The notes beneath the pieces are model-generated. The model made no database searches and was not told the origin of the DNA. It was given only the letters and a program-made list of their open reading frames with translations. The position numbers were made by a program, and so were the translations under genes. 64,000 nt of DNA from Elusimicrobia bacterium GWC2_61_19 (lineage in GTDB: Bacteria; Elusimicrobiota; Elusimicrobia; Elusimicrobiales; UBA9959), in the NCBI GenBank assembly GCA_001799795.1, contig MGUD01000025.1:75414-139413 (forward strand), in the 5' to 3' direction. This document shows, in pieces, positions 1-64,000 of the stretch. The stretch's first letter is position 1. Each line of letters starts with the position of its first letter.

Positions 1-172
1 TTACGAGGTTTCCTTTCTGGGCTCGGGCCCCGGGATAACCGAAAAATTCAAAGGGGCGGAGGTCAACTATAACGACACCGCCACAATGGTGATCAAGAAA
101 GACGGTTCGGTCACGTTCTCCGGCTGGAAGAACAATGAGGTGCCGCTGGCGGAGAGCAGGGACAGCCGGTAA
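1..172 (+). CDS. 3' end of a CDS truncated by the window edge (…YEVSFLGSGPG…AESRDSR*), function unknown
   Basis: Open frame from position 2 to TAA at 170-172 with GC-rich codon usage. Confidence 0.6.
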   Translation, partial: YEVSFLGSGPGITEKFKGAEVNYNDTATMVIKKDGSVTFSGWKNNEVPLAESRDSR

Positions 173-197
173 ACTATGCGGCAGCGGTGTGCGGCCC

Positions 198-226
198 TTG
201 ACAAGTCAACATTTGTCTGGTATAAC
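198..226 (+). promoter_or_regulatory. Sigma70 promoter of the Gly-rich membrane protein cluster
   Basis: TTGACA (198-203), 17-bp spacer, TGG-TATAAC (221-226, extended -10). Confidence 0.8.
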
Positions 227-325
227 ATACCGCAGTAATTAACTTTGCCTTGAACGCCCGCCGGGCTGTGTCAAGGAAAGTTCAGATTCGTTTATACAGG
301 CCGGCGGCGGGACAAGGGCGGCGTT

Positions 326-1264
326 ATGATAAAAATACAGGGCAGAAAATCCAAAAACACTCAGTACGCGGTCGGCGGGACCGTGGCGGTGATCATACTC
401 GGGCTGTGGATAGCCATGCCTCTGATGAACAACTCCTCCCTGGACTCCTCCGTTTCGGCCGGCAATCCCTTCAGATCAAGGGTGGCGGATATCTCCTCGC
501 TCGGCAGCGACATACCCTCAGAGGGCGGCGCGCCCGGCTCCCCCCTTAGCGGGGAGATGATAAACAACCCCGCTACCTCCGGCGAAGACATGGCTTCCTC
601 GCTCTTTCAGTCCGGCCTGGAAGGCGAAGAGGCCGCCCCGGCGGAAGTTACCGCCGACGCCTCGGCCTCCGCGCCCCCGCCCTCCGCTTCGGGTTTCCCA
701 AGCGCGCCGGCGCCCTCCGGCGGCGGGTCCAAGCTTAATGCCGTGGCCTCCATCACCGGCGGCAACTCCAATTCAATGACGGCCGGCGGGACGCATAATA
801 AATTTTTCGGTTCGGGGGGGCAGAAAGCGGAATTTGCCCCGGCGGCCGGAGCGGACCTGAAGAAAATGGCCGCCGCTGATAAGAAACCAGGCCTGCTGGC
901 CATGCTGGGCAATACCGCGGATAAAAGCCAGCTGGCGGTAAAGACCGGCAATATGGACGTGGCCAAAGGCGGCGCCGCCGCGGCTTTCACCAATACGGCC
1001 AAGACCGGCCCCTCCGATCTCAACGATAAGATGGAGAACCAGTCGGCGATGTCCGGCCTACAGTTGGGGCAGACCGCCCAGGACCTGAAAAAGAGCGACC
1101 CCAACATCAGCAAGCATAAGGTCGCCATGCCCGAACCCAAGCCGGTGAAGGACGAGAAGGCCGATGAAGAGATGAAGAAGATGCTTTTACAGATGATCAT
1201 ACAGAACGTGCTGGGCCCGATGTTCAATACCATGGCTACCGGCATGTTCCCTCCTGCGGAGTAA
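326..1264 (+). CDS. Hypothetical Gly/Ser/Ala-rich membrane-anchored protein (cluster gene 1)
   Basis: Basic N-terminus, one TM (VGGTVAVIILGLWIAMPLM), low-complexity body, C-terminal amphipathic helix; motifs shared with genes 2-6. Confidence 0.85.
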   Translation: MIKIQGRKSKNTQYAVGGTVAVIILGLWIAMPLMNNSSLDSSVSAGNPFRSRVADISSLGSDIPSEGGAPGSPLSGEMINNPATSGEDMASSLFQSGLEGEEAAPAEVTADASASAPPPSASGFPSAPAPSGGGSKLNAVASITGGNSNSMTAGGTHNKFFGSGGQKAEFAPAAGADLKKMAAADKKPGLLAMLGNTADKSQLAVKTGNMDVAKGGAAAAFTNTAKTGPSDLNDKMENQSAMSGLQLGQTAQDLKKSDPNISKHKVAMPEPKPVKDEKADEEMKKMLLQMIIQNVLGPMFNTMATGMFPPAE

Positions 1265-1295
1265 CGGTAAAGTTGCGGGAATGCGGAGAATCATT

Positions 1296-2786
1296 ATGAA
1301 CACTCATAACGGCGGCAAAGAAGAAGAAAAGAAAGGCGGGTTCGGTTCCGCGCTCTCGGCCCTTTTCAGGGGCGGCACCTCCGCGGCGGGCGGGGCCTCC
1401 GGCGCCGGGTCTACCGGCGGGCTGGCCGGGCTTTTCGCCGGTAAGGCCGGGCTGGCCGGCATGCTGCTGGGCGGCGCCACTATAGCGGCCGGGGTGGGCG
1501 TGGTTTACAATTTCATGAGCCCCTCCGATAAGCCTGTTTATAGCCAGGAACTCTTCCAGAACAGCTACTACGAGGAAGAATCGGCCAAGGCCGGCCTGGA
1601 GCGGACGCAGGCGCGCAACGCCGGTGTGGCTTCCAGCATAGACGTTTTCAGGGAACAGGCCAAGAAGGACGGGCTAGGCGGTCTGGCGGCGGAAGCCGTA
1701 GACGGCGAGGCGCCCGACGCGGCGGCTGAAGCCGGCGCGGGAACGCCCGGCGCGGACTCCGCGGCCGAGGCGCCCGGCGCGGCCGGCAGCGAGGCCGGGG
1801 CCAGCGGCGCGCCCAGGATGGTGGCTTCATCTGGCTTTGCAGGTAAGGGCGGCGGCGGCAGCGGCTCCTCCATGCCCCGCATGCAGGGCGGCGGCGGCAT
1901 GTCCGGAGGTATAGGCGGCCAGTTCACTTCGGTTTACCGGCCCCCGGCGCAGGCCAACGGCGGCAAAACGTCCGGTATGACGGCCGCGGCCGCCCGTATA
2001 AAAAATTCACCTAAATCGGTTGTCCCCAGTTTCAATAAGAAAGGCGCTTTCGGCCAGGCTAAATACGCCGGCAGGATGGGCGCCAAGGCGGCTTATTCCG
2101 CGGACGGCTCAGGCGCGCGCAGCACGGCGGCCGAGGCCTTCTCCGGGGAAACCAGCGGTTCCGGGGATGTGGCCGGGGCCGGCGGCGCGGGGCTGGGCGG
2201 GGCCGGGGTTTCCAACGGCGCCAACCTTAAAGGCAACGACCCCAATATGAATTCCAATCAGTCCACTCCGCCCAAAGTTCCGGCGCCGGAGAACGTTTCT
2301 CCCTGGAAGAAGACCCTGGATATGATCATGTACGCCATGCTTATCTCCGCGGCTCTTACTATGGTGGCCAATTGGATGGCAGGTACCGTCTGGGGCGTGG
2401 CTTACGCGCAGTATGTGGCCATGGCCGCCATGTTGGCGGCCGCGGTGGTTCTTTACGGGGCCTTTAAAATGCTGAGCACGTACGGCCAGAAATGGACGGG
2501 CGCCATGTACGGTATCCTGGGTGCGGTACTCATGATCATGGCGAACAGGGCGCGGGTAGGCGCGGCTGAAAAAGCCGATGTGGCGGCTAAAGAGGCCACG
2601 GTAAATTCGCAAGAGGCAGGTATCGTAGAATCCGAACTTGCCCCGCAGGGAGAAGTCGCCGCTCAGGGAGAAGCCGTCGCTCAGGGAGAAGCCGCCGCTC
2701 AGGGAGAGGTAACGGTTACGGAGATCCCTCCTGAGGGTACGACTTACGCCGGCGACCCTGCCGGAATACCCCCTAACCAGACCTGA
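1296..2786 (+). CDS. Hypothetical Gly-rich membrane protein (cluster gene 2)
   Basis: GGAG RBS before ATG 1296; N-terminal TM, Gly-rich linker, PENVSPWK then about 3 hydrophobic helices; close paralog of gene 3. Confidence 0.85.
   Translation: MNTHNGGKEEEKKGGFGSALSALFRGGTSAAGGASGAGSTGGLAGLFAGKAGLAGMLLGGATIAAGVGVVYNFMSPSDKPVYSQELFQNSYYEEESAKAGLERTQARNAGVASSIDVFREQAKKDGLGGLAAEAVDGEAPDAAAEAGAGTPGADSAAEAPGAAGSEAGASGAPRMVASSGFAGKGGGGSGSSMPRMQGGGGMSGGIGGQFTSVYRPPAQANGGKTSGMTAAAARIKNSPKSVVPSFNKKGAFGQAKYAGRMGAKAAYSADGSGARSTAAEAFSGETSGSGDVAGAGGAGLGGAGVSNGANLKGNDPNMNSNQSTPPKVPAPENVSPWKKTLDMIMYAMLISAALTMVANWMAGTVWGVAYAQYVAMAAMLAAAVVLYGAFKMLSTYGQKWTGAMYGILGAVLMIMANRARVGAAEKADVAAKEATVNSQEAGIVESELAPQGEVAAQGEAVAQGEAAAQGEVTVTEIPPEGTTYAGDPAGIPPNQT
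2646..2708 (+). repeat. 18-bp in-frame tandem repeat (CAGGGAGAAGYCGYCGCT x3.5; QGEVAA/QGEAVA/QGEAAA)
   Basis: Directly visible units at 2646, 2664, 2682, 2700. Confidence 0.9.
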
Positions 2787-2802
2787 TTTTTGAGGTGTTA
2801 TT

Positions 2803-4176
2803 ATGAACGACTCTAAAAAAGATAATGAGAAGAAGGGCGGTTTCGGGGCTATGCCCACTATCACCGGGACGCCGACCATCGTCGGCGGTTCGGCCCCGGG
2901 CATAAGTTCCGCCGCCGGCACTTTCTTCGCCGGCAAGGCGGGCTTAGTGGCCCTGGTGCTGGGCAGCGCCACCGTGGCGGCGGGAGTGGGCGTTCTTTAT
3001 AATTTCATCGGTCCCTCGTCAAAACCCGCCTATTCCCCGGAATTGTTCCAGAACAGTTACTATGAGGAAGAAGCTTCCAAGGCCGGTCAGGAGAGGGCCA
3101 GCAGCCGCGACACCGCGGCCGCAGAGCCCTCCACGCTGGATCTCTTCAGGGAGCAGGCAAAAAAAGACGGGCTTGGCGGGCTCGGCGGTGAAGCCGCGGA
3201 TGGCGCCGCCTCCGGCGCGTCGGCTGAAGCGCCGGCTGAAGCTCCTTCAGCCGACAGCGCGGCGCCTGCGGCACCTCCCGCGGATATGCCGGCCCCCGGC
3301 GCCTCCAAACTTCGGGCTGCCGCTGGTTTCGGAGCCAAGGGCGGTGGAGGCGGCAGCGGCTCCTCCATGCCCCGTATGCAGGGCGGCGGTCTTTCAGGCG
3401 GCATAGGCAGCCAGTTCGACGCTATTTATAAGGCACCGGCGCAGGCGAATGCCGGCAAAACTTCCGGGATGACGGCCTCGGCCGCCCGCGTGAAAAATTC
3501 TCCGAAATACGCCGTGCCAAGTTTTAACAAGAAAGGCGCTTTCGGTCAGGCCAAATACGCCGGCAAACTGGGCTCTAAGGCCATTGGTTCCGGCGCCGAG
3601 GCTTCGCACGCCTACGCTACCGAGGCGATGGGCGGCGGCAGCGCCGGTTCGGGCGAGGTCGCCACCGGCGGCAGCGGCGCCGGCATCGGCGGCGCCGGCG
3701 TTTCGGACGGGGCCAAGCTTAAGGGCAGCGACCCCAGTCTTAACAGCAATAATTCCACTCCGCCTAAAGTGCCGAAGCCGGAGAACGTATCACCCTGGAA
3801 AAAATACCTGGACATGGCGATGTACGGCATGCTGGCCGCCGCGGCCCTTATAATGGCCGCCAATTGGGCGGCTAAGTCATACCCCGTAATAGCGCAGATC
3901 CTAGCCAGCCTGGCCATGATAGCGGCGGCGGTGGTGATGTACGCGGCTTACAAGATCATGAGCGAGTTCGGGCAGAAATGGACCGGTATGATGTACATGG
4001 TCGTCGGCGGCGCGCTGCTGATCATGGCCAACAAGGCCCGTGTGGGCGCGGCGGAACCGGCTACGGAAAAAGCGGCTACGGCGGCCGGAACCAATTCCAG
4101 CTGGTTCGCTCAAATATTCCAGTCCCTGATGGGACAGGCCAGTGCCAAGGACAAGAAAGACAGCAAGGAAGACTAG
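2803..4176 (+). CDS. Hypothetical Gly-rich membrane protein (cluster gene 3)
   Basis: GAGG RBS; shares ELFQNSYYEEE, FREQAKKDG, FNKKGAFGQAKY and PENVSPWKK with gene 2. Confidence 0.85.
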   Translation: MNDSKKDNEKKGGFGAMPTITGTPTIVGGSAPGISSAAGTFFAGKAGLVALVLGSATVAAGVGVLYNFIGPSSKPAYSPELFQNSYYEEEASKAGQERASSRDTAAAEPSTLDLFREQAKKDGLGGLGGEAADGAASGASAEAPAEAPSADSAAPAAPPADMPAPGASKLRAAAGFGAKGGGGGSGSSMPRMQGGGLSGGIGSQFDAIYKAPAQANAGKTSGMTASAARVKNSPKYAVPSFNKKGAFGQAKYAGKLGSKAIGSGAEASHAYATEAMGGGSAGSGEVATGGSGAGIGGAGVSDGAKLKGSDPSLNSNNSTPPKVPKPENVSPWKKYLDMAMYGMLAAAALIMAANWAAKSYPVIAQILASLAMIAAAVVMYAAYKIMSEFGQKWTGMMYMVVGGALLIMANKARVGAAEPATEKAATAAGTNSSWFAQIFQSLMGQASAKDKKDSKED

Positions 4177-4197
4177 TATCTGCGGTTAGGAGGCGTT

Positions 4198-5637
4198 ATG
4201 AACGACAATCTGCCCGATATAAACTTTAAGGAAAAGAAAGAGAAGAAACGCGGCGCGCTGGGCTGGCTGCGCAGCAAGCTGGGCATTGGCTCGCGCGGCG
4301 CCATGGGAGAAGCGGGCATTAACCCCGCCGCCATGAACGTGGGTAAGGCACTGGGCGGGGCCAAGTTCGGTTCTTCTTCAGCCGGGCTTGCCGGGCTGCT
4401 CGCCGGTAAGGCCGGGATCATAGCCACGGTGGCCGTGATGGCGGTGGGTACCGGCGTCTACCTGGCGAACAAGGAAGCTCCCATGGTAAGCAGCAGCGCT
4501 TTCAGTTCCGGCAAGGTCGCCGACAACTATGTGCCCGCCATACTGAGAAGCCAGGCCGCTAACCAGGGGTCCTCGCTGGACATGTTCAAGGATACCAACA
4601 AGGGCGCCGGTTTAAAGATGGAAGCGGACCCGGCTAAAGCCGCCGGTAAACAGGCTGAGGGGACTCCTGCCCCGGAAGAAGCCGCCGCACAGAACGCGGA
4701 ACAGCCCGCCCCGGAACAGGGAAATATGGCCCAGGAAATGATGGGCAAGCTGCAGGGCGGCGGGATAGGGTCGCTGACCAGCTCCATGGGCGGCGGGTCC
4801 AATAAGTTCTCCGGCATGGGGGGCTTCGGCAATAAGTTCAACCAGGGGGCTACGGGGGCCAAATCCGGTTTCAGTTCCGGTATCGGGGCCGGTTTCCAGG
4901 GGATGCCCAAGTTCGACGCGCGCAAGGCTAAAATGACGGCGATGAAGGCTTCCGCGCGGCCCGTCTTCTCGTCGAGCAAGGCCGGCAAAAAATCCAAGTT
5001 CGGCACAGGTTCCTACGGTCAGGCCAAGGGGCTGCGCGCGACGCAGAAATCCTACTCCGGGACCAATATCGACTCCGCCCGTTCCACCCAGGATGCGGCG
5101 TGGACAGGTTCTACCGCGGAGGGGGATGCCGCGGGCGGCGGCGCCGGAGTAAGCGAAGGGGGCGCCGGCATAATGTCTTCGCCCTCTCTGGACAACGGCG
5201 GCGCCACCGGCGGCGCGGGCAATCCTAACGATCCGGCCGTAGCGCCTGTCTCCGGGCCGGAAGACGTAAGCCCCTGGAAAGGTAAGCCGGAGATGGCGCT
5301 TTCGCTGATAACGGTATCGCTCATTTTGTCGGCTATCGCCAGCTACCTGATCTCCATAGGTAAGGGCCCGTTATTCTTCCTGGCGGTTATAGGCTATATT
5401 CTTGCCGCCATCGCCCTGGTCATGGCGCTGCAGGCCATGAAGATCGGCATGGAGCTGATGAGCAGTCACGGGCAGAAAGCCATGGGGATGCTGTACATGG
5501 CCGGCGGGGGATGTGCCGTAGGCGCGGCCATACTGGCCTTCGCAGGCAGCGTGGCGAACAACGCCATGCAGCTGGCGTTCTCGCTCATGGCGGCGGCCGC
5601 GGTGCTGATCGGCAGTATGCTGGGCGGAGGAGAGTAA
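4198..5637 (+). CDS. Hypothetical Gly-rich membrane protein (cluster gene 4)
   Basis: GGAGG RBS; AGKAG+TM, SSLDMFK, YGQAK, PEDVSPWK, about 4 C-terminal hydrophobic helices. Confidence 0.85.
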   Translation: MNDNLPDINFKEKKEKKRGALGWLRSKLGIGSRGAMGEAGINPAAMNVGKALGGAKFGSSSAGLAGLLAGKAGIIATVAVMAVGTGVYLANKEAPMVSSSAFSSGKVADNYVPAILRSQAANQGSSLDMFKDTNKGAGLKMEADPAKAAGKQAEGTPAPEEAAAQNAEQPAPEQGNMAQEMMGKLQGGGIGSLTSSMGGGSNKFSGMGGFGNKFNQGATGAKSGFSSGIGAGFQGMPKFDARKAKMTAMKASARPVFSSSKAGKKSKFGTGSYGQAKGLRATQKSYSGTNIDSARSTQDAAWTGSTAEGDAAGGGAGVSEGGAGIMSSPSLDNGGATGGAGNPNDPAVAPVSGPEDVSPWKGKPEMALSLITVSLILSAIASYLISIGKGPLFFLAVIGYILAAIALVMALQAMKIGMELMSSHGQKAMGMLYMAGGGCAVGAAILAFAGSVANNAMQLAFSLMAAAAVLIGSMLGGGE

Positions 5638-5661
5638 CTCCTGGCGTTCGGTTTTGCCGTT

Positions 5662-5686
5662 GCCGCCGGGTTTTATCCCCGGCGGC
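5662..5686 (+). other. GC-rich stem-loop between cluster genes 4 and 5 (possible mRNA stability or attenuation element)
   Basis: GCCGCCGGG-loop-CCCGGCGGC with no strong U-tail. Confidence 0.5.
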
Positions 5687-5778
5687 TTCGGACGTAGTAA
5701 GGTGATTTTATTCGGGGCATAAATAGGTGGATATTTTAGCGGTCGCACCCACAGGCGTTGTCGCCGGGGGGAGGCTAT

Positions 5779-7299
5779 ATGGGCAGCAAGTTCGTAGAAA
5801 AACATAAACGGAAATCGGTCCTCGCCGCCCTGCTCTTTATCTTCCAGGGCAGGACCAAGTATATCGGCATAATGCTCATCGTCACCATCCTGTCGGTGCC
5901 TTTTGTGATCTCCGGGGAAACCCTTGGCAGCATAATAGAACTGCGCCCGGTGGCGGCTTTCCTGCGCTCCATAGGCATGGGCAGCGTGGTTTCCGCCATA
6001 AACCCCAAGTATTCCAACGACCTGCTCAAGGCGGCTTTGGATAAGGCCGTGGATGACAGCGAGAATAATTCTTTCTGGAATAAGTTCCTCAAGAGCATTA
6101 ACGCCACCATGCCGCCCGCCGGCTCGCCCTCTTCCATGACCCTGCTGCGCGGCGGCAAGGATATTTACGGTCTGCCGGAAATAAAGGAACCTAAAGGCGC
6201 CAAGCCGGGACCAGGCCAGATAAAAGGCGCGGTGAACGCCGAAGAGCGCGAGAGGGGGGAGACCGGAGATGAAGTCGATCTGGAGTCCCTGCTGGCCTCC
6301 GGGACGGGAGGTGAGGGCGGGGGGCTTTATGGCGATGTGATGGGCCAGAACCTGGCGGGCCGTTTCGAGGGAGGCGCCGCAGCCGACAATGCGCCGTACA
6401 TCAACCGCACGGCTTTCGGCGGCAGCGCGGTCGCGGCGCGTTCTTCCGGCATGTATAACAACGTCATGGGCCAGGCGGGCAGCAAGGTGCCTGTGCCGGG
6501 CGCGGCGCAGAAGGTCAATACCAACAGGAAGATGGGCCGGGTGTCCGGGTTCACCTGGAAGAACGTGGGTTACAAAACCAAGAGCAACAATCTCAATATG
6601 AAGATCGGGGATAAAAAACCGATGTTCCAGCTTGCCCAAACCTTTGCCATGACGTCTTCGGCCTATAAATCCAAAGAATCGGCTTATGAGTATCAGCACG
6701 CTTATACGGGGGCGACCTACGACGGCAATAACGTGAACGCTGACGTGATAGATACGGGCGACGCCGGGGTAGTGATGCCGGATGTGGGGTTTATGGGCGG
6801 CCTTATCGACGCTACCGTAGGGGTGCAGCAGGCCGCCATGGATTGCGCCAAAGCCCAGGGCGACCAGGGAGCCAAGATGTCTGATGCGGGTAAAAAATTG
6901 GCTGATATAGCGAAAACGCTGGGTAAAAAACCGAAATGCTGCAATCATGGCGCCGTAGATTCCTGGAACGACAAACAGCGCCGGCTCGTGGAGCAATGCG
7001 CTATTTTTAATGCCAACGAAGCCATACTGTCGAAGAAATGCCAGACTATCAGTAGTCCGATGAGTTGCAGCATTTACAGCAACGAGATGGTCAGCAAGTG
7101 TTCCAAATGGAAATGCTGGTTAGCCATCCTGTTTATGATATTCCTGTTCGTGTCCGGCGGCATAATAGGTGTTATGATCGCGGCCATGCTGGCGGGTGTG
7201 GTTTCCTTCGATTTTAAAAATCTCGGCGGCAAGGTCGACGCCATGATAAGCTGGGTGGCCAGCGGCGGGGATGACAGCCAGAAAGGCGAAGGCGAATAG
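5779..7299 (+). CDS. Hypothetical membrane protein with Cys-rich C-terminal domain (cluster gene 5)
   Basis: GGAGG RBS before ATG 5779; N-terminal hydrophobic segments, Gly-rich middle, 8 Cys, then a TM hairpin. Confidence 0.85.
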   Translation: MGSKFVEKHKRKSVLAALLFIFQGRTKYIGIMLIVTILSVPFVISGETLGSIIELRPVAAFLRSIGMGSVVSAINPKYSNDLLKAALDKAVDDSENNSFWNKFLKSINATMPPAGSPSSMTLLRGGKDIYGLPEIKEPKGAKPGPGQIKGAVNAEERERGETGDEVDLESLLASGTGGEGGGLYGDVMGQNLAGRFEGGAAADNAPYINRTAFGGSAVAARSSGMYNNVMGQAGSKVPVPGAAQKVNTNRKMGRVSGFTWKNVGYKTKSNNLNMKIGDKKPMFQLAQTFAMTSSAYKSKESAYEYQHAYTGATYDGNNVNADVIDTGDAGVVMPDVGFMGGLIDATVGVQQAAMDCAKAQGDQGAKMSDAGKKLADIAKTLGKKPKCCNHGAVDSWNDKQRRLVEQCAIFNANEAILSKKCQTISSPMSCSIYSNEMVSKCSKWKCWLAILFMIFLFVSGGIIGVMIAAMLAGVVSFDFKNLGGKVDAMISWVASGGDDSQKGEGE

Positions 7300-7321
7300 C
7301 GGGAGTTCCGCGGTTTTTCTT

Positions 7322-7459
7322 AAGCCCGCGGTTAAAGCCTGTCGGAGGAAAGTTCAGGTGCACTATTGCTTCATCGGGGCGGCGGCTATCCGGCGGTGTG
7401 CCTGTTGAGCTTTCCTCCTGGGGCGCCCAGTAAGGCGTTCCGGCTTTACCGGCGGGTTT
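7322..7459 (+). ncRNA. Putative structured RNA (~140-nt rod-like hairpin) between cluster genes 5 and 6
   Basis: Nested pairings 7322-29/7452-59, 7333-39/7442-48, 7344-55/7407-18 and 7356-63/7396-7403, with G-U pairs that work only on the + strand. Confidence 0.4.
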
Positions 7460-7522
7460 TCTTATGCGGTTTTACGACGTGGTAGTGGTTTAGGCCAAAG
7501 GGCCTAGCAAGTCAGGGGCCGA

Positions 7523-7563
7523 TTGACACTTGGCCCGCGCGCCGATATTAGGTAAATTATAAT
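7523..7563 (+). promoter_or_regulatory. Putative sigma70 promoter for cluster gene 6
   Basis: TTGACA at 7523-28, 17 bp to TATTAG; a second TATAAT at 7558-63. Confidence 0.5.
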
Positions 7564-7634
7564 TGAGCTACTGTATCAACGCGGTTTTGGTCTATTGGCG
7601 ACGGTTAATTTAAATTGAAGGTCCGGAGGCGGTT

Positions 7635-10600
7635 ATGAACTTCTACAATGAAGAAGAGAAAAAGGAAGGGGCGCCCGCGGTGCCAGGGATGTCCGGTTTT
7701 AAAAAGACGTCCGCTTTCGGAAAATCTCCGATGTTCTCCCGCACGGCCGGCGGCATACTGGACCGCATCAAGAACCTGTCGCGCAAGGACATGGCTTTCG
7801 TAGGCATAGGGCTGAGCGTGCTGGTGATGGCGCCCGTGGCCGAATATATGATGTCCAAGCCCTCCGCCGACAACCTGCTTACCCCCGGTTTCGGTTCCAG
7901 GGAAGGCTCCGCCGCCTCGGGGCTCTATGAGCCGGGCATAAACGCTCTCAGCCAGGGTTCTCCGGACGGCTCCGGCGAGGTGATCACCCCGCTCAGTTCC
8001 AGGGACCCGGCTTCGCTGATACTGGGCTCGCAGTCCGCCGCCCCGGCCTTCACGCCCCCGGCCGCCCCCGTAAATAATTTCCGGGACGCCATGAAGGACG
8101 CGGGCCGTTCCGCCTTCTCCGAGGCCACTAAATCGGCCGGCGCTCCCACCCCCGTTCCGCGGATGCAGTCGGCGCTGCGCAGCTTCGGCTCTTTCTTCAG
8201 CGGCGGCGAGGGCACGCGCACGGCCGGAACCCTGAGCGGCGGCAAGATCATCGACGACGCCAAGTCGGCTTCCGGTAAAGCGGCCAAGCGCTCCATGATG
8301 GGGCCTGTGGCTATGCCCGGCTACAAAGGCGTGGCTTCCAACACCCCCAACAGTTCTTCCAAGGGCGCTTACGAAAAGCTCCGCTCCGCGGCCGACAAGT
8401 CCGCCGGCAACTTCAGCGGCGGCTCGGCCATGAACTCCCTGGATAAAGCCGCGGCCGACGCGCTTGATATAGGTAAGGGCGCGGGCGGCCTGGGTTACGG
8501 CGGCGAATCCGACAAGACCACCAAGCCCTCGGGTTCCACCACCAAGTACGACCATAACCGCTCCGGCGAGACCCTGGACGAAATGGCGGCCAAGCAGCGC
8601 ATGCAGAAGGCGCTGGACTGGGAATTCTACAAGCAGTACGAGATCCCCAAGCAGATCATCAACTCCCTGGTCGGCGCCGTGGGCGGCGTGCTGGCCCAAG
8701 TGGTCAAGGACAACATGGAGCACATCTTCGGTCTGGACCGCGGAGCACCTGAAAGGTTCTGCTGGTCGCCCGCGAACAACCTGGCCTCCACCGATCCGGC
8801 GGATTGCCGGAAGTATGGGGCGATAGGCGAGTCTTTCCTTAAAGATAAGGGCGAGAAAGAAAGTACCACCACCGTTCCGCCCGGGCGCAGCTGCGCCTGC
8901 GGTTTCAACTCTGTGAAACCTACTATAGGCGATCCGGCCAGCGGTGCGGTTGAAGTAAAACCCGATCCCAAACCGGATCCTTCTTCCACCCAGATAGTGG
9001 CCGTGGGCTCCTTCGACACCGCGCTGGTAACCGTGCTTGCCCGCGTGCAGGAAGTGGTGAAGAAGGGCGATAATATCTCTGCCAAGGAACTGCTTGAGTT
9101 TAACAAGGGGCTCTCCGGCACACTGGCCGAGGAAATGCCCAAGCTTGTGGTGACCCTTAACACCTCCATGCAGGGGGTGAACAAACTGGCTGCAGGCGGC
9201 ATAACCAAACTCGGCAACGACAGTCTCAGGTCCCTGGGGCCCCTTATGGCCGCCGAGAACGAGACCAGCGCGTTCATTACCGAGCTCTCCGGGGTGATCG
9301 ACTCTAAATCCACCAAGGTGGCCAAGGCCCTGGGCGCGGAAATGAGCAAGAACGACGAGGTTAAAGCCGAATTCGACATGACGGACAACTCCGCTCTGGT
9401 CGCGGACCTTAAGAAGTATCTGGGTAAGGCGGAAAACATAAAGAACGTCCGCCTTCTCTCCGCCCGGAATCACCTGAACTTCAACGACAAGTCCCAGAAA
9501 CTGTACGCGCAGCAGGGGCAGGTGCTGGCCGCCAAGATAGGCGGGCTGCGGGACAGGGCTGCCGGCATCTCCGAAATTACGAAAAAGATAGCCTCGGACT
9601 CCAATGCTATAAAACCTGAGGACGCCGACAAGAATAAGGACGCCATCTGCAAACAGTTCGCCGATATTTCAGGCGTGGCTTTGCCGGCGTGTAAAGGCGT
9701 TGCGGCGCCTGAAAAAGGCAAGAGCGTTGTAGAAGCCGCCATGGCCCTGCGCGGCGCCCAGGGGGTGACTAACAACGCCCTTAATGATAAAGCGGCCGTT
9801 GATGCCGAGGTCGCCGCATGGGAGGCCGCCAGCCCCATGATAAAGCTCAATAACGACAGGATTGCCCAGCAGGCGGATTCGATGGGCGATCCGCAGGACA
9901 ATATCGCCGCCTGCCTGCTGCGCGCGGAGAACAAACTGCCGCCGGATGTCGCCGCCCTGGCCGGCAACCCCGAGACCTCTGTGGCCTCACCGTCCCGCGC
10001 GGCCAGTGCCGACATCCTGGAGTACCGCAAAGCGTTAAAGCTTGACGGGACCCCGGATAACCCTCCTAATACCCCGGTTAACCCCCCTACTACTCCGGTT
10101 ACGCCCGTACCTGTAGTGGACCCGGCGCTGGCCGGCAGAAAGACTTCTTTGCTGGCTGACGCGCGCCTGACCGGCAGCGAATACGACGCCGCCACCGCGG
10201 TGCATAAAAAGCTTGGCAACGGGACGAACGCCCAGTACGCTAGGGCCGACTATGGAAAAATGACCACCAGCAAGGCCGAAATAGACCGCCTTGCCGGTGA
10301 GCTGTCGGCGGCAGACGTCAAGCCCACCAAGGAGAAGCTGGATGAGTTGGAGAAGCACTTGGGTAATTTTGAGAAGTCCTACGCGGACTTCCAGCGGCAC
10401 GCGGCCGCGGCCGGTACCCCTGTGCCCAAGCCCAAGCCGACTACCAGCCAGGCCACGCAGGTGATAATCAACAATAACGTCTCGGCTGCCTCCAGCGCCG
10501 GGGTCACTACTAAGCCAACTGCCAACGTCACACATAACACCGTCAACAATACACACAATACCGTGAACAACACCACGGTGAAGCCTCCGGTGGTGATTGT

Positions 10601-10895
10601 GCAGCCGGAAAAGCCCAAACCCGCCGTCGCCCCCAAAGAGTTCTCGGTAAAGATGCGCAACGGCACGTTCATGAAGCTCAGGACCAACGATAATACCGGC
10701 GCCTCCGCTACGTATTACGGCGGTTACAGGGACGGCGTGAAGTGGCTGTATAAATACGAAGTGGTGTGCGTGCGCTCCGGTAAAACGTTCGTAATCGACA
10801 CGAACCGGGTGCAGCGGACCAAAGCCCTGTTCTCGACCGGCATCACCGTAGGCGGTCCCGAGGCCGTCTCCGGCTTCAGCGGCGTGTGCAAGTAA
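7635..10895 (+). CDS. Large hypothetical membrane-anchored protein, 1086 aa (cluster gene 6)
   Basis: GGAGG RBS; N-terminal TM, Gly/Ser-rich region similar to gene 1, then a helical region, Pro/Thr/Asn linkers and a C-terminal beta-rich Cys-containing domain. Confidence 0.85.
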   Translation: MNFYNEEEKKEGAPAVPGMSGFKKTSAFGKSPMFSRTAGGILDRIKNLSRKDMAFVGIGLSVLVMAPVAEYMMSKPSADNLLTPGFGSREGSAASGLYEPGINALSQGSPDGSGEVITPLSSRDPASLILGSQSAAPAFTPPAAPVNNFRDAMKDAGRSAFSEATKSAGAPTPVPRMQSALRSFGSFFSGGEGTRTAGTLSGGKIIDDAKSASGKAAKRSMMGPVAMPGYKGVASNTPNSSSKGAYEKLRSAADKSAGNFSGGSAMNSLDKAAADALDIGKGAGGLGYGGESDKTTKPSGSTTKYDHNRSGETLDEMAAKQRMQKALDWEFYKQYEIPKQIINSLVGAVGGVLAQVVKDNMEHIFGLDRGAPERFCWSPANNLASTDPADCRKYGAIGESFLKDKGEKESTTTVPPGRSCACGFNSVKPTIGDPASGAVEVKPDPKPDPSSTQIVAVGSFDTALVTVLARVQEVVKKGDNISAKELLEFNKGLSGTLAEEMPKLVVTLNTSMQGVNKLAAGGITKLGNDSLRSLGPLMAAENETSAFITELSGVIDSKSTKVAKALGAEMSKNDEVKAEFDMTDNSALVADLKKYLGKAENIKNVRLLSARNHLNFNDKSQKLYAQQGQVLAAKIGGLRDRAAGISEITKKIASDSNAIKPEDADKNKDAICKQFADISGVALPACKGVAAPEKGKSVVEAAMALRGAQGVTNNALNDKAAVDAEVAAWEAASPMIKLNNDRIAQQADSMGDPQDNIAACLLRAENKLPPDVAALAGNPETSVASPSRAASADILEYRKALKLDGTPDNPPNTPVNPPTTPVTPVPVVDPALAGRKTSLLADARLTGSEYDAATAVHKKLGNGTNAQYARADYGKMTTSKAEIDRLAGELSAADVKPTKEKLDELEKHLGNFEKSYADFQRHAAAAGTPVPKPKPTTSQATQVIINNNVSAASSAGVTTKPTANVTHNTVNNTHNTVNNTTVKPPVVIVQPEKPKPAVAPKEFSVKMRNGTFMKLRTNDNTGASATYYGGYRDGVKWLYKYEVVCVRSGKTFVIDTNRVQRTKALFSTGITVGGPEAVSGFSGVCK

Positions 10896-10912
10896 CGGCA
10901 GAATAGCCCCAG

Positions 10913-10946
10913 AAAACCCCGCGGTCTTCAAAGCCGCGGGGTTTTT
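10913..10946 (+). terminator. Rho-independent terminator closing the cluster
   Basis: AAAACCCCGCGG…CCGCGGGGTTTTT. Confidence 0.85.
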
Positions 10947-11063
10947 ATTTGCCTCTTAAAATAGCGGCACAATGCGGTTGCGTTCCCCTTTATCGGGACA
11001 AGTTAAAATCGTATAATAGGTGTACGGGTTTGATTCGTTTACGGGTGGGGGCAGGAGTTGAAT

Positions 11064-12104
11064 ATGGCCAGGATGAAGAAGGCGGATTACCTCGGGGAAG
11101 TCGTAAAGCACATAGAGATCTCCAAGCACAACGTGGTGCCCCTGGTGGACGCCATGAACGATATGGCTTTTTCGGCCCGGGACCTCGCCCGCGCCGCCAG
11201 GATCTATAACCTGATGCTGGCCGACAAGAACTGCTCTGTCATCCTTACGCTGGCCGGGTCCCTTTTCTCCGCGGGGCTTAAAAAAGTGGTGGTGGACCTG
11301 GTCCGCCACAACATGGTGGACGCCATAGTCTCCACCGGGGCCGTCATCGTCGACCAGGACTTCTTCGAAGCGCTCGGCTTCAAGCATTATAAGGGCGCGA
11401 GCTGCGGTGTGGACGACAACGAACTGCGCCGCCTGCACATAGACCGCATCTACGACACTTTTATAGACGAGGACGAACTGCGCGTCTGCGACGACACCAC
11501 CCGCAGGATCGCCGACGCCCTGGAGCCGCGCCCCTACTCCTCCCGCGAATTCATAGAAGAGATGGGCAAGTACCTCTCCAAACACGCCCGGAACAAGGAT
11601 TCCGTGGTACTGGCCGCCTACGAGGCGCGCGTGCCCATCTTCGTGCCGGCCTTCTCCGACTGCTCGGCCGGTTTCGGCATGGTGGCGCACCAGTGGAACA
11701 ACCCCGCCAGGCACATGTCCCTGGACTCCGCCAGGGACTTTCTGGAGCTGACCAAGGTTAAGATAGAGGCCCGGGATACCGGCCTTCTTATGATAGGCGG
11801 CGGCGTGCCCAAGAACTTTACGCAGGACACCGTGGTGGCGGCCGATATCATGGGCAAGGCGGCCCCCATGCACAAGTACGCCGTGCAGGTGACCGTGGCC
11901 GACGTGCGCGACGGGGCGCTGTCCTCCTCCACGCTGAAAGAAGCCAGCTCCTGGGGCAAGGTGGAGACCACCCACGAGCAGATGGTCTTCTCCGAAGCTA
12001 CCCTGGCCGTGCCGCTTATCGCGGGTTATGCCTATCACAAGGGCGGCTGGAAGGGCCGCAAGCCGCGCAAATATTCGGACTTCCTCAACAAGGGGACCCG
12101 CTGA
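11064..12104 (+). CDS. Deoxyhypusine synthase-like protein (bacterial homospermidine synthase type)
   Basis: IVSTGA, IDRIYD, GGGVPKNF, DGALSSSTLKEASSWGK motifs; GGAG RBS. Confidence 0.9.
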   Translation: MARMKKADYLGEVVKHIEISKHNVVPLVDAMNDMAFSARDLARAARIYNLMLADKNCSVILTLAGSLFSAGLKKVVVDLVRHNMVDAIVSTGAVIVDQDFFEALGFKHYKGASCGVDDNELRRLHIDRIYDTFIDEDELRVCDDTTRRIADALEPRPYSSREFIEEMGKYLSKHARNKDSVVLAAYEARVPIFVPAFSDCSAGFGMVAHQWNNPARHMSLDSARDFLELTKVKIEARDTGLLMIGGGVPKNFTQDTVVAADIMGKAAPMHKYAVQVTVADVRDGALSSSTLKEASSWGKVETTHEQMVFSEATLAVPLIAGYAYHKGGWKGRKPRKYSDFLNKGTR

Positions 12105-12144
12105 ACAGGCCGGATTTGGAAGTAAATCGGAAAATAAGGGGAAA

Positions 12145-13002
12145 ATGATGAAAAAACTGATCGTTTGTTTGACCATGCTGGCGGCGCTTTCTATGAACGC
12201 TTCCGCCTATTTCGACGGCGGCGTGACCGGCACCACCGGCCCCGACGGCTACCGCGGCACCAGGCTGAACCTGGTCATCGGTTCCGGCAACCTGGCCATA
12301 GAGCCTTCGCTGGCCTCCTATACCTCCGACGCGCTGGACAAGACCTACCGCACCTACGGCGTGCGCGGCGCCTGGGAAGCCGATAAATACACCGTGGGCG
12401 GCGAAGTGGGCACCACCCCCGAAGTGAACGGCTATTCCAATAAATATGTCGGCGCGGACATCACCTTCTCCCTGACCCCCGGGGCTGGCGGAAAATCCCG
12501 CCTGGCCGGCCCCGGTTCCCGCGGCACCACCCGCGGCGGCGAAGGCGTCACCCGCATAGACGTGGGCGCCTCCGTCAAAGAGATCATGCACAAGAACACC
12601 GCCGGCGCTACCGACCTCAAGACCAACCAGACCCAGGCCACCCTGTTCGCCGGCGCGAAGATCCTGATGGCCAACCTCTCGGCTTCCTACACCGGTTACG
12701 CCTACGGCACGCAGGACACCGCCACGCTCATCAATCCCATCCCGGGCCTCAACTTCGCCTACGGGGCCACGCCCAAGTCCAGCGTTAACGCCCGCCTGGA
12801 CCTGCCCGGCTACCCCCTGGTGACGCCCTTCGTCTCTTACACCGGCACCAAGTACAAGGGCGGCGTGAAAGACAGCTCCGCTTACCTGTTCGGCGCCTAC
12901 ATAGACCTGAGCATGGTAACGGCCAGTATCGGCTACCAGATATTCGACAACGGCACCAACAACGACAGCTTCCTGTCCGTGGGCGCCGGCATTAAGTTCT
13001 AA
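12145..13002 (+). CDS. Putative outer-membrane beta-barrel protein
   Basis: Sec signal peptide (MKKLIVCLTMLAALSMNASA), alternating aromatic beta-strands, terminal Phe (GAGIKF). Confidence 0.7.
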   Translation: MMKKLIVCLTMLAALSMNASAYFDGGVTGTTGPDGYRGTRLNLVIGSGNLAIEPSLASYTSDALDKTYRTYGVRGAWEADKYTVGGEVGTTPEVNGYSNKYVGADITFSLTPGAGGKSRLAGPGSRGTTRGGEGVTRIDVGASVKEIMHKNTAGATDLKTNQTQATLFAGAKILMANLSASYTGYAYGTQDTATLINPIPGLNFAYGATPKSSVNARLDLPGYPLVTPFVSYTGTKYKGGVKDSSAYLFGAYIDLSMVTASIGYQIFDNGTNNDSFLSVGAGIKF

Positions 13003-13014
13003 ATTCCCGGAGCT

Positions 13015-13051
13015 GGCCGTAGGCCGCGGGTAATTACCGCGGCTTACGGCC
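13015..13051 (+). terminator. Stem-loop after the OMP gene (terminator-like)
   Basis: GGCCGTAGGCCGCGG…CCGCGGCTTACGGCC. Confidence 0.55.
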
Positions 13052-13077
13052 TTGATCTACAGCGGCCCGATCCCTCT

Positions 13078-14808
13078 ATGTCCTACGAAAATTTCGCTAC
13101 TAAGTACCGTCCCGGCAACCTCGGCGAGGTGATGGGGCAGGAAACCATCAAGACCACGCTGCAGAACGCCGTGAAACTGGGCCGTATAGCCCATTCCTAC
13201 GTGTTCTACGGCCCCCGCGGCTGCGGCAAGACCTCCATAGCCCGCATCCTCGCCCGGGCGCTCAACTGCCACCATCCCAAGGACGGCGTTCCCTGCGGCA
13301 AGTGCCCCTCCTGCACGGAGATAGCTGAGTCCAAATCCCTCGACGTGATAGAGATAGACGCGGCCTCCAATACCAAGGTGGAGAACGTGCGCGACATCAT
13401 CATAGAGAACGTGGAATTCTCCCCGTCGCGCGACAAATACAAGGTGTACATCCTCGACGAAGTCCACATGCTTTCCGATAAGGCTTTCAACGCGCTGCTC
13501 AAGACCGTGGAGGAGCCGCCCAAGCACGTGGTCTTCATAATGGCCACCACCGAGCAGCACAAGGTGCCGCTGACCATCCTGTCCCGGTCGCAGTGCTTCC
13601 GTTTCCGCCCCATCTCCGAGGCCGATATTGTCACCCGTCTTAAGGAAGTGACCGAGGCCGAAAAGATCAAGGCCGACCCAGAGGCGCTCAGGATGATAGC
13701 GAGGTCCGCCGGCGGGGCCATGCGCGACGCCATTACCCTGTTGGACCGCGCGGCCTCCTTCGGCCGCGGCGAGATCAAGACCGACGTTCTGAACGACCTG
13801 CTCGGCCATCCCGGCTTCGAGGTGGTCAACGCCATGGCGCTGGCCCTGGTGGGCCGCGACGCGGCCGGCCTGCATTCCGCTTTCGACAAGCTTAACGCCG
13901 AGGGCCACGACCCGCTGACCGCCATGCGCGAGCTGCGCAATAATTTCGCTTCGGCTTTTCTGCACGCGCAGGGTTTCTCCAAAGAGGATGAACCCATAAA
14001 GGGCCTGCCGGCCGGCACGCCACCGGCGCTGCTGGCCCGCCTGTCGCGCAAGCTCAACGTTATCATCGAGGAAGTAAAGTTCTCGGATTCGCTTTCCATC
14101 GCCTCCGAAATGGCCCTTTTTACGCTGGTAGAGGTGCCGCAGGACCTCGAGGCCCTGGTCAGACGGCTGGAGGGCTTTGAAACGCGCGTCGCCGCCGGCG
14201 CCGCTCCCGAACCGCCGGCCCAGGGCGGGCAAAAAAAAAATGACGCTTTAGCCCCGGCGGTCCGGCCCTACGCCTCTCCCGCACCCGTGGCCGGCCCCGC
14301 TCCCGCGGCCGTCCCTGTGGTCACTGCGGCGCCCGCAGCTGTTGTGCCCCAGCCGGCGGCGGCGCCCGCGGACGCCTGGAAAAAACTGCTCGGCCAGGTT
14401 TCAGCCAGGAAGCCCGCCCTTTACAATATTCTGCTCTCGGTAAAAATAGTGTTCACCCAGCCCGGGCGCTGGCGCCTGCTCAGCGCCAATAAGTTCGAGA
14501 CCTCCATGGTGGAGAAAGCCCTGCCCGAACTGGAAGAGATGCTGGCGCGTTTCGCCGGCATGAAGATAAGCCTGACGGCGGAACACGCCGCGGCCCCGAT
14601 AGAGGGCGCGTCCGAGATCTCGGAACCCGACGGGGATGACTCCGTGGTGGACGATTGCGGGGATTCTCCCGACGACAGCCCCGCCGCCGCCCCGGCCGCG
14701 GCCAGGGCCCCGGCCTCCACGCAGGTCTCGGGAGATACCGAGCCCGAGCTTAAGCACCTGACCAAAGTATTCCACGGGCGCATCACCAGGATAAACAAGG
14801 TTAAGTAG
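13078..14808 (+). CDS. dnaX: DNA polymerase III subunit gamma/tau
   Basis: KYRP, GPRGCGKTS Walker A, Zn-finger Cys, EIDAAS, LDEVHML, SRSQ; followed by recR. Confidence 0.97.
   Translation: MSYENFATKYRPGNLGEVMGQETIKTTLQNAVKLGRIAHSYVFYGPRGCGKTSIARILARALNCHHPKDGVPCGKCPSCTEIAESKSLDVIEIDAASNTKVENVRDIIIENVEFSPSRDKYKVYILDEVHMLSDKAFNALLKTVEEPPKHVVFIMATTEQHKVPLTILSRSQCFRFRPISEADIVTRLKEVTEAEKIKADPEALRMIARSAGGAMRDAITLLDRAASFGRGEIKTDVLNDLLGHPGFEVVNAMALALVGRDAAGLHSAFDKLNAEGHDPLTAMRELRNNFASAFLHAQGFSKEDEPIKGLPAGTPPALLARLSRKLNVIIEEVKFSDSLSIASEMALFTLVEVPQDLEALVRRLEGFETRVAAGAAPEPPAQGGQKKNDALAPAVRPYASPAPVAGPAPAAVPVVTAAPAAVVPQPAAAPADAWKKLLGQVSARKPALYNILLSVKIVFTQPGRWRLLSANKFETSMVEKALPELEEMLARFAGMKISLTAEHAAAPIEGASEISEPDGDDSVVDDCGDSPDDSPAAAPAAARAPASTQVSGDTEPELKHLTKVFHGRITRINKVK
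14230..14251 (+). other. A10 slippage or frameshift site predicted to generate the gamma subunit
   Basis: C-A10-TGACGCTTTAG: both shifted frames stop almost at once (TGA 14241, TAG 14249). Confidence 0.75.
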
Positions 14809-14835
14809 GCGGCGTTAAGGACGGCATTCAGAACA

Positions 14836-15429
14836 ATGAAGGCTTTAGAGAAGATCATCGGCGTGTTTCGCAAATTCCCCGGCGTCGGCCCCAAGCAGGC
14901 CGAGCGGTTCGCGCTTTATGTGGTGCGCGCCTCCGACCCCGAGATAGAAACGCTGGTGGAAGCCCTGCGCGCCGTAAAGGCCTCCGTCAGGTACTGCCGC
15001 GAGTGCTACAATTACGCCGAGGGGGACCTGTGTCCCGTCTGCGCCGATGAGCACCGGGACCGGTCCCTTATCTGCGTGGTGGAGCGGCCCCAGGACCTGG
15101 CCGCCATAGAGAAAGCCAAAAGTTTTTCCGGGGTGTACCACGTGCTGCACGGGGCCGTTTCGCCGGCCGCCGGCGTGGCGGCCGAGCAGATAAAGCTTAA
15201 AGAGCTGGTGGACAGGGTGCGCGCCTCCGACGGGGCGGTCAAAGAGATCATCATCGCCACCAATCCCGACGCCGACGGCGAGGCCACGGCGATGTACCTT
15301 ATCCGCCTCCTGAAACCCTATGTTTCCAGGATCAGCCGCATCGCCTACGGCGTGCCCCTGGGCGGCGACATAGACTACATGGACGAAGTAACCCTTGGCT
15401 ACGCCCTTAAGGGCCGCGTCAAGTTATAG
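14836..15429 (+). CDS. recR: Recombination mediator RecR
   Basis: PGVGPKQAER HhH, C4 zinc finger, Toprim ATNPDADGEATA. Confidence 0.97.
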   Translation: MKALEKIIGVFRKFPGVGPKQAERFALYVVRASDPEIETLVEALRAVKASVRYCRECYNYAEGDLCPVCADEHRDRSLICVVERPQDLAAIEKAKSFSGVYHVLHGAVSPAAGVAAEQIKLKELVDRVRASDGAVKEIIIATNPDADGEATAMYLIRLLKPYVSRISRIAYGVPLGGDIDYMDEVTLGYALKGRVKL

Positions 15430-15504
15430 CTCTTCCTTCTACGTAAATCATCAACATTCAGCGCCGTAACGCTCCTAAGATAACACGGGCAAGTTCTCGG
15501 GCGT

Positions 15505-17424
15505 ATGCTGCTTTCATATTACCGGCGGCCTCTTTTTCTCATCCTCCTGCTTTACGCCGGCGGCATAGTCCTGTTCAGGGACGTCTTCGTGAGGCCGCCG
15601 CAGGCGCTGCCTTTCGCGCTGCCGCGCTGCGGCGTTCCGGTGGAGGGGCGCGTGGCGGAGTATCCGGCCGCCGTGCCGGGCGGCGTGCGGTTCACGCTTG
15701 AAACCGACAAGGTCTACGGGCGGCCTTTAAAGACCGGGCTCATGGTGTACGCCCGTTCCGCCGCGGCGGCCTCCTACGGGGACAGGGTTTCGCTGCTGGC
15801 GGACCTGGAAGCGCCGGGGGGCGCGGAGGTTCCCGGCGGCCTCGACTGGGCGGGGTATCTGCTGGACCGCGGGGTGATCGCGCAGGCCCGCGCCGTAGAC
15901 CTGGGGGTTTCAGGCCGCGCCAACGTTTTTATAAGGCTGGCCAGGCGGTTCCGTTACGGCGCCATGACCGCTTTCGAGACGGGGCTGCCGCCCGAGGCGG
16001 CGGCCGTGCTGGGCGGAGTGGTGCTGGGCGAGAAGAAGAGCGTCCCGCCGGCCCTGAAGGCCGATTTCCAGGACTCGGGCGCCATGCACCTGCTGGTGGC
16101 TTCCGGTTCCAACGTGGGGTTCGTGGTGGCAGTGGTTTATTTCCTGGCTTCCAAATTCGGCCTCAAAAGAAAATATGCGGGGCTGGCGGCCCTGGTGTTC
16201 GCCGGTTTTTATGTGACGGCGGCCGGGCTGGATTCGCCGCTGGTGCGCGCCTACCTGATGTTCTCGGCGGGGCTTTGCGCCTGGCTGCTCAAGCGCGAGG
16301 CGGGGGCTTTCCACGCGCTCACCGCCGCCTGCCTGCTCATCCTGCTGGCCGCGCCGCGCTATATTTTCGACGCCGGCTTTCAGATGTCTTTCCTTGCCGC
16401 TTACGGGCTCATAGTCGGCATGGCGCTTTGGGGCGGCTATGTAAAAAAGGGCGGCCTCCCGGGTAATGCTTACGGGCTCTTCCTGATGAGCTTCTTCGCG
16501 CAACTCGGCCTTTACCCGCTGCTGGCCCTGTATTTTCATAAAGTGTCGCTGGTCTCGCTTGTTTCAAATATGGTCCTGGTGCCTGCTTCCGGCGTGGCTA
16601 TGGCGCTGGGGTTCCTGCTGGCGGGCTTTTGCAAGGCCGGCGCGCTGTTCAAGCTGCTGTCTTTCGTCACGGGCGTATTTATGGCGGCGTTCGTCGGGAC
16701 CGTCAGATTTTTCGCCGACCTGCCGTTCTCTTCCGTAAGCGTTGCTTCGCCCTCCGTCTGGTTCATCGCCGGGTTTTCCGTACTGGCCCTGGCGCTGCTG
16801 CATGCCCCGCTGCTGGGCTTTAAGCGGAAGCGCCTTTACCTGGCCGCGCTTTCGGGCTTTGCCGTAATGGCCGTGGGACCGCTGACGGGGGCGCTGGCAC
16901 AGGGCGGGCCGCAGGTTTATAAGGGAGTTCTTTTCGGGGACAATAATACCTGCAGCGCGCTGGTCCAGGGCCCGTCGGGAGGGCTGTACCTGCTTAACCC
17001 GGGAATGAACGGGGAAAAGCTCGCGGCCTCGGTCTTTGACCGCGGCGCGCGCGGCCTTGAGGCGGTAATGCTTACTTCGCTGGAGGAGAAAAATTACAGC
17101 GGCCTTGCGGAACTGGCGGGCCGGGTTAAGATAAAAACCGTCTTTCTCCCTTATGGCCCGCGCCCGGCAGCGTTCAGGCGGCTGCTTGTCCGGCTTGAAG
17201 CCTCCGGTACGCGCGTGACCAGGGTCTGGCCCGGGGAAGCGCCGGAGGCCGGGGTAAATATCGCCTGCGGCTGGGAGGATAGCCCCGCCGGTTATACTGG
17301 AACTGCGGACAGGCTGCGGTGGAGCATAGGCGCCGTAACGCTGAGCCGTGAAGGGAAAAACGCGCGGGTCGAAGGGGAAGGGGCCGTGACAGAAGCTGTA
17401 AAAGGTAAAATAATCCGGATTTAA
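15505..17424 (+). CDS. comEC: ComEC/Rec2 DNA-uptake channel with degenerate metallo-beta-lactamase tail
   Basis: OB region, SGAMHLLVASGSNV, GFQMSF, multiple TMs. Confidence 0.88.
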   Translation: MLLSYYRRPLFLILLLYAGGIVLFRDVFVRPPQALPFALPRCGVPVEGRVAEYPAAVPGGVRFTLETDKVYGRPLKTGLMVYARSAAAASYGDRVSLLADLEAPGGAEVPGGLDWAGYLLDRGVIAQARAVDLGVSGRANVFIRLARRFRYGAMTAFETGLPPEAAAVLGGVVLGEKKSVPPALKADFQDSGAMHLLVASGSNVGFVVAVVYFLASKFGLKRKYAGLAALVFAGFYVTAAGLDSPLVRAYLMFSAGLCAWLLKREAGAFHALTAACLLILLAAPRYIFDAGFQMSFLAAYGLIVGMALWGGYVKKGGLPGNAYGLFLMSFFAQLGLYPLLALYFHKVSLVSLVSNMVLVPASGVAMALGFLLAGFCKAGALFKLLSFVTGVFMAAFVGTVRFFADLPFSSVSVASPSVWFIAGFSVLALALLHAPLLGFKRKRLYLAALSGFAVMAVGPLTGALAQGGPQVYKGVLFGDNNTCSALVQGPSGGLYLLNPGMNGEKLAASVFDRGARGLEAVMLTSLEEKNYSGLAELAGRVKIKTVFLPYGPRPAAFRRLLVRLEASGTRVTRVWPGEAPEAGVNIACGWEDSPAGYTGTADRLRWSIGAVTLSREGKNARVEGEGAVTEAVKGKIIRI

Positions 17425-17474
17425 GACGGGCACCGGCAGCCGCGCGGCGATATTTTAATTAGTATAATTTACCT

Positions 17475-19169
17475 ATGGAAACCCTTACCCCCAAGATGAA
17501 TTTCATCCGCGAGATCATAGACCGGGACCTGGAATCCGGCAAATTCGAAGGCCGCGTCCACACCCGTTTTCCGCCGGAACCCAACGGCTATCTCCATATC
17601 GGCCACGCCACCTCCATCATCCTCAACTCGGGCCTCGCCCGCGACTACAAGGGCAAGTTCAACCTGCGCTTTGACGACACCAACCCCTCCAAGGAAGAGC
17701 AGGAATACGTCGATTCCATCGTGGAGGACGTGAAGTGGCTGGGCGGCGACTTCGAGGACCGCCTGTTCTTCGCCTCCGATTATTTTCCGCAGATGTACGA
17801 CTGGGCCATGCAGCTGGTGAAGGCCGGCAAAGCCTATGTCTGCGACCTGACCCCCGAGGAAGTGCGCGCCCACCGCGGCACCCCCCAGGAACCCGGCAAG
17901 GATTCCCCGTTCAGGAACCGCTCCATCGAGGAGAACGCGGACCTGTTCGAGCGGATGCGGAAGGGGGAGTTTCCCGACGGCTCCCGCACGCTGCGCGCCA
18001 AGATAGACATGGCGCATCCCAACCTGAACATGCGCGACCCGGTGATGTACCGCATCCTGCACACCGAGCACCACCGCCAGGGTAATAAGTGGTGCATCTA
18101 CCCGATGTACGACTGGGCCCACGGCCTGGAGGATTCCATCGAAAGGATCACCCATTCCATCTGTACGCTGGAGTTCGAGGACCACCGCCCGCTTTACGAC
18201 TGGTACCTGGACCAGCTCGGCGTCTACCACCCGCAGCAGATAGAGTTCGCGCGCCGCACCCTCGGCAACACCATCACCAGCAAGCGCAAGCTGCTGGAGC
18301 TGGTCAAGGAGAATTACGTGGAAGGCTGGGACGACCCCCGCATGCCCACGGTCTCCGGTTACCGCCGCCGCGGCTACACGGCTTCCGCCCTGCGCGCCTT
18401 CTGCGACGAGATAGGTATTACCAAGGTGCCCGGCATCTCGGACATCTGGGTGCTGGAGAACGCCCTGCGCAACGAACTGAACAAGACCGCGCCGCGCGTG
18501 ATGGCCGTGCTGAAACCGCTCAAGGTGGTGCTCACGAATTACCCCGAGGGGCAGACCGAAGAGATGTGCGCGGTCAACAACCCGGAAGACGAGGCCGCCG
18601 GCACCCGCAAGGTGCCTTTCTGCCGCGAAATATACATCGAGCAGGACGATTTTAAGGAAGTGCCGCCCAAGAAGTTCTTCCGCATGACCCCCGGCACCGA
18701 AGTGCGCCTGCGCTCCGCCTATATCGTGAAATGCGAAAGCGTGGTAAAGGACGCCGCCGGCAATATCACGGAGGTGCATTGCACCTACGACCCCGCCACG
18801 CGCGGCGGGGACGCTCCCGACGGCCGCAAGATCAAGGGGACCATCCACTGGGTTTCCGCGCGGCACGCCGTGCCCGTGAAGGTGCGCCTCTATGACGCGC
18901 TGTTCACCAAGCGCAACCCCGACGACGTGGAAGAGGGGCACGATTACAAAGAGAACATAAACCCGGCCTCGCTCGAGATCATAGAGGAGGCTTTCCTCGA
19001 GCCTTCGCTGGCCCAGGCCGCTCCCGGCGCGCGGTTCCAGTTCGAGCGGCTCGGCTATTTCTTCGCCGACCCGAAGGATTCCAAACCGGGAGCCCCGGTG
19101 TTCAACCGCACCGTGACGCTGAAGGATACCTGGGCCAAGCTGGAGCAGAAGCCCGCCGGCGCGAAGTGA
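17475..19169 (+). CDS. glnS: Glutamine--tRNA ligase
   Basis: [43 protein letters not shown]. Confidence 0.97.
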
Positions 19170-19179
19170 CCACCCATAA

Positions 19180-20022
19180 ATGAAACCCATAAAGAACGTA
19201 GCCATCTTTTACAACTCCAAACGCAGCCGCGCGCTGGCTTTCGCCGCCGCCATAGAGCGCAAACTGCGCGCGGCCGGGTCCGGTGTCCAGAAGATCTGCG
19301 TCAACGACGCCTACTGCAGCTTTAAGAAAGCGGACGCCGCGGTGGCCGTGGGCGGGGACGGGACGGTGCTTTACGCCGCGCGCCACGTTATAGACCGCGG
19401 CATCCCGGTGCTGGGGATAAACGCCGGCGGCCTGGGTTTCCTGAGCGGCATCGAACAGAAGGAATTCCTGAAAAGCGCCCCCGTGTTCCTGGCCGGGGGG
19501 TTCAGGAAGTTCAAGCGCAGCCTGCTGTCGGTGAGCGTACTGCGCGGCGGCAAGACCGTTTTCGGCCCGCTGCCGGCGCTTAACGACTGCGTCATACGCA
19601 GCCCGGAGTCGCGCGCCTTCACGCTGCGGGCCTCTTTCGGAACGCAGTTCCTGTCCGAATATTTCGGCGACGGCCTGATCATCTCCACCCCCAGCGGCTC
19701 CACCGCCTACAGCCTGGCCGCCTCCGGGCCCATAGTCATGCCGGACCTGGAACTGTTCCTGCTTTCTCCCATCTGCCCCCATACGCTGACGCACCGCCCC
19801 ATAGTGCTTTCGGCCGCGGAGGAGCTAAAAGTGGCGGTACAGGACGGGCGTTCGGGGCCGCAGGTGGTGTCGCTTTCCCTGGACGGGCAGGAAAATTTCG
19901 GCCTGCAGCCCGGCGACACGGTAGTGGTGGGCAAATACCCCCGCAGTTTCGAAATGCTGGCCCCCCAGGGGTTCTCTTATTTCGACATTCTGCGCCGCAA
20001 GCTCAGCTGGGGTGAAAGATAA
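19180..20022 (+). CDS. nadK: NAD(+) kinase
   Basis: GGDGT, GLGFL, LND, STPSGSTAYSL. Confidence 0.95.
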   Translation: MKPIKNVAIFYNSKRSRALAFAAAIERKLRAAGSGVQKICVNDAYCSFKKADAAVAVGGDGTVLYAARHVIDRGIPVLGINAGGLGFLSGIEQKEFLKSAPVFLAGGFRKFKRSLLSVSVLRGGKTVFGPLPALNDCVIRSPESRAFTLRASFGTQFLSEYFGDGLIISTPSGSTAYSLAASGPIVMPDLELFLLSPICPHTLTHRPIVLSAAEELKVAVQDGRSGPQVVSLSLDGQENFGLQPGDTVVVGKYPRSFEMLAPQGFSYFDILRRKLSWGER

Positions 20023-20038
20023 GGCCGCGGGGCTGGCT

Positions 20039-21688
20039 ATGCTCCAAAAACTTTCCATCAGGAACTTCGCCGTGATCGAAGCGCTCGACCTGGAGCCGGC
20101 GCCCGGGCTGAACGTTTTTACCGGCGAGACCGGCGCCGGCAAGTCCATCATAATTTCAGCGCTCGGCTTCCTGCTGGGTGAACGCTCCGGCTCCGATATC
20201 CTGCGCCCCGGCGCCGCGGAGGCGGCGGTGGAGGGGGCTTTCAGGGCGGAGAACCTGCCGCCGGCGCTGGCCGGCCGCTGGGCCGTTAAAGACGGGGTGA
20301 TCAAGATCCGCCGCCAGGCCGACCAGAAGGGCCGCACCAAGGCCGCCGTCAACGGCGCGCCCGCCACGCTGGCCCAGCTTTCCGAAATAGGCGGTTTCCT
20401 CGTGGACTTCCACGGGCAGAACGAACACCAGAGCCTGCTCAAGCCCGAGGTGCAGCGCGACCTGCTGGACCGCTACGGCAAGCTCGAGAAAGAGGTCAAG
20501 GCGGTGGCGGAGGTCTGGGGCGCCGCCCATTCGCTGGAAGAGGGCCTTAACGCGGTTTCCATGTCCGAGGACGAGCGGGCCCGCCTGCTGGACCTTTACC
20601 GCTTCCAGCTGGAGGAGATCGAGTCGGCCGGCATCAAGGAAGGCGAGGAGGAGGAGCTGGAAGCCCTCTGGCCGCGCCTCAAGAATTCCGAGAAGCTGTT
20701 CACTCTTTCCGGTGAAGCCCACGCGCTGGTGGACGACGCGGCCGGAAATGCGGAAAAGGCGCTGGAGAAGCTCAAAGGCCTGTCGGCTATAGACCCCGCG
20801 GCCGACCCTCTGACCGCGCGGCTGGCGGCGGCCGCCATAGAAATGCGCGACCTGTCCATGGAACTGCGCTCCTACGGGAAGGGCGTCCACTCGAACCCGG
20901 GGGAAGTGGACCGCTGCCTGTCCCGGCTGGAAAAATTCAAGAGTCTCAAGAAAAAATACGGCGCTGATATCCAGGCCGTGCTGGCCAAGGCCGCGGAACT
21001 GCGCGCCAAGGCCGCCAGCCTCGACGACATGACGCTGGACCGCTCCGAACTGGAGAAAAAACTGGCCGCCGCCAGGGCTAAACTGGAAAAATCGGCGCTC
21101 GCGCTGCACGACAAGCGCGCGGCAGCCGCCAAAAAACTTTCGGCCGAAATACTTAAAGAGGCGGAGGGCCTTGGGTTCAAGGAGGTGCGTTTCACCGTGG
21201 ACGCCGCCTACGACGAAAACGCCATCACTTCCACCGGCGGGGACTCCGTGGAATACCTCTTTACCGCCAACCCCGGTTACCCGCTGCGGCCGCTGCGCTA
21301 CACCGCCTCCGGAGGCGAAATGGCCCGCATCATGCTGGCGCTCAAGACCGCGCTTTCGCGGGCGGACCGCATTGGCGCCCAGGTGTTCGACGAGGTGGAC
21401 GCCGGGGTGGGCGCGGTAACAGGGCGCCTGGTGGGGGAAAAACTGGCCAAGCTGGCGGCCCACAAACAGATCTTCTGCATCACCCACCTGCCCCAGGTGG
21501 CGGCCTTCGGCGGCGCGCACTATTTCGTGGAGAAAACGGTCAGGAACGGCGTCGCCGCCGCCGCCGTGCGCCGCCTCGATGAGGCCGCCCGCGAGGCCGA
21601 GATCGCGCGCATGCTCGGCGGCAAGAAACAGTCCACGGACCTGGGCTTAAAACACGCCCGCGAGCTGCTGGCCGAGTCGGAAAAATAA
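20039..21688 (+). CDS. recN: DNA repair protein RecN
   Basis: TGETGAGKS, HGQNEHQ, ASGGE, FDEVDAG, ITHLPQVA. Confidence 0.97.
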   Translation: MLQKLSIRNFAVIEALDLEPAPGLNVFTGETGAGKSIIISALGFLLGERSGSDILRPGAAEAAVEGAFRAENLPPALAGRWAVKDGVIKIRRQADQKGRTKAAVNGAPATLAQLSEIGGFLVDFHGQNEHQSLLKPEVQRDLLDRYGKLEKEVKAVAEVWGAAHSLEEGLNAVSMSEDERARLLDLYRFQLEEIESAGIKEGEEEELEALWPRLKNSEKLFTLSGEAHALVDDAAGNAEKALEKLKGLSAIDPAADPLTARLAAAAIEMRDLSMELRSYGKGVHSNPGEVDRCLSRLEKFKSLKKKYGADIQAVLAKAAELRAKAASLDDMTLDRSELEKKLAAARAKLEKSALALHDKRAAAAKKLSAEILKEAEGLGFKEVRFTVDAAYDENAITSTGGDSVEYLFTANPGYPLRPLRYTASGGEMARIMLALKTALSRADRIGAQVFDEVDAGVGAVTGRLVGEKLAKLAAHKQIFCITHLPQVAAFGGAHYFVEKTVRNGVAAAAVRRLDEAAREAEIARMLGGKKQSTDLGLKHARELLAESEK

Positions 21689-21719
21689 CCAGCCCAGGCA
21701 GAGCACAAGGAATAACACC

Positions 21720-23162
21720 ATGGAAGTCAGGACCAGATTCGCCCCCAGCCCTACCGGCTACATGCATATAGGCAACCTCAGGACCGCGCTGTACGCGTAC
21801 CTGCACGCCCGCAAGAACGGCGGGAAGTTCATCCTGCGGATAGAGGACACCGACCAGGCGCGCCTGGTCGAGGACAGCGTGAAGGTCATCTATGAGAGCC
21901 TCAGGGTGACCGGCCTGGAGCACGACGAGGGCCCGGACAAGGGCGGCCCGGTCGGCCCCTATGTGCAGAGCCAGCGTCTGCCGCTTTACAAACAATACGC
22001 CGAACAGCTGCTGAAGGAAGGCCATGCCTACCGCTGCTTCTGCGACAAGCAGGAGAAGACGGAAGAACCCGGCGAAGAGGCCCACGACGGCCCCATCCTG
22101 GGGTACGACGGCCGCTGCAGCCGCCTCTCAGAGGCGGAAGTTCAGGCCAACCTGGCCAAGGGTATGCCTTATGTCATCCGTCAGAAGATAGACCACGAGG
22201 GCAAGACCAGCTTCAAGGATTTCGTGTACGGCGATATCGAAGTGGACCATAAGCAGCTGGACGACCAGATCCTGCTCAAGCGCGACGGCTACCCGACCTA
22301 TAATTTCGCCAACGTCGTGGACGACCACCTGATGGGCATCACGCACGTGATGCGCGGCTGCGAGTACATCTCCTCCACGCCCAAGTACATCCTGCTCTAC
22401 AAGGCCTTCGGCTGGGAGATCCCCGAACATATCCACCTGCCGCATATCCTGGGCGAGAGCGGCAAAAAACTCTCCAAACGCGAAGGCAGCGTGGCGCTGT
22501 CGGACTTCCTGAACAAGGGCTATCTGCCCGAGGCCATCCTAAATTACATCGCGCTGCTGGGCTGGAACCCCGGCACCGAGCAGGAGTTCTTCACCAAAGC
22601 CGACCTGATCGAGAAGTTCGATATCGCCAGGATCGGCAAGGCGCCGGCCATGTTCGATATGGTGAAGCTGACCTGGCTCAACGCCCAGCACGTGAAGGCC
22701 ATGAAACCCGAAGAGGCCCACGAGCTGTTCCTGAAGTTCTACCCCGAGAGGATCGTGAAAGGTTTCGACGCCAAAAAGCTCACCGGTTTTATCCAGGGCA
22801 AGGTGGAAAAGCTTTCGGATATCCCGCAGATGACGGCCTTCCTGGCGGAGCTCGACGAGAAGTATGCCGCGGAGCTGTTCGTGCACGCCAAGAACAAGAC
22901 CACGCTGGAGAGCAGTAAGGCCGCGCTGAAGGACCTCGAAGGCGTCCTTAACGCTCTGCCCGCCTGGGACTACGCCGGCATCCTGGCCGCCGTCAAAACC
23001 TACGCCGAAGCCAAGGGCGCCAAGCTCGGCCCGGTCATGTGGCCGCTGCGCATCGCCATCTCCGGCCAGGCCGTCACCCCGACCGGCGCCGTAGAAATAG
23101 CCGAACTCCTCGGCAAACCCGAAACCCTCCGCAGAATCTCTGTTGCTATTGGTAAATTGTAG
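21720..23162 (+). CDS. gltX: Glutamate--tRNA ligase
   Basis: RFAPSPTGYMHIG, RIEDTD, KLSKR, anticodon-binding domain. Confidence 0.97.
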   Translation: MEVRTRFAPSPTGYMHIGNLRTALYAYLHARKNGGKFILRIEDTDQARLVEDSVKVIYESLRVTGLEHDEGPDKGGPVGPYVQSQRLPLYKQYAEQLLKEGHAYRCFCDKQEKTEEPGEEAHDGPILGYDGRCSRLSEAEVQANLAKGMPYVIRQKIDHEGKTSFKDFVYGDIEVDHKQLDDQILLKRDGYPTYNFANVVDDHLMGITHVMRGCEYISSTPKYILLYKAFGWEIPEHIHLPHILGESGKKLSKREGSVALSDFLNKGYLPEAILNYIALLGWNPGTEQEFFTKADLIEKFDIARIGKAPAMFDMVKLTWLNAQHVKAMKPEEAHELFLKFYPERIVKGFDAKKLTGFIQGKVEKLSDIPQMTAFLAELDEKYAAELFVHAKNKTTLESSKAALKDLEGVLNALPAWDYAGILAAVKTYAEAKGAKLGPVMWPLRIAISGQAVTPTGAVEIAELLGKPETLRRISVAIGKL

Positions 23163-23208
23163 GCTCGTTATTTGTCGGCCTGCCGCGGGGATAGGGTTGT
23201 CAAAAACA

Positions 23209-23426
23209 CCCCTCCTCTCACTGCAGTGGCCTTCGGCCACCCAGTCGCCGCGCTTACGCAAGCGGCTCCTTCCGAGAGGGCCCGCCGAACCCATACCCTC
23301 GCCAACCCTCCGGCGCAAAACCTAGGCGGTTGGCGAGGGTATGGGTTCGGCGGGCCCTCTCGGAAGGAGCCGCTTGCGTAAGCGCGGCGACTGGGTGGCC
23401 GAAGGCCACTGCAGTGAGAGGAGGGG
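23209..23426. repeat. Perfect 99-bp inverted repeat (arms 23209-23307 and 23328-23426, 20-nt loop), REP/BIME/MITE-like
   Basis: Arms are exact reverse complements; a third partial copy lies at 23462-23480. Confidence 0.95.
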
Positions 23427-23622
23427 CGGGCACGGTGTGTCCCGACCCCGTGCCCGACGGGCCCATACCCTCGCCAACCCGACTACGCTACCCTGCGGTC
23501 TTAGCGCAAAACCTCAGGCTGTATACAGGGGGGGATATCCCTGCCGGCCCCTGTAACAATTTGGTTACATCTTTGAATCAAATCCTAAATAGAAGAATTG
23601 TAAACTTTCCTTAGTAAACCTT

Positions 23623-25920
23623 ATGAAATACTGGTTCTACTCGGAAGGCAACATACTCGGTCCCTATGAGCCGGCAGAAATGCTGGCCCTGCCCGCTTTT
23701 GCCGAGGAAAGCCTGGTTTGCCCCGAGACCGCCACCGGCGACAACCCCGGCGACTGGCGCCCCGCCACCCAGGTGGCCGAGATCGCTTCCGCCATGAGCG
23801 TGGGCGCGGGCCGCGTAGTTACCGCCGGCGTCATGGGCGGCGCCTACGAATACGAAACCGGCTTCAACGCTTCCGTCCGTTATTACGAAGACAAAGAACC
23901 CTCGGCCGGCGCCTCTTACGGGGACCTGCTCGACACCATAGACAACGTTCTCGGCGCCTACAAGGAGGGGAAAGAGAACCCCGTAGCCCCGGGTGAAACC
24001 GATTACGACCTGGCGGAGAAATTCGACATCCGCCTTTCGCGCATACAGGAAGAACTGGAAGCCGCCCGCTGGGAAAAGAACCTCCTCCTCGAAAAGATCC
24101 GCACCAAGGAGCTGGAGGAGAAGAAGAACCGCGAGCGCATAAACGACCTGGAGGCCCGCCTTAAAGGCGAGACCGGCCGCGCCGACCTCACCGCCCGCGA
24201 AGTGGAGCAGGTGCGCCACCTGTCCGACCTGAAGGAAAAAGCCGAGACCATCCGCAAGATAGAAGAGATCAAACGGGAAGAATTGTCCCTTATGGAGGAC
24301 GCGTCCCCTTCATCCGCCGCCGCTCCCGCCGCGCAAACTCCCGCCGCCGCCAAAGCGGAGCAGCCGGTCCCGGAGCTGGAAAGTAAAGCTTTAAAAAGTA
24401 TAGGCGCTTCGAGCGAAATAAAACTCGAAACTTCCCTGGGTGCGGAAGAGAAGGGCCCCTCCGACGACGCCGGCCTGACCAGCCGCAAATTCAGGAGCCT
24501 TGGCCAGACCCAGGCGCCCGCCTACGTTTATGGTTCCCATTATGACAAACCGCTGCCCGGGCCGGAGGCGGCCCCTCCCGGCGCTTTCAAAAGTTCTGAA
24601 GTCCCCTCGCCCTCGCCTGAGCCCGAGGCCGAGCCGCTGCCGCAGCAGGCCGGCGGCGTCGTTTATGATTTTACCGTAGTAACCGCCAAGTCCGACACCG
24701 CCCAGCAGTTTAAAATAGAGCCCCGCCACGAGGAGGTGCCTCCGGCGCAGTCCGTCAGGCAGGCCCCGGCCGCCCAGCCGCAGGCGGTAAAGCCGCCTAC
24801 CTACGATTTCGGCGTGCCCGCCCAGCAGCCCCAGGCTGCCCAGCCTCAGAGCATGGCCCAGCGCGGGTTCCAGTTCCAGCCCCAGGCGCAGCCGGTGTAC
24901 TATAACCCGGCGGCCTCGGCTCCCGCGCCCGCGGCAAGCCCGGCGCCAGCCGTTCAGCCGGCGGAAACGTCGCCGAAGGCGCAGCTCTCGGCTTCTGAGA
25001 AGAAAGCTCCCGCGGCCCCCGCAGATTCGCCCGATAAGACGCAGCGTATCCCGGTGCCGGTGGTAAAGGGGAAACCGGAAGCCAAGCCCCAGGATAAGCC
25101 GAGGAAGAAAGGCGGCAAGCTCGCCTTTATAGCCATACTTGTGATCTTCGGTTCCATAGCCGCCGGCGGCCTGGGCTACTTCTTTATGGGCGAGGGCGTC
25201 AGCTTTTCTGAATTCTCCATGCTTAACCTGGGCGGGAAGAAAAAAAGCACGGCCATGACCAGCCAGCTTGAGACGAAAGAGCCGGAGGCCAAGGCCGAAC
25301 CCGCCGAAGGGCCGCAGCCTGCGGCCGCCGAACAGCAGACGCCCTCCGCACAGCCGGCGCTCCAGGCCGTCCAGCCGCAGCCGGCCCAGGAGCCGGAAAA
25401 GCCGGTCAACGAAAATATCCGCAAAGCCCTCGAGATAGTAAAGGATTACAAGCTTTCCGGCGGCCGCGGCACGATAGCCACCTGGTTCGCCAACTCTTTC
25501 CTTTCCGGTTCCGCCGGCGGTTCCAACGAAGAGTGGACGGCCACGCCGTTGCACGGGGATATCCTGGTGGTGCAGTACCGCCTGCTCAGGCCCAAACAGG
25601 ACCCGCTGATCTACCAGTTCGAAGTCGACGCCGCCAAACAGGATATCGTGCGCGGCATAAACAACAGCGCCATAGAACTCCTGGACCTCTCCGCCGGGGA
25701 AAAGAGCGCGGCCGCGGTCACCGCCAAAAAACCGGCAGCCAAGCACAAGGTCAGGAAGCCCTCGCGCCCTAAAGAGGTGCCCATACTGCCCCTGCCCGAC
25801 GCCCCCGAGGCCGTCGCCAGCGGGGAACCGGAACCCACGGGTTTCGAGAACGCGCAGGCCGAGGGGTCGGAACAGGTAAAATATCTGAAAGCCCAGGAGT
25901 CGGACGAAGAGCTTTTCTAA
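23623..25920 (+). CDS. GYF_2 (DUF4339)-like domain, coiled-coil, Pro-rich linker, single-TM protein
   Basis: YWFYSEGNILGPY…LVC…WRPA N-terminus; KKGGK followed by a TM; C-terminal exported domain. Confidence 0.75.
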   Translation: MKYWFYSEGNILGPYEPAEMLALPAFAEESLVCPETATGDNPGDWRPATQVAEIASAMSVGAGRVVTAGVMGGAYEYETGFNASVRYYEDKEPSAGASYGDLLDTIDNVLGAYKEGKENPVAPGETDYDLAEKFDIRLSRIQEELEAARWEKNLLLEKIRTKELEEKKNRERINDLEARLKGETGRADLTAREVEQVRHLSDLKEKAETIRKIEEIKREELSLMEDASPSSAAAPAAQTPAAAKAEQPVPELESKALKSIGASSEIKLETSLGAEEKGPSDDAGLTSRKFRSLGQTQAPAYVYGSHYDKPLPGPEAAPPGAFKSSEVPSPSPEPEAEPLPQQAGGVVYDFTVVTAKSDTAQQFKIEPRHEEVPPAQSVRQAPAAQPQAVKPPTYDFGVPAQQPQAAQPQSMAQRGFQFQPQAQPVYYNPAASAPAPAASPAPAVQPAETSPKAQLSASEKKAPAAPADSPDKTQRIPVPVVKGKPEAKPQDKPRKKGGKLAFIAILVIFGSIAAGGLGYFFMGEGVSFSEFSMLNLGGKKKSTAMTSQLETKEPEAKAEPAEGPQPAAAEQQTPSAQPALQAVQPQPAQEPEKPVNENIRKALEIVKDYKLSGGRGTIATWFANSFLSGSAGGSNEEWTATPLHGDILVVQYRLLRPKQDPLIYQFEVDAAKQDIVRGINNSAIELLDLSAGEKSAAAVTAKKPAAKHKVRKPSRPKEVPILPLPDAPEAVASGEPEPTGFENAQAEGSEQVKYLKAQESDEELF

Positions 25921-26051
25921 GGAGCGGGTGAATAGCCGCGCGCCGGCGGCGGCTTGTCGGCATGACGGGAACTATTTAGTAAGATATATAAACATCGCAC
26001 AGGGCGGATAGTCGCCCCGGTACGCTGAGCGCCGGTCACTTTCCCAATTAT

Positions 26052-27821
26052 ATGGCTGAAAAAGGTTTGTCCATAAATATTTCCAAGCGCCTCGGCGAAA
26101 TGCTGGTCACTTCCGGCCTGATAACCGCCGCCCAGCTCAATGAAGTGCTGGAGATGCAGCGCACCACCGGCAGCAAGCTGGGCCACCTCCTCGTCCACAA
26201 GAAATACATAGAAGAGCGCAGCCTGCTGGAATTTCTCAGCAAGCAGTTCGGCATAGAGTTCGTGGACCTGCGCGGTTTCGAGGCGCCCGCGGAAGTCCTG
26301 AAGATCATCCCGGAGAACATCGCCCGCCGCTACGGCCTGATCGCCGTGCAGAAGACGGAGAACAAGCTGAAGGTGGCGATGGAGGACCCGCTCAACATCG
26401 TGGTCCTTGACGATCTGAAGATGATGACCGGTTACGACATAAAGCCGGTCTTCGGCTCGGAATCCGACATCTCCGCCGCGATAGACAAGAATTACGGCTC
26501 AAAAACCTCCAAGGAAGCGCTCGACGACATCCTCAGGAGGACCACCGGCGGCACCACCGAGGTGTCCCTGGTCACCGAAGACGGATCGAATGGCGGGGGC
26601 GACGACCTTATCTCGCTGGAAGAGAAGGGGGAGGCCGCCCCCATAGTGCAGATGGTGAACCTCATCATCTCTTCCGCCATAAAGGCGCACGCTTCCGATA
26701 TCCATATCGAGCCCACCTATAAGGATACCAAGGTCCGTTTCCGCATAGACGGCGTGCTGCACGCGCAGCCCTCGCCGCCTAAAAAATTCCATAACGCGAT
26801 AATCAGCCGCCTCAAGATCATGGCCACGCTGGATATTTCCGAGCGGCGCCTGCCGCAGGACGGCCGCACCAAGCTCAAGATCGAGGACCACGAGATAGAC
26901 CTGCGTATTTCCATCCTGCCCTGCGGCCCGGGGGAAAAGGTGGTCATGCGTATCCTGGATTCCTCCGGCCTGAAACTCAGGCTGGAAGACCTGGGGATGG
27001 AGCCGGAGAACCTGGCGATCTTCTCTAAGTGCCTGAAGGCCCCGCACGGCATCAACCTCATCACCGGGCCCACGGGGTCCGGTAAGTCCACCACCCTTTA
27101 CTCGGCTCTGGCCACGCTCAACGCGCCCGACGTGAATATCGTCACCATCGAGGACCCCATCGAATACAACCTGGAGGGCATCAACCAGGTGATGGTGAAC
27201 GCCGACGTGGGACTTACCTTCGCCTCCGGTCTGCGTTCTTTCCTGCGCCAGGACCCGGATATCATAATGGTGGGCGAAATAAGGGACTTCGAGACGATGT
27301 CCACCGCCATAAACGCCGCCATGACCGGCCACCTGGTCTTCTCCACCCTGCACACCAACGACGCCCCCGGCGCCATAACCCGCATCGGCATGATGGGCGT
27401 GGAGCCCTTCCTGACCTCCTCCACCCTGCTGATGGTGGTGGCGCAGCGTCTTGTGCGCGGCATCTGCAAGAATTGCAAGGAAACCTACGAGGTGAAGCCG
27501 GAACTGCTGGTAAGCCTGGGCGTCTCCAAAGCCGTCCTTGATAACCATATTAAAAATGGTAAAATAACGCTGTCGAGGGGCAGGGGCTGCGACCTCTGCG
27601 CCAAGACCGGTTATAAGGGGCGCATGGGTATCCACGAGATACTTGAGATCAACGATGTCATCAGGGGCCTTATCATAGAGAAGGCGCACGTTTCCAAGAT
27701 AAAAGAGGCCGGCTGCAAGAACGGCATGATAACCCTGAGAGAGTCGGCTTTGCGCAAGCTTTTTATCGGCGCGACCACGGTGGAAGAAGTCATACGCGTG
27801 ACCGGGTCGGGTGTGGATTAA
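26052..27821 (+). CDS. pilB: Type IV pilus assembly ATPase PilB with MshEN domain
   Basis: RLGEMLVTSGLI…LEMQ, ASDIHIEP, GPTGSGKST, LRQDPD, tetra-Cys Zn motif. Confidence 0.95.
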   Translation: MAEKGLSINISKRLGEMLVTSGLITAAQLNEVLEMQRTTGSKLGHLLVHKKYIEERSLLEFLSKQFGIEFVDLRGFEAPAEVLKIIPENIARRYGLIAVQKTENKLKVAMEDPLNIVVLDDLKMMTGYDIKPVFGSESDISAAIDKNYGSKTSKEALDDILRRTTGGTTEVSLVTEDGSNGGGDDLISLEEKGEAAPIVQMVNLIISSAIKAHASDIHIEPTYKDTKVRFRIDGVLHAQPSPPKKFHNAIISRLKIMATLDISERRLPQDGRTKLKIEDHEIDLRISILPCGPGEKVVMRILDSSGLKLRLEDLGMEPENLAIFSKCLKAPHGINLITGPTGSGKSTTLYSALATLNAPDVNIVTIEDPIEYNLEGINQVMVNADVGLTFASGLRSFLRQDPDIIMVGEIRDFETMSTAINAAMTGHLVFSTLHTNDAPGAITRIGMMGVEPFLTSSTLLMVVAQRLVRGICKNCKETYEVKPELLVSLGVSKAVLDNHIKNGKITLSRGRGCDLCAKTGYKGRMGIHEILEINDVIRGLIIEKAHVSKIKEAGCKNGMITLRESALRKLFIGATTVEEVIRVTGSGVD

Positions 27822-27884
27822 GGGCGCCGCGGGCCGGAAACCCGGCGCGGCACGGATCTTCAGCGGGCAAACAGGAGCTATTTC

Positions 27885-28961
<1,077 letters not shown>

Positions 28962-28964
28962 AAA

Positions 28965-30158
28965 ATGCAATTCGCTTATAAAGCCAAGGAAAGCGGCGGC
29001 AAGACCGTCGAAGGCGTAGTCGAGGCGGCCGACCAGAAGGCCGCCCTCGCCCGTCTGCGCGAACAGAAGCTGTCCGTGGTGGAGATCAAGCAGGGCGGGG
29101 CGAGGAAGCCCTTTTTTAAGCCCAAGGTTGACAGCAAGGATATCGTTATCTTTTCCCGCCAGCTTTCCACGCTGGTGTCCGCCGGCGTGCCCATAGTGCA
29201 GGGGTTGAACATCCTTGAGGCGCAGGCGGAAAACCCTGCCTTTAAATCTGTCGTGAGCGCTCTGCGCGGCGACATCGAAGCGGGGCTTTCCATCGCCGAC
29301 GCCATGAAGAAGCATCCGCAGGCCTTCAGCGAGCTCTACGTCGCCATGATCAAGGCCGGCGAAGTGGGCGGTATCCTCGACACCATTCTCGAGCGGCTTT
29401 CCGGCTTCCTGGAATCCTCCGAGCAGCTGCGCGCCAAAGTAAAGAGCGCGCTGATGTACCCGGCGGTGGTGTTCAGCGTGGCTGGCCTTATCACCATCTT
29501 CCTGATCATGTTCGTCATCCCCATCTTCAAGGACATCTTTTCCAGCTTCGGCGCGGAACTGCCTTTCCTGACGCGGGTCATGATAACCCTTTCCGATTTC
29601 CTGCGTGAGAAGATACTCTATGTCCTTCCGTTCATGGTCGGCGGCGGCTGGCTGTTCAAGCGCTGGCTGAAGACCGACAAGGGGCAGGAGAAAGTGGACG
29701 CGATCTCGCTCAAACTGCCGATATTCGGCATACTGCTCAAGAAAGTAGCCATCGCCAGGTTCACCCGTACGCTTGGCACGCTGATAAAGTCCGGCGTGCC
29801 CATCCTGCAGGGCCTGGAAACCGTGGCCAAAACCTCCGGCAACAAGATCATCGAGCGGGCCATCAACGGCAGCCGCGACTCCATTAAAGAAGGCGGCCGC
29901 ATCTCCGACCCCCTCAAGAAAGCCAATATTTTCCCGCCGATGGTCATCCAGATGATAAGCGTCGGCGAAGAGACCGGCGGCCTGGACACCATGCTGAACA
30001 AGATAGCTGATTTCTACGACCAGGAGGTCGACACCGCCGTAAAGGGCCTCACCTCCATGATAGAACCCCTCATCATAGTCTTCCTGGGCGTCGTCGTCGG
30101 CACCATCGTCATCGCCATGTTCATGCCCATGTTCAGCCTGGGCGAAATGGTCGGTTAA
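28965..30158 (+). CDS. pilC: Type IV pilus inner-membrane platform protein PilC
   Basis: FSRQLSTLVSAGVP, GEVGG, VGEETG, IEPLII. Confidence 0.96.
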   Translation: MQFAYKAKESGGKTVEGVVEAADQKAALARLREQKLSVVEIKQGGARKPFFKPKVDSKDIVIFSRQLSTLVSAGVPIVQGLNILEAQAENPAFKSVVSALRGDIEAGLSIADAMKKHPQAFSELYVAMIKAGEVGGILDTILERLSGFLESSEQLRAKVKSALMYPAVVFSVAGLITIFLIMFVIPIFKDIFSSFGAELPFLTRVMITLSDFLREKILYVLPFMVGGGWLFKRWLKTDKGQEKVDAISLKLPIFGILLKKVAIARFTRTLGTLIKSGVPILQGLETVAKTSGNKIIERAINGSRDSIKEGGRISDPLKKANIFPPMVIQMISVGEETGGLDTMLNKIADFYDQEVDTAVKGLTSMIEPLIIVFLGVVVGTIVIAMFMPMFSLGEMVG

Positions 30159-30178
30159 AGATATCTCCAAAAAAAACT

Positions 30179-30205
30179 AAAAGCCCGGAACATCCGGGCT
30201 TTTTT
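30179..30205. terminator. Bidirectional rho-independent terminator
   Basis: AAAAGCCCGGA…TCCGGGCTTTTTT between convergent genes. Confidence 0.85.
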
Positions 30206-30251
30206 ATCTGCTACGCTGCGGGCAACGGCCGAGGGGGGCGTGAGGCAGCTC

Positions 30252-31607
30252 CTATGTTTCAGAGATGCTCAGCCAGTTGAACGCGCCGCCCAGTATACGC
30301 AGTATTTGCGAGGGGGAGCAGAAGTAGCTGAACCAGGCGCGGAGCGTATACAGCCACAGCGTCGTGCCGGAGAGGGCGGTTTGCCGCGGTTCATAAGGCC
30401 GCCCCGGCCATTGGGAGGACCAGCCCGTCCAGTCCGTATCCGGCCTGTCGTAGTCCTTGTAATACTTTTCAAAGATGGCGGTGCCGGGGAAAGGGATCAG
30501 CGTATTGAACACGCTGATCGTGGACTTCAATTTTCTGGAGAAAGCTATGGTCTCTTTTATGGTCTCCCTGGTCTCCCCTTCATTCCCGATTATGAACGAG
30601 GTATAAGGTTCAAGGCCGTGCCTGCGCAGCAGGCCGCAGCATTTCTCGGCCATTTCCAGCGTAGTGCCTTTGCCGATAAGATCGTTTATGCGCTGGCTGC
30701 CCGTCTCTATCCCCAGCTGCACGCGCACACATCCGGCCTTTTTCAGTTTAACTATCAGCGACTCGTCCAGCAGGGTGTTCACGCGCCCGGCGGCGTCCCA
30801 GGCTATTTTCAGTCTTTTGCTTATTATCAGGTCGCATATGCGGTGCGCCCTGTTGTTGTCGGCGGTGAAGCAGTCATCCAGTATGTGAAAGAACCTGGAC
30901 CCGTATTTTTTCATCAGGTGCTCTATTTCGGCCACCACACGCTCCGGGCTGTGCGGACGGAACTTGCGGCCCATGCAGATGTTGGCGCAGAAATTGCATT
31001 GGCCGGGGCAGCCGCGGCTGGTTATTATCTTCTCGTTGCCCAGCCTGGCGGCTCCGCCGTTGAGAAGGTCCAGCGCCGGGTACGGCAGGCTGTCCAGGTC
31101 CGCGACCGGTTCCGCGCGCGCATTCTCAAAGTACCGGCCCTCCCTGATAAAGGCCGCGCCGGGTATTTTTTCGAAATCCAGCCCGCCGGTCTTATCGAAC
31201 TGGGCTGCCAGGGCCAGCATGGGGAGCTCGCCTTCGCCGGCTATTACCGCGTCCAATGCCGGCAGCCCCAGCAGCGTAGAGCGCGGCAGGGCAGTCGGAT
31301 GAGGCCCCCCCATGACCACGGGGCAGCCGAAACGCCGTTTAACTTCACCGGTAACGCGCCGGGCTTCCATGAAGTTGCGCGTGACAGCGGAGAGGCCGAC
31401 GATATCCGGCTTGAAGGTTTCCAGTTCCCGCCAGACGCGGGCCATCGGCATGAGGAACAGATCGGGGATAAATATGGCGGCGGTATGCCCGGATTCCCGC
31501 AGGCAACCGGCTATGTAGCCCAGCCCCGACGGGAAATCCTCATGGCTCCTGACGGATATCCGGAGCATGGGTTCGGGGCAGGACGGGTATATGAGGGCGA
31601 CACGCAT
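30252..31607 (-). CDS. B12-binding radical SAM protein
   Basis: N-terminal cobalamin-binding fold (GGPHPT, GEGE); SRGCPGQCNFC CxxxCxxC. Confidence 0.92.
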   Translation of the reverse strand: MRVALIYPSCPEPMLRISVRSHEDFPSGLGYIAGCLRESGHTAAIFIPDLFLMPMARVWRELETFKPDIVGLSAVTRNFMEARRVTGEVKRRFGCPVVMGGPHPTALPRSTLLGLPALDAVIAGEGELPMLALAAQFDKTGGLDFEKIPGAAFIREGRYFENARAEPVADLDSLPYPALDLLNGGAARLGNEKIITSRGCPGQCNFCANICMGRKFRPHSPERVVAEIEHLMKKYGSRFFHILDDCFTADNNRAHRICDLIISKRLKIAWDAAGRVNTLLDESLIVKLKKAGCVRVQLGIETGSQRINDLIGKGTTLEMAEKCCGLLRRHGLEPYTSFIIGNEGETRETIKETIAFSRKLKSTISVFNTLIPFPGTAIFEKYYKDYDRPDTDWTGWSSQWPGRPYEPRQTALSGTTLWLYTLRAWFSYFCSPSQILRILGGAFNWLSISET

Positions 31608-31683
31608 CGGGCTTTATTATACACTATGGCCTTTTTACCGTAAAGGCTCAAAACGCCGTTTTGTTTTGCAAAAACAAACTGCG

Positions 31684-32025
31684 TTAAGGCTGAATTTTCA
31701 AGCAACGCGCCGGAAGAAGGGGGGAAAGTAATCGTGCCCTTTCTTTTTTAAGGAGGTTTAGTTTGGCTTTCGGGCCGCCCGGGGCGGAGAAACCGCCAAG
31801 AGAGCCGTCGGACTTGATCACCCGGTGGCAGGGCACCACCGGCGCGAAAGGATTCTTCCCCAGGGCCGAGCCCACCGCCCTGACGGCGCCCGGTTTTCCT
31901 ATCTGTTCCGCCACCCACTTATAACTGCGCGTCTCGCCTTCCGGGATGCGCATGCAAGCCTTCCACACCGCCTGTTGGAACAGCGTATACCCCTTCATCT
32001 TCTCAAATATTTCTTTTCTATTCAT
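31684..32025 (-). CDS. ogt: Methylated-DNA--protein-cysteine methyltransferase (C-terminal domain only)
   Basis: RAVGSALGKNP…PCHRV active site. Confidence 0.9.
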   Translation of the reverse strand: MNRKEIFEKMKGYTLFQQAVWKACMRIPEGETRSYKWVAEQIGKPGAVRAVGSALGKNPFAPVVPCHRVIKSDGSLGGFSAPGGPKAKLNLLKKERARLLSPLLPARCLKIQP

Positions 32026-32059
32026 AACCTTAGCGAGGAGTTGGCCTTGTAATGTTTAC

Positions 32060-32200
32060 CTGGCTGACGCCTGCGGGACCGGGTTAGCAAAACCCTGCCG
32101 GAGCCCGACGCTTGCGTAAGCGCGGAGGGCGAGGCGGGGAGTGGCGAGCACGGTGTGCGAGACCACGTTTTTGCGTTCCGGTCCCGCAGGCGTCAGCCAG
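32060..32200. mobile_element. MITE/REP-like element with 23-bp perfect terminal inverted repeats
   Basis: CTGGCTGACGCCTGCGGGACCGG (32060-82) and its reverse complement (32178-200); internal 17-mer shared with the 23.2-kb repeat. Confidence 0.65.
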
Positions 32201-32203
32201 CCA

Positions 32204-33508
32204 TTACTCCGCCAACTCCGAGCGCCCTCGCAATTTGCGGTGATACGTTATCCCGAACCTGTGCGCCTCGTCGCGCAGCGCCTGCAGCAGGCGCAGGCCC
32301 GGGTTCGCCCGGTCCAGCAGCAGCGGCCGCGCGCGCAGAGGGGAGTAGATCTCCTCCAGCCGCTTGGCCAGACTGATAACCGGCAGCTTCACCTTCGCCG
32401 CCGCCATCGCCTTCATCGCCGCCGCCAGCTGCCCCGGCCCGCCGTCTATCACCAGCAGGTCCGGCAGCGGCTCGCCCTTCTTCGTTATCTGCGCCAGCCG
32501 CCGCCCCACGATCTCCTCTATCATCGCAAAATCGTTAGAGCCCTCCGGCGCGTTCTTGAAATTGATCTTATAATGCCGGTAATGCGCCGTGTTTTTCTCG
32601 CCGTTGATAAAACAGACGGAGGAGCCCACCGCCTGCCGGCCGAAAAGACTCGAAGTATCGAACGCCTCTATGTGCGCCGGCGGGCGCGCCAGGCCCAGCG
32701 CCTCCTTTAAGGCCGTCACCGACCCCGTGCGCCCGGTCGCCTTCTCCAGAAAGTCCGGATCCAGCTTGCTCACCAGGACGCGTTCCTCCATGTGCGCGAA
32801 AGCGTTGAGAAAGTCGCGGTACATACCGGCCTCCTCGAAGGCCAGCCCGGCCGAGGCGGCCGCCATTTTCTTTTTAAAGGCCGCGCGCAGCTTTTTGTAG
32901 TCGCCTTTCAGGAAATCCGCCACCCGGCCCGCCAGTGCGGCATAGGCCGCTTTTGAGATCTTCCCCGCGCACGGGGCCGTGCACTGCCCCGTGTGGAAAT
33001 AAAGACAGGTCTTTATCTTGCGCTCGTCCAGGGGCTTGGCCACGGAAAAATCCCAGCGGCAGCGGCGCAGGTTTATGAACTTTATACGCGACAGGTAGCC
33101 CAGCAGTTTTTTGACCGGCTCAACTTTCGGGAATGGTCCGAAGTATTGGCCGCCGTCCCGAAGCTTCCTGCGGGTGAAGAAGAGGCGGGGAAAATCTTCG
33201 CGCGTGATCTCAACATAGGGATAGGTCTTGGAGTCCTTCCACATCTCGTTGAAGAAGGGCTGCAGCTTGTAGATCAGCTGGCGTTCGGTGAGCAGGGCTT
33301 CGCGCTCGCTCGAGGCGGCCACATAATCAATGCGGCGTATCAGGGCCACCAGGTTGGGGATCTTCCAGCGCCGGTCGCCGGGGTTCTTCTGGAAGTACTG
33401 CGTCACCCGCGCGCGCAGGTCCTTGGCCTTGCCCACATAAAGCACGGTGCCGGCGGCGTCGCGCATCAGGTAGACGCCGGGGGTATCGGGCAGGTGTGAC
33501 AGGTCCAT
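32204..33508 (-). CDS. uvrC: Excinuclease ABC subunit C, short form lacking the C-terminal HhH domain
   Basis: GIY-YIG (PGVYLM…YVGKAK), Cys cluster, IEAFDTS, IDGGPGQ, RDEAHRF. Confidence 0.9.
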   Translation of the reverse strand: MDLSHLPDTPGVYLMRDAAGTVLYVGKAKDLRARVTQYFQKNPGDRRWKIPNLVALIRRIDYVAASSEREALLTERQLIYKLQPFFNEMWKDSKTYPYVEITREDFPRLFFTRRKLRDGGQYFGPFPKVEPVKKLLGYLSRIKFINLRRCRWDFSVAKPLDERKIKTCLYFHTGQCTAPCAGKISKAAYAALAGRVADFLKGDYKKLRAAFKKKMAAASAGLAFEEAGMYRDFLNAFAHMEERVLVSKLDPDFLEKATGRTGSVTALKEALGLARPPAHIEAFDTSSLFGRQAVGSSVCFINGEKNTAHYRHYKINFKNAPEGSNDFAMIEEIVGRRLAQITKKGEPLPDLLVIDGGPGQLAAAMKAMAAAKVKLPVISLAKRLEEIYSPLRARPLLLDRANPGLRLLQALRDEAHRFGITYHRKLRGRSELAE

Positions 33509-33513
33509 AGCCG

Positions 33514-35094
33514 CTAGAATTTACCGCCGGTTATCAGTTTGCTTTCTTCCACTCCCAGGAGTTTCAGGGCCAGGAAATAGACCACTACGGCTCCGGGCAC
33601 CGCGACGGCCGTCACCAGCAGGGGGCCCGCCGGTTCCAGGGCCAGCTTCAGGGCCAGGGCCGCCAGCCCGGCGGCCGCGGCGGCCAGCGCCGGTCGGAAA
33701 ACCGGCAGGTCGGAGAGCGGGCTTAGCCCCGTTCTCCTTTTTAAGATCAGCATTAAAACCAGCGCCGCCGCCCAGGAACTCAGCGACGTGGCCAGCATCA
33801 GCCCGCCGGCGCCCAGGGCACGGGCCAGCGGCAGGCACAGCAGGGCGTTCAAGGCCAGCTGCCCGGAAATTATCACCATCGGTTCTTTATGCCTGCCCAG
33901 CGCGTAAAGCGCCGAGATGGAAACTTTGTTGAAGCCGTAGGCCGGCAGCCCCAGGGCCAGCCAGAAAAGGGTCTGCGAGGTCAGCAGGCTTTGCGCCGGC
34001 AGGAACTTGCCGTGCTCGAACAGTGCGCGGCAGATGGGCAGCGCGGTAACGGCTATGCCGACGGCCGCAGGCAGCATGATCAGCCAGGAAGCCGCGAGGG
34101 ACAGCTTCAAGTGGGCGCGGAACCCTTCGGTATCGCCGGCGGCGCTGCGGCCGGCCAGTTCCGGCAGGGAGACCGAAGCGGCGGCCGCGGCGAAAAGCGA
34201 AACAGGGAATTGCACCAGCCGCGCCGAGTTATAGATGGCCGTGATGGCGCCCGCGGGCAGAAAACTCGCGTAGGCCGTGCTGATGAGCATGGACACCTGG
34301 TCCTGGGCCAGCGCCAGGGCCGCCGGGCCGGCCGCCAGCAGGGCCGGCGCGGCGGAAAGGTTCTTAAGCGGATTGGTGAACTTGAGCCCGTAGCCCTCGC
34401 GCCTTAGCGCCGGGACCAGCGCCAGCACCTGCACAAGGCCGGAGGCGGAGGCGGCCGCGGCCAGCAGTATGATCTTGCCGCGGTCGTCCAGGGCGCTGAA
34501 GAAGCCGCGGTGGAAAGCGAGCAGCACGCCGATGACGGCTACCGAGAAGGCCGCCGGCGCCAGCGCCGGGAAGAAGAATTTTCTCGCCGAATTCAGCGCC
34601 GCCGTAAATAGCGCGGACACGTTGACGAACAGCAGGTGGGGCATCAGGGCGGCCGTCAGCAGCGCCGTCAGCTCCAGCTGCCCGGGCGTTCCCTTGAACC
34701 CCCAGGCGGCCAGGGTGACCAGTTCCCGCCTGAAGATCACGCCCGCCAGGCCTACGAGCGCGGAAGAGCAGAATATGAAAGTCCAGGCGGAGGAGAAGAA
34801 AACGCGGGCGGCGTCGCCGCGCCTGGCCTTTTCTTTCTCAAGAAGGGGGATAAAAACGGCGTTCAGGGCGCCTTCCCCAACGGTGCGCCTGAAGATATTG
34901 ACCAGCCGGAAAGCCGCGTAGTAGGCGTCCGCCAGGGCGCCGCCCCCGAAAAAAGCCACGAACAGCGCGTCCCTGGCGTAGCCGAGGGCCTTTGTTATAA
35001 GCCCGGCCCCCGCCAGGCCGGTCATGCCGCGCGCGAAAGCCCTGTTGTGGCTTTCTACGCCGGGCTGGGGGATTAAATTTGCTTTTATACCCAT
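33514..35094 (-). CDS. murJ: Lipid II flippase MurJ (start uncertain: 35094 or 35025)
   Basis: LGYARD, ADAYYAAFR, GEGAL, RLVQFP, LFEHGKF; about 13-14 TMs. Confidence 0.92.
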   Translation of the reverse strand: MGIKANLIPQPGVESHNRAFARGMTGLAGAGLITKALGYARDALFVAFFGGGALADAYYAAFRLVNIFRRTVGEGALNAVFIPLLEKEKARRGDAARVFFSSAWTFIFCSSALVGLAGVIFRRELVTLAAWGFKGTPGQLELTALLTAALMPHLLFVNVSALFTAALNSARKFFFPALAPAAFSVAVIGVLLAFHRGFFSALDDRGKIILLAAAASASGLVQVLALVPALRREGYGLKFTNPLKNLSAAPALLAAGPAALALAQDQVSMLISTAYASFLPAGAITAIYNSARLVQFPVSLFAAAAASVSLPELAGRSAAGDTEGFRAHLKLSLAASWLIMLPAAVGIAVTALPICRALFEHGKFLPAQSLLTSQTLFWLALGLPAYGFNKVSISALYALGRHKEPMVIISGQLALNALLCLPLARALGAGGLMLATSLSSWAAALVLMLILKRRTGLSPLSDLPVFRPALAAAAAGLAALALKLALEPAGPLLVTAVAVPGAVVVYFLALKLLGVEESKLITGGKF

Positions 35095-35107
35095 AGAATG
35101 ATAAACT
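35079..35107 (+). promoter_or_regulatory. Sigma70 promoter of rpsT
   Basis: TTGCTT, 17 bp, TGA-TAAACT. Confidence 0.6.
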
Positions 35108-35116
35108 ATGTTCACT

Positions 35117-35413
35117 ATGGCAAAACTCAAGACCGGAAGACATACCAGCGCTATCAAAGCCTGGCGCAAATCAGAGAAACTGGCCTCCAAGAACAGAGGC
35201 ATAAAAACCAGGATTCACGACACCTCGAAAGAATTCAGCACCCTCGTCGCCAAGAAGGACATGGAAAACGCGCAGAAAATGCTGCCGAAAACCTACTCCA
35301 TTCTGGACAAGGCTGCCAAGTCCGGGACTATCCACTGGAAAGCGGCCGCCCGCAAAAAGTCCCGCCTCTCGGCGCGCATCAAGTCGATAGCGCAGAATCC
35401 CTCGGTTAAATAA
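35117..35413 (+). CDS. rpsT: 30S ribosomal protein S20
   Basis: SAIKA…N…K; LDKAAKSGTIHWKAAARKKSRL. Confidence 0.95.
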   Translation: MAKLKTGRHTSAIKAWRKSEKLASKNRGIKTRIHDTSKEFSTLVAKKDMENAQKMLPKTYSILDKAAKSGTIHWKAAARKKSRLSARIKSIAQNPSVK

Positions 35414-35436
35414 ACTTTCTTCTTCAGGAAGAACCG

Positions 35437-35462
35437 CCCCGGCGCAGTTGGCCGGGGTTTTT
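35437..35462 (+). terminator. Rho-independent terminator after rpsT
   Basis: CCCCGGC…GCCGGGG-TTTTT. Confidence 0.75.
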
Positions 35463-35479
35463 GCCGTTACCTGCCGCCG

Positions 35480-36481
35480 CTATTTTCCCGCCGTTATCTC
35501 TTGGACCAGCTGGCGCACTATAAGGCCGGGGTCCCTCTTCGACGAAGATTTAAGGAGCTCCTCCGCCTCCAGGCAGCGCCTGAGGCTGCGCAGCAGCTTG
35601 TCCTCGCTGTAGGCCGCCGCGTCGCGCTGGGCCGCGTGGTACTGGCCGGGGGACATGCCGGCCTGGTAGCAGGCGGCGGGGCCTTCGCCGGCGGCCGCCA
35701 GGCGCCTCACCTTAAGCAGGCGTTCCACCGAGCGCGAAACCTGGGAGAGCAGCGCCAGCGGTTCGGTGCCGGCGGCCAGCATGTCTTCCGCGGCCCTGGC
35801 CGCGTCGCCCGCGCGTCTGCCGGCTACCGCGTTGGAGAGTTCAAAAGGGTTCTGCGCCCTGGCGAAGCCGGCCAGAGCGATGGCGTCCTCCGGGCTGAAA
35901 ACGCGGTTGAGCCCGTGCATGTAAAGGGTGATCTTTTCCGCTTCCCCGTCCAGCGTGACCGAGTCGGTGCCCAGCAGCTCTATCAGCAGCTCCAGCGCTT
36001 CCCCGTCCGTCCTTACGCCTTTGGTCAGCAGCACCGAGTTCATGTGCTCTACGGCCTGCTGGTGCGCCATCGGGGCGAAGTTCACCAGGGCGGAGCCGGC
36101 GCTCAGGGCCGCGGGGAAGGGGTCGGCCTTCTCGCGCGGCCAGTCGGACAGCAGCAGCAGACAGGCGCTGGGGCAGGGGTTCTCTATATAGGCCAGCAGG
36201 GTCTTGAGCGGTTCCTTCCGCAGCTTCTCCACCCGCTTTATCGCCACAAAGCGGACTTCCGCCAGCATCGGCGCCGTCTGGGCTTCGTCGAGGGCCTGCG
36301 CTATATCCGTGGTTTCCGCGTCGCGCACCGAGAAGTTGAAAGACTCCGGCCGGAAGATGCTCTCCAAACGCTTGAGCGCGGCGTCTTTCAGCGCCGTTTC
36401 CTCGCCGCAAAGGTAATAAACGGGCCGGGTGGTCTTTTTCGCCCATTCATCCGCGAGGGTTTTAGGTGTCAGGGTCTGCAT
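35480..36481 (-). CDS. holA: DNA polymerase III delta subunit
   Basis: PVYYLCGEE, FNFS, PMLAE; leuS-lptE-holA synteny. Confidence 0.9.
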   Translation of the reverse strand: MQTLTPKTLADEWAKKTTRPVYYLCGEETALKDAALKRLESIFRPESFNFSVRDAETTDIAQALDEAQTAPMLAEVRFVAIKRVEKLRKEPLKTLLAYIENPCPSACLLLLSDWPREKADPFPAALSAGSALVNFAPMAHQQAVEHMNSVLLTKGVRTDGEALELLIELLGTDSVTLDGEAEKITLYMHGLNRVFSPEDAIALAGFARAQNPFELSNAVAGRRAGDAARAAEDMLAAGTEPLALLSQVSRSVERLLKVRRLAAAGEGPAACYQAGMSPGQYHAAQRDAAAYSEDKLLRSLRRCLEAEELLKSSSKRDPGLIVRQLVQEITAGK

Positions 36482-36501
36482 TCTTGAATACCTGTCGCGG
36501 C

Positions 36502-37086
36502 TCAGTGCGCCGTGGTCGTCGAGGTCTGCGTGTCCTGGGAGCCGGGCATTTTTTTCCACGAAGCGCTCGAAACGGAGCCGAAGCCGGACACGGTGCGCAT
36601 CACCACGTCCTTGGCCAGGATCTCCCAGAGCGCTTCCCTGGCCTGTTCCTCGGTGAGGCCGCCGGGGAGGTTGGCGGCCGAGTACATCTTGGTCACCTGC
36701 AGGGCCGGCTCTTCCCAGAGGTAGCGGTTCTGTTCGCGGTCCAGCAGGCGTACGGACGCTATGACGTTAAGCTTGTAGACGGTGGGCACCAGGTTCACGT
36801 CGTACTGGATGGGGGTGAGGATGTAGTGGCTTATCTCGCCCACTATCACGCCCTGGGCGGAGTTCTCCGGCGACACGGAGTATTCGCCGTTCTTGAGGAA
36901 TTCGTCTATGACCTTGAGGGTTATTTTTTCCTCGAGGCCGAACTGCTGCGTCTTATTGGCGAAAGAGCGCACGGCGATGCGTTTTATGTACTGCGGCAGT
37001 TTCTGTTCCGCCGGCCTGTAGACTATTTCCGAACTGGAGCACGCGCCCAGCGCGATCACAGCCGTTATGAACAATAATTTCTTCAT
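36502..37086 (-). CDS. lptE: LPS assembly lipoprotein LptE family
   Basis: Lipobox LGAC; located between leuS and holA. Confidence 0.8.
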   Translation of the reverse strand: MKKLLFITAVIALGACSSSEIVYRPAEQKLPQYIKRIAVRSFANKTQQFGLEEKITLKVIDEFLKNGEYSVSPENSAQGVIVGEISHYILTPIQYDVNLVPTVYKLNVIASVRLLDREQNRYLWEEPALQVTKMYSAANLPGGLTEEQAREALWEILAKDVVMRTVSGFGSVSSASWKKMPGSQDTQTSTTTAH

Positions 37087-37097
37087 GCATCCCCCTG

Positions 37098-39614
37098 TTA
37101 TTTTACGACAATGCTTACCAGCCGGCCGGGCACCACTATCACCTTGACTACGGTCTTGCCGGCGGTGTGCGCCGCGGCCGCTTCCAGCGCCAGGCGTTTT
37201 ATCTCTTCCTGCGGCGTAGTTTCCTTTACGGTCAGGCGGCTTTTTACTTTGCCGTTGACCTGCACGGGGATCTCTATGTCCCGCGTGGCTATAACGGACC
37301 TGTCCGCCAGCGGCCAGGCCTGTTTCATAAGCGTGCCCGTGCCGCCGGAAAGCTCCCAGAGTTCGTCGGTGATATGCGGCGCGAAAGGGTGCAGCAGGGA
37401 CAGGAAAGTGACGAAGTCCTCCCTGGAGGTTTCCTTCTGTTCCGTCAGGCGGTTGAGATAGACCATCAGCGCGGAGATGGCCGTGTTGAATTTGAGCGAC
37501 TCGATGTCGGAGCCGACCTTTTCTATGGTCTGGTGCCGCAGCAGCAGGTCCGCGCCGGAGGCTTTATCCCCGGTGAGGGCGGTGCGGCGCTCCAGGCCCC
37601 AGGCGTAGGCGCGCTTGATGAAGCGGTAGACGCCTTCTATGCCGCGCAGATTCCAGGGCTTGGTATCCTCAAGCGGGCCCAGGAACATCTCGTAAAGCCG
37701 GAAAGCGTCCGTGCCGTAGCGCTCCTGTATCTCGTCGGGGTTTATAACGTTCTTTTTGGACTTGGACATCTTCTCCACGACGGGCTTGAGCGTTTCGCCT
37801 TCGGGAGTTCTGGCCGAGCCGTCCTCGGCGATGTCGAGTTCCTTGTAGCCGCGGTAGGCGCCTTTGCCGTCGCGGTAGGCGTAGGCGAGTATCATGCCGG
37901 GGTGGACGAGTTTCTTGAAAGGTTCGTTCGTTGAGACCAGGCCCAGGTCGAACAGCACCTTGTGCCAGAAGCGGGCGTACAGCAGGTGCAGCACGGCGTG
38001 CTCCGAGCCGCCGATATAAAGGTCTACCGGCATCCAGGCCTTCTCCAGTTCCTTGTCGACGAAGGCGGACGTGTTTTTAGGGTCTATGAAGCGCAGGTAA
38101 TACCAGCAGGAGCCCGCCCATTGCGGCATAGTGTTGGTCTCGCGCTTTGCGGGGCCGCCGCAGGAGGGACACTTCGTGTTTACCCAGGAATCTATCGCGG
38201 CCAGCGGACTTTCTCCGGTGCCGGTGGGCTCGTACTTCTCCACCTCGGGCAGCAGCACCGGCAGTTCGCTCTCGGGCACCGGCACGGTGCCGCACTTGGG
38301 GCAATGCACCAACGGGAAGGGCTCGCCCCAGTAGCGCTGTCTGGCGAACAGCCAGTCGCGCAGTTTAAAATTCACCTTGGCGCGGCCTATGCTCTTCTCT
38401 TCCAGCCACTTGGTTATCTTCTTCTTCGCCTCGGGTGTGGGCAGGCCGTCTATGATGCCGGAATTTATCGAGGTGCCGTCGCCGCAGAAGGCGCCTTCGC
38501 CCTTCCAGTCGGCCGGGGCTTTCAGGACCTCTATTATCTTCAGGCCGAACTTCACGGCGAACTCGTGGTCGCGGTCGTCATGGGCCGGGACCGCCATGAT
38601 GGCGCCGGTGCCGTAGGTGGTCAGCACGTAGTCGGCGGTCCAGATGGGGAGCTTCTCCCCGTTGACCGGGTTGACGGCGTAAGCGCCGGTGAAGACGCCG
38701 GTCTTGTCCTTGGCCAGCTCGGTGCGCTCCAGGTCGGACTTATTGGCGGCGGCGGCCACGTAAGCCTCTACCGCGGCCTTCTGCGCCGGGGTGGACAGCT
38801 TGGCCGTCAGGGGATGTTCGGGCGCGAGCACCATGTACGTGGCGCCGTAAAGCGTATCGGGGCGGGTGGTGAAAACGGTGAGCTTTTCGCCGCCGGGCAG
38901 AGCGAAGTCCACTTCGGCGCCCTCGGAACGGCCTATCCAGTTCTTCTGCATAAGCCGGGTGGAATGCGGCCAATCGGTGCCTTCCAGGCCGTCCAGCAGG
39001 CGGTCGCCGTAGGCGGTGATCCTGAGCATCCACTGCGTGAGGGTCTTCTTCTCTATGGCTGTTTCGCAGCGGTCGCACTTGCCCTGGAAGACTTCCTCGT
39101 TGGCCAGGCCCGTCTTGCACTTGGGGCACCAGTTTATCGGTCTGGTGTCCTCATAGGCCAGGCCCTTCTTGAAAAGCTGCAGGAATACCCACTGCGTCCA
39201 CTTGTAATAGGCCGGGTCGGTGGTGCTTATTTCCCGGTCCCAGTCGTAGCTGAAGCCCAGGGATTCCAGCTGGCGTTTGTAATTGGCGCAATTCTTCTCC
39301 GTGGTCACGCGCGGGTGCACGCCGGTGCTGATGGCGTAGTTCTCCGCGGGCAGGCCGAAGGCGTCCCAGCCCATGGGGTGCAGCACTTCAAAACCTTTCA
39401 TGCGCTTGTAGCGGCACAGGATATCCGAGGCGGTATAGCCTTCCGGGTGGCCGACGTGCAGGCCTTCTCCGGAGGGGTAGGGGAACATGTCCAGGCAGTA
39501 AAATTTGGGTTTGCCGGGTTTGCGCTCGGTCTTGAACGCGGCCTGCTCCTTCCAGCGCGCCTGCTGCCGCGCGTCTATTTCCTGTAAAGTCCGGGCGTCT
39601 GTCTCGATGTTCAC
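37098..39614 (-). CDS. leuS: Leucine--tRNA ligase
   Basis: MFPYPSGEGLHVGH, editing domain YGTGAIMAVPAHD, KMSKS. Confidence 0.98.
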   Translation of the reverse strand: MNIETDARTLQEIDARQQARWKEQAAFKTERKPGKPKFYCLDMFPYPSGEGLHVGHPEGYTASDILCRYKRMKGFEVLHPMGWDAFGLPAENYAISTGVHPRVTTEKNCANYKRQLESLGFSYDWDREISTTDPAYYKWTQWVFLQLFKKGLAYEDTRPINWCPKCKTGLANEEVFQGKCDRCETAIEKKTLTQWMLRITAYGDRLLDGLEGTDWPHSTRLMQKNWIGRSEGAEVDFALPGGEKLTVFTTRPDTLYGATYMVLAPEHPLTAKLSTPAQKAAVEAYVAAAANKSDLERTELAKDKTGVFTGAYAVNPVNGEKLPIWTADYVLTTYGTGAIMAVPAHDDRDHEFAVKFGLKIIEVLKAPADWKGEGAFCGDGTSINSGIIDGLPTPEAKKKITKWLEEKSIGRAKVNFKLRDWLFARQRYWGEPFPLVHCPKCGTVPVPESELPVLLPEVEKYEPTGTGESPLAAIDSWVNTKCPSCGGPAKRETNTMPQWAGSCWYYLRFIDPKNTSAFVDKELEKAWMPVDLYIGGSEHAVLHLLYARFWHKVLFDLGLVSTNEPFKKLVHPGMILAYAYRDGKGAYRGYKELDIAEDGSARTPEGETLKPVVEKMSKSKKNVINPDEIQERYGTDAFRLYEMFLGPLEDTKPWNLRGIEGVYRFIKRAYAWGLERRTALTGDKASGADLLLRHQTIEKVGSDIESLKFNTAISALMVYLNRLTEQKETSREDFVTFLSLLHPFAPHITDELWELSGGTGTLMKQAWPLADRSVIATRDIEIPVQVNGKVKSRLTVKETTPQEEIKRLALEAAAAHTAGKTVVKVIVVPGRLVSIVVK

Positions 39615-40270
39615 TTTGAAGCCTCCGTGGTTTTGCCCTTTTTCCTATCGAAAATTATGCTGACGAGCCCTTTTGAGGTCTGCACCCTGTATTTGGCGGG
39701 GTTCGCGCCCTTCGGGACCGCCATCATGCGGGAGCGCCTTTTCATAAAGGACTCCGAGGTAACGCTGCCGTCGGGGTGCGTTATCCGCTGGCTCTCCTCG
39801 CGGTCATAATCCAGCTTTATGCGGGAGCGGTCGACGTTGATCTTCATGGAGTCGGCGGCGGACCCCGGGGTTTTAAGATCTACGGTCACGTGCTCGTCGT
39901 CGCGTACGACCGAGGGGGCTAGGTCGGCGGGCGCTAATTTGTCCGCTGCCCATTTGCCGTAGGCCCCGCTTACTTTTTTATTGTCGCCGCCCAGCTTGCT
40001 GTCTATGCGCCGTTGCGCCAGCTCCAGATCCCGGACGGGGTCCTCCGAGCCGGATAAGAAGGAATCGCCGAAAACGGGATCGAAGTCTTCGGCGGTGACC
40101 GGTTTGTCGGCCTGGATCTTGGCGTTTATCCGGCCCAGCCAGCCGTCTATGTTCTTTATCATGTCCTGGCTCAACTGCTCCGAGTCCTCGGGCTGCGGCT
40201 CCTGGCCGGCCTGCCCGGGTGCCGTCGTCAGGATAAACAATATGGCGAAGGCGAAGGACTTGTTATACAT
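39611..40270 (-). CDS. Exported protein with Hsp20/alpha-crystallin-like C-terminal domain
   Basis: Signal peptide; DDEHVTVDLKTPG…MKINVD…SRMMAVPKGANPAKYRVQTSKGLVSIIFDRK follows the alpha-crystallin pattern. Confidence 0.6.
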   Translation of the reverse strand: MYNKSFAFAILFILTTAPGQAGQEPQPEDSEQLSQDMIKNIDGWLGRINAKIQADKPVTAEDFDPVFGDSFLSGSEDPVRDLELAQRRIDSKLGGDNKKVSGAYGKWAADKLAPADLAPSVVRDDEHVTVDLKTPGSAADSMKINVDRSRIKLDYDREESQRITHPDGSVTSESFMKRRSRMMAVPKGANPAKYRVQTSKGLVSIIFDRKKGKTTEASK

Positions 40271-40333
40271 ATTTATCTTATTTTATCAAATAAGGAGGCG
40301 CCTTGGGGTGCGGGGGAGGCGGACGCGCCGCGC

Positions 40334-40756
40334 TCAGAGTTTCTTCAGGAGGGCGGCGGTTCTCTCGTTCATCCTGCGGCGCAGGGCGGGCGTCCTGTCG
40401 TCCATGCCGGCCAGGTGCAGGGCGCCGTGCGCGGTCAGTACCAGCAGTTCCGTAAGCAGGGAGTGTCCCATGGCTTTGGCCTGGCGCGCCGCCACCGGCA
40501 CGCAGACATAGACTTCACCCCAGCTGGCGCCCGGTAAGGGGGAAGGGGGGAAGTTGAAAGCTATCACGTCGGTGAGGCGGTCCTTGGCAAGGAAGCGGCG
40601 GTTGAGGGTCCTGATGCCCGTGCCGTCCGTGAGGACCAGGTTGACGGCTCTGGCGGCGTTGCGGCCCAGGCCCAGCGCCGCGGCTCTGGCCAGCAGGCGC
40701 CCGGCGGCTTTGACCGCGGGCGGCTGTTCGCCTTCGAAAAAAACGGATACGGGCAT
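40334..40756 (-). CDS. ybeY: rRNA maturation endoribonuclease YbeY
   Basis: LNRRF…TDVIAF, GEVYVC, HGALHLAGMD; downstream of phoH. Confidence 0.9.
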   Translation of the reverse strand: MPVSVFFEGEQPPAVKAAGRLLARAAALGLGRNAARAVNLVLTDGTGIRTLNRRFLAKDRLTDVIAFNFPPSPLPGASWGEVYVCVPVAARQAKAMGHSLLTELLVLTAHGALHLAGMDDRTPALRRRMNERTAALLKKL

Positions 40757-40757
40757 A

Positions 40758-41705
40758 TCAGGCGGCCTTCTCCCATTTTTCATAGGCGGCCAGGATGTCG
40801 CCCACCAGCGGGTGGCGCGCCACGTCCCCGGCCGAGAAAGTCACGAACTTCGCGCCCGCCACTTTTTTCAGGATCTCCCGCGCCAGGATAAGCCCGGAGC
40901 GGGCTTTGTCCGGCAGGTCGATCTGCGTGACGTCGCCCGTCACGACCATTTTGGAACCCATGCCCATGCGGGTCAGGAACATCTTCATCTGCTCCGGCAG
41001 GGTGTTCTGGGCTTCATCCAGGATTATGAAAGCGTTCTCGAGCGTGCGGCCGCGCATATAGGCCAGCGGCACCGTTTCTATTATCTCGTCGGCGCGCAGG
41101 GCGCGGAATTCCTCCGGGCCCAGCAGGGCGTAAAAAGCGTCGTAGAGCGGGCGCAGGTACGGGTTGACCTTGTCGGCGATGTCGCCGGGCAGGTAGCCCA
41201 GCTTCTCCCCGGCCTCCACTATGGGCCGGGTGAGGATTATGCGCTTTACCTCCTGCGCGCGCAGGGCGCGCAGGGCGCACACGGCGGCCAGGTAGGTTTT
41301 GCCGGTGCCGGCCGGCCCGATCCCTATCGTCAGGTCTCCGGCCAGTACGGCGTCCACGTATTTTTTCTGGTTATCGGTGCGGGGCTTGATTATTTCCCCG
41401 TAAGGGGTCCTGTAGAGCGCGCCTTCGGGCAGCGGCGGGGCCAGGCTGGGGCGGGCTTCCTCGCGGGGCAGGCGGGCGGCGTAAAATTCCTCGAGCGTGC
41501 CGCGCAGGCTCCGGACGGCCTTTTCCACCGCCGCCGGGGAGCCCTTCAGCGTCAGGTCCGCGCATTCGATCTCCGGATGGTGGCGCACGAAGACCTGGAC
41601 CTTCAGGCCGCGCTCGAGGGCTTTAATGTCCGCGTCCTCGCCGCCCAGTATCAAGAGGATCTCTTCCCTGCTCTTCAGTCTGAACTTTTTTCCGGTCATT
41701 GCCAC
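40758..41705 (-). CDS. phoH: PhoH-like ATPase
   Basis: GPAGTGKT, LTRPIVEAGEKLGYLPG, MRGRT, DEAQN. Confidence 0.95.
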   Translation of the reverse strand: MAMTGKKFRLKSREEILLILGGEDADIKALERGLKVQVFVRHHPEIECADLTLKGSPAAVEKAVRSLRGTLEEFYAARLPREEARPSLAPPLPEGALYRTPYGEIIKPRTDNQKKYVDAVLAGDLTIGIGPAGTGKTYLAAVCALRALRAQEVKRIILTRPIVEAGEKLGYLPGDIADKVNPYLRPLYDAFYALLGPEEFRALRADEIIETVPLAYMRGRTLENAFIILDEAQNTLPEQMKMFLTRMGMGSKMVVTGDVTQIDLPDKARSGLILAREILKKVAGAKFVTFSAGDVARHPLVGDILAAYEKWEKAA

Positions 41706-42904
41706 TTTGAAATGCCGCGGGGGATAACCACTATGCCGTCGGGGTCTATGTAATAATGCTGGGCGTCCTGGTCCTGGTTGTAGCCGATGGTGGTCTTGGC
41801 CTCTATGGTGTTATGCCGGTCCATGATGACCTTCTTAAGGCGCGAGCCGGCCTTTATTTCGCAGGCGTCCATTATTATGCAGTCCTCGAGCTGGCATTTC
41901 TCGTGGACTATCACGTCGTTGGCCAGGATGCAGCGCTTCAGAGAGGACTGGCTTATGACGCAGCCGTCGCAGACCATGCAGTCCTGCAGGTTGGATTCGA
42001 TGATCTTGGTGGGGGCGGCGGTGTGGCGGGAATCCTGGATGGGCCAGAGCTTGTTGTTCAGGTCCATCTTGGGCTTGGCGCCCAGCAGGTCCATGTTGGT
42101 CTGCCAGAAAGCTTCCAGCGTGCCCACGTCGCGCCAGTAGTTCTTTTCCTCGTAAGGTTTGCTGCCGGGCAGGACCTGCCCGTCGAAGTTATAGGCGAAG
42201 ACCCGGTAGCGCTTGAGAATGTTGGGCAGGATGGTCTTGCCGAAGTCCAGCGCGGCGGTCTCCCCGGATTCCTCGTGAAGGATCTTCACCAGGGCTTCAT
42301 AGCTGAAGATGTAGTTGCCCATCGAGGCCAGGACGGCGTTGGGGTTGCCGGGCATGGGCTTGGGATTCTTCGGTTTTTCCTCGAAGCCGGTGATGCGGTT
42401 CTTGGCGTCCACCACCACGGTGCCGAAGCGGGAGGCCTGCTTCAAGGGGACGGTGAGGGCGGAGACCGTCACGTCCGCTTTGCTGGCCACGTGGAAATCT
42501 ATCATCTGGCGGATGTCCATGCGGTAGATGTGGTCCGCGCCGAAAATGGCTACTAGGTCGGGCTTGTAGTCGTTGATAAGGTTCAGGTTCTGCTTGACGG
42601 CGTCGGCGGTGCCGCGGTACCACATTTCGCCCAGGCGCATCTGCGGGGGGACCACGGTGATGAAGTGCTCCTTGGTGATGCCGCCCAGGTTCCAGGTGGA
42701 GCGGAGGTATTCTATAAGGGACTGCGACATGTACTGCACCAGCACGTAGTTGGAGTAGATGCCGGAGTTGATGAAGTTGGACAGCACGAAGTCGATGATG
42801 CGGTATTTGCCGCCGAACGGTACGGCGGGCTTCGAGCGCTCTTTTGTGAGCGGGTAAAGCCTTTCGCCCTTGCCGCCCGCCATGATGATGCCTATTGTTT
42901 TCAT
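41696..42904 (-). CDS. glgC: Glucose-1-phosphate adenylyltransferase
   Basis: AGGKGERLYPLT, KPAVPFGG, GTADAV, DHIYRMD, YWRDVGT. Confidence 0.96.
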   Translation of the reverse strand: MKTIGIIMAGGKGERLYPLTKERSKPAVPFGGKYRIIDFVLSNFINSGIYSNYVLVQYMSQSLIEYLRSTWNLGGITKEHFITVVPPQMRLGEMWYRGTADAVKQNLNLINDYKPDLVAIFGADHIYRMDIRQMIDFHVASKADVTVSALTVPLKQASRFGTVVVDAKNRITGFEEKPKNPKPMPGNPNAVLASMGNYIFSYEALVKILHEESGETAALDFGKTILPNILKRYRVFAYNFDGQVLPGSKPYEEKNYWRDVGTLEAFWQTNMDLLGAKPKMDLNNKLWPIQDSRHTAAPTKIIESNLQDCMVCDGCVISQSSLKRCILANDVIVHEKCQLEDCIIMDACEIKAGSRLKKVIMDRHNTIEAKTTIGYNQDQDAQHYYIDPDGIVVIPRGISKWQ

Positions 42905-42927
42905 GTCGAAACCCCTTTTCCGCAAGT

Positions 42928-43629
42928 TCAGCTTATCGCGTCCAGTATCTCCCTGAGGTCGCGCCCGAGGCACAGGAACACCGGTTTGTCCACGGCCGTG
43001 TAATTCTTGATGCGCTGCTGGCGGAGTTCCTGCGTGGCCCCTATCAGGTCCTCCAGCGCCTTGGCTTCCCTGGCCACTATGATCTCCTGCTCGTCCAGGC
43101 CGTAGGAGAGGAAGAAGTTCTCGTGGATATCGTGGTACTTGTCCGCAACTATTTTGCGTTCCGACATCAGTTTTGCCCGCTCGGTCTCGGAGAGTTCGTA
43201 CCAGGTATGGGCCTTTACCACCGGGTGCAGCAGCATGTAGCGGTAGCGGCCGAAAGTGTCTTTGGGCAGGAAGCCGAACTCCAGTTCCTTTTTAGGCGCC
43301 GCCGCGTCGGCCGGGTTGTGGACCCCGAGGAAGGAATGGACCGGGGTCAGGTACCTGCCGGCGCCCGTGGAGAAAGTGCGCGCGCAGATCTCCTGCAGGT
43401 AGGCCAGGTCGTCGGACATGCGCCAGAAGAGGATGTCGGAGTCGGAACGGAGCCCGGAGACCATGTAGGTGCGCAGGAAGACCTTCTCCTGGCAGGAGCC
43501 GACCATGTTCTCGAATTCCTGTTTGGCGGCTATCTTCTCGTTGGAGATCAGCCGGCGGAACTCCGGCTGCAGCTTCACGAACATGAAACTGGAATAGATG
43601 TTAGCGGATCTTTTTTGTTTTTCCATCAT
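42928..43629 (-). CDS. Chlorite dismutase/coproheme decarboxylase-family protein, heme-ligand His apparently absent
   Basis: GLRSDSDILFW, WYELSETERAKLMSE, SYGLDEQE family pattern. Confidence 0.75.
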   Translation of the reverse strand: MMEKQKRSANIYSSFMFVKLQPEFRRLISNEKIAAKQEFENMVGSCQEKVFLRTYMVSGLRSDSDILFWRMSDDLAYLQEICARTFSTGAGRYLTPVHSFLGVHNPADAAAPKKELEFGFLPKDTFGRYRYMLLHPVVKAHTWYELSETERAKLMSERKIVADKYHDIHENFFLSYGLDEQEIIVAREAKALEDLIGATQELRQQRIKNYTAVDKPVFLCLGRDLREILDAIS

Positions 43630-44542
43630 TGTCCTCCGAAAGCGGGGAGACAGGGGCCAGGTACACGGAGGTGCGGTCCAGGACCTCCAGCTCCGCCGCG
43701 GTTTCAAGCCCGGTCTTTATTTCCGTGATAAGGAATCTGCGGCCGCCCGTCTCGAGAATATCGCCGCGCGGGACGAGCATGGCGCCGCCGCTCCGCCCCA
43801 CGGTCAGGACGCCGTTGAACTGCTCGCCTATCTTGATGCCGGTTTTAATGTCGGTCACTTCCAGCCACAGGCGGCTGAACAGCGGGGAGCCTTTGAGGGG
43901 GACATAGTCGGTCAGGACGGTCTTGAACTTGCTGTCCGGGTCCCGCGCGTATTCTATCTCCGCGGTCAGGCCGCGGCTGAGTTTAGAATAAAGCGGTTCC
44001 GTGTTCTTCCCTATCACCACCACCTTCCTGGCCACCGTGAAAAGGCGGTCGCCCTTCAGGACGCTGGTCTTGGGCGAGACGTAGATGTTGGTCAGGATGC
44101 CCTGTGTTTCCGGTGTGACGTCGAAGAACTTGTAGACCTCCTGCCAGCGGCGTTCGGTCTGTTTGCGCTCCTCCTCGCTGGAGGAATCGAGCAGGGCGGC
44201 CATTTCGGTGGACACCATGCGGGATATCACGGTCTTCGGCGTGACGAAGTCGAAGAGGTCCGATTGCAGGTATTCCACGCGGCCGTCGAACGCGGCGAAG
44301 ATGTCGTAGGTGTCCTGGGCGGTGGTGATGCCGGTAACGGGGGTATTAACCTCTATCAGGCCGGTCTTGATGTTCTTCGGGAAGGTATTGTCCAGCGGTA
44401 CCCAGTTGCCGGCGGGGGCCGCGGTCCGGGCGTTCGCCGCCGGAAGGGACTGCTGTTTCGCGGCGGCTTTAGCAGCCGGTTCTCCGCCGTGCGCAGAAAC
44501 GGCGATCAGCAGCGCGGCCGCGCTAAGCAGGTTTCTTTTCAT
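43601..44542 (-). CDS. Exported membrane-fusion (RND adaptor-like) protein
   Basis: Signal peptide; split lipoyl-like motifs (AAFDGRVE; GILTNIYV…KGDRLFTV); VPRGDI, IKTGL. Confidence 0.6.
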   Translation of the reverse strand: MKRNLLSAAALLIAVSAHGGEPAAKAAAKQQSLPAANARTAAPAGNWVPLDNTFPKNIKTGLIEVNTPVTGITTAQDTYDIFAAFDGRVEYLQSDLFDFVTPKTVISRMVSTEMAALLDSSSEEERKQTERRWQEVYKFFDVTPETQGILTNIYVSPKTSVLKGDRLFTVARKVVVIGKNTEPLYSKLSRGLTAEIEYARDPDSKFKTVLTDYVPLKGSPLFSRLWLEVTDIKTGIKIGEQFNGVLTVGRSGGAMLVPRGDILETGGRRFLITEIKTGLETAAELEVLDRTSVYLAPVSPLSEDNDGKTKKIR

Positions 44543-45221
44543 GGAGTTTCGCGTAGGCTTCCCAGGTCCAGGGCATTTTTTCACGGAAGATCTCCTGTAT
44601 GGCGTCGGCGTACCGGCGGATCTCGTACTGGGCGTGGGCGTCCGCCCGGAGGTCGATGAAGTTAAGCAGGCTGCGGGCGTTTATGGTCCAGTGGAACTGC
44701 GTATACTGCGCCACCGGCAGCACCATGCGGGCCATTTCCCTGGCGGCGCCCGCCTCAAGGAGTTCCTGGTAGGCGGCGTAGGACGCCTTTATGGCCTTGT
44801 CGTAGGCGGCCAGCATTTTTTCCTGGTCCAGCGCGCCGGAACGTACCGAGCCCTGCCTGTTTATCCTGTCCTGCACCCGGAAGGCTTCGGGATAGTAAAA
44901 TTCGTCGGACACTTCGGTGTACCTGGCGGAGATCTCGTTGTAGGAGGCGATGCGGTGCCGCATCCACTGCCGCGCCACGAAAATGGGGCATTTGACGTGG
45001 AACTGGAACACCGAGTGTTCGAAGGGGCTGAAGTGCGCGTTGGCGAGCAGGTACTCTATGAGTTTTCTGTCCTGCACCTCGCCTTTGGAGACGGAGCCGA
45101 ACGAGACCCTGGCGGAATCCACCGCGCGCTGGTCCCCCCCCATGAATTCGATGAGTTTTATAAAACCCTTGTCGAGGACCTTGTAAAGGCCCTTTTCCTG
45201 TTTCAGCGTGGTATCAGCCAT
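44523..45221 (-). CDS. thyX: FAD-dependent thymidylate synthase
   Basis: HFSPFEH, RQWMRHRIASYNEISARY, HAQYEIR. Confidence 0.96.
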   Translation of the reverse strand: MADTTLKQEKGLYKVLDKGFIKLIEFMGGDQRAVDSARVSFGSVSKGEVQDRKLIEYLLANAHFSPFEHSVFQFHVKCPIFVARQWMRHRIASYNEISARYTEVSDEFYYPEAFRVQDRINRQGSVRSGALDQEKMLAAYDKAIKASYAAYQELLEAGAAREMARMVLPVAQYTQFHWTINARSLLNFIDLRADAHAQYEIRRYADAIQEIFREKMPWTWEAYAKLHEKKPA

Positions 45222-45303
45222 GTTCCCTCCGCAGCGGGTATACGTAAAATTGTTTGGAAAGCTTCGGTAAAATTATATACTTTTAAAAGTATTATTAAAA
45301 GGC

Positions 45304-45744
45304 ATGAAGATGAAAAAGATCACGAAGCGCGCCGCCGCCGGGCTTGCCCGCAGCCCCAGCCTGGCTGCCCTGGCCAGGATCATGAAGGTCCTGCTCTCCC
45401 CGGGCGGCTGCCCGTGGGACCGCAAACAGACCCACGCTACCCTGCTGAAATATCTGCATGAGGAGGCCGGCGAGGTCGGCCGGGCCGTGCGGAAAAAAGA
45501 CTGGCCCAACCTCCGCGAGGAGCTGGGCGACGTACTGCTGCAGGTGGTCTTCCACAGCGCCCTGGCGGAGCGCGACGGCCGGTTCACGCTGGCCGACGTT
45601 ATCAGGACCATTAACGCCAAGATGGTGCGGCGGCACCCGCACGTTTTCGGCGGCGGCAAACTCTCCACGCCGGCGCAGGTGCTGCGCCAGTGGAAGAAAA
45701 TAAAACTTAACGAAAAGGCGGCCGCCCGCAAGAGGAAGAACTGA
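45304..45744 (+). CDS. mazG: Single-domain MazG nucleoside triphosphate pyrophosphohydrolase
   Basis: GGCPWDRKQT, EELGDVLLQVVFH, RRHPHVF. Confidence 0.9.
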   Translation: MKMKKITKRAAAGLARSPSLAALARIMKVLLSPGGCPWDRKQTHATLLKYLHEEAGEVGRAVRKKDWPNLREELGDVLLQVVFHSALAERDGRFTLADVIRTINAKMVRRHPHVFGGGKLSTPAQVLRQWKKIKLNEKAAARKRKN

Positions 45745-45748
45745 ATTT

Positions 45749-47230
45749 ATGAACGAAACAGCCGCCTTTGAACAGATAACGGGACTTCTGCCCGTCGACT
45801 ACGCCATTCTGGGGATAGCCGTGGCCGCCCTCTTCGTGATCTCCTACTTTAAAGGCCGCGGAGAAACCGATACCAAGGATTATTTCCTGGGCAGCCGCAA
45901 AACCCCGGTGTGGGTAGCCACTCTCTCCTTCGTGGCCACCGAGATAAGCGCCATGACCATCGTGGGCATTCCGCCCATCGGCTTTACCGAGAACTGGCAG
46001 TACATGCAGTTCTTCATCGGGTCGGCCCTGGCCCGCATACTGATAGCCTTCTTCTTCATCCCGGCTTTCTACAGGTTCAACTGCACCACCATCTACGAGT
46101 TCCTGAAGCACCGCTTCGGCGCCCAGACGCAGTACGCCGGCTCGGCGTTCTTTTTCTTCACCAGGCTTTTCGCGTCGGGCGTGCGGCTGTACGCCGCGTC
46201 GCTGGCGGTGTCGGTCATAATGGGCTGGCCGCTGGCCAACACCATAGGTTTCTTTACGGTCATCAGCATCGTTTTCATAGGTTTCGGCGGCATCAAGGCC
46301 GTGATGTGGACCGGCACTTTCGAGACGATAACTTTCTACCTGGCCGGCGGCGCCGTGGCCGCCTACCTGGTGCTGCACATAAACGGCGGGCTGGCCGGCG
46401 CCTGGCATGTGGCGAGCGAGGCGGGAAAACTTTCCATCTTCAACTTCGGCTGGGACCTGAAGAACCCGAACGTGCTCTGGGCCGCGGTGCTTAACGGCGT
46501 ATTCGGCTCCATGGCCTCCTTCGGCACGGACCAGGAACTGATGCAGCGGCTGCTGACCCTGGAGACGCGGCGCGAAAGCCAGAAAACCCTGATAGCGACC
46601 ATCTTCGCCAGCGTCCCGCTGACCGCGCTTTACCTCGGGATCGGCACGCTGCTGTTCGTGTTTTACAAGCAGAACCCGGCCATGGCCCTGCCGGCCAACG
46701 CCGACAAGATACTGTCTCACTTCACCATCTACGTGCTGCCCGCTGGCATAAAAGGTCTGGTGCTGGCGGCGGTGGTGCTGGCCAGCATAGACTCGCCGCT
46801 GAGTTCCCTGTCCTCGTCGTTCATAACGGATATTTACCGGCCGCTGATAGTGAAAGGGGCGGATGAGAAGCATTATCTTTTTGTCTCGCGGCTAAGCGTG
46901 GCGGCCTTCGGGCTGCTGCTGGCGGGGATAGCGTGGCTGTGCGCGGCCGGGTCCGGGCGCATGCTCTGGCTGGCCTTTAAGGTTAACGGGGTTACCGCCG
47001 GCAGCCTGCTGGGCGTCTTCCTGCTGGGGCTTGCCACAAAGCGTGTCGGCAACCGCGGGAACGTGGCGGCCATGCTGATCAGCGCGTCGATGGCAGGCGT
47101 GGTGCTTTATCTGTCGGAAAAAGGGCTGGCGCCCATAGGCTGGAGCTGGATAATAGTGATAGGCACGGTTTCCACCTTCTCGCTGGGCTGGCTGTTCGGC
47201 CGCCCGCCCGAAGTGAAAACCGGGCAATAA
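45749..47230 (+). CDS. Sodium:solute symporter (SSS family)
   Basis: DYFLGSR, ATEISAMT, GGIKAVMWT, GTDQELMQR; about 13 TMs. Confidence 0.92.
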   Translation: MNETAAFEQITGLLPVDYAILGIAVAALFVISYFKGRGETDTKDYFLGSRKTPVWVATLSFVATEISAMTIVGIPPIGFTENWQYMQFFIGSALARILIAFFFIPAFYRFNCTTIYEFLKHRFGAQTQYAGSAFFFFTRLFASGVRLYAASLAVSVIMGWPLANTIGFFTVISIVFIGFGGIKAVMWTGTFETITFYLAGGAVAAYLVLHINGGLAGAWHVASEAGKLSIFNFGWDLKNPNVLWAAVLNGVFGSMASFGTDQELMQRLLTLETRRESQKTLIATIFASVPLTALYLGIGTLLFVFYKQNPAMALPANADKILSHFTIYVLPAGIKGLVLAAVVLASIDSPLSSLSSSFITDIYRPLIVKGADEKHYLFVSRLSVAAFGLLLAGIAWLCAAGSGRMLWLAFKVNGVTAGSLLGVFLLGLATKRVGNRGNVAAMLISASMAGVVLYLSEKGLAPIGWSWIIVIGTVSTFSLGWLFGRPPEVKTGQ

Positions 47231-47231
47231 T

Positions 47232-47268
47232 AAAAAAACCCCGCGGGAATATTCCCGCGGGTTTTTTT
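47232..47268. terminator. Bidirectional rho-independent terminator
   Basis: A7-CCCCGCGGGAATATTCCCGCGGG-T7. Confidence 0.9.
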
Positions 47269-47281
47269 ATGCCTGCAGCTC

Positions 47282-47503
47282 TTAATTTACGTGCTTGAGC
47301 AGGTGCTCTTTGCGGCGTTTGATCTCCGCTTCGAGTTTCTCGATATTTTCTTTGGCTTTTTCCTTGGTTTCGTCCATCCAGTCGCCCAGTTGCTCGCGGG
47401 TTTCTTTGCCCGCTTTGGGGGCGAACAGTATGCCCAGGGCCGCGCCTATCAGGCCGCCCACCACGAAAGCTCCTATTATTTCTCCGCCTTTGTTTTCAGC
47501 CAT
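47282..47503 (-). CDS. YtxH domain protein
   Basis: GGLIGAALGILFAPKAGKETR signature; GGAGG RBS. Confidence 0.9.
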   Translation of the reverse strand: MAENKGGEIIGAFVVGGLIGAALGILFAPKAGKETREQLGDWMDETKEKAKENIEKLEAEIKRRKEHLLKHVN

Positions 47504-47586
47504 AATTCCTCCGTTAAAATTCAGTTTACCGCGTACCTAATATTATACATTGCCGTGGCGTTTGTCAAACTCTTATAATACTCTTA

Positions 47587-48870
47587 ATGAAAATAGCGTT
47601 TTTTGCGCTTGCGCTGGCCTTTTCGCCCTCGATGGCGGCGGCCTATCCGCACGACGCGCAGCTCAGCGCAAAACTTAAAAAAGAATTCGAGGCGGTCATA
47701 AGTTCCTCCGCGGCCGGCCGGGAACTTTACGCCCGCCTGGAGAAAGCCGGGCCCGGCTATGCCGCCCTGAAAGTGCTGGTCAGGCGCGACCCGGCGGACT
47801 GTTTCGCCTGGTTCGACCCGTCGGCCAACGCCGTCTATTTCAATTCCAGGTTCATACTGAAATTCTTCGAGACCAGGGGGTTCAAGGACCCCAAGGTGGT
47901 GGAGGTGCTCTGGAGCAATAAGGAAGTCCGCGCCGAACTGGTGCGGCGCGCCGATCCGGTTTACCTGCACGAACTGGTGCACGCCCTGCAGTGCTATCTC
48001 TACCCCGAGTACCGGCGCGATGCCGGCGCCAACCCGCTGGAGTTCGAGTACGAGGCCTACCTGACGGAGGATATGTACGTTCACGAGCGTATGAAGGCGG
48101 ACCCCGGGCCGCTCAAGGATTTCATTCTCGGCGTTTATACGGACATCTATACCGCCAATATTTTCGGCAGCTACCTATCGCTGTCCCTCGATCCGGCGCG
48201 CTACAGGGAGAGGATACGCCGTTTTTACGAGGAGCAGCTGGGCGGCTACCTGAGCCTGGAAAAAGCCGAGACGATAAAGAAGAACGGCCTGGCCGATTCA
48301 AAGATCTTCGCCTACGCCTCCGGTAATATCGGTGGGTACACCGACGATACCGCCTCCCTGGCGCGGCTGCGCGCGCAGAAGGCGGAGTTCTCGCGCTTCC
48401 TGGAGGATTTTTACGCCGTGCGCTGGCCGGCTTTCAGCGCCGACGCGCTGCTTTTCGTGGGCACCCTGGCGCTGGAGCAGAAGAACTACCCGCTGGCGCT
48501 GGACTGCCTGGCCGTGGCCGACGCCAACTCGCCCGGCTACGGCCTGTCCGCGGAGGCCCTGGCCGCCCTCAGGACCAAGGGCGCGCTGGCGGTGCTGGAA
48601 ACCGCGTCCTTCATCCGTGATACCGGCGGAAAAATGAGCGTCGAAGTGCTCAGCCAGCACTTGAAGGCGCTTGAAAAAGCCTGCGCCGCCACGGGCCGCC
48701 CTTTCCCCGGGGACCTGGCCGGGCTGCGGGTGGAAACCTACCCCAAAGCCATGGCCTACTACGCTAAAAAATACGCGGCTGAAACGGACCGGCCCCGCAG
48801 GGACTACTACAAGGAAAATCTGGACTATTTCTCGGCCGGCTCCGGCCCCGCGGGCGGCGGGCGGCGGTGA
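47587..48870 (+). CDS. Exported putative zinc metallopeptidase (HExxH) with helical C-terminus
   Basis: Signal peptide; YLHELVHALQ and downstream EYEAY. Confidence 0.6.
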   Translation: MKIAFFALALAFSPSMAAAYPHDAQLSAKLKKEFEAVISSSAAGRELYARLEKAGPGYAALKVLVRRDPADCFAWFDPSANAVYFNSRFILKFFETRGFKDPKVVEVLWSNKEVRAELVRRADPVYLHELVHALQCYLYPEYRRDAGANPLEFEYEAYLTEDMYVHERMKADPGPLKDFILGVYTDIYTANIFGSYLSLSLDPARYRERIRRFYEEQLGGYLSLEKAETIKKNGLADSKIFAYASGNIGGYTDDTASLARLRAQKAEFSRFLEDFYAVRWPAFSADALLFVGTLALEQKNYPLALDCLAVADANSPGYGLSAEALAALRTKGALAVLETASFIRDTGGKMSVEVLSQHLKALEKACAATGRPFPGDLAGLRVETYPKAMAYYAKKYAAETDRPRRDYYKENLDYFSAGSGPAGGGRR

Positions 48871-48962
48871 ATTTCTTTTTCCCTTGAACTGGGCCCCAAT
48901 ATTGAGTAAATTATTCTTATTAATAATTATGCGGGCCGTAAAAATATCAGCGGGAGGAAAAT

Positions 48963-50192
48963 ATGATCGACATCGCCAAGAATATCGCCACCGCCCCCAG
49001 ACGCACCAAAGCTTCCGTTATCCGTGAACTCCTCAAGATCACCAATAAACCCGGTGTCATCTCCTTCGCCGGCGGCCTGCCCGACCCAGAACATTTCCCC
49101 TACGATTTTGTGGCTAACTCCGTTAAGGAGATAATGGCCAAGAAAGGCAAAGTGGCCCTGCAGTACGGCCCCACCGACGGCCTGCCCGAGCTGAAGGAAG
49201 AATTCATAAAGTTCCTGAAGAAGCACGAGGGCATAGACGCCAAGCCCGAGAACCTCATCATCACCACCGCCAGCCAGCAGGCGCTGGACATGGTGGGGCG
49301 CCTGTTCATCGACGCGTCCGACCCCGTGCTGGTGGAAAAACCCAGCTATATGGGCGGCCTGCAGGTGTTCAAATCCTACGGCGCGGAGTTCATCGGCGTC
49401 AAGCTCGAGGACGACGGCGTCAGCACCGAGGAGCTGGAAGAGAAACTGGCCTGGCTGCGCAGCCAGGACGAGCATTACAAATTCATCTACCTGGTGCCGG
49501 ATTTCCAGAACCCCAGCGGCGTGACCCTCTCCGCGGAGAAGCGGAAAAAAGTGATAGAGCTGTCCGACAAGTACGACGTGGCCGTGATAGAGGACTCGCC
49601 TTACCGCCAGATCCGCTTCGAAGGTACGGCCCCCGACATGCTCTACCGCATGGACAAGGAATCCCGCAAGACCGACAATATAATTTCCCTGTTCACATTC
49701 TCCAAGACTTTCGCGCCCGGCCTGCGCCTGGGCATTATCCTGGCCCACCCGCAGATCATAAAGAAGATGGAGATCCTCAAGCAGTCGCTCGACCTCTGCA
49801 CGTCGAGCCTCAACCAGCTGATCGCCGCCGACTTCCTGCGCAGCGGCTACTTCGAAAAGCACATACAGGTGATCAAGAAGACCTATAAGCTCAAGAAGGA
49901 CACCATGGTGGGCGCGCTGGAGAAATATATGCCCGAGGGCGTCACCTGGACCAGGCCCGAAGGCGGCCTGTTCCTGTGGGTGCGCCTGCCCGAGGGGATG
50001 AGCGCCGACGATATGTTCCAGGACGCGCTGAAGGAGAACGTGGCCTACGTGATCGGCTCGGCTTTCCACTCCGACGGCTCCGGCAAGAACACGATGCGCC
50101 TGAATTTCTCCTATCCCACGCCGGAAGATATCGACGAGGGAATAAAGCGCCTTGCCACCGCCGTCAAGAAGCGCCTTGTCGGCGCCAAATAG
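48963..50192 (+). CDS. PLP-dependent aminotransferase class I/II (LysN/ARO8-like)
   Basis: ISFAGGLP, LQYG, FQNPSG, EDSPY, TFSKTFAPGLRLG. Confidence 0.93.
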   Translation: MIDIAKNIATAPRRTKASVIRELLKITNKPGVISFAGGLPDPEHFPYDFVANSVKEIMAKKGKVALQYGPTDGLPELKEEFIKFLKKHEGIDAKPENLIITTASQQALDMVGRLFIDASDPVLVEKPSYMGGLQVFKSYGAEFIGVKLEDDGVSTEELEEKLAWLRSQDEHYKFIYLVPDFQNPSGVTLSAEKRKKVIELSDKYDVAVIEDSPYRQIRFEGTAPDMLYRMDKESRKTDNIISLFTFSKTFAPGLRLGIILAHPQIIKKMEILKQSLDLCTSSLNQLIAADFLRSGYFEKHIQVIKKTYKLKKDTMVGALEKYMPEGVTWTRPEGGLFLWVRLPEGMSADDMFQDALKENVAYVIGSAFHSDGSGKNTMRLNFSYPTPEDIDEGIKRLATAVKKRLVGAK

Positions 50193-50204
50193 TTCCTTTA
50201 ATTA

Positions 50205-51551
50205 ATGCCAGACTTCTCAGCCGAATTCAGCCTGAACCTGCGCCGCGCCGGAGTAGTGGGAGCCGGCGGCGCGGGCTTCCCCGCTTATGTGAAAGCGCAG
50301 GGCAGGGCCGAATACGCCATCGTCAACGCGGCCGAGTGCGAACCCCTCCTGAAGAAGGACCAGAAGATACTGGAGTATTTCCCCGCCAGGGTTTTCGACG
50401 GGCTTGAAATGCTGATGAGGGCCGTCGGCGCGAAGCGGGGGATAGTCGGGATCAAGAAGAAGCACGATAAAATAATTCCGCGCCTTGAGGAAATAGCCAA
50501 AAGCCGGAAGAATATTTCCATACTTAAGATGGGGGATTATTACCCCGCCGGCGACGAGCAGTGCCTGGTTTATGAAGCCACCGGCCGCATAGTGCCGCCG
50601 GGCGGCCTTCCGCTGGCGGTGGGCTGCGTGGTCAGTAACGTGGAAACCCTTTATAACGCGGCCTTTCCCGGCCGGCCGGTCACCGAGACTTTTATAACCG
50701 TGAACGGCGCCGTTAAAAAGCCGGCTACCTTCAGAGTTCCGGTGGGCATAACCTGGCGCGAGGCTGTGGATCTCTGCGGAGGTCTTACCGTAAAGGACCC
50801 CGCCTATATCGACGGCGGTCCGATGATGGGTATAGTGCGGACCGATTTCGAGCTGCCGGTGGTAAAGGCCTCCGCCGGCATAATAGTCCTGCCTAAAGAC
50901 CATTCCCTTATCGTTAAAAAAGCGGTTAGCCGCCCCGTGTTCACCCGGATAGGCCGCTCCGCCTGCGACCAGTGCTCTTTCTGCACCGAGTTCTGTCCGC
51001 GCTACCTGCTGGGCCACGACGTGCAGCCGCACCGCGTGATGCGCACCATGCTTTTTTCCGCCGGTCCGGAACACAAACTGCACAGCCAGTACGGGCTGCT
51101 TTGCTGCGAATGTTCGTTGTGCAGTCTCTACGCCTGCCCTGAGGGGCTGAACCCGCGCGAAGCCTGCGTGGCCGCCAAGTCCGATCTGCGCGAACTCAAG
51201 ATCGGCTTTAAAAATTCCTCTCTGAACTCCGGCCGCGCGCCGCAGGCGCACCCGGTGCGCGATTTCCGCAAGGTGCCGGTCTCAAAACTGGTTAAAAGGC
51301 TGGGGCTTGAGGATTACAACAAGGACGCGCCCTGGACCGAGGTGTCGTGCAAACCAGCGCGCGTCAAAATCTTAATGAGCCAGCATGTCGGCGCGCCCTG
51401 CGCCCCTTCCGTGAAGGAAGGGCAGAAAGTGGAGAAGGGCGCGGTAGTGGGGGACCTGCCGGCGGACAAACTGGGCTGCCCGGTGCACGCCAGCATTTCC
51501 GGCACCGTAGCGAAGGTCAACGAAAAATACGTGGAAATACAGGCGGACTGA
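50205..51551 (+). CDS. pduS: BMC-associated PduS/RnfC-like flavin Fe-S oxidoreductase
   Basis: GVVGAGGAGFP, NAAECEP, GGPMMG, CDQCSFCTEFCP, CCECSLCSLYACP. Confidence 0.88.
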   Translation: MPDFSAEFSLNLRRAGVVGAGGAGFPAYVKAQGRAEYAIVNAAECEPLLKKDQKILEYFPARVFDGLEMLMRAVGAKRGIVGIKKKHDKIIPRLEEIAKSRKNISILKMGDYYPAGDEQCLVYEATGRIVPPGGLPLAVGCVVSNVETLYNAAFPGRPVTETFITVNGAVKKPATFRVPVGITWREAVDLCGGLTVKDPAYIDGGPMMGIVRTDFELPVVKASAGIIVLPKDHSLIVKKAVSRPVFTRIGRSACDQCSFCTEFCPRYLLGHDVQPHRVMRTMLFSAGPEHKLHSQYGLLCCECSLCSLYACPEGLNPREACVAAKSDLRELKIGFKNSSLNSGRAPQAHPVRDFRKVPVSKLVKRLGLEDYNKDAPWTEVSCKPARVKILMSQHVGAPCAPSVKEGQKVEKGAVVGDLPADKLGCPVHASISGTVAKVNEKYVEIQAD

Positions 51552-51555
51552 ATTT

Positions 51556-52104
51556 ATGCTAAATGCTATCGGCGGGGTTGAACTCTCGAGCGTGGCCAAA
51601 GGCCTGGAAGCGGCCGACGCCATGCTTAAAACTTCGGATATAAAACTTCTGTTGTCGCGCTCCATCTGCGCCGGCAAGTATCTCATTCTGCTGGCCGGGG
51701 ACGTGGGCAGCGTGAACGCGGCGGTGGAGGCCGGCGCGGCCAAAGCCGCGCACTCGCTGGTGGACAGTTTCGTCATCCCCAATATCCATCCTGAAGTTTT
51801 TCCTGCTATAGAAGGCACCACCGTAGTGGAAGGCCTTGAATCCCTGGGCATCATAGAGGCCTTCTCCGCCTCCGCCCTGGTAGAGGCCGCGGACGCGGCG
51901 GTAAAAGCCGCGCCCGTGAAACTCCTGGAGATCCGCCTGGCCATGGCCCTGGGCGGCAAAGCTTTCGTGACGCTGACCGGGTCGGTCGCCGCGGTAGAAA
52001 CCGCCGTGGCCGCCGGCGCCGCCGTGGCCGGCAAAAAAGGCCTGCTGGTGGAGAAGGTCGTGATCCCGCAGCCCAGGCCGGAACTGCTGCGCGAACTGAT
52101 TTAG
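51556..52104 (+). CDS. pduT: BMC-T shell protein, PduT-like (Fe-S Cys present)
   Basis: Tandem BMC domains; RSICAGKY matches the PduT TICPGK motif. Confidence 0.88.
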   Translation: MLNAIGGVELSSVAKGLEAADAMLKTSDIKLLLSRSICAGKYLILLAGDVGSVNAAVEAGAAKAAHSLVDSFVIPNIHPEVFPAIEGTTVVEGLESLGIIEAFSASALVEAADAAVKAAPVKLLEIRLAMALGGKAFVTLTGSVAAVETAVAAGAAVAGKKGLLVEKVVIPQPRPELLRELI

Positions 52105-52160
52105 GGCTGCCGCCGCTTTATATTGTTTGTATAATCTTTTATTAATTAAGGAGACTCGAA

Positions 52161-52940
52161 ATGGCTTCTGACAAACGGACACCGATGATAGCGGGCAACT
52201 GGAAAATGCATCTCACTGCCAAGGAGGCCGCCGACCTGGCCGCCGCCATAAAGAAAGGCCTCGACCCCGACCTTAAGCACGAAGTGCTGCTGGCCCCGAC
52301 TTTTACCAACCTGCACGCCGTAAAGGCCGTGCTGGCCGGTTCGAAAATAATACTCTCGTCCCAGGACGTAGCCTGGGAGGAAAAAGGCGCCTTCACCGGC
52401 GCGGTTTCCCCGTCGCAGCTGATAGACGCGGGCTGCACCGCCGCCATCATCGGCCACTCCGAGCGCCGCAAGGTGTTCCTGGAGACCGACGAGATGATCA
52501 ACAAGAAGATGAAGGCCGCCATAAAGGCCAGCCTTATCCCCGTGCTCTGCATCGGCGAGACGCTGGAAGAGCGCGAGAGCCAGAAGACCTACCGCGTGCT
52601 GGAAACCCAGCTTAACGGCGCTTTCGCCGGCATCACCGCCGCCGAGGCCTCCAAAGTCGTCATCGCCTACGAGCCCGTCTGGGCCATCGGCACCGGCAAG
52701 ACCGCCACCCCCGACCAGGCCCAGGATGCCCACGTTTTCGTGCGCAAGCAGATGGAGCGCATTTACGGCAAACCCTACGCCGAAGCCGTGCGCGTGCTTT
52801 ACGGCGGTTCGGTAAAGGCCGACAACGTGGACGAACTTATGGCGCAGCCCGACATCGACGGCGCGCTGGTGGGCGGGGAAAGCCTCAAGGCCGACAAGTT
52901 CCTGCGCGTGATACATTTCCAGGCGGTGCTGAGCAGATAA
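52161..52940 (+). CDS. tpiA: Triosephosphate isomerase
   Basis: AGNWKM, GHSERR, AYEPVWAIGTG, LYGGSV, LVGG. Confidence 0.98.
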   Translation: MASDKRTPMIAGNWKMHLTAKEAADLAAAIKKGLDPDLKHEVLLAPTFTNLHAVKAVLAGSKIILSSQDVAWEEKGAFTGAVSPSQLIDAGCTAAIIGHSERRKVFLETDEMINKKMKAAIKASLIPVLCIGETLEERESQKTYRVLETQLNGAFAGITAAEASKVVIAYEPVWAIGTGKTATPDQAQDAHVFVRKQMERIYGKPYAEAVRVLYGGSVKADNVDELMAQPDIDGALVGGESLKADKFLRVIHFQAVLSR

Positions 52941-52944
52941 ACCA

Positions 52945-53577
52945 ATGGACGAGAAGCTGCTGAAAGAAATACTCGAAGACCTGAAGCTCCGGGTTGAGCG
53001 TTCGGCTCTGGCCGTTCCCGTGGGTATTTCCAACCGGCACGTGCACCTGACGAAGGAAGATTTCAGAACGCTGTTCGGCGCGGGCGCCGACGACACCCGG
53101 CTTAAGCCGGTGAAGCAGCCGGGCCAGTACGCCTGCAACGAGCGGGTGACGGTAGAGGGCCCCAAGGGCGCCCTCAAGGACGTCCGGATGATAGGGCCGT
53201 ACCGGAACTACAGCCAGGTGGAAGTCTCTCTGGGCGACGCGCGCCGGCTGGGCGCGGAACCGCCGATACGCGACTCCGGCAAGCTGGCTAATTCCCCGGG
53301 CATAAAGCTGGTCGGGCCGAAAGGTTCCGTCACGCTGAAACAGGGCCTGATCCTGTCCAAGAGGCATATCCATTTCAACGTGAAGGAAGGCGCGGCGTAC
53401 AAGGTGAAAGACGGCCAGGAAGTGCGCGTGCTGTGCGGACGCGGCACCGAGCGGGAGACCATTTACGAGCGGGTGCTGTGCCGCGTTTCCGACGCGTATG
53501 CGCTGGAGCTGCACCTGGACGTGGAAGAGGCCAACGCCGCCGGGCTGCGCAACGGCGACCCGGCCTACGTCGTTTAA
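52945..53577 (+). CDS. pduL: Phosphotransacylase PduL with N-terminal encapsulation peptide
   Basis: GISNRHVHL, QPGQYA, RHIH, HLDVEEANA; N-terminal helix MDEKLLKEILEDL. Confidence 0.93.
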   Translation: MDEKLLKEILEDLKLRVERSALAVPVGISNRHVHLTKEDFRTLFGAGADDTRLKPVKQPGQYACNERVTVEGPKGALKDVRMIGPYRNYSQVEVSLGDARRLGAEPPIRDSGKLANSPGIKLVGPKGSVTLKQGLILSKRHIHFNVKEGAAYKVKDGQEVRVLCGRGTERETIYERVLCRVSDAYALELHLDVEEANAAGLRNGDPAYVV

Positions 53578-53634
53578 GGCGCGGCTGGAGAAAATTCAGG
53601 CAGAACAAATTCGGTAGTTTTACAGGAGGATACT

Positions 53635-53919
53635 ATGGACGCACTCGGAATGATAGAAACCAAAGGCCTTGTGGCCTGCGTGGAAGCGGCCGACGCCGCC
53701 GTGAAAGCCGCCAACGTCAAGATCGTCGGCTACGAAAAGATCGGCTCCGGCCTTGTGACCATCCTTTTCAGGGGTGAAGTGGCCGCCTGCCGCGCCGCCT
53801 GCGACGCCGGCGCCGCCGCCGCCCAGAAAGTGGGGGAGCTCGTGAGCGTGCACGTCATACCGCAGCCTCACGCCGACCTGGAAGGCAAGCTGCCCATCAG
53901 CGAAGCCAAGCGCAAATAA
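53635..53919 (+). CDS. BMC-H hexameric shell protein (EutM/PduA family)
   Basis: [28 protein letters not shown]. Confidence 0.95.
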
Positions 53920-53926
53920 TCGGGAT

Positions 53927-53986
53927 GGGGTCAGGTCTTGATTTTTAGCATTTTCCCAAAAATGCTAAAAATCAAGACCTGACCCC
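53927..53986. repeat. Perfect 28-bp inverted repeat (REP-like palindrome)
   Basis: GGGGTCAGGTCTTGATTTTTAGCATTTT-ccca-AAAATGCTAAAAATCAAGACCTGACCCC. Confidence 0.92.
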
Positions 53987-54002
53987 GCGCAGAGGAGGAA
54001 TC

Positions 54003-54311
54003 ATGCTATTCGCACGAGTAGTGGGTAACGTGGTCTGCACCCGCAAGGACGATAAACTTGTGGGGACCAAACTTTTGATGGTGCAGCCGGTGGGCCTGGA
54101 CGACAAGCCGCGCGGCAATACGCTCGTCGGCATAGACGCCGTCGGGGCGGGCACCGGCGAACTGGTGCTGCTGGTGCAGGGCTCCAGCGCCCGCCAGACC
54201 TCCAAAACGGAGAACACCCCGGTGGACTGCACTATTTTCGCCATAGTGGACACTATAGAGAAGGACGGCAAGGTGGTATTTAAAAAGTCCGCGGACAAGC
54301 TGAACGGGTAG
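54003..54311 (+). CDS. BMC-P pentamer (EutN/CcmL) #1
   Basis: ARVVGNVVCTRK, DAVGAGTGE, GSSAR, IVD. Confidence 0.95.
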   Translation: MLFARVVGNVVCTRKDDKLVGTKLLMVQPVGLDDKPRGNTLVGIDAVGAGTGELVLLVQGSSARQTSKTENTPVDCTIFAIVDTIEKDGKVVFKKSADKLNG

Positions 54312-54323
54312 TCTTGGAACCTT

Positions 54324-55733
54324 ATGCCCCTTAGCGAAGAAGATCTGAAAAAAATCGTCACCGAGGTCGTACGCAACCTCGGCGAACAGACCGGCGGCGG
54401 CGCCGGCCAGGCCGGCCCCGTGTTCGAGACCGTGGACGAGGCCGTCAACGCCGCCGAAAAAGCCCAGCCCGTTTTTCAGGACCTGGGGCTCGACGCGCGC
54501 GGTAAAATAATCGCCGCCATGCGCGAAGCGTCCCGCGCCAACGCCCGGCGCTGGGCGGAGGCCGCCGTGGCCGAGACCGGCATGGGCCGCGTAGCCGACA
54601 AAGTGCTTAAGAACCTGCTTTCGGCCGACAAGACCCCCGGCGTGGAGGACCTGCGCGCCGTGGCTTACACCGGCGACAAGGGGCTGGCCCTGGTGGAATA
54701 CGCGCCTTTCGGCGTGGTCGCCGCCATCACCCCTTCCACCAACCCGGTGGCCACTATCATCAGTAACGCCATAGGAATCCTGTCCGCCGGCAACTCGGTG
54801 GTGTTCTCGCCGCACCCGGCCGCAAAGGGTTGCGTGGCCGACGCGGTGCGCGTGCTGGATAAAGCCATCGTGGCGGCTGGCGGCCCGGCCAACCTGATCA
54901 CCACCATCGCCAAGCCCACCCAGGAAGCGACCAAACAGCTTTTATGCCATCCGAAGGGCCGCCTGAATATGGTGACCGGCGGCCCCGCTATAGTGAAAGT
55001 GGCCATGACCGCCGGTAAGGCCTGCAAGACCATAGCCGCCGGCCCCGGCAACCCGCCCATCGTGGTGGACGAAACCGCCGTTTTCCCGGACTGCGCTGCC
55101 GAGATCATTACCGGCTGCGGCTTCGACAACAACGTGCTCTGCATCGCCGAGAAGGAAGTCATAGTGACGGAGGCCGCCCGGGCCCGCTTTCTGGAAGCCA
55201 TGCGCCGGGACCACCGCGCCTACGAACTGACCGGGGAGCAGATGGACGCGCTGGCGAAGCTCGCCATCCTTGAGCCCGGCCGCGAACCCAGGATCAACCG
55301 CGATTTCATCGGCAAGAACCCGTCGGTGATAGCGCGGGCCATCGGCCTGACCCTCTCCGACGACATCCGCGTGCTCTGGGCTGAAGTGCCCAACGACCAC
55401 CCCTTCGTGGTCAGCGAGCAGCTCATGCCGGTACTGCCGGTGACCGTAGCTAAGGACATCGACGCCGCCATCGAACTGGCCCGCCTGGTAGAGTGGGAGA
55501 ACCACCACAGCGCCGGCATGTATTCCACCAATATAAAGAACATGACCAAGATGGGCCGCCGCATGGCGTGCTCCATCTTCGTGAAGAACGGCTGCACCCT
55601 GCACGGCCTGGGGCTGGGCGAGGGCTACGCCTCCATGTCCATCGGCACGCCTACCGGCGACGGCATCACCAAGACCAGCCATTTCGTGCGGCCGCTGCAG
55701 TGCAGCGTGGTGGGAGATCTGCGACTAGCGTAA
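54324..55733 (+). CDS. CoA-acylating aldehyde dehydrogenase (EutE/PduP family) with encapsulation peptide
   Basis: LSEEDLKKIVTEVVRNL; ITPSTNP, AGPGNPP, FDNNVLCIAEKE, TPTGDG. Confidence 0.93.
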   Translation: MPLSEEDLKKIVTEVVRNLGEQTGGGAGQAGPVFETVDEAVNAAEKAQPVFQDLGLDARGKIIAAMREASRANARRWAEAAVAETGMGRVADKVLKNLLSADKTPGVEDLRAVAYTGDKGLALVEYAPFGVVAAITPSTNPVATIISNAIGILSAGNSVVFSPHPAAKGCVADAVRVLDKAIVAAGGPANLITTIAKPTQEATKQLLCHPKGRLNMVTGGPAIVKVAMTAGKACKTIAAGPGNPPIVVDETAVFPDCAAEIITGCGFDNNVLCIAEKEVIVTEAARARFLEAMRRDHRAYELTGEQMDALAKLAILEPGREPRINRDFIGKNPSVIARAIGLTLSDDIRVLWAEVPNDHPFVVSEQLMPVLPVTVAKDIDAAIELARLVEWENHHSAGMYSTNIKNMTKMGRRMACSIFVKNGCTLHGLGLGEGYASMSIGTPTGDGITKTSHFVRPLQCSVVGDLRLA

Positions 55734-55734
55734 T

Positions 55735-57024
55735 ATGAAAATTTCAATTAGCCGCGTGGAGGGGGTGCTTAAAAAGCTGATTTCTTTTGCCGGCTTTTTG
55801 TTTATCTGCGCGCCCGTTTCTGCCGAACCGCTTGAGAGACTTGCCGACAGGCTTCAGCAGGGCATTGAAGAGTATCGGAACATTAAAATGGCCGTGCTTG
55901 AGTTCCCATATACAAACGGGAAGCGTTCTGACGGTCCCGCGATCGTGCAGGAGAGGCTGACGACCCTGTTCGCTAAGAATAAAAGAATAACGCTCATTGA
56001 ACGTAATCTTCTGTTGAAAGTGGCGGGTGAATTAAAGCTTCAGGCCTCCGGCGCCATGGATGAGGCGTCAACCCAGAAAATGGGGAAATTGCTCGGCGCC
56101 GAAGCGGTATTGACCGGAACTTTAAACGACTTGAACGACAAGGAAGTCGAAGTAAACGCCAGGGTTCTTCTCATTCAAACCGCTAAAATAGTTTCGGCGG
56201 AGAAAATTACCATTCAAAAAACATGGAAAGATCCGCAGGCTTCCTTCAGCGCCGGGATAACCAGTACTGAAGCTATGATATCCCGCCTTGATGCGAATGA
56301 GAAATATACTTTCAAAACGGTGAATTTCAAGTCGGGAAGGATCCAGAGAACCTATTCCAGCGATAAAGCCGTTATCGCCGTTGAGATCGCCGGAAAAACC
56401 GGAGAGCTTCTAAAACGCACAAGGGAATTGCCGGATAGTTTTTACAGCGAATATTATGCTGATGGAACTTTGAAGACCAAAAAAATACTGGTAAATTCCA
56501 GGGAATACGGGCCATTCAAAACGTTCTTCCCCAACGGCATACTGCAGAACGAGGCGTATTACGCCGAAGGGAAGCTGGACGGGGCAGTGAAGATATACAA
56601 TGAAAGCGGGAAGCTGCTGTTCGAACAGACTTTCAAGAACGGGATTCCTGACGGTTATTTTAAGGAATATGACCAAAATGGAAGCGTTAAATCCGAGACT
56701 TTCTACAAAGACGGACACAGGGCGGCTTTGCCGGACGATAATGCCTCAGCGAAAAGTATAATGGTAAAGCCCATTAAACTGGCGCGCGGAGAGGAATTCG
56801 TTTTTTATGCGGATAAAAAGTATCTTTGTAAAATAACAGTAGACAGGGAATTTCGTGTCCTTTCAAGGCAGGGCCAGTGTCCGGACGGTATCGCGCGGGC
56901 ATATTCAAAGGAAGGGAAACTGGAAAAAGAGTTCATATTTGCCGGCAACGTGGTTTCCTCCCTTAAGATATATGACGAGACCGGCAATGTGGTGTCGGAA
57001 AAGGAATACGCTTCTAAAAATTGA
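55735..57024 (+). CDS. Exported FlgO/CsgG-like plus MORN-variant repeat protein (low-GC insert)
   Basis: Signal peptide; LIER…GKLLGAEAVLTG; repeated YxxGxL…xxGxxDG units; AT-rich codons. Confidence 0.75.
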   Translation: MKISISRVEGVLKKLISFAGFLFICAPVSAEPLERLADRLQQGIEEYRNIKMAVLEFPYTNGKRSDGPAIVQERLTTLFAKNKRITLIERNLLLKVAGELKLQASGAMDEASTQKMGKLLGAEAVLTGTLNDLNDKEVEVNARVLLIQTAKIVSAEKITIQKTWKDPQASFSAGITSTEAMISRLDANEKYTFKTVNFKSGRIQRTYSSDKAVIAVEIAGKTGELLKRTRELPDSFYSEYYADGTLKTKKILVNSREYGPFKTFFPNGILQNEAYYAEGKLDGAVKIYNESGKLLFEQTFKNGIPDGYFKEYDQNGSVKSETFYKDGHRAALPDDNASAKSIMVKPIKLARGEEFVFYADKKYLCKITVDREFRVLSRQGQCPDGIARAYSKEGKLEKEFIFAGNVVSSLKIYDETGNVVSEKEYASKN

Positions 57025-57048
57025 CTTTTGAGACATAGGAGAATTTAT

Positions 57049-57597
57049 ATGCTGGCAAATATTTCGCTCGGACTCGTTGAACTCTCGTCGATAGCCAGGG
57101 GCATAGAGACCCTGGACGCCATGTGCAAGGCCGCCGGAGTGAAGCCCGAGGTGCACCAGGCCATTTCCAAGGGGAAATATATCATCGTCATTTCCGGCCC
57201 GCTGGGCGAAGTGGAATCCGCCCTGGCCAAAGGCGCCGAGATCGGCGGCAACGCCGTGGTCGCCAACCATATCATCCGCAACGTCCACGCCGGCGCGCTG
57301 GCCGCCCTTAATAAAAAAGTGAAGCCCGGCAAGATAGAGGCCGTGGGCATAGTGGAGACCAAAGAAGCCCTGCCCGCGCTGTTCGCCGCCGACGCGGCCG
57401 CCAAGGCGGCTTTCGTCCACGTGGCGGAAGTAAACACCGGCAAAGGCATAGGCGGCAAGGGTTATTTCACCGTGGTCGGCGAGCCGGGCGCGGTGCGCAC
57501 CGCCGTGACCGCGGGCGTGCAGGCTATAGGCGAGGACGCCGTGGTGAGCCGTATAGTTATCCCCAACGCGCACGAACATATCGGCGCGGCGATATAG
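57049..57597 (+). CDS. Second BMC-T shell protein (PduT-like, lacks the Fe-S Cys)
   Basis: LGLVELSSIARG, AISKGKY, second domain GIGGKG; GGAG RBS. Confidence 0.88.
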   Translation: MLANISLGLVELSSIARGIETLDAMCKAAGVKPEVHQAISKGKYIIVISGPLGEVESALAKGAEIGGNAVVANHIIRNVHAGALAALNKKVKPGKIEAVGIVETKEALPALFAADAAAKAAFVHVAEVNTGKGIGGKGYFTVVGEPGAVRTAVTAGVQAIGEDAVVSRIVIPNAHEHIGAAI

Positions 57598-57606
57598 GAG
57601 TCTCCC

Positions 57607-58053
57607 ATGAAACTTGTCATAGGCGCCGACCACGCGGGTTTTGAGGCCAAGGAAAAACTTAAGAAGTTCCTTCAGGGCCTGGGCCACGACGTAACGGATT
57701 TCGGCTGCTACTCTACGGAACCGGTGGATTTCCCGGATATCGCCCTGCTGGTCGGCGAGGCCGTGCGCAGGAAGGAATTCGACCGGGCCGTGCTGGTGGA
57801 CGGCTTCAACGGCGCCATGCCGCTGGCCGCCAACAAGGTGCACGGCATAAGGGCGGTGGCCGCCTACGACATCATTTCGGCGCGTTTCGCCGCGGCCCAC
57901 GAGGACTGCAACGTGCTGTGCCTGGGCGGTAAGACGCACGGCGAGCTGGCCCTGCAGGAAATGCTGAAGGCCTGGCTCAATACCCCTTTCGAAGGCGGTA
58001 AGTACCAGAAGCGCCTGGATAAGATAACGGCCATAGAACAGCGCTGCTGCTGA
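57607..58053 (+). CDS. rpiB: RpiB/LacA-family sugar-phosphate isomerase
   Basis: IGADHAG, ANKVHGIRA, HEDCNVLCLG, FEGG. Confidence 0.88.
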   Translation: MKLVIGADHAGFEAKEKLKKFLQGLGHDVTDFGCYSTEPVDFPDIALLVGEAVRRKEFDRAVLVDGFNGAMPLAANKVHGIRAVAAYDIISARFAAAHEDCNVLCLGGKTHGELALQEMLKAWLNTPFEGGKYQKRLDKITAIEQRCC

Positions 58054-58059
58054 TTTAAA

Positions 58060-58356
58060 ATGAAACAGGCAAAGGTCATAGGTAGGGTGTTCTGCTCACG
58101 CCAATGCTGCGGCATGGGGGCGAAGACGCTGCTGCTTATACAGCCTTTGGACTGGGAGACGGACAAGCCGGCGGGCGACCCGCTGGTGGCCGGCGATACC
58201 GTGGGCGCGGGCGCCGGGGAAACTGTTTTCTTCGTGGCCTCGCGCGAGGCCATACTGGCTTTCGAGGGCTGGGAGGGGGAGACGGCGGCCGTCGCGGACC
58301 CGCCCCCGGTAGACGCGGCCATAGTCGGCATAATCGACGGCAAGAAGTTCAACTAA
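58060..58356 (+). CDS. BMC-P pentamer (EutN/CcmL) #2
   Basis: AKVIGRV, DTVGAGAGE, PVDAAIVGIID. Confidence 0.9.
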   Translation: MKQAKVIGRVFCSRQCCGMGAKTLLLIQPLDWETDKPAGDPLVAGDTVGAGAGETVFFVASREAILAFEGWEGETAAVADPPPVDAAIVGIIDGKKFN

Positions 58357-58360
58357 ATTT

Positions 58361-58654
58361 ATGTTCATAGCGAAAGTGATCGGCAATGTGTGGGCTACCC
58401 GCAAACACGCGGGTTTAAAAGGCGCTACCATGCTGCTGGTAAAGGCCGTGGACCCCATGGACGGCAACAAGCTGGTGGGCGAGGCCACGCTGGCCCTCGA
58501 CGGCAACCAGGGGGCCGGGGTGGGCGACACCGTGCTGATAGTGGACGAGGGCGGCTCGGCCAGGAAGATCTTAAAGAACTCCAAGGCGCCCGTGCGCACC
58601 GTTGTGGCCGGGATAGTGGATACCGTGCATATAACGGAAAAGGGAAAAATATGA
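58361..58654 (+). CDS. BMC-P pentamer (EutN/CcmL) #3
   Basis: [28 protein letters not shown]. Confidence 0.92.
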
Positions 58655-59706
58655 ACGACGAAGACATAAAAAAGATAGCGGCCGAAGTGGCTAAGATCTT
58701 AAGGGAAAAAGGCCCGGCCTTCCCGAGACAGACCCTGGGAGATTCCGTATCCATAGGCTCTGGCGGTAAAGTATTTCAGCACCCGCTGGTAAACCAGGTC
58801 GGGAATTCCGGCGGGACGACCAAGCCGGCCGCCGCCGAAAAGAAGGCCTGCTCAGGTGACTGCCGCCTGGAGGGGTCCCGTTCCTCGGGACAAAATAGTT
58901 CTTCCTCTGTTCCGTCATTAGGAGAAGCTAACACCTGCAGCTCTTCCTGCCAGAGCTGCAACCCGCTGACCAACTATACGCCCCAGCAGGTAAAAGCCAG
59001 CGTGGACCGCGTTACCTTCTGCAACCCCAATGAGGCCAGCTCTTCCATAGCCGGCATGATAGATCACACTCTGCTCAAGGCCAACGCCACGCAGGAGGAG
59101 ATAGGCAAGCTCTGCGAGGAGGCCCGCAAATACCGCTTCGCTTCCGTCTGCGTGAACCCCGGCTACGTGGCCATGTCCGCCCGCCTGCTGCGCGGTTCCT
59201 GCGTAAAGGTCTGCACCGTTATCGGCTTTCCGCTGGGGTCCACTACGCCCACCGTTAAGGCCATCGAGGCGCGCGACGCCATAGCCAACGGCGCAGAAGA
59301 GATAGATATGGTGATAAATATCGGCGCGCTGAAGTCCGGCAACGACCAGCTGGTGCTGGACGACATAAAGGCCGTGCGCGAAGCGACGCGCGGCAAGCTG
59401 CTGAAGGTCATACTTGAAACCTCGTACCTGACCCGTGACGAGAAGGTCCGCGCCTGCAAGATGTCGAAGCTGGCGCAGGCCGATTTCGTCAAGACCTCCA
59501 CCGGCTTCGGTTCCGGCGGCGCCACGCCCGAGGACGTGGCCCTGATGCGCGAGACCGTGGGCCCCGAGATGGGCGTTAAGGCCTCCGGCGGCATCAAGAA
59601 CGCCGAGGTGGCCGCGGCTATGATAAAGGCCGGCGCCAACCGCCTGGGCACGAGCGCCAGCATCGCCATCGTTTCCGGCGGGGAAGCCGCCAAGGGCCAG
59701 TACTAA
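58651..59706 (+). CDS. deoC: Deoxyribose-phosphate aldolase with encapsulation peptide and Cys-rich linker
   Basis: [36 protein letters not shown]; N-terminal [15 protein letters not shown]. Confidence 0.93.
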
Positions 59707-59732
59707 TTTGCGGTAACTAAGGAGAAAACGAC

Positions 59733-60026
59733 ATGTCAGAACCGAAAGAAGCGCTGGGAATGATAGAGACCAAGGGTTTCATAGGCATGATAGAAGCCTC
59801 TGACGCCATGAGCAAGGCCGCCAAGGTGCGCCTGCTCGGCTACGAAAAGATCGGCTCGGGCTACGTCACCACCCTGTGCGTGGGCGAAGTGGGCGCCGTG
59901 CGCGCCGCCGTGGAAGCCGGCGCCGCCGCCGCCCAGAAAGCGGGAGAGCTCGTGGGGATGCACGTGATCCCGCGCCCCGCCGACGAACTGGATAAATATC
60001 TCGCCAAGATCTCGGTAAAGGCGTAA
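59733..60026 (+). CDS. BMC-H hexameric shell protein #2
   Basis: [25 protein letters not shown]. Confidence 0.95.
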
Positions 60027-60080
60027 GGAACAATGCTTGCGCGGGCGGCGGCTAGGCGCTGACCGCCCGCGGAGGCGCAC

Positions 60081-60323
60081 ATGCTTACCAAGGGAGCGGT
60101 TGAAGACCTTATTATGCAGCACCTCCGGCCGGCGCCGGGGGCGGCGCCTGCCGCCGGGAAGACCCCGGAATTGAAGAAGAGAACGTTCATCAGCGACTGG
60201 GAACTGCGCCGGCTTTACAAACCCGGTTCCAAAAGTGTTGCCGTGCCGGTCAATGCCATTATAAGCCCGCTCTCCATGGACTGGCTGGGCTATAACGGCG
60301 TAGAATTGATCCGCAAGGCCTAA
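60081..60323 (+). CDS. Small BMC-associated protein
   Basis: GGAGG RBS; helix AVEDLIMQHL, linker, FISDWEL…NAIISPLSMDWL. Confidence 0.65.
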   Translation: MLTKGAVEDLIMQHLRPAPGAAPAAGKTPELKKRTFISDWELRRLYKPGSKSVAVPVNAIISPLSMDWLGYNGVELIRKA

Positions 60324-60345
60324 AGCCCTGGGAGGGGCGTCCAGA

Positions 60346-61437
60346 ATGAAAATACAGCTAGGCGTCATAGAAGGTTTTTACGGCGAGCAGTGGACCTGGG
60401 GCGAGCGGACCGATTATGCCGGGTTCCTGCGGAAACACGGTTTTTCTTTTTATATCTATGCGCCCAAGGCGGACGGCTACCTGCGCAAGAAATGGCGCGA
60501 GCCCTTTCCCAAGGTCCTCGAAGAAAAACTGACGAAGCTGGCCGGCCAGTGCCATTCAGCCGGCATCGAGTTCGGCATCGGCTTCAGCCCCTACGAGATC
60601 TACCTGTCCGCTTTCGACCTGGAGGCGAAGAGGCTTCTTCAGAACCGGCTCGACGCCTTTAACCGCATAGGCGTGGATAAGCTGGGCATCCTCATGGACG
60701 ACATGAAAGGCGACCTGCCGGGCCTGGCGGAGAAGCAGATAGAGGTGGTCAACTGGATAGCCGCCCGCTCGAAGGCCAAACAGTTCATCTTCTGCCCGAC
60801 GTATTACTCCCTGGACCCGGTGCTGGAAAAACTTTTCGGCAAAATGCCGGAAGGGTATTTCGGCAAGCTCGGCTCGGAGCTGGATAAAAAGGTCAGCATG
60901 TTCTGGACCGGGGAGCTGGTCTGCTCCAAAGCCTACAGCGAAGAGCACCTGCGCTCTACGGCCGAAAAACTGGGGCGTAAGCCCCTCCTCTGGGACAATT
61001 ACCCCGTCAACGACGGGCCGCGCATGTGCAAGTTCCTGCACCTGAGGCCGGCGACCGGGCGCCCCGCGGAAATAGGCAACTGGCTGGCCGGCCACGCCGT
61101 CAACCCGATGAACCAGGCCGCGCTGTCGAAGATAGTGCTGTTGACCATGAAGGCCGGTTATGAACAGGGCGCGTCCTACAACCCGGAGAAGGCTTTCCGG
61201 AAGGCGGCCGGGATGGTCACCTGCCACGACATGGCGCTGCTGCTCGAACGCGACCTGCCCGCCTTTATGGACCGCGGGCTCGATGCGCTGACGGACGACG
61301 AGAAGAACTCGTTGAAGGCCGACTACGCGCCTTTCCTGGAGCTGCGCGAGAACGATACCGCCGCGGCCGCGCGCGAGGTCATAGACTGGCTGTCGGGCCG
61401 GTATAACGTTACAAAAGACCTTTTCATCACCCAGTAG
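60346..61437 (+). CDS. GH84 beta-N-acetylglucosaminidase (O-GlcNAcase/hyaluronidase family), no signal peptide
   Basis: GVIEGFYG, YIYAPK, catalytic DD (LMDD), FCPTYY, WTG, WDNYPVND, NPMNQ. Confidence 0.9.
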   Translation: MKIQLGVIEGFYGEQWTWGERTDYAGFLRKHGFSFYIYAPKADGYLRKKWREPFPKVLEEKLTKLAGQCHSAGIEFGIGFSPYEIYLSAFDLEAKRLLQNRLDAFNRIGVDKLGILMDDMKGDLPGLAEKQIEVVNWIAARSKAKQFIFCPTYYSLDPVLEKLFGKMPEGYFGKLGSELDKKVSMFWTGELVCSKAYSEEHLRSTAEKLGRKPLLWDNYPVNDGPRMCKFLHLRPATGRPAEIGNWLAGHAVNPMNQAALSKIVLLTMKAGYEQGASYNPEKAFRKAAGMVTCHDMALLLERDLPAFMDRGLDALTDDEKNSLKADYAPFLELRENDTAAAAREVIDWLSGRYNVTKDLFITQ

Positions 61438-61440
61438 GTT

Positions 61441-62910
61441 ATGTCATTTCACTCCGTCTTCAAGGCCGTCCTCGGGCACGATATGGGGGGGGTGTTATGG
61501 AAGGCGGCACTTATCGCGGCGCTCTGTTTTGCCGCCTTCTGGCCTACCCTCCGGGTGGGGTTCATGATAGACGACCCGTTTCTGCTGCGGGCGGTCCAGG
61601 TGGAGCCGGGGCTGGGCCTTAAAGGTGTAAAGTCCGATTTCACCTCGAACGTGCATAAGCAGGCGGGGGCCTTCTATTACCGCCCCGTGCTGGGCCTGCT
61701 GACGCGGTTGGAATACTCCCTCTGGGACGGCGCGCCGATGCCTTACCATGCCGTTTCACTGCTCTTCCATGTCGGCAATTCACTGCTGGTCTTCTGGCTC
61801 CTTTCTTTTCTCGGTTTCGGACCGCTGCTTTCCTTTCTTTCCGCCTGCCTTTTTGCGGTGAACCCGGTGATAGTGGACGACCTGCTGGCCGCGACCGGAG
61901 GTGAATCCATGGCTAATTTTCTGCTGCTGGCCTCCCTGGCGCTGTTCCTGCGCGGCCGCTGGGCGCCGGCCTGGCTGATGTCGCTGGCGGCGGTCTTCGC
62001 GAAGGAAAGCAATGTGATGCTGCCCGCCCTGCTGCTTATCTGCCTGGCCTACCAGGGGCGCCTGAAGAAAGAATATCTGAAAGTTCTGTCGCTGCTGCCG
62101 GTATGCGCCCTTTTCCTGGTCATGCGCGGCGTCTATGTGGAAGCTCCCGCCATAGGACTGACTGCCGCGGCGAAGTTCCTGGTCATGTCTTTTCCAGGTT
62201 CGGTTTTACATTACCTGTGGCTGTTGCTCGTGCCGCTCGGACTTGAGACCTGGCCCCGCCTGCCGGCGCCGCCGGCTTACTGGCCGTTAACGCTGGCCGC
62301 GGCGCTGGCGGCGGCGGCAGGCGTGTTTTTTATGCCGGTAAAACGCCGCGCGGCCGCTTTCTGCGCGGCCTGGTTCCTTCTCGCCATCGCTCCCCGGGTC
62401 CCGGCTATGATCTTGAACCAGGTACTGATGGACAAATGGATAGCTCTCTCCTCGCCGCCCGTGTTCCTGGCGTTTCTGGCTTTCCTGGCCTGGCTGCGGG
62501 ACAGGTATCCGCGCCGGCTGATGGTGCTGCCGCAATTGGCCGCCGCCGCCGCTGTCATATTCTGGAGCGCGGCGGCGCACGCTACTGTAAATCTGCGGGG
62601 TTCGGACGAGAAAAATTACAGGTGGACGGTGCGCGGCGGTCCGCGTCTGTTCGCCAATTACAGGCTAGGTTTGATATTTCTTGGCGAAGGGCGCGCCCCT
62701 GAAGCCGCGCAGGCGCTTGAGCCGCTGCTGCGCCTTGCCCCCGACCAGCCGGATCCCCAGAACGCCTTTGCCATGGCGCTCTGGCATAGCGGGCGGCATG
62801 TCGAGGCCTGGGCTATGATGCGCGGCCTGGAGAAACGTTATCCGGATAATCCCGCGATACAGGAGAACGCCGCAAGGATGCGCGCGCTTATGGAGGGAGG
62901 CGGCAGGTAG
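61441..62910 (+). CDS. TMTC-like GT-C membrane glycosyltransferase with C-terminal TPR
   Basis: GFMIDD loop, YYRP, SLLFHVGN, LFAVNP, FAKE; TPR-like tail. Confidence 0.7.
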   Translation: MSFHSVFKAVLGHDMGGVLWKAALIAALCFAAFWPTLRVGFMIDDPFLLRAVQVEPGLGLKGVKSDFTSNVHKQAGAFYYRPVLGLLTRLEYSLWDGAPMPYHAVSLLFHVGNSLLVFWLLSFLGFGPLLSFLSACLFAVNPVIVDDLLAATGGESMANFLLLASLALFLRGRWAPAWLMSLAAVFAKESNVMLPALLLICLAYQGRLKKEYLKVLSLLPVCALFLVMRGVYVEAPAIGLTAAAKFLVMSFPGSVLHYLWLLLVPLGLETWPRLPAPPAYWPLTLAAALAAAAGVFFMPVKRRAAAFCAAWFLLAIAPRVPAMILNQVLMDKWIALSSPPVFLAFLAFLAWLRDRYPRRLMVLPQLAAAAAVIFWSAAAHATVNLRGSDEKNYRWTVRGGPRLFANYRLGLIFLGEGRAPEAAQALEPLLRLAPDQPDPQNAFAMALWHSGRHVEAWAMMRGLEKRYPDNPAIQENAARMRALMEGGGR

Positions 62911-62963
62911 GGCCACTGCCCTCCACGCGGGACCCGGCTGGAGCAGCGCGGGGGAGGCGTGGG

Positions 62964-63374
62964 TTAGAAATTATCCGAAGAGCGCCGGGACTGCTTTATG
63001 TCGCCCCGGCGCTTTTTGCTTTCGAGGCGGCGCTGTTTAGAGCCGTAAGAGGGTCTTGTGGCGTGCCTGCGCTTGGGCGGCCGGGCCGCGCGCTGCAGCA
63101 GTTCCTTAAGGCGGGCCCTGGCGGCCTGGCGGTTCTGTTCCTGGGTGCGGTATTCGCTGGCGATTATGATTATGTCGCCGTCTGCGGTGAGTTTGGAGCC
63201 CGCCAGGGCTTTGAGCCTTTCGATAACGGCGTAGGGGAGGCCTGAGGCGTGCGGGAAAAAGCGCAGCTGCACGGTGGTGGCCACCTTGTTGACGTTCTGC
63301 CCGCCGTGCCCGCCGCTCCTGATGAATTTTTCCTCGAAGGAGCCGGGCGGCAGTGAAAGACCGCGTTCTTCCAT
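62964..63374 (-). CDS. arfB: Alternative ribosome rescue factor ArfB
   Basis: SGGHGGQNVNKV, RTQEQNR, basic tail. Confidence 0.95.
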   Translation of the reverse strand: MEERGLSLPPGSFEEKFIRSGGHGGQNVNKVATTVQLRFFPHASGLPYAVIERLKALAGSKLTADGDIIIIASEYRTQEQNRQAARARLKELLQRAARPPKRRHATRPSYGSKQRRLESKKRRGDIKQSRRSSDNF

Positions 63375-63428
63375 GCGTTTATATTACCAAAATTTGCTTC
63401 TCCGTTCTGAATATCCTACAAAGGAGAT

Positions 63429-64000
63429 ATGACCAAGATCGTTCTTATAACAGGGGCTTCGGCCGGTATCGGTTACGCGACCGCGGAGCTGCTGCTGAAA
63501 AGCGGCTGCAAGGTTTACGCCGGGGCCAGGCGCGTTGAAAAAATGCGCGGGCTTGAGGCGCTGGGGGGCCGGGTGTTCCGGCTGGACGTGACCGATGAGC
63601 TCTCCGTTAAAAGCGCCGTCGAGGCGGTCATCGGGGCCGAGGGCCGCCTGGACGTTCTTATTAATAATGCCGGTTACGGCGCCCACGGGGCGGTGGAGGA
63701 CGTGCCGCTGGCGGAGGCGCGGCGCCAGTTCGAAGTGAATCTTTTCGGGCTCGCGCGGCTGACCCAGCTGGTCCTTCCTTATATGAGGGCGCAGGGCGGG
63801 GGGCGGATAATAAATATTTCCTCTATCGCGGGCAGGATCACCATGCCCACCGGCGGGTGGTATCACGCCAGCAAGTACGCGCTCGAGGCCTACTCGGACG
63901 CCCTGCGGCTGGAGACGGCGCAGTTCGGCATAAGGGTGGTGCTGATAGAGCCGGGGCCCATTAAGACCGAGTGGGATAATACGGCGCTGGTCAATCTCGA
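63429..64000 (+). CDS. Short-chain dehydrogenase/reductase (truncated by the window edge; not in the ORF track)
   Basis: AAGGAG RBS; MTKIVLITGASAGIG, NNAG, YHASK. Confidence 0.9.
   Translation, partial: MTKIVLITGASAGIGYATAELLLKSGCKVYAGARRVEKMRGLEALGGRVFRLDVTDELSVKSAVEAVIGAEGRLDVLINNAGYGAHGAVEDVPLAEARRQFEVNLFGLARLTQLVLPYMRAQGGGRIINISSIAGRITMPTGGWYHASKYALEAYSDALRLETAQFGIRVVLIEPGPIKTEWDNTALVNL

Follow-up and report, generated by a model that had tools for sequence, protein, structure and literature searches.

Tad pili serve in adhesion, sensing and prey killing. TolA and TonB are periplasm-spanning proteins, and the type III secretion translocators SctE and SctB are partly disordered proteins with hydrophobic helical hairpins that are encoded by tandem genes. 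Variable minor-pilin tips on Tad pili have been documented (PMC12075869, accessible part of the paper), among them those of KilLMN in the Myxococcus Kil system. Here we describe a module of seven genes, g0 to g6, of Elusimicrobia bacterium GWC2_61_19; its genes g1 to g6 lie complete in the window, by which we mean the whole stretch of 64,000 nt that was analysed (GCA_001799795.1, contig MGUD01000025.1, positions 75,414-139,413, forward strand). As with KilLMN, a Tad core and TadE/TadG-like minor pilins are encoded in the same genomes, in most relatives directly upstream of the module, and the proteins resemble the KilLMN Tips in their variable, Cys-bearing distal domains. They differ in that all seven lack a prepilin motif, and no pilin fold was predicted in the one model made to compare, that of g5; a counterpart of the seven proteins is not described in the accessible part of the Kil paper (PMC12075869).

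A preliminary description of this DNA had proposed six co-directional genes, most with strong ribosome-binding sites, bounded by a promoter and a terminator. This holds: the six reading frames are real and span 326-10895 (Table 1), ribosome-binding sites are good before five of the six genes (that of g1 is weak), and both promoter and terminator are present on direct reading of the sequence. A consensus scanner misses both: it accepts no -10 box that does not finish in T and no hairpin whose loop exceeds 8 nt. The seventh member, g0, starts 1066 bases upstream of the window, stops at window position 172 and has the same layout as g1-g6. A single six-gene transcript is doubtful because g6 is preceded by a 335-bp gap that holds a terminator-like hairpin and a second promoter-like site. 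Right behind the terminator lies a deoxyhypusine synthase family gene (11058-12104, +). Farther along the window we noted a gene for a 765-aa protein with a presumably GYF_2-like start, ahead of genes that we take to be pilB/pilT/pilC-like (23623-30158, +), and a microcompartment-like gene run (50205-57600, +) whose products are presumably shell proteins, an aldehyde dehydrogenase and a PduL-like protein.

Table 1. Features of the module and its putative transcription signals, in window positions.
Feature	Position	Strand	Description	Basis or remark
g0, 3' end	1..172	+	Seventh member, 412 aa; N-terminal TM, Gly/Ser-rich middle, variable C-end with Cys	Ortholog heads the cluster in 18/20 loci
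Predicted sigma70-like promoter	198..226	+	TTGACA-17 nt-TATAAC, TG extension	Direct reading
g1	326..1264	+	312 aa; one N-terminal TM, conserved low-complexity middle, amphipathic C-terminal helix	
g2	1296..2786	+	496 aa; N-terminal TM, Gly-rich middle, hydrophobic hairpin at C-terminus	
g3	2803..4176	+	457 aa; recent g2 duplicate (61% identical); single copy in relatives	
g4	4198..5637	+	479 aa; g2/g3 paralogue, 3-4 hydrophobic helices C-terminally	
g5	5779..7299	+	506 aa; N-terminal TM, conserved middle, Cys-stapled helical hairpin (340-460), C-terminal TM	
Terminator-like hairpin behind g5	7299..7311	+		Hairpin scan; such sites not enriched vs shuffles
Putative second promoter-like site	7523..7563	+	TTGACA at 7523, TATAAT at 7558; spacing imperfect	Direct reading
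g6	7635..10895	+	1086 aa; TM and highly conserved N-terminal 345 aa, variable helical stalk, Asn/Thr/Pro linker, swappable C-terminal tip	
Beta-type g6 tip	10617..10895	+	Short form without the amphipathic hairpin of many relatives	
Intrinsic terminator-like hairpin	10913..10946	+	12-bp stem, 9-nt loop, U-run	Direct reading

All seven proteins have a net-basic N-terminal tail and one N-terminal hydrophobic helix, as judged from charge and hydropathy, and none carries a lipobox. To this extent the common layout proposed earlier stands; the Gly/Ser/Ala richness that was part of it is uneven, with a G+S+A fraction of 0.43-0.45 in g2-g4 and 0.31 in g5 and g6. At their C-terminal ends g2-g4 have two to four hydrophobic helices, and g5 has a Cys-rich segment and one helix. 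The products had also been described as six paralogues. This is firm for g2/g3 and for g4, which is homologous to g2/g3 over about 400 columns (hhalign 99.95%), and g1 is probably a distant paralogue of g2/g3, with a match of 94% over 65 columns. Against the other members g0, g5 and g6 reach only 1-8%, and their real scores with the other members' single-family profiles do not exceed those of 60 local shuffles; "six paralogues" was therefore an overstatement. For the same reason, the fusion of g0, g1, g2/3 and g4 into one group by iterated HMMs does not establish a common origin; for descent of all seven from one ancestor there is no more than the visual impression of a shared two-helix motif.

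No recognised family had been seen in the module, and our searches agree: none of the six window proteins has a Pfam, NCBIfam or PHROG family at cut-off. The best Pfam match (E 0.0089) was far below cut-off, the NCBIfam scan returned none, and the sole PHROG match was a weak coiled-region one, on g6. In the ESM Atlas g3 matched only hypothetical Elusimicrobiota clusters and g5 had no usable named match, structure comparison there gave a TM by query of at most 0.25, and a PDB sequence search with three profiles found nothing below E 0.8. The model of g5 (pLDDT 58.6) is helical and confident solely at the Cys-stapled hairpin, and a fold search with it found nothing more specific than helical-hairpin matches (Z up to 8.1). 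The long g6 tip of a relative models as an elongated all-beta domain (pLDDT 76.6), for which the fold search gave no significant row (TM at most 0.19; best VIA Z 5.5); its weak Foldseek rows are to ring- and pore-forming beta proteins, FlgH at E 0.009 (TM 0.19) and lysenin at E 0.33. A four-chain prediction of g1+g3+g5+g4 scored 0.00 with controls that did not fold either, and so speaks neither for nor against a complex. Three very small sets of RNA contigs gave no match to the module. We found no description of the cluster in openly accessible papers and preprint main texts, and the terms "pili" and "secretion" do not occur in the main text of 10.1101/765248.

A known family, or the lack of a conserved order in relatives, had been named as findings that would speak against the module. 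We found no characterised family, and among the 20 loci fetched as best g3 matches the order g0-g1-g2/3-g4-g5-g6 is kept in 18, the exceptions being one locus cut by a contig end and one lone g4 copy. Every named homologue is labelled Elusimicrobia. While g3 alone matches 22 of 24 congeners, a broad g6 profile matches 118 of the 121 genomes of the order, nearly all with a single copy, and 61 of 121 genomes of the class. Within the class, eight families have g6 in every one of 60 genomes, and 58 of these genomes also have a TadG-like gene; neither g6 nor a TadG-like gene was found in 52 genomes of six other families. The g2/g4 core profile finds 830 clusters (50% identity) at E ≤0.001 among 1.84 billion representatives, counted irrespective of taxon. 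Genomes as small as 1.2-1.7 Mb retain the module; its apparent absence from family f2 was rejected as a sensitivity artefact, broader profiles finding members there. Taken together, the module is conserved, is without described relatives and consists of proteins of no known family. As separate observations, two congeners have a gene that we take to be Radical-SAM-like between g4 and g5 (L023:12672-14030, L027:11306-12670), and 6 of the 20 loci (L036:1657-3309 and five others) encode, some 3 kb ahead of g0, a further TM-anchored Gly/Ser-rich protein, which is missing from that place in the window's genome.

Comparison of the window proteins with those of 17-19 congeners showed that the N-terminal part, Gly-rich middle included, has 54-75% identity, against 14-38% for the C-terminal part; identity of the two parts is 0.75 and 0.14 in g6, 0.65 and 0.22 in g2, and 0.63 and 0.35 in g4. 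Two elements of the preliminary description are thereby not upheld. Conservation is not limited to short islands in the linker, the low-complexity middles being conserved throughout, and these middles, taken earlier for flexible linkers, are the best-conserved parts of the proteins, which lends no support to a role as passive tethers. The hypervariable C-ends are the least conserved. For the last 150 residues of g6 in 18 congeners, BLAST gives nine groups; three of these can be aligned as a single beta-type family, and the g6 beta tip is present in 32 of 80 genomes of the window's family, partly on separate secreted proteins. We also observed the g6 beta tip at the end of stand-alone proteins that are 270-600 aa long and begin with a signal-peptide-like sequence (L144, L146, L149-L151, L158, L159).

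The earlier proposal of a joint envelope or contact apparatus gains support from linkage to a Tad pilus locus in relatives. Outside the window's family, the module sits behind the TadG-like/TadE-like minor-pilin genes that close the Tad locus, and this is seen in five families. Right ahead of it, often with an FtsH-like gene between, tadG-like and tadE-like genes were found in f2 (L076, L077, L082, L083, L092), f6 (L044, L087, L088), f8 (L051, L074, L120) and f9 (L084). In 39 of 58 genomes of f2 the TadG-like gene is followed by g6 on its own strand, at a distance of 6.5-10.8 kb; in 2 of the others the two are on the same contig but far apart, and in 17 they are on different contigs. Diverged members stand directly behind the TadG-like/TadE-like pair in f2, where a g1 homologue follows the tadE-like gene. 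Coordinates read by eye in f8 show that the TadG-like gene and g6 share contig and strand, within 10-25 kb, in 9 of 22 genomes, and none of the 22 has both on one contig but apart. Six Gly-rich membrane genes, two of them matching the g2/g4 profile, stand behind the TadG-like gene in f9, and genome G116 has TadE, RcpC, secretin, CpaF-type ATPase and TadB/C-type genes just upstream of the module. In f6 and f8, TadG-like, TadE-like and FtsH-like genes stand ahead of the module, and behind it come genes for a secreted protein of 900-1200 aa and for giant proteins. The TadE-like label is backed by Pfam (best E 6.5e-5), and the TadG-like label comes mostly from a motif and from the place of the gene, one of six reaching Pfam Tad at E 0.089. 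The class III prepilin cleavage motif, present in two of three TadE-like controls, is absent from all seven module proteins, and no match to Pfam TadE, Tad or Class_IIIsignal was found in the six window proteins.

Several features of these loci deserve mention in their own right. The giant proteins behind the module in f6 and f8 (L066-L070, L121) have 2300 to >3900 aa and are nearly without Pfam matches. A second FtsH-like protease gene is fixed behind the tadE-like gene in several families (L074:11480-13183, L044:4705-6360), its best match in the window's genome being about 37% identical. Some Tad secretins are very short, with 240-250 aa and a secretin domain only (L112:1638-2357, L063:5141-5887).

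The link is broken in the window's own family. The window's genome has Flp, TadE, RcpC, secretin, CpaF and TadB/C on contigs C10 and C27, and in this genome and its family the module is unlinked to the Tad locus (C25 versus C10/C27), lying instead between a gene that we take to be fprA-like and a beta-barrel-like gene with dnaX. The beta-barrel-like gene (window 12145-13002, +) encodes an outer-membrane protein without a Pfam match and is found downstream of the module in 14 of the 20 loci. In 5 of 11 loci of the window's family (2 being uninformative) a g0-like gene still stands behind the tadE-like gene, as if the rest of the module had been relocated from the Tad locus and the g0-like gene left behind. 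The single-contig genome G092 has g1+g2/4, g5 and g6 in three places, none at the Tad locus, and in G144 (96% complete), which keeps RcpC and a TadG-like gene, three profiles found no module member. In family f13, 52 of 63 genomes carry RcpC and 0 of 89 carry g6, so that Tad systems exist without the module; many Elusimicrobiota carry RcpC without it, and the Tad loci of 11 genomes from other families had no such Gly-rich cluster within the fetched stretches of up to 20-40 kb. Because the module-positive families are kin, the co-distribution of module and TadG-like gene does not amount to many independent events.

The explanation that we favour, and to which we give an even chance, is that the proteins are an inner-membrane-anchored accessory of a lineage-specific Tad pilus, serving contact with cells or surfaces. 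The genes, their order, conservation, linkage and co-distribution are observed; a complex, coupling to the pilus and a role in contact are inferred, as is the topology, which was assigned from charge and hydropathy only. The N-terminal helix would hold each protein with the N-tail inside, and the conserved Gly/Ser/basic middle would lie in the periplasm and become ordered only when it binds partners or the pilus machinery. A membrane would take up the hydrophobic ends of g2-g5; this may be a second membrane, as proposed earlier, or just as well the inner membrane of the cell itself. The fast-evolving ends, the swappable tip of g6 above all, would face the target and set specificity.

Among the alternatives, we consider it unlikely that the module forms a Tad-independent envelope complex, TolA/TonB-like or a scaffold for cell shape or division, that has no more than an ancient gene neighbourhood and its regulation in common with the Tad locus. 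Near-universal single-copy retention in the order, genomes of 1.2-1.7 Mb included, would suit such a complex, as would the persistence of the module in the window's family and G092, where it no longer adjoins the Tad locus, and the conserved beta-barrel-like gene downstream of it in that family. The bitopic layout, with a single N-terminal anchor and a long low-complexity middle, likewise recalls TolA and TonB. However, no TolA-III or TonB C-terminal domain was found by Pfam or NCBIfam, the module proteins are least conserved at their C-ends and better conserved in the middle, they have extra C-terminal hydrophobic helices, and six distinct members stand in fixed order. Hypervariable, swappable C-ends would be unusual for a housekeeping scaffold, and both the direct adjacency to minor-pilin genes in five families and the failure to find the module in G144 or most of the phylum argue against one. 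That the genes are tandem duplicates for independent surface or membrane proteins with no joint complex appears very improbable: lineage-specific duplications and insertions do occur, and separate promoter-like sites lie ahead of g0, g1 and g6, but the members are distinct and non-interchangeable and keep a fixed order across families of very different G+C.

The proteins might also be cargo rather than scaffold: the Tad machine, or a route along it, would export them as unfolded substrates that build a pore or translocon in the target membrane, their anchors perhaps being released by a linked FtsH-like or S41 protease and the giant neighbours perhaps acting through the pore. This reading, which adds an export route to the translocon design of the preliminary description and which we rank behind the Tad-independent complex and hold to be rather improbable, draws on the conserved disordered middles with hydrophobic C-terminal hairpins, on up to five g2/g4 paralogues in f6, and on the FtsH-like gene between tadE-like and g1 in f6-f8. 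Partial disorder, hydrophobic helical hairpins and tandem encoding are shared with SctE and SctB, from which the module proteins differ in their N-terminal membrane anchors; Pfam, NCBIfam and the PDB sequence search gave no match to the SctE/SctB families, and no injectisome genes were found at annotated loci. Uncleaved anchors, moreover, favour retention. Proteins of 2300-3900+ aa are encoded downstream in f6 and f8, with a weak ResIII-type helicase match in three of eight fragments scanned, as in giant proteins that have been tied to predation elsewhere (10.1101/2023.11.21.568195, accessible part). The order of module and giant proteins, some with the helicase-like match, recalls the Omnitrophota giant proteins beside T2SS-like genes described there; no giant genes stand beside the module in the window's family or in the small-genome family f2, which keeps the module, and homologues of the giant proteins and of the FtsH-like paralogue were not found in the window's genome (66% complete). 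Many g6 tips have an amphipathic beta-hairpin, and the long form that was modelled is elongated and all-beta, which recalls aerolysin-type pore formers or the FlgH ring, as do the weak FlgH and lysenin rows. Yet no sequence or fold match was significant, and the window's tip lacks the hairpin. Less probable again is a full contact-delivery machine, in which a Tad pilus would be coupled to six or seven intrinsically unfolded membrane proteins that build a translocon in the neighbour cell; the tips would be polymorphic and some of them pore-like, and the giant proteins would be the cargo. If it were true, much of the class would be cell-contact predators or symbionts.

On present sequence evidence the module is best filed as putative contact machinery of the Tad type, its subunits belonging to no known family; if it is Tad-independent, it would still be a core envelope complex without a described relative. 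A module that is near-universal in the order, has variable tips and stands where the Tad locus ends offers concrete candidates for delivery to a touched cell and suggests a cell-contact lifestyle for this poorly known lineage.
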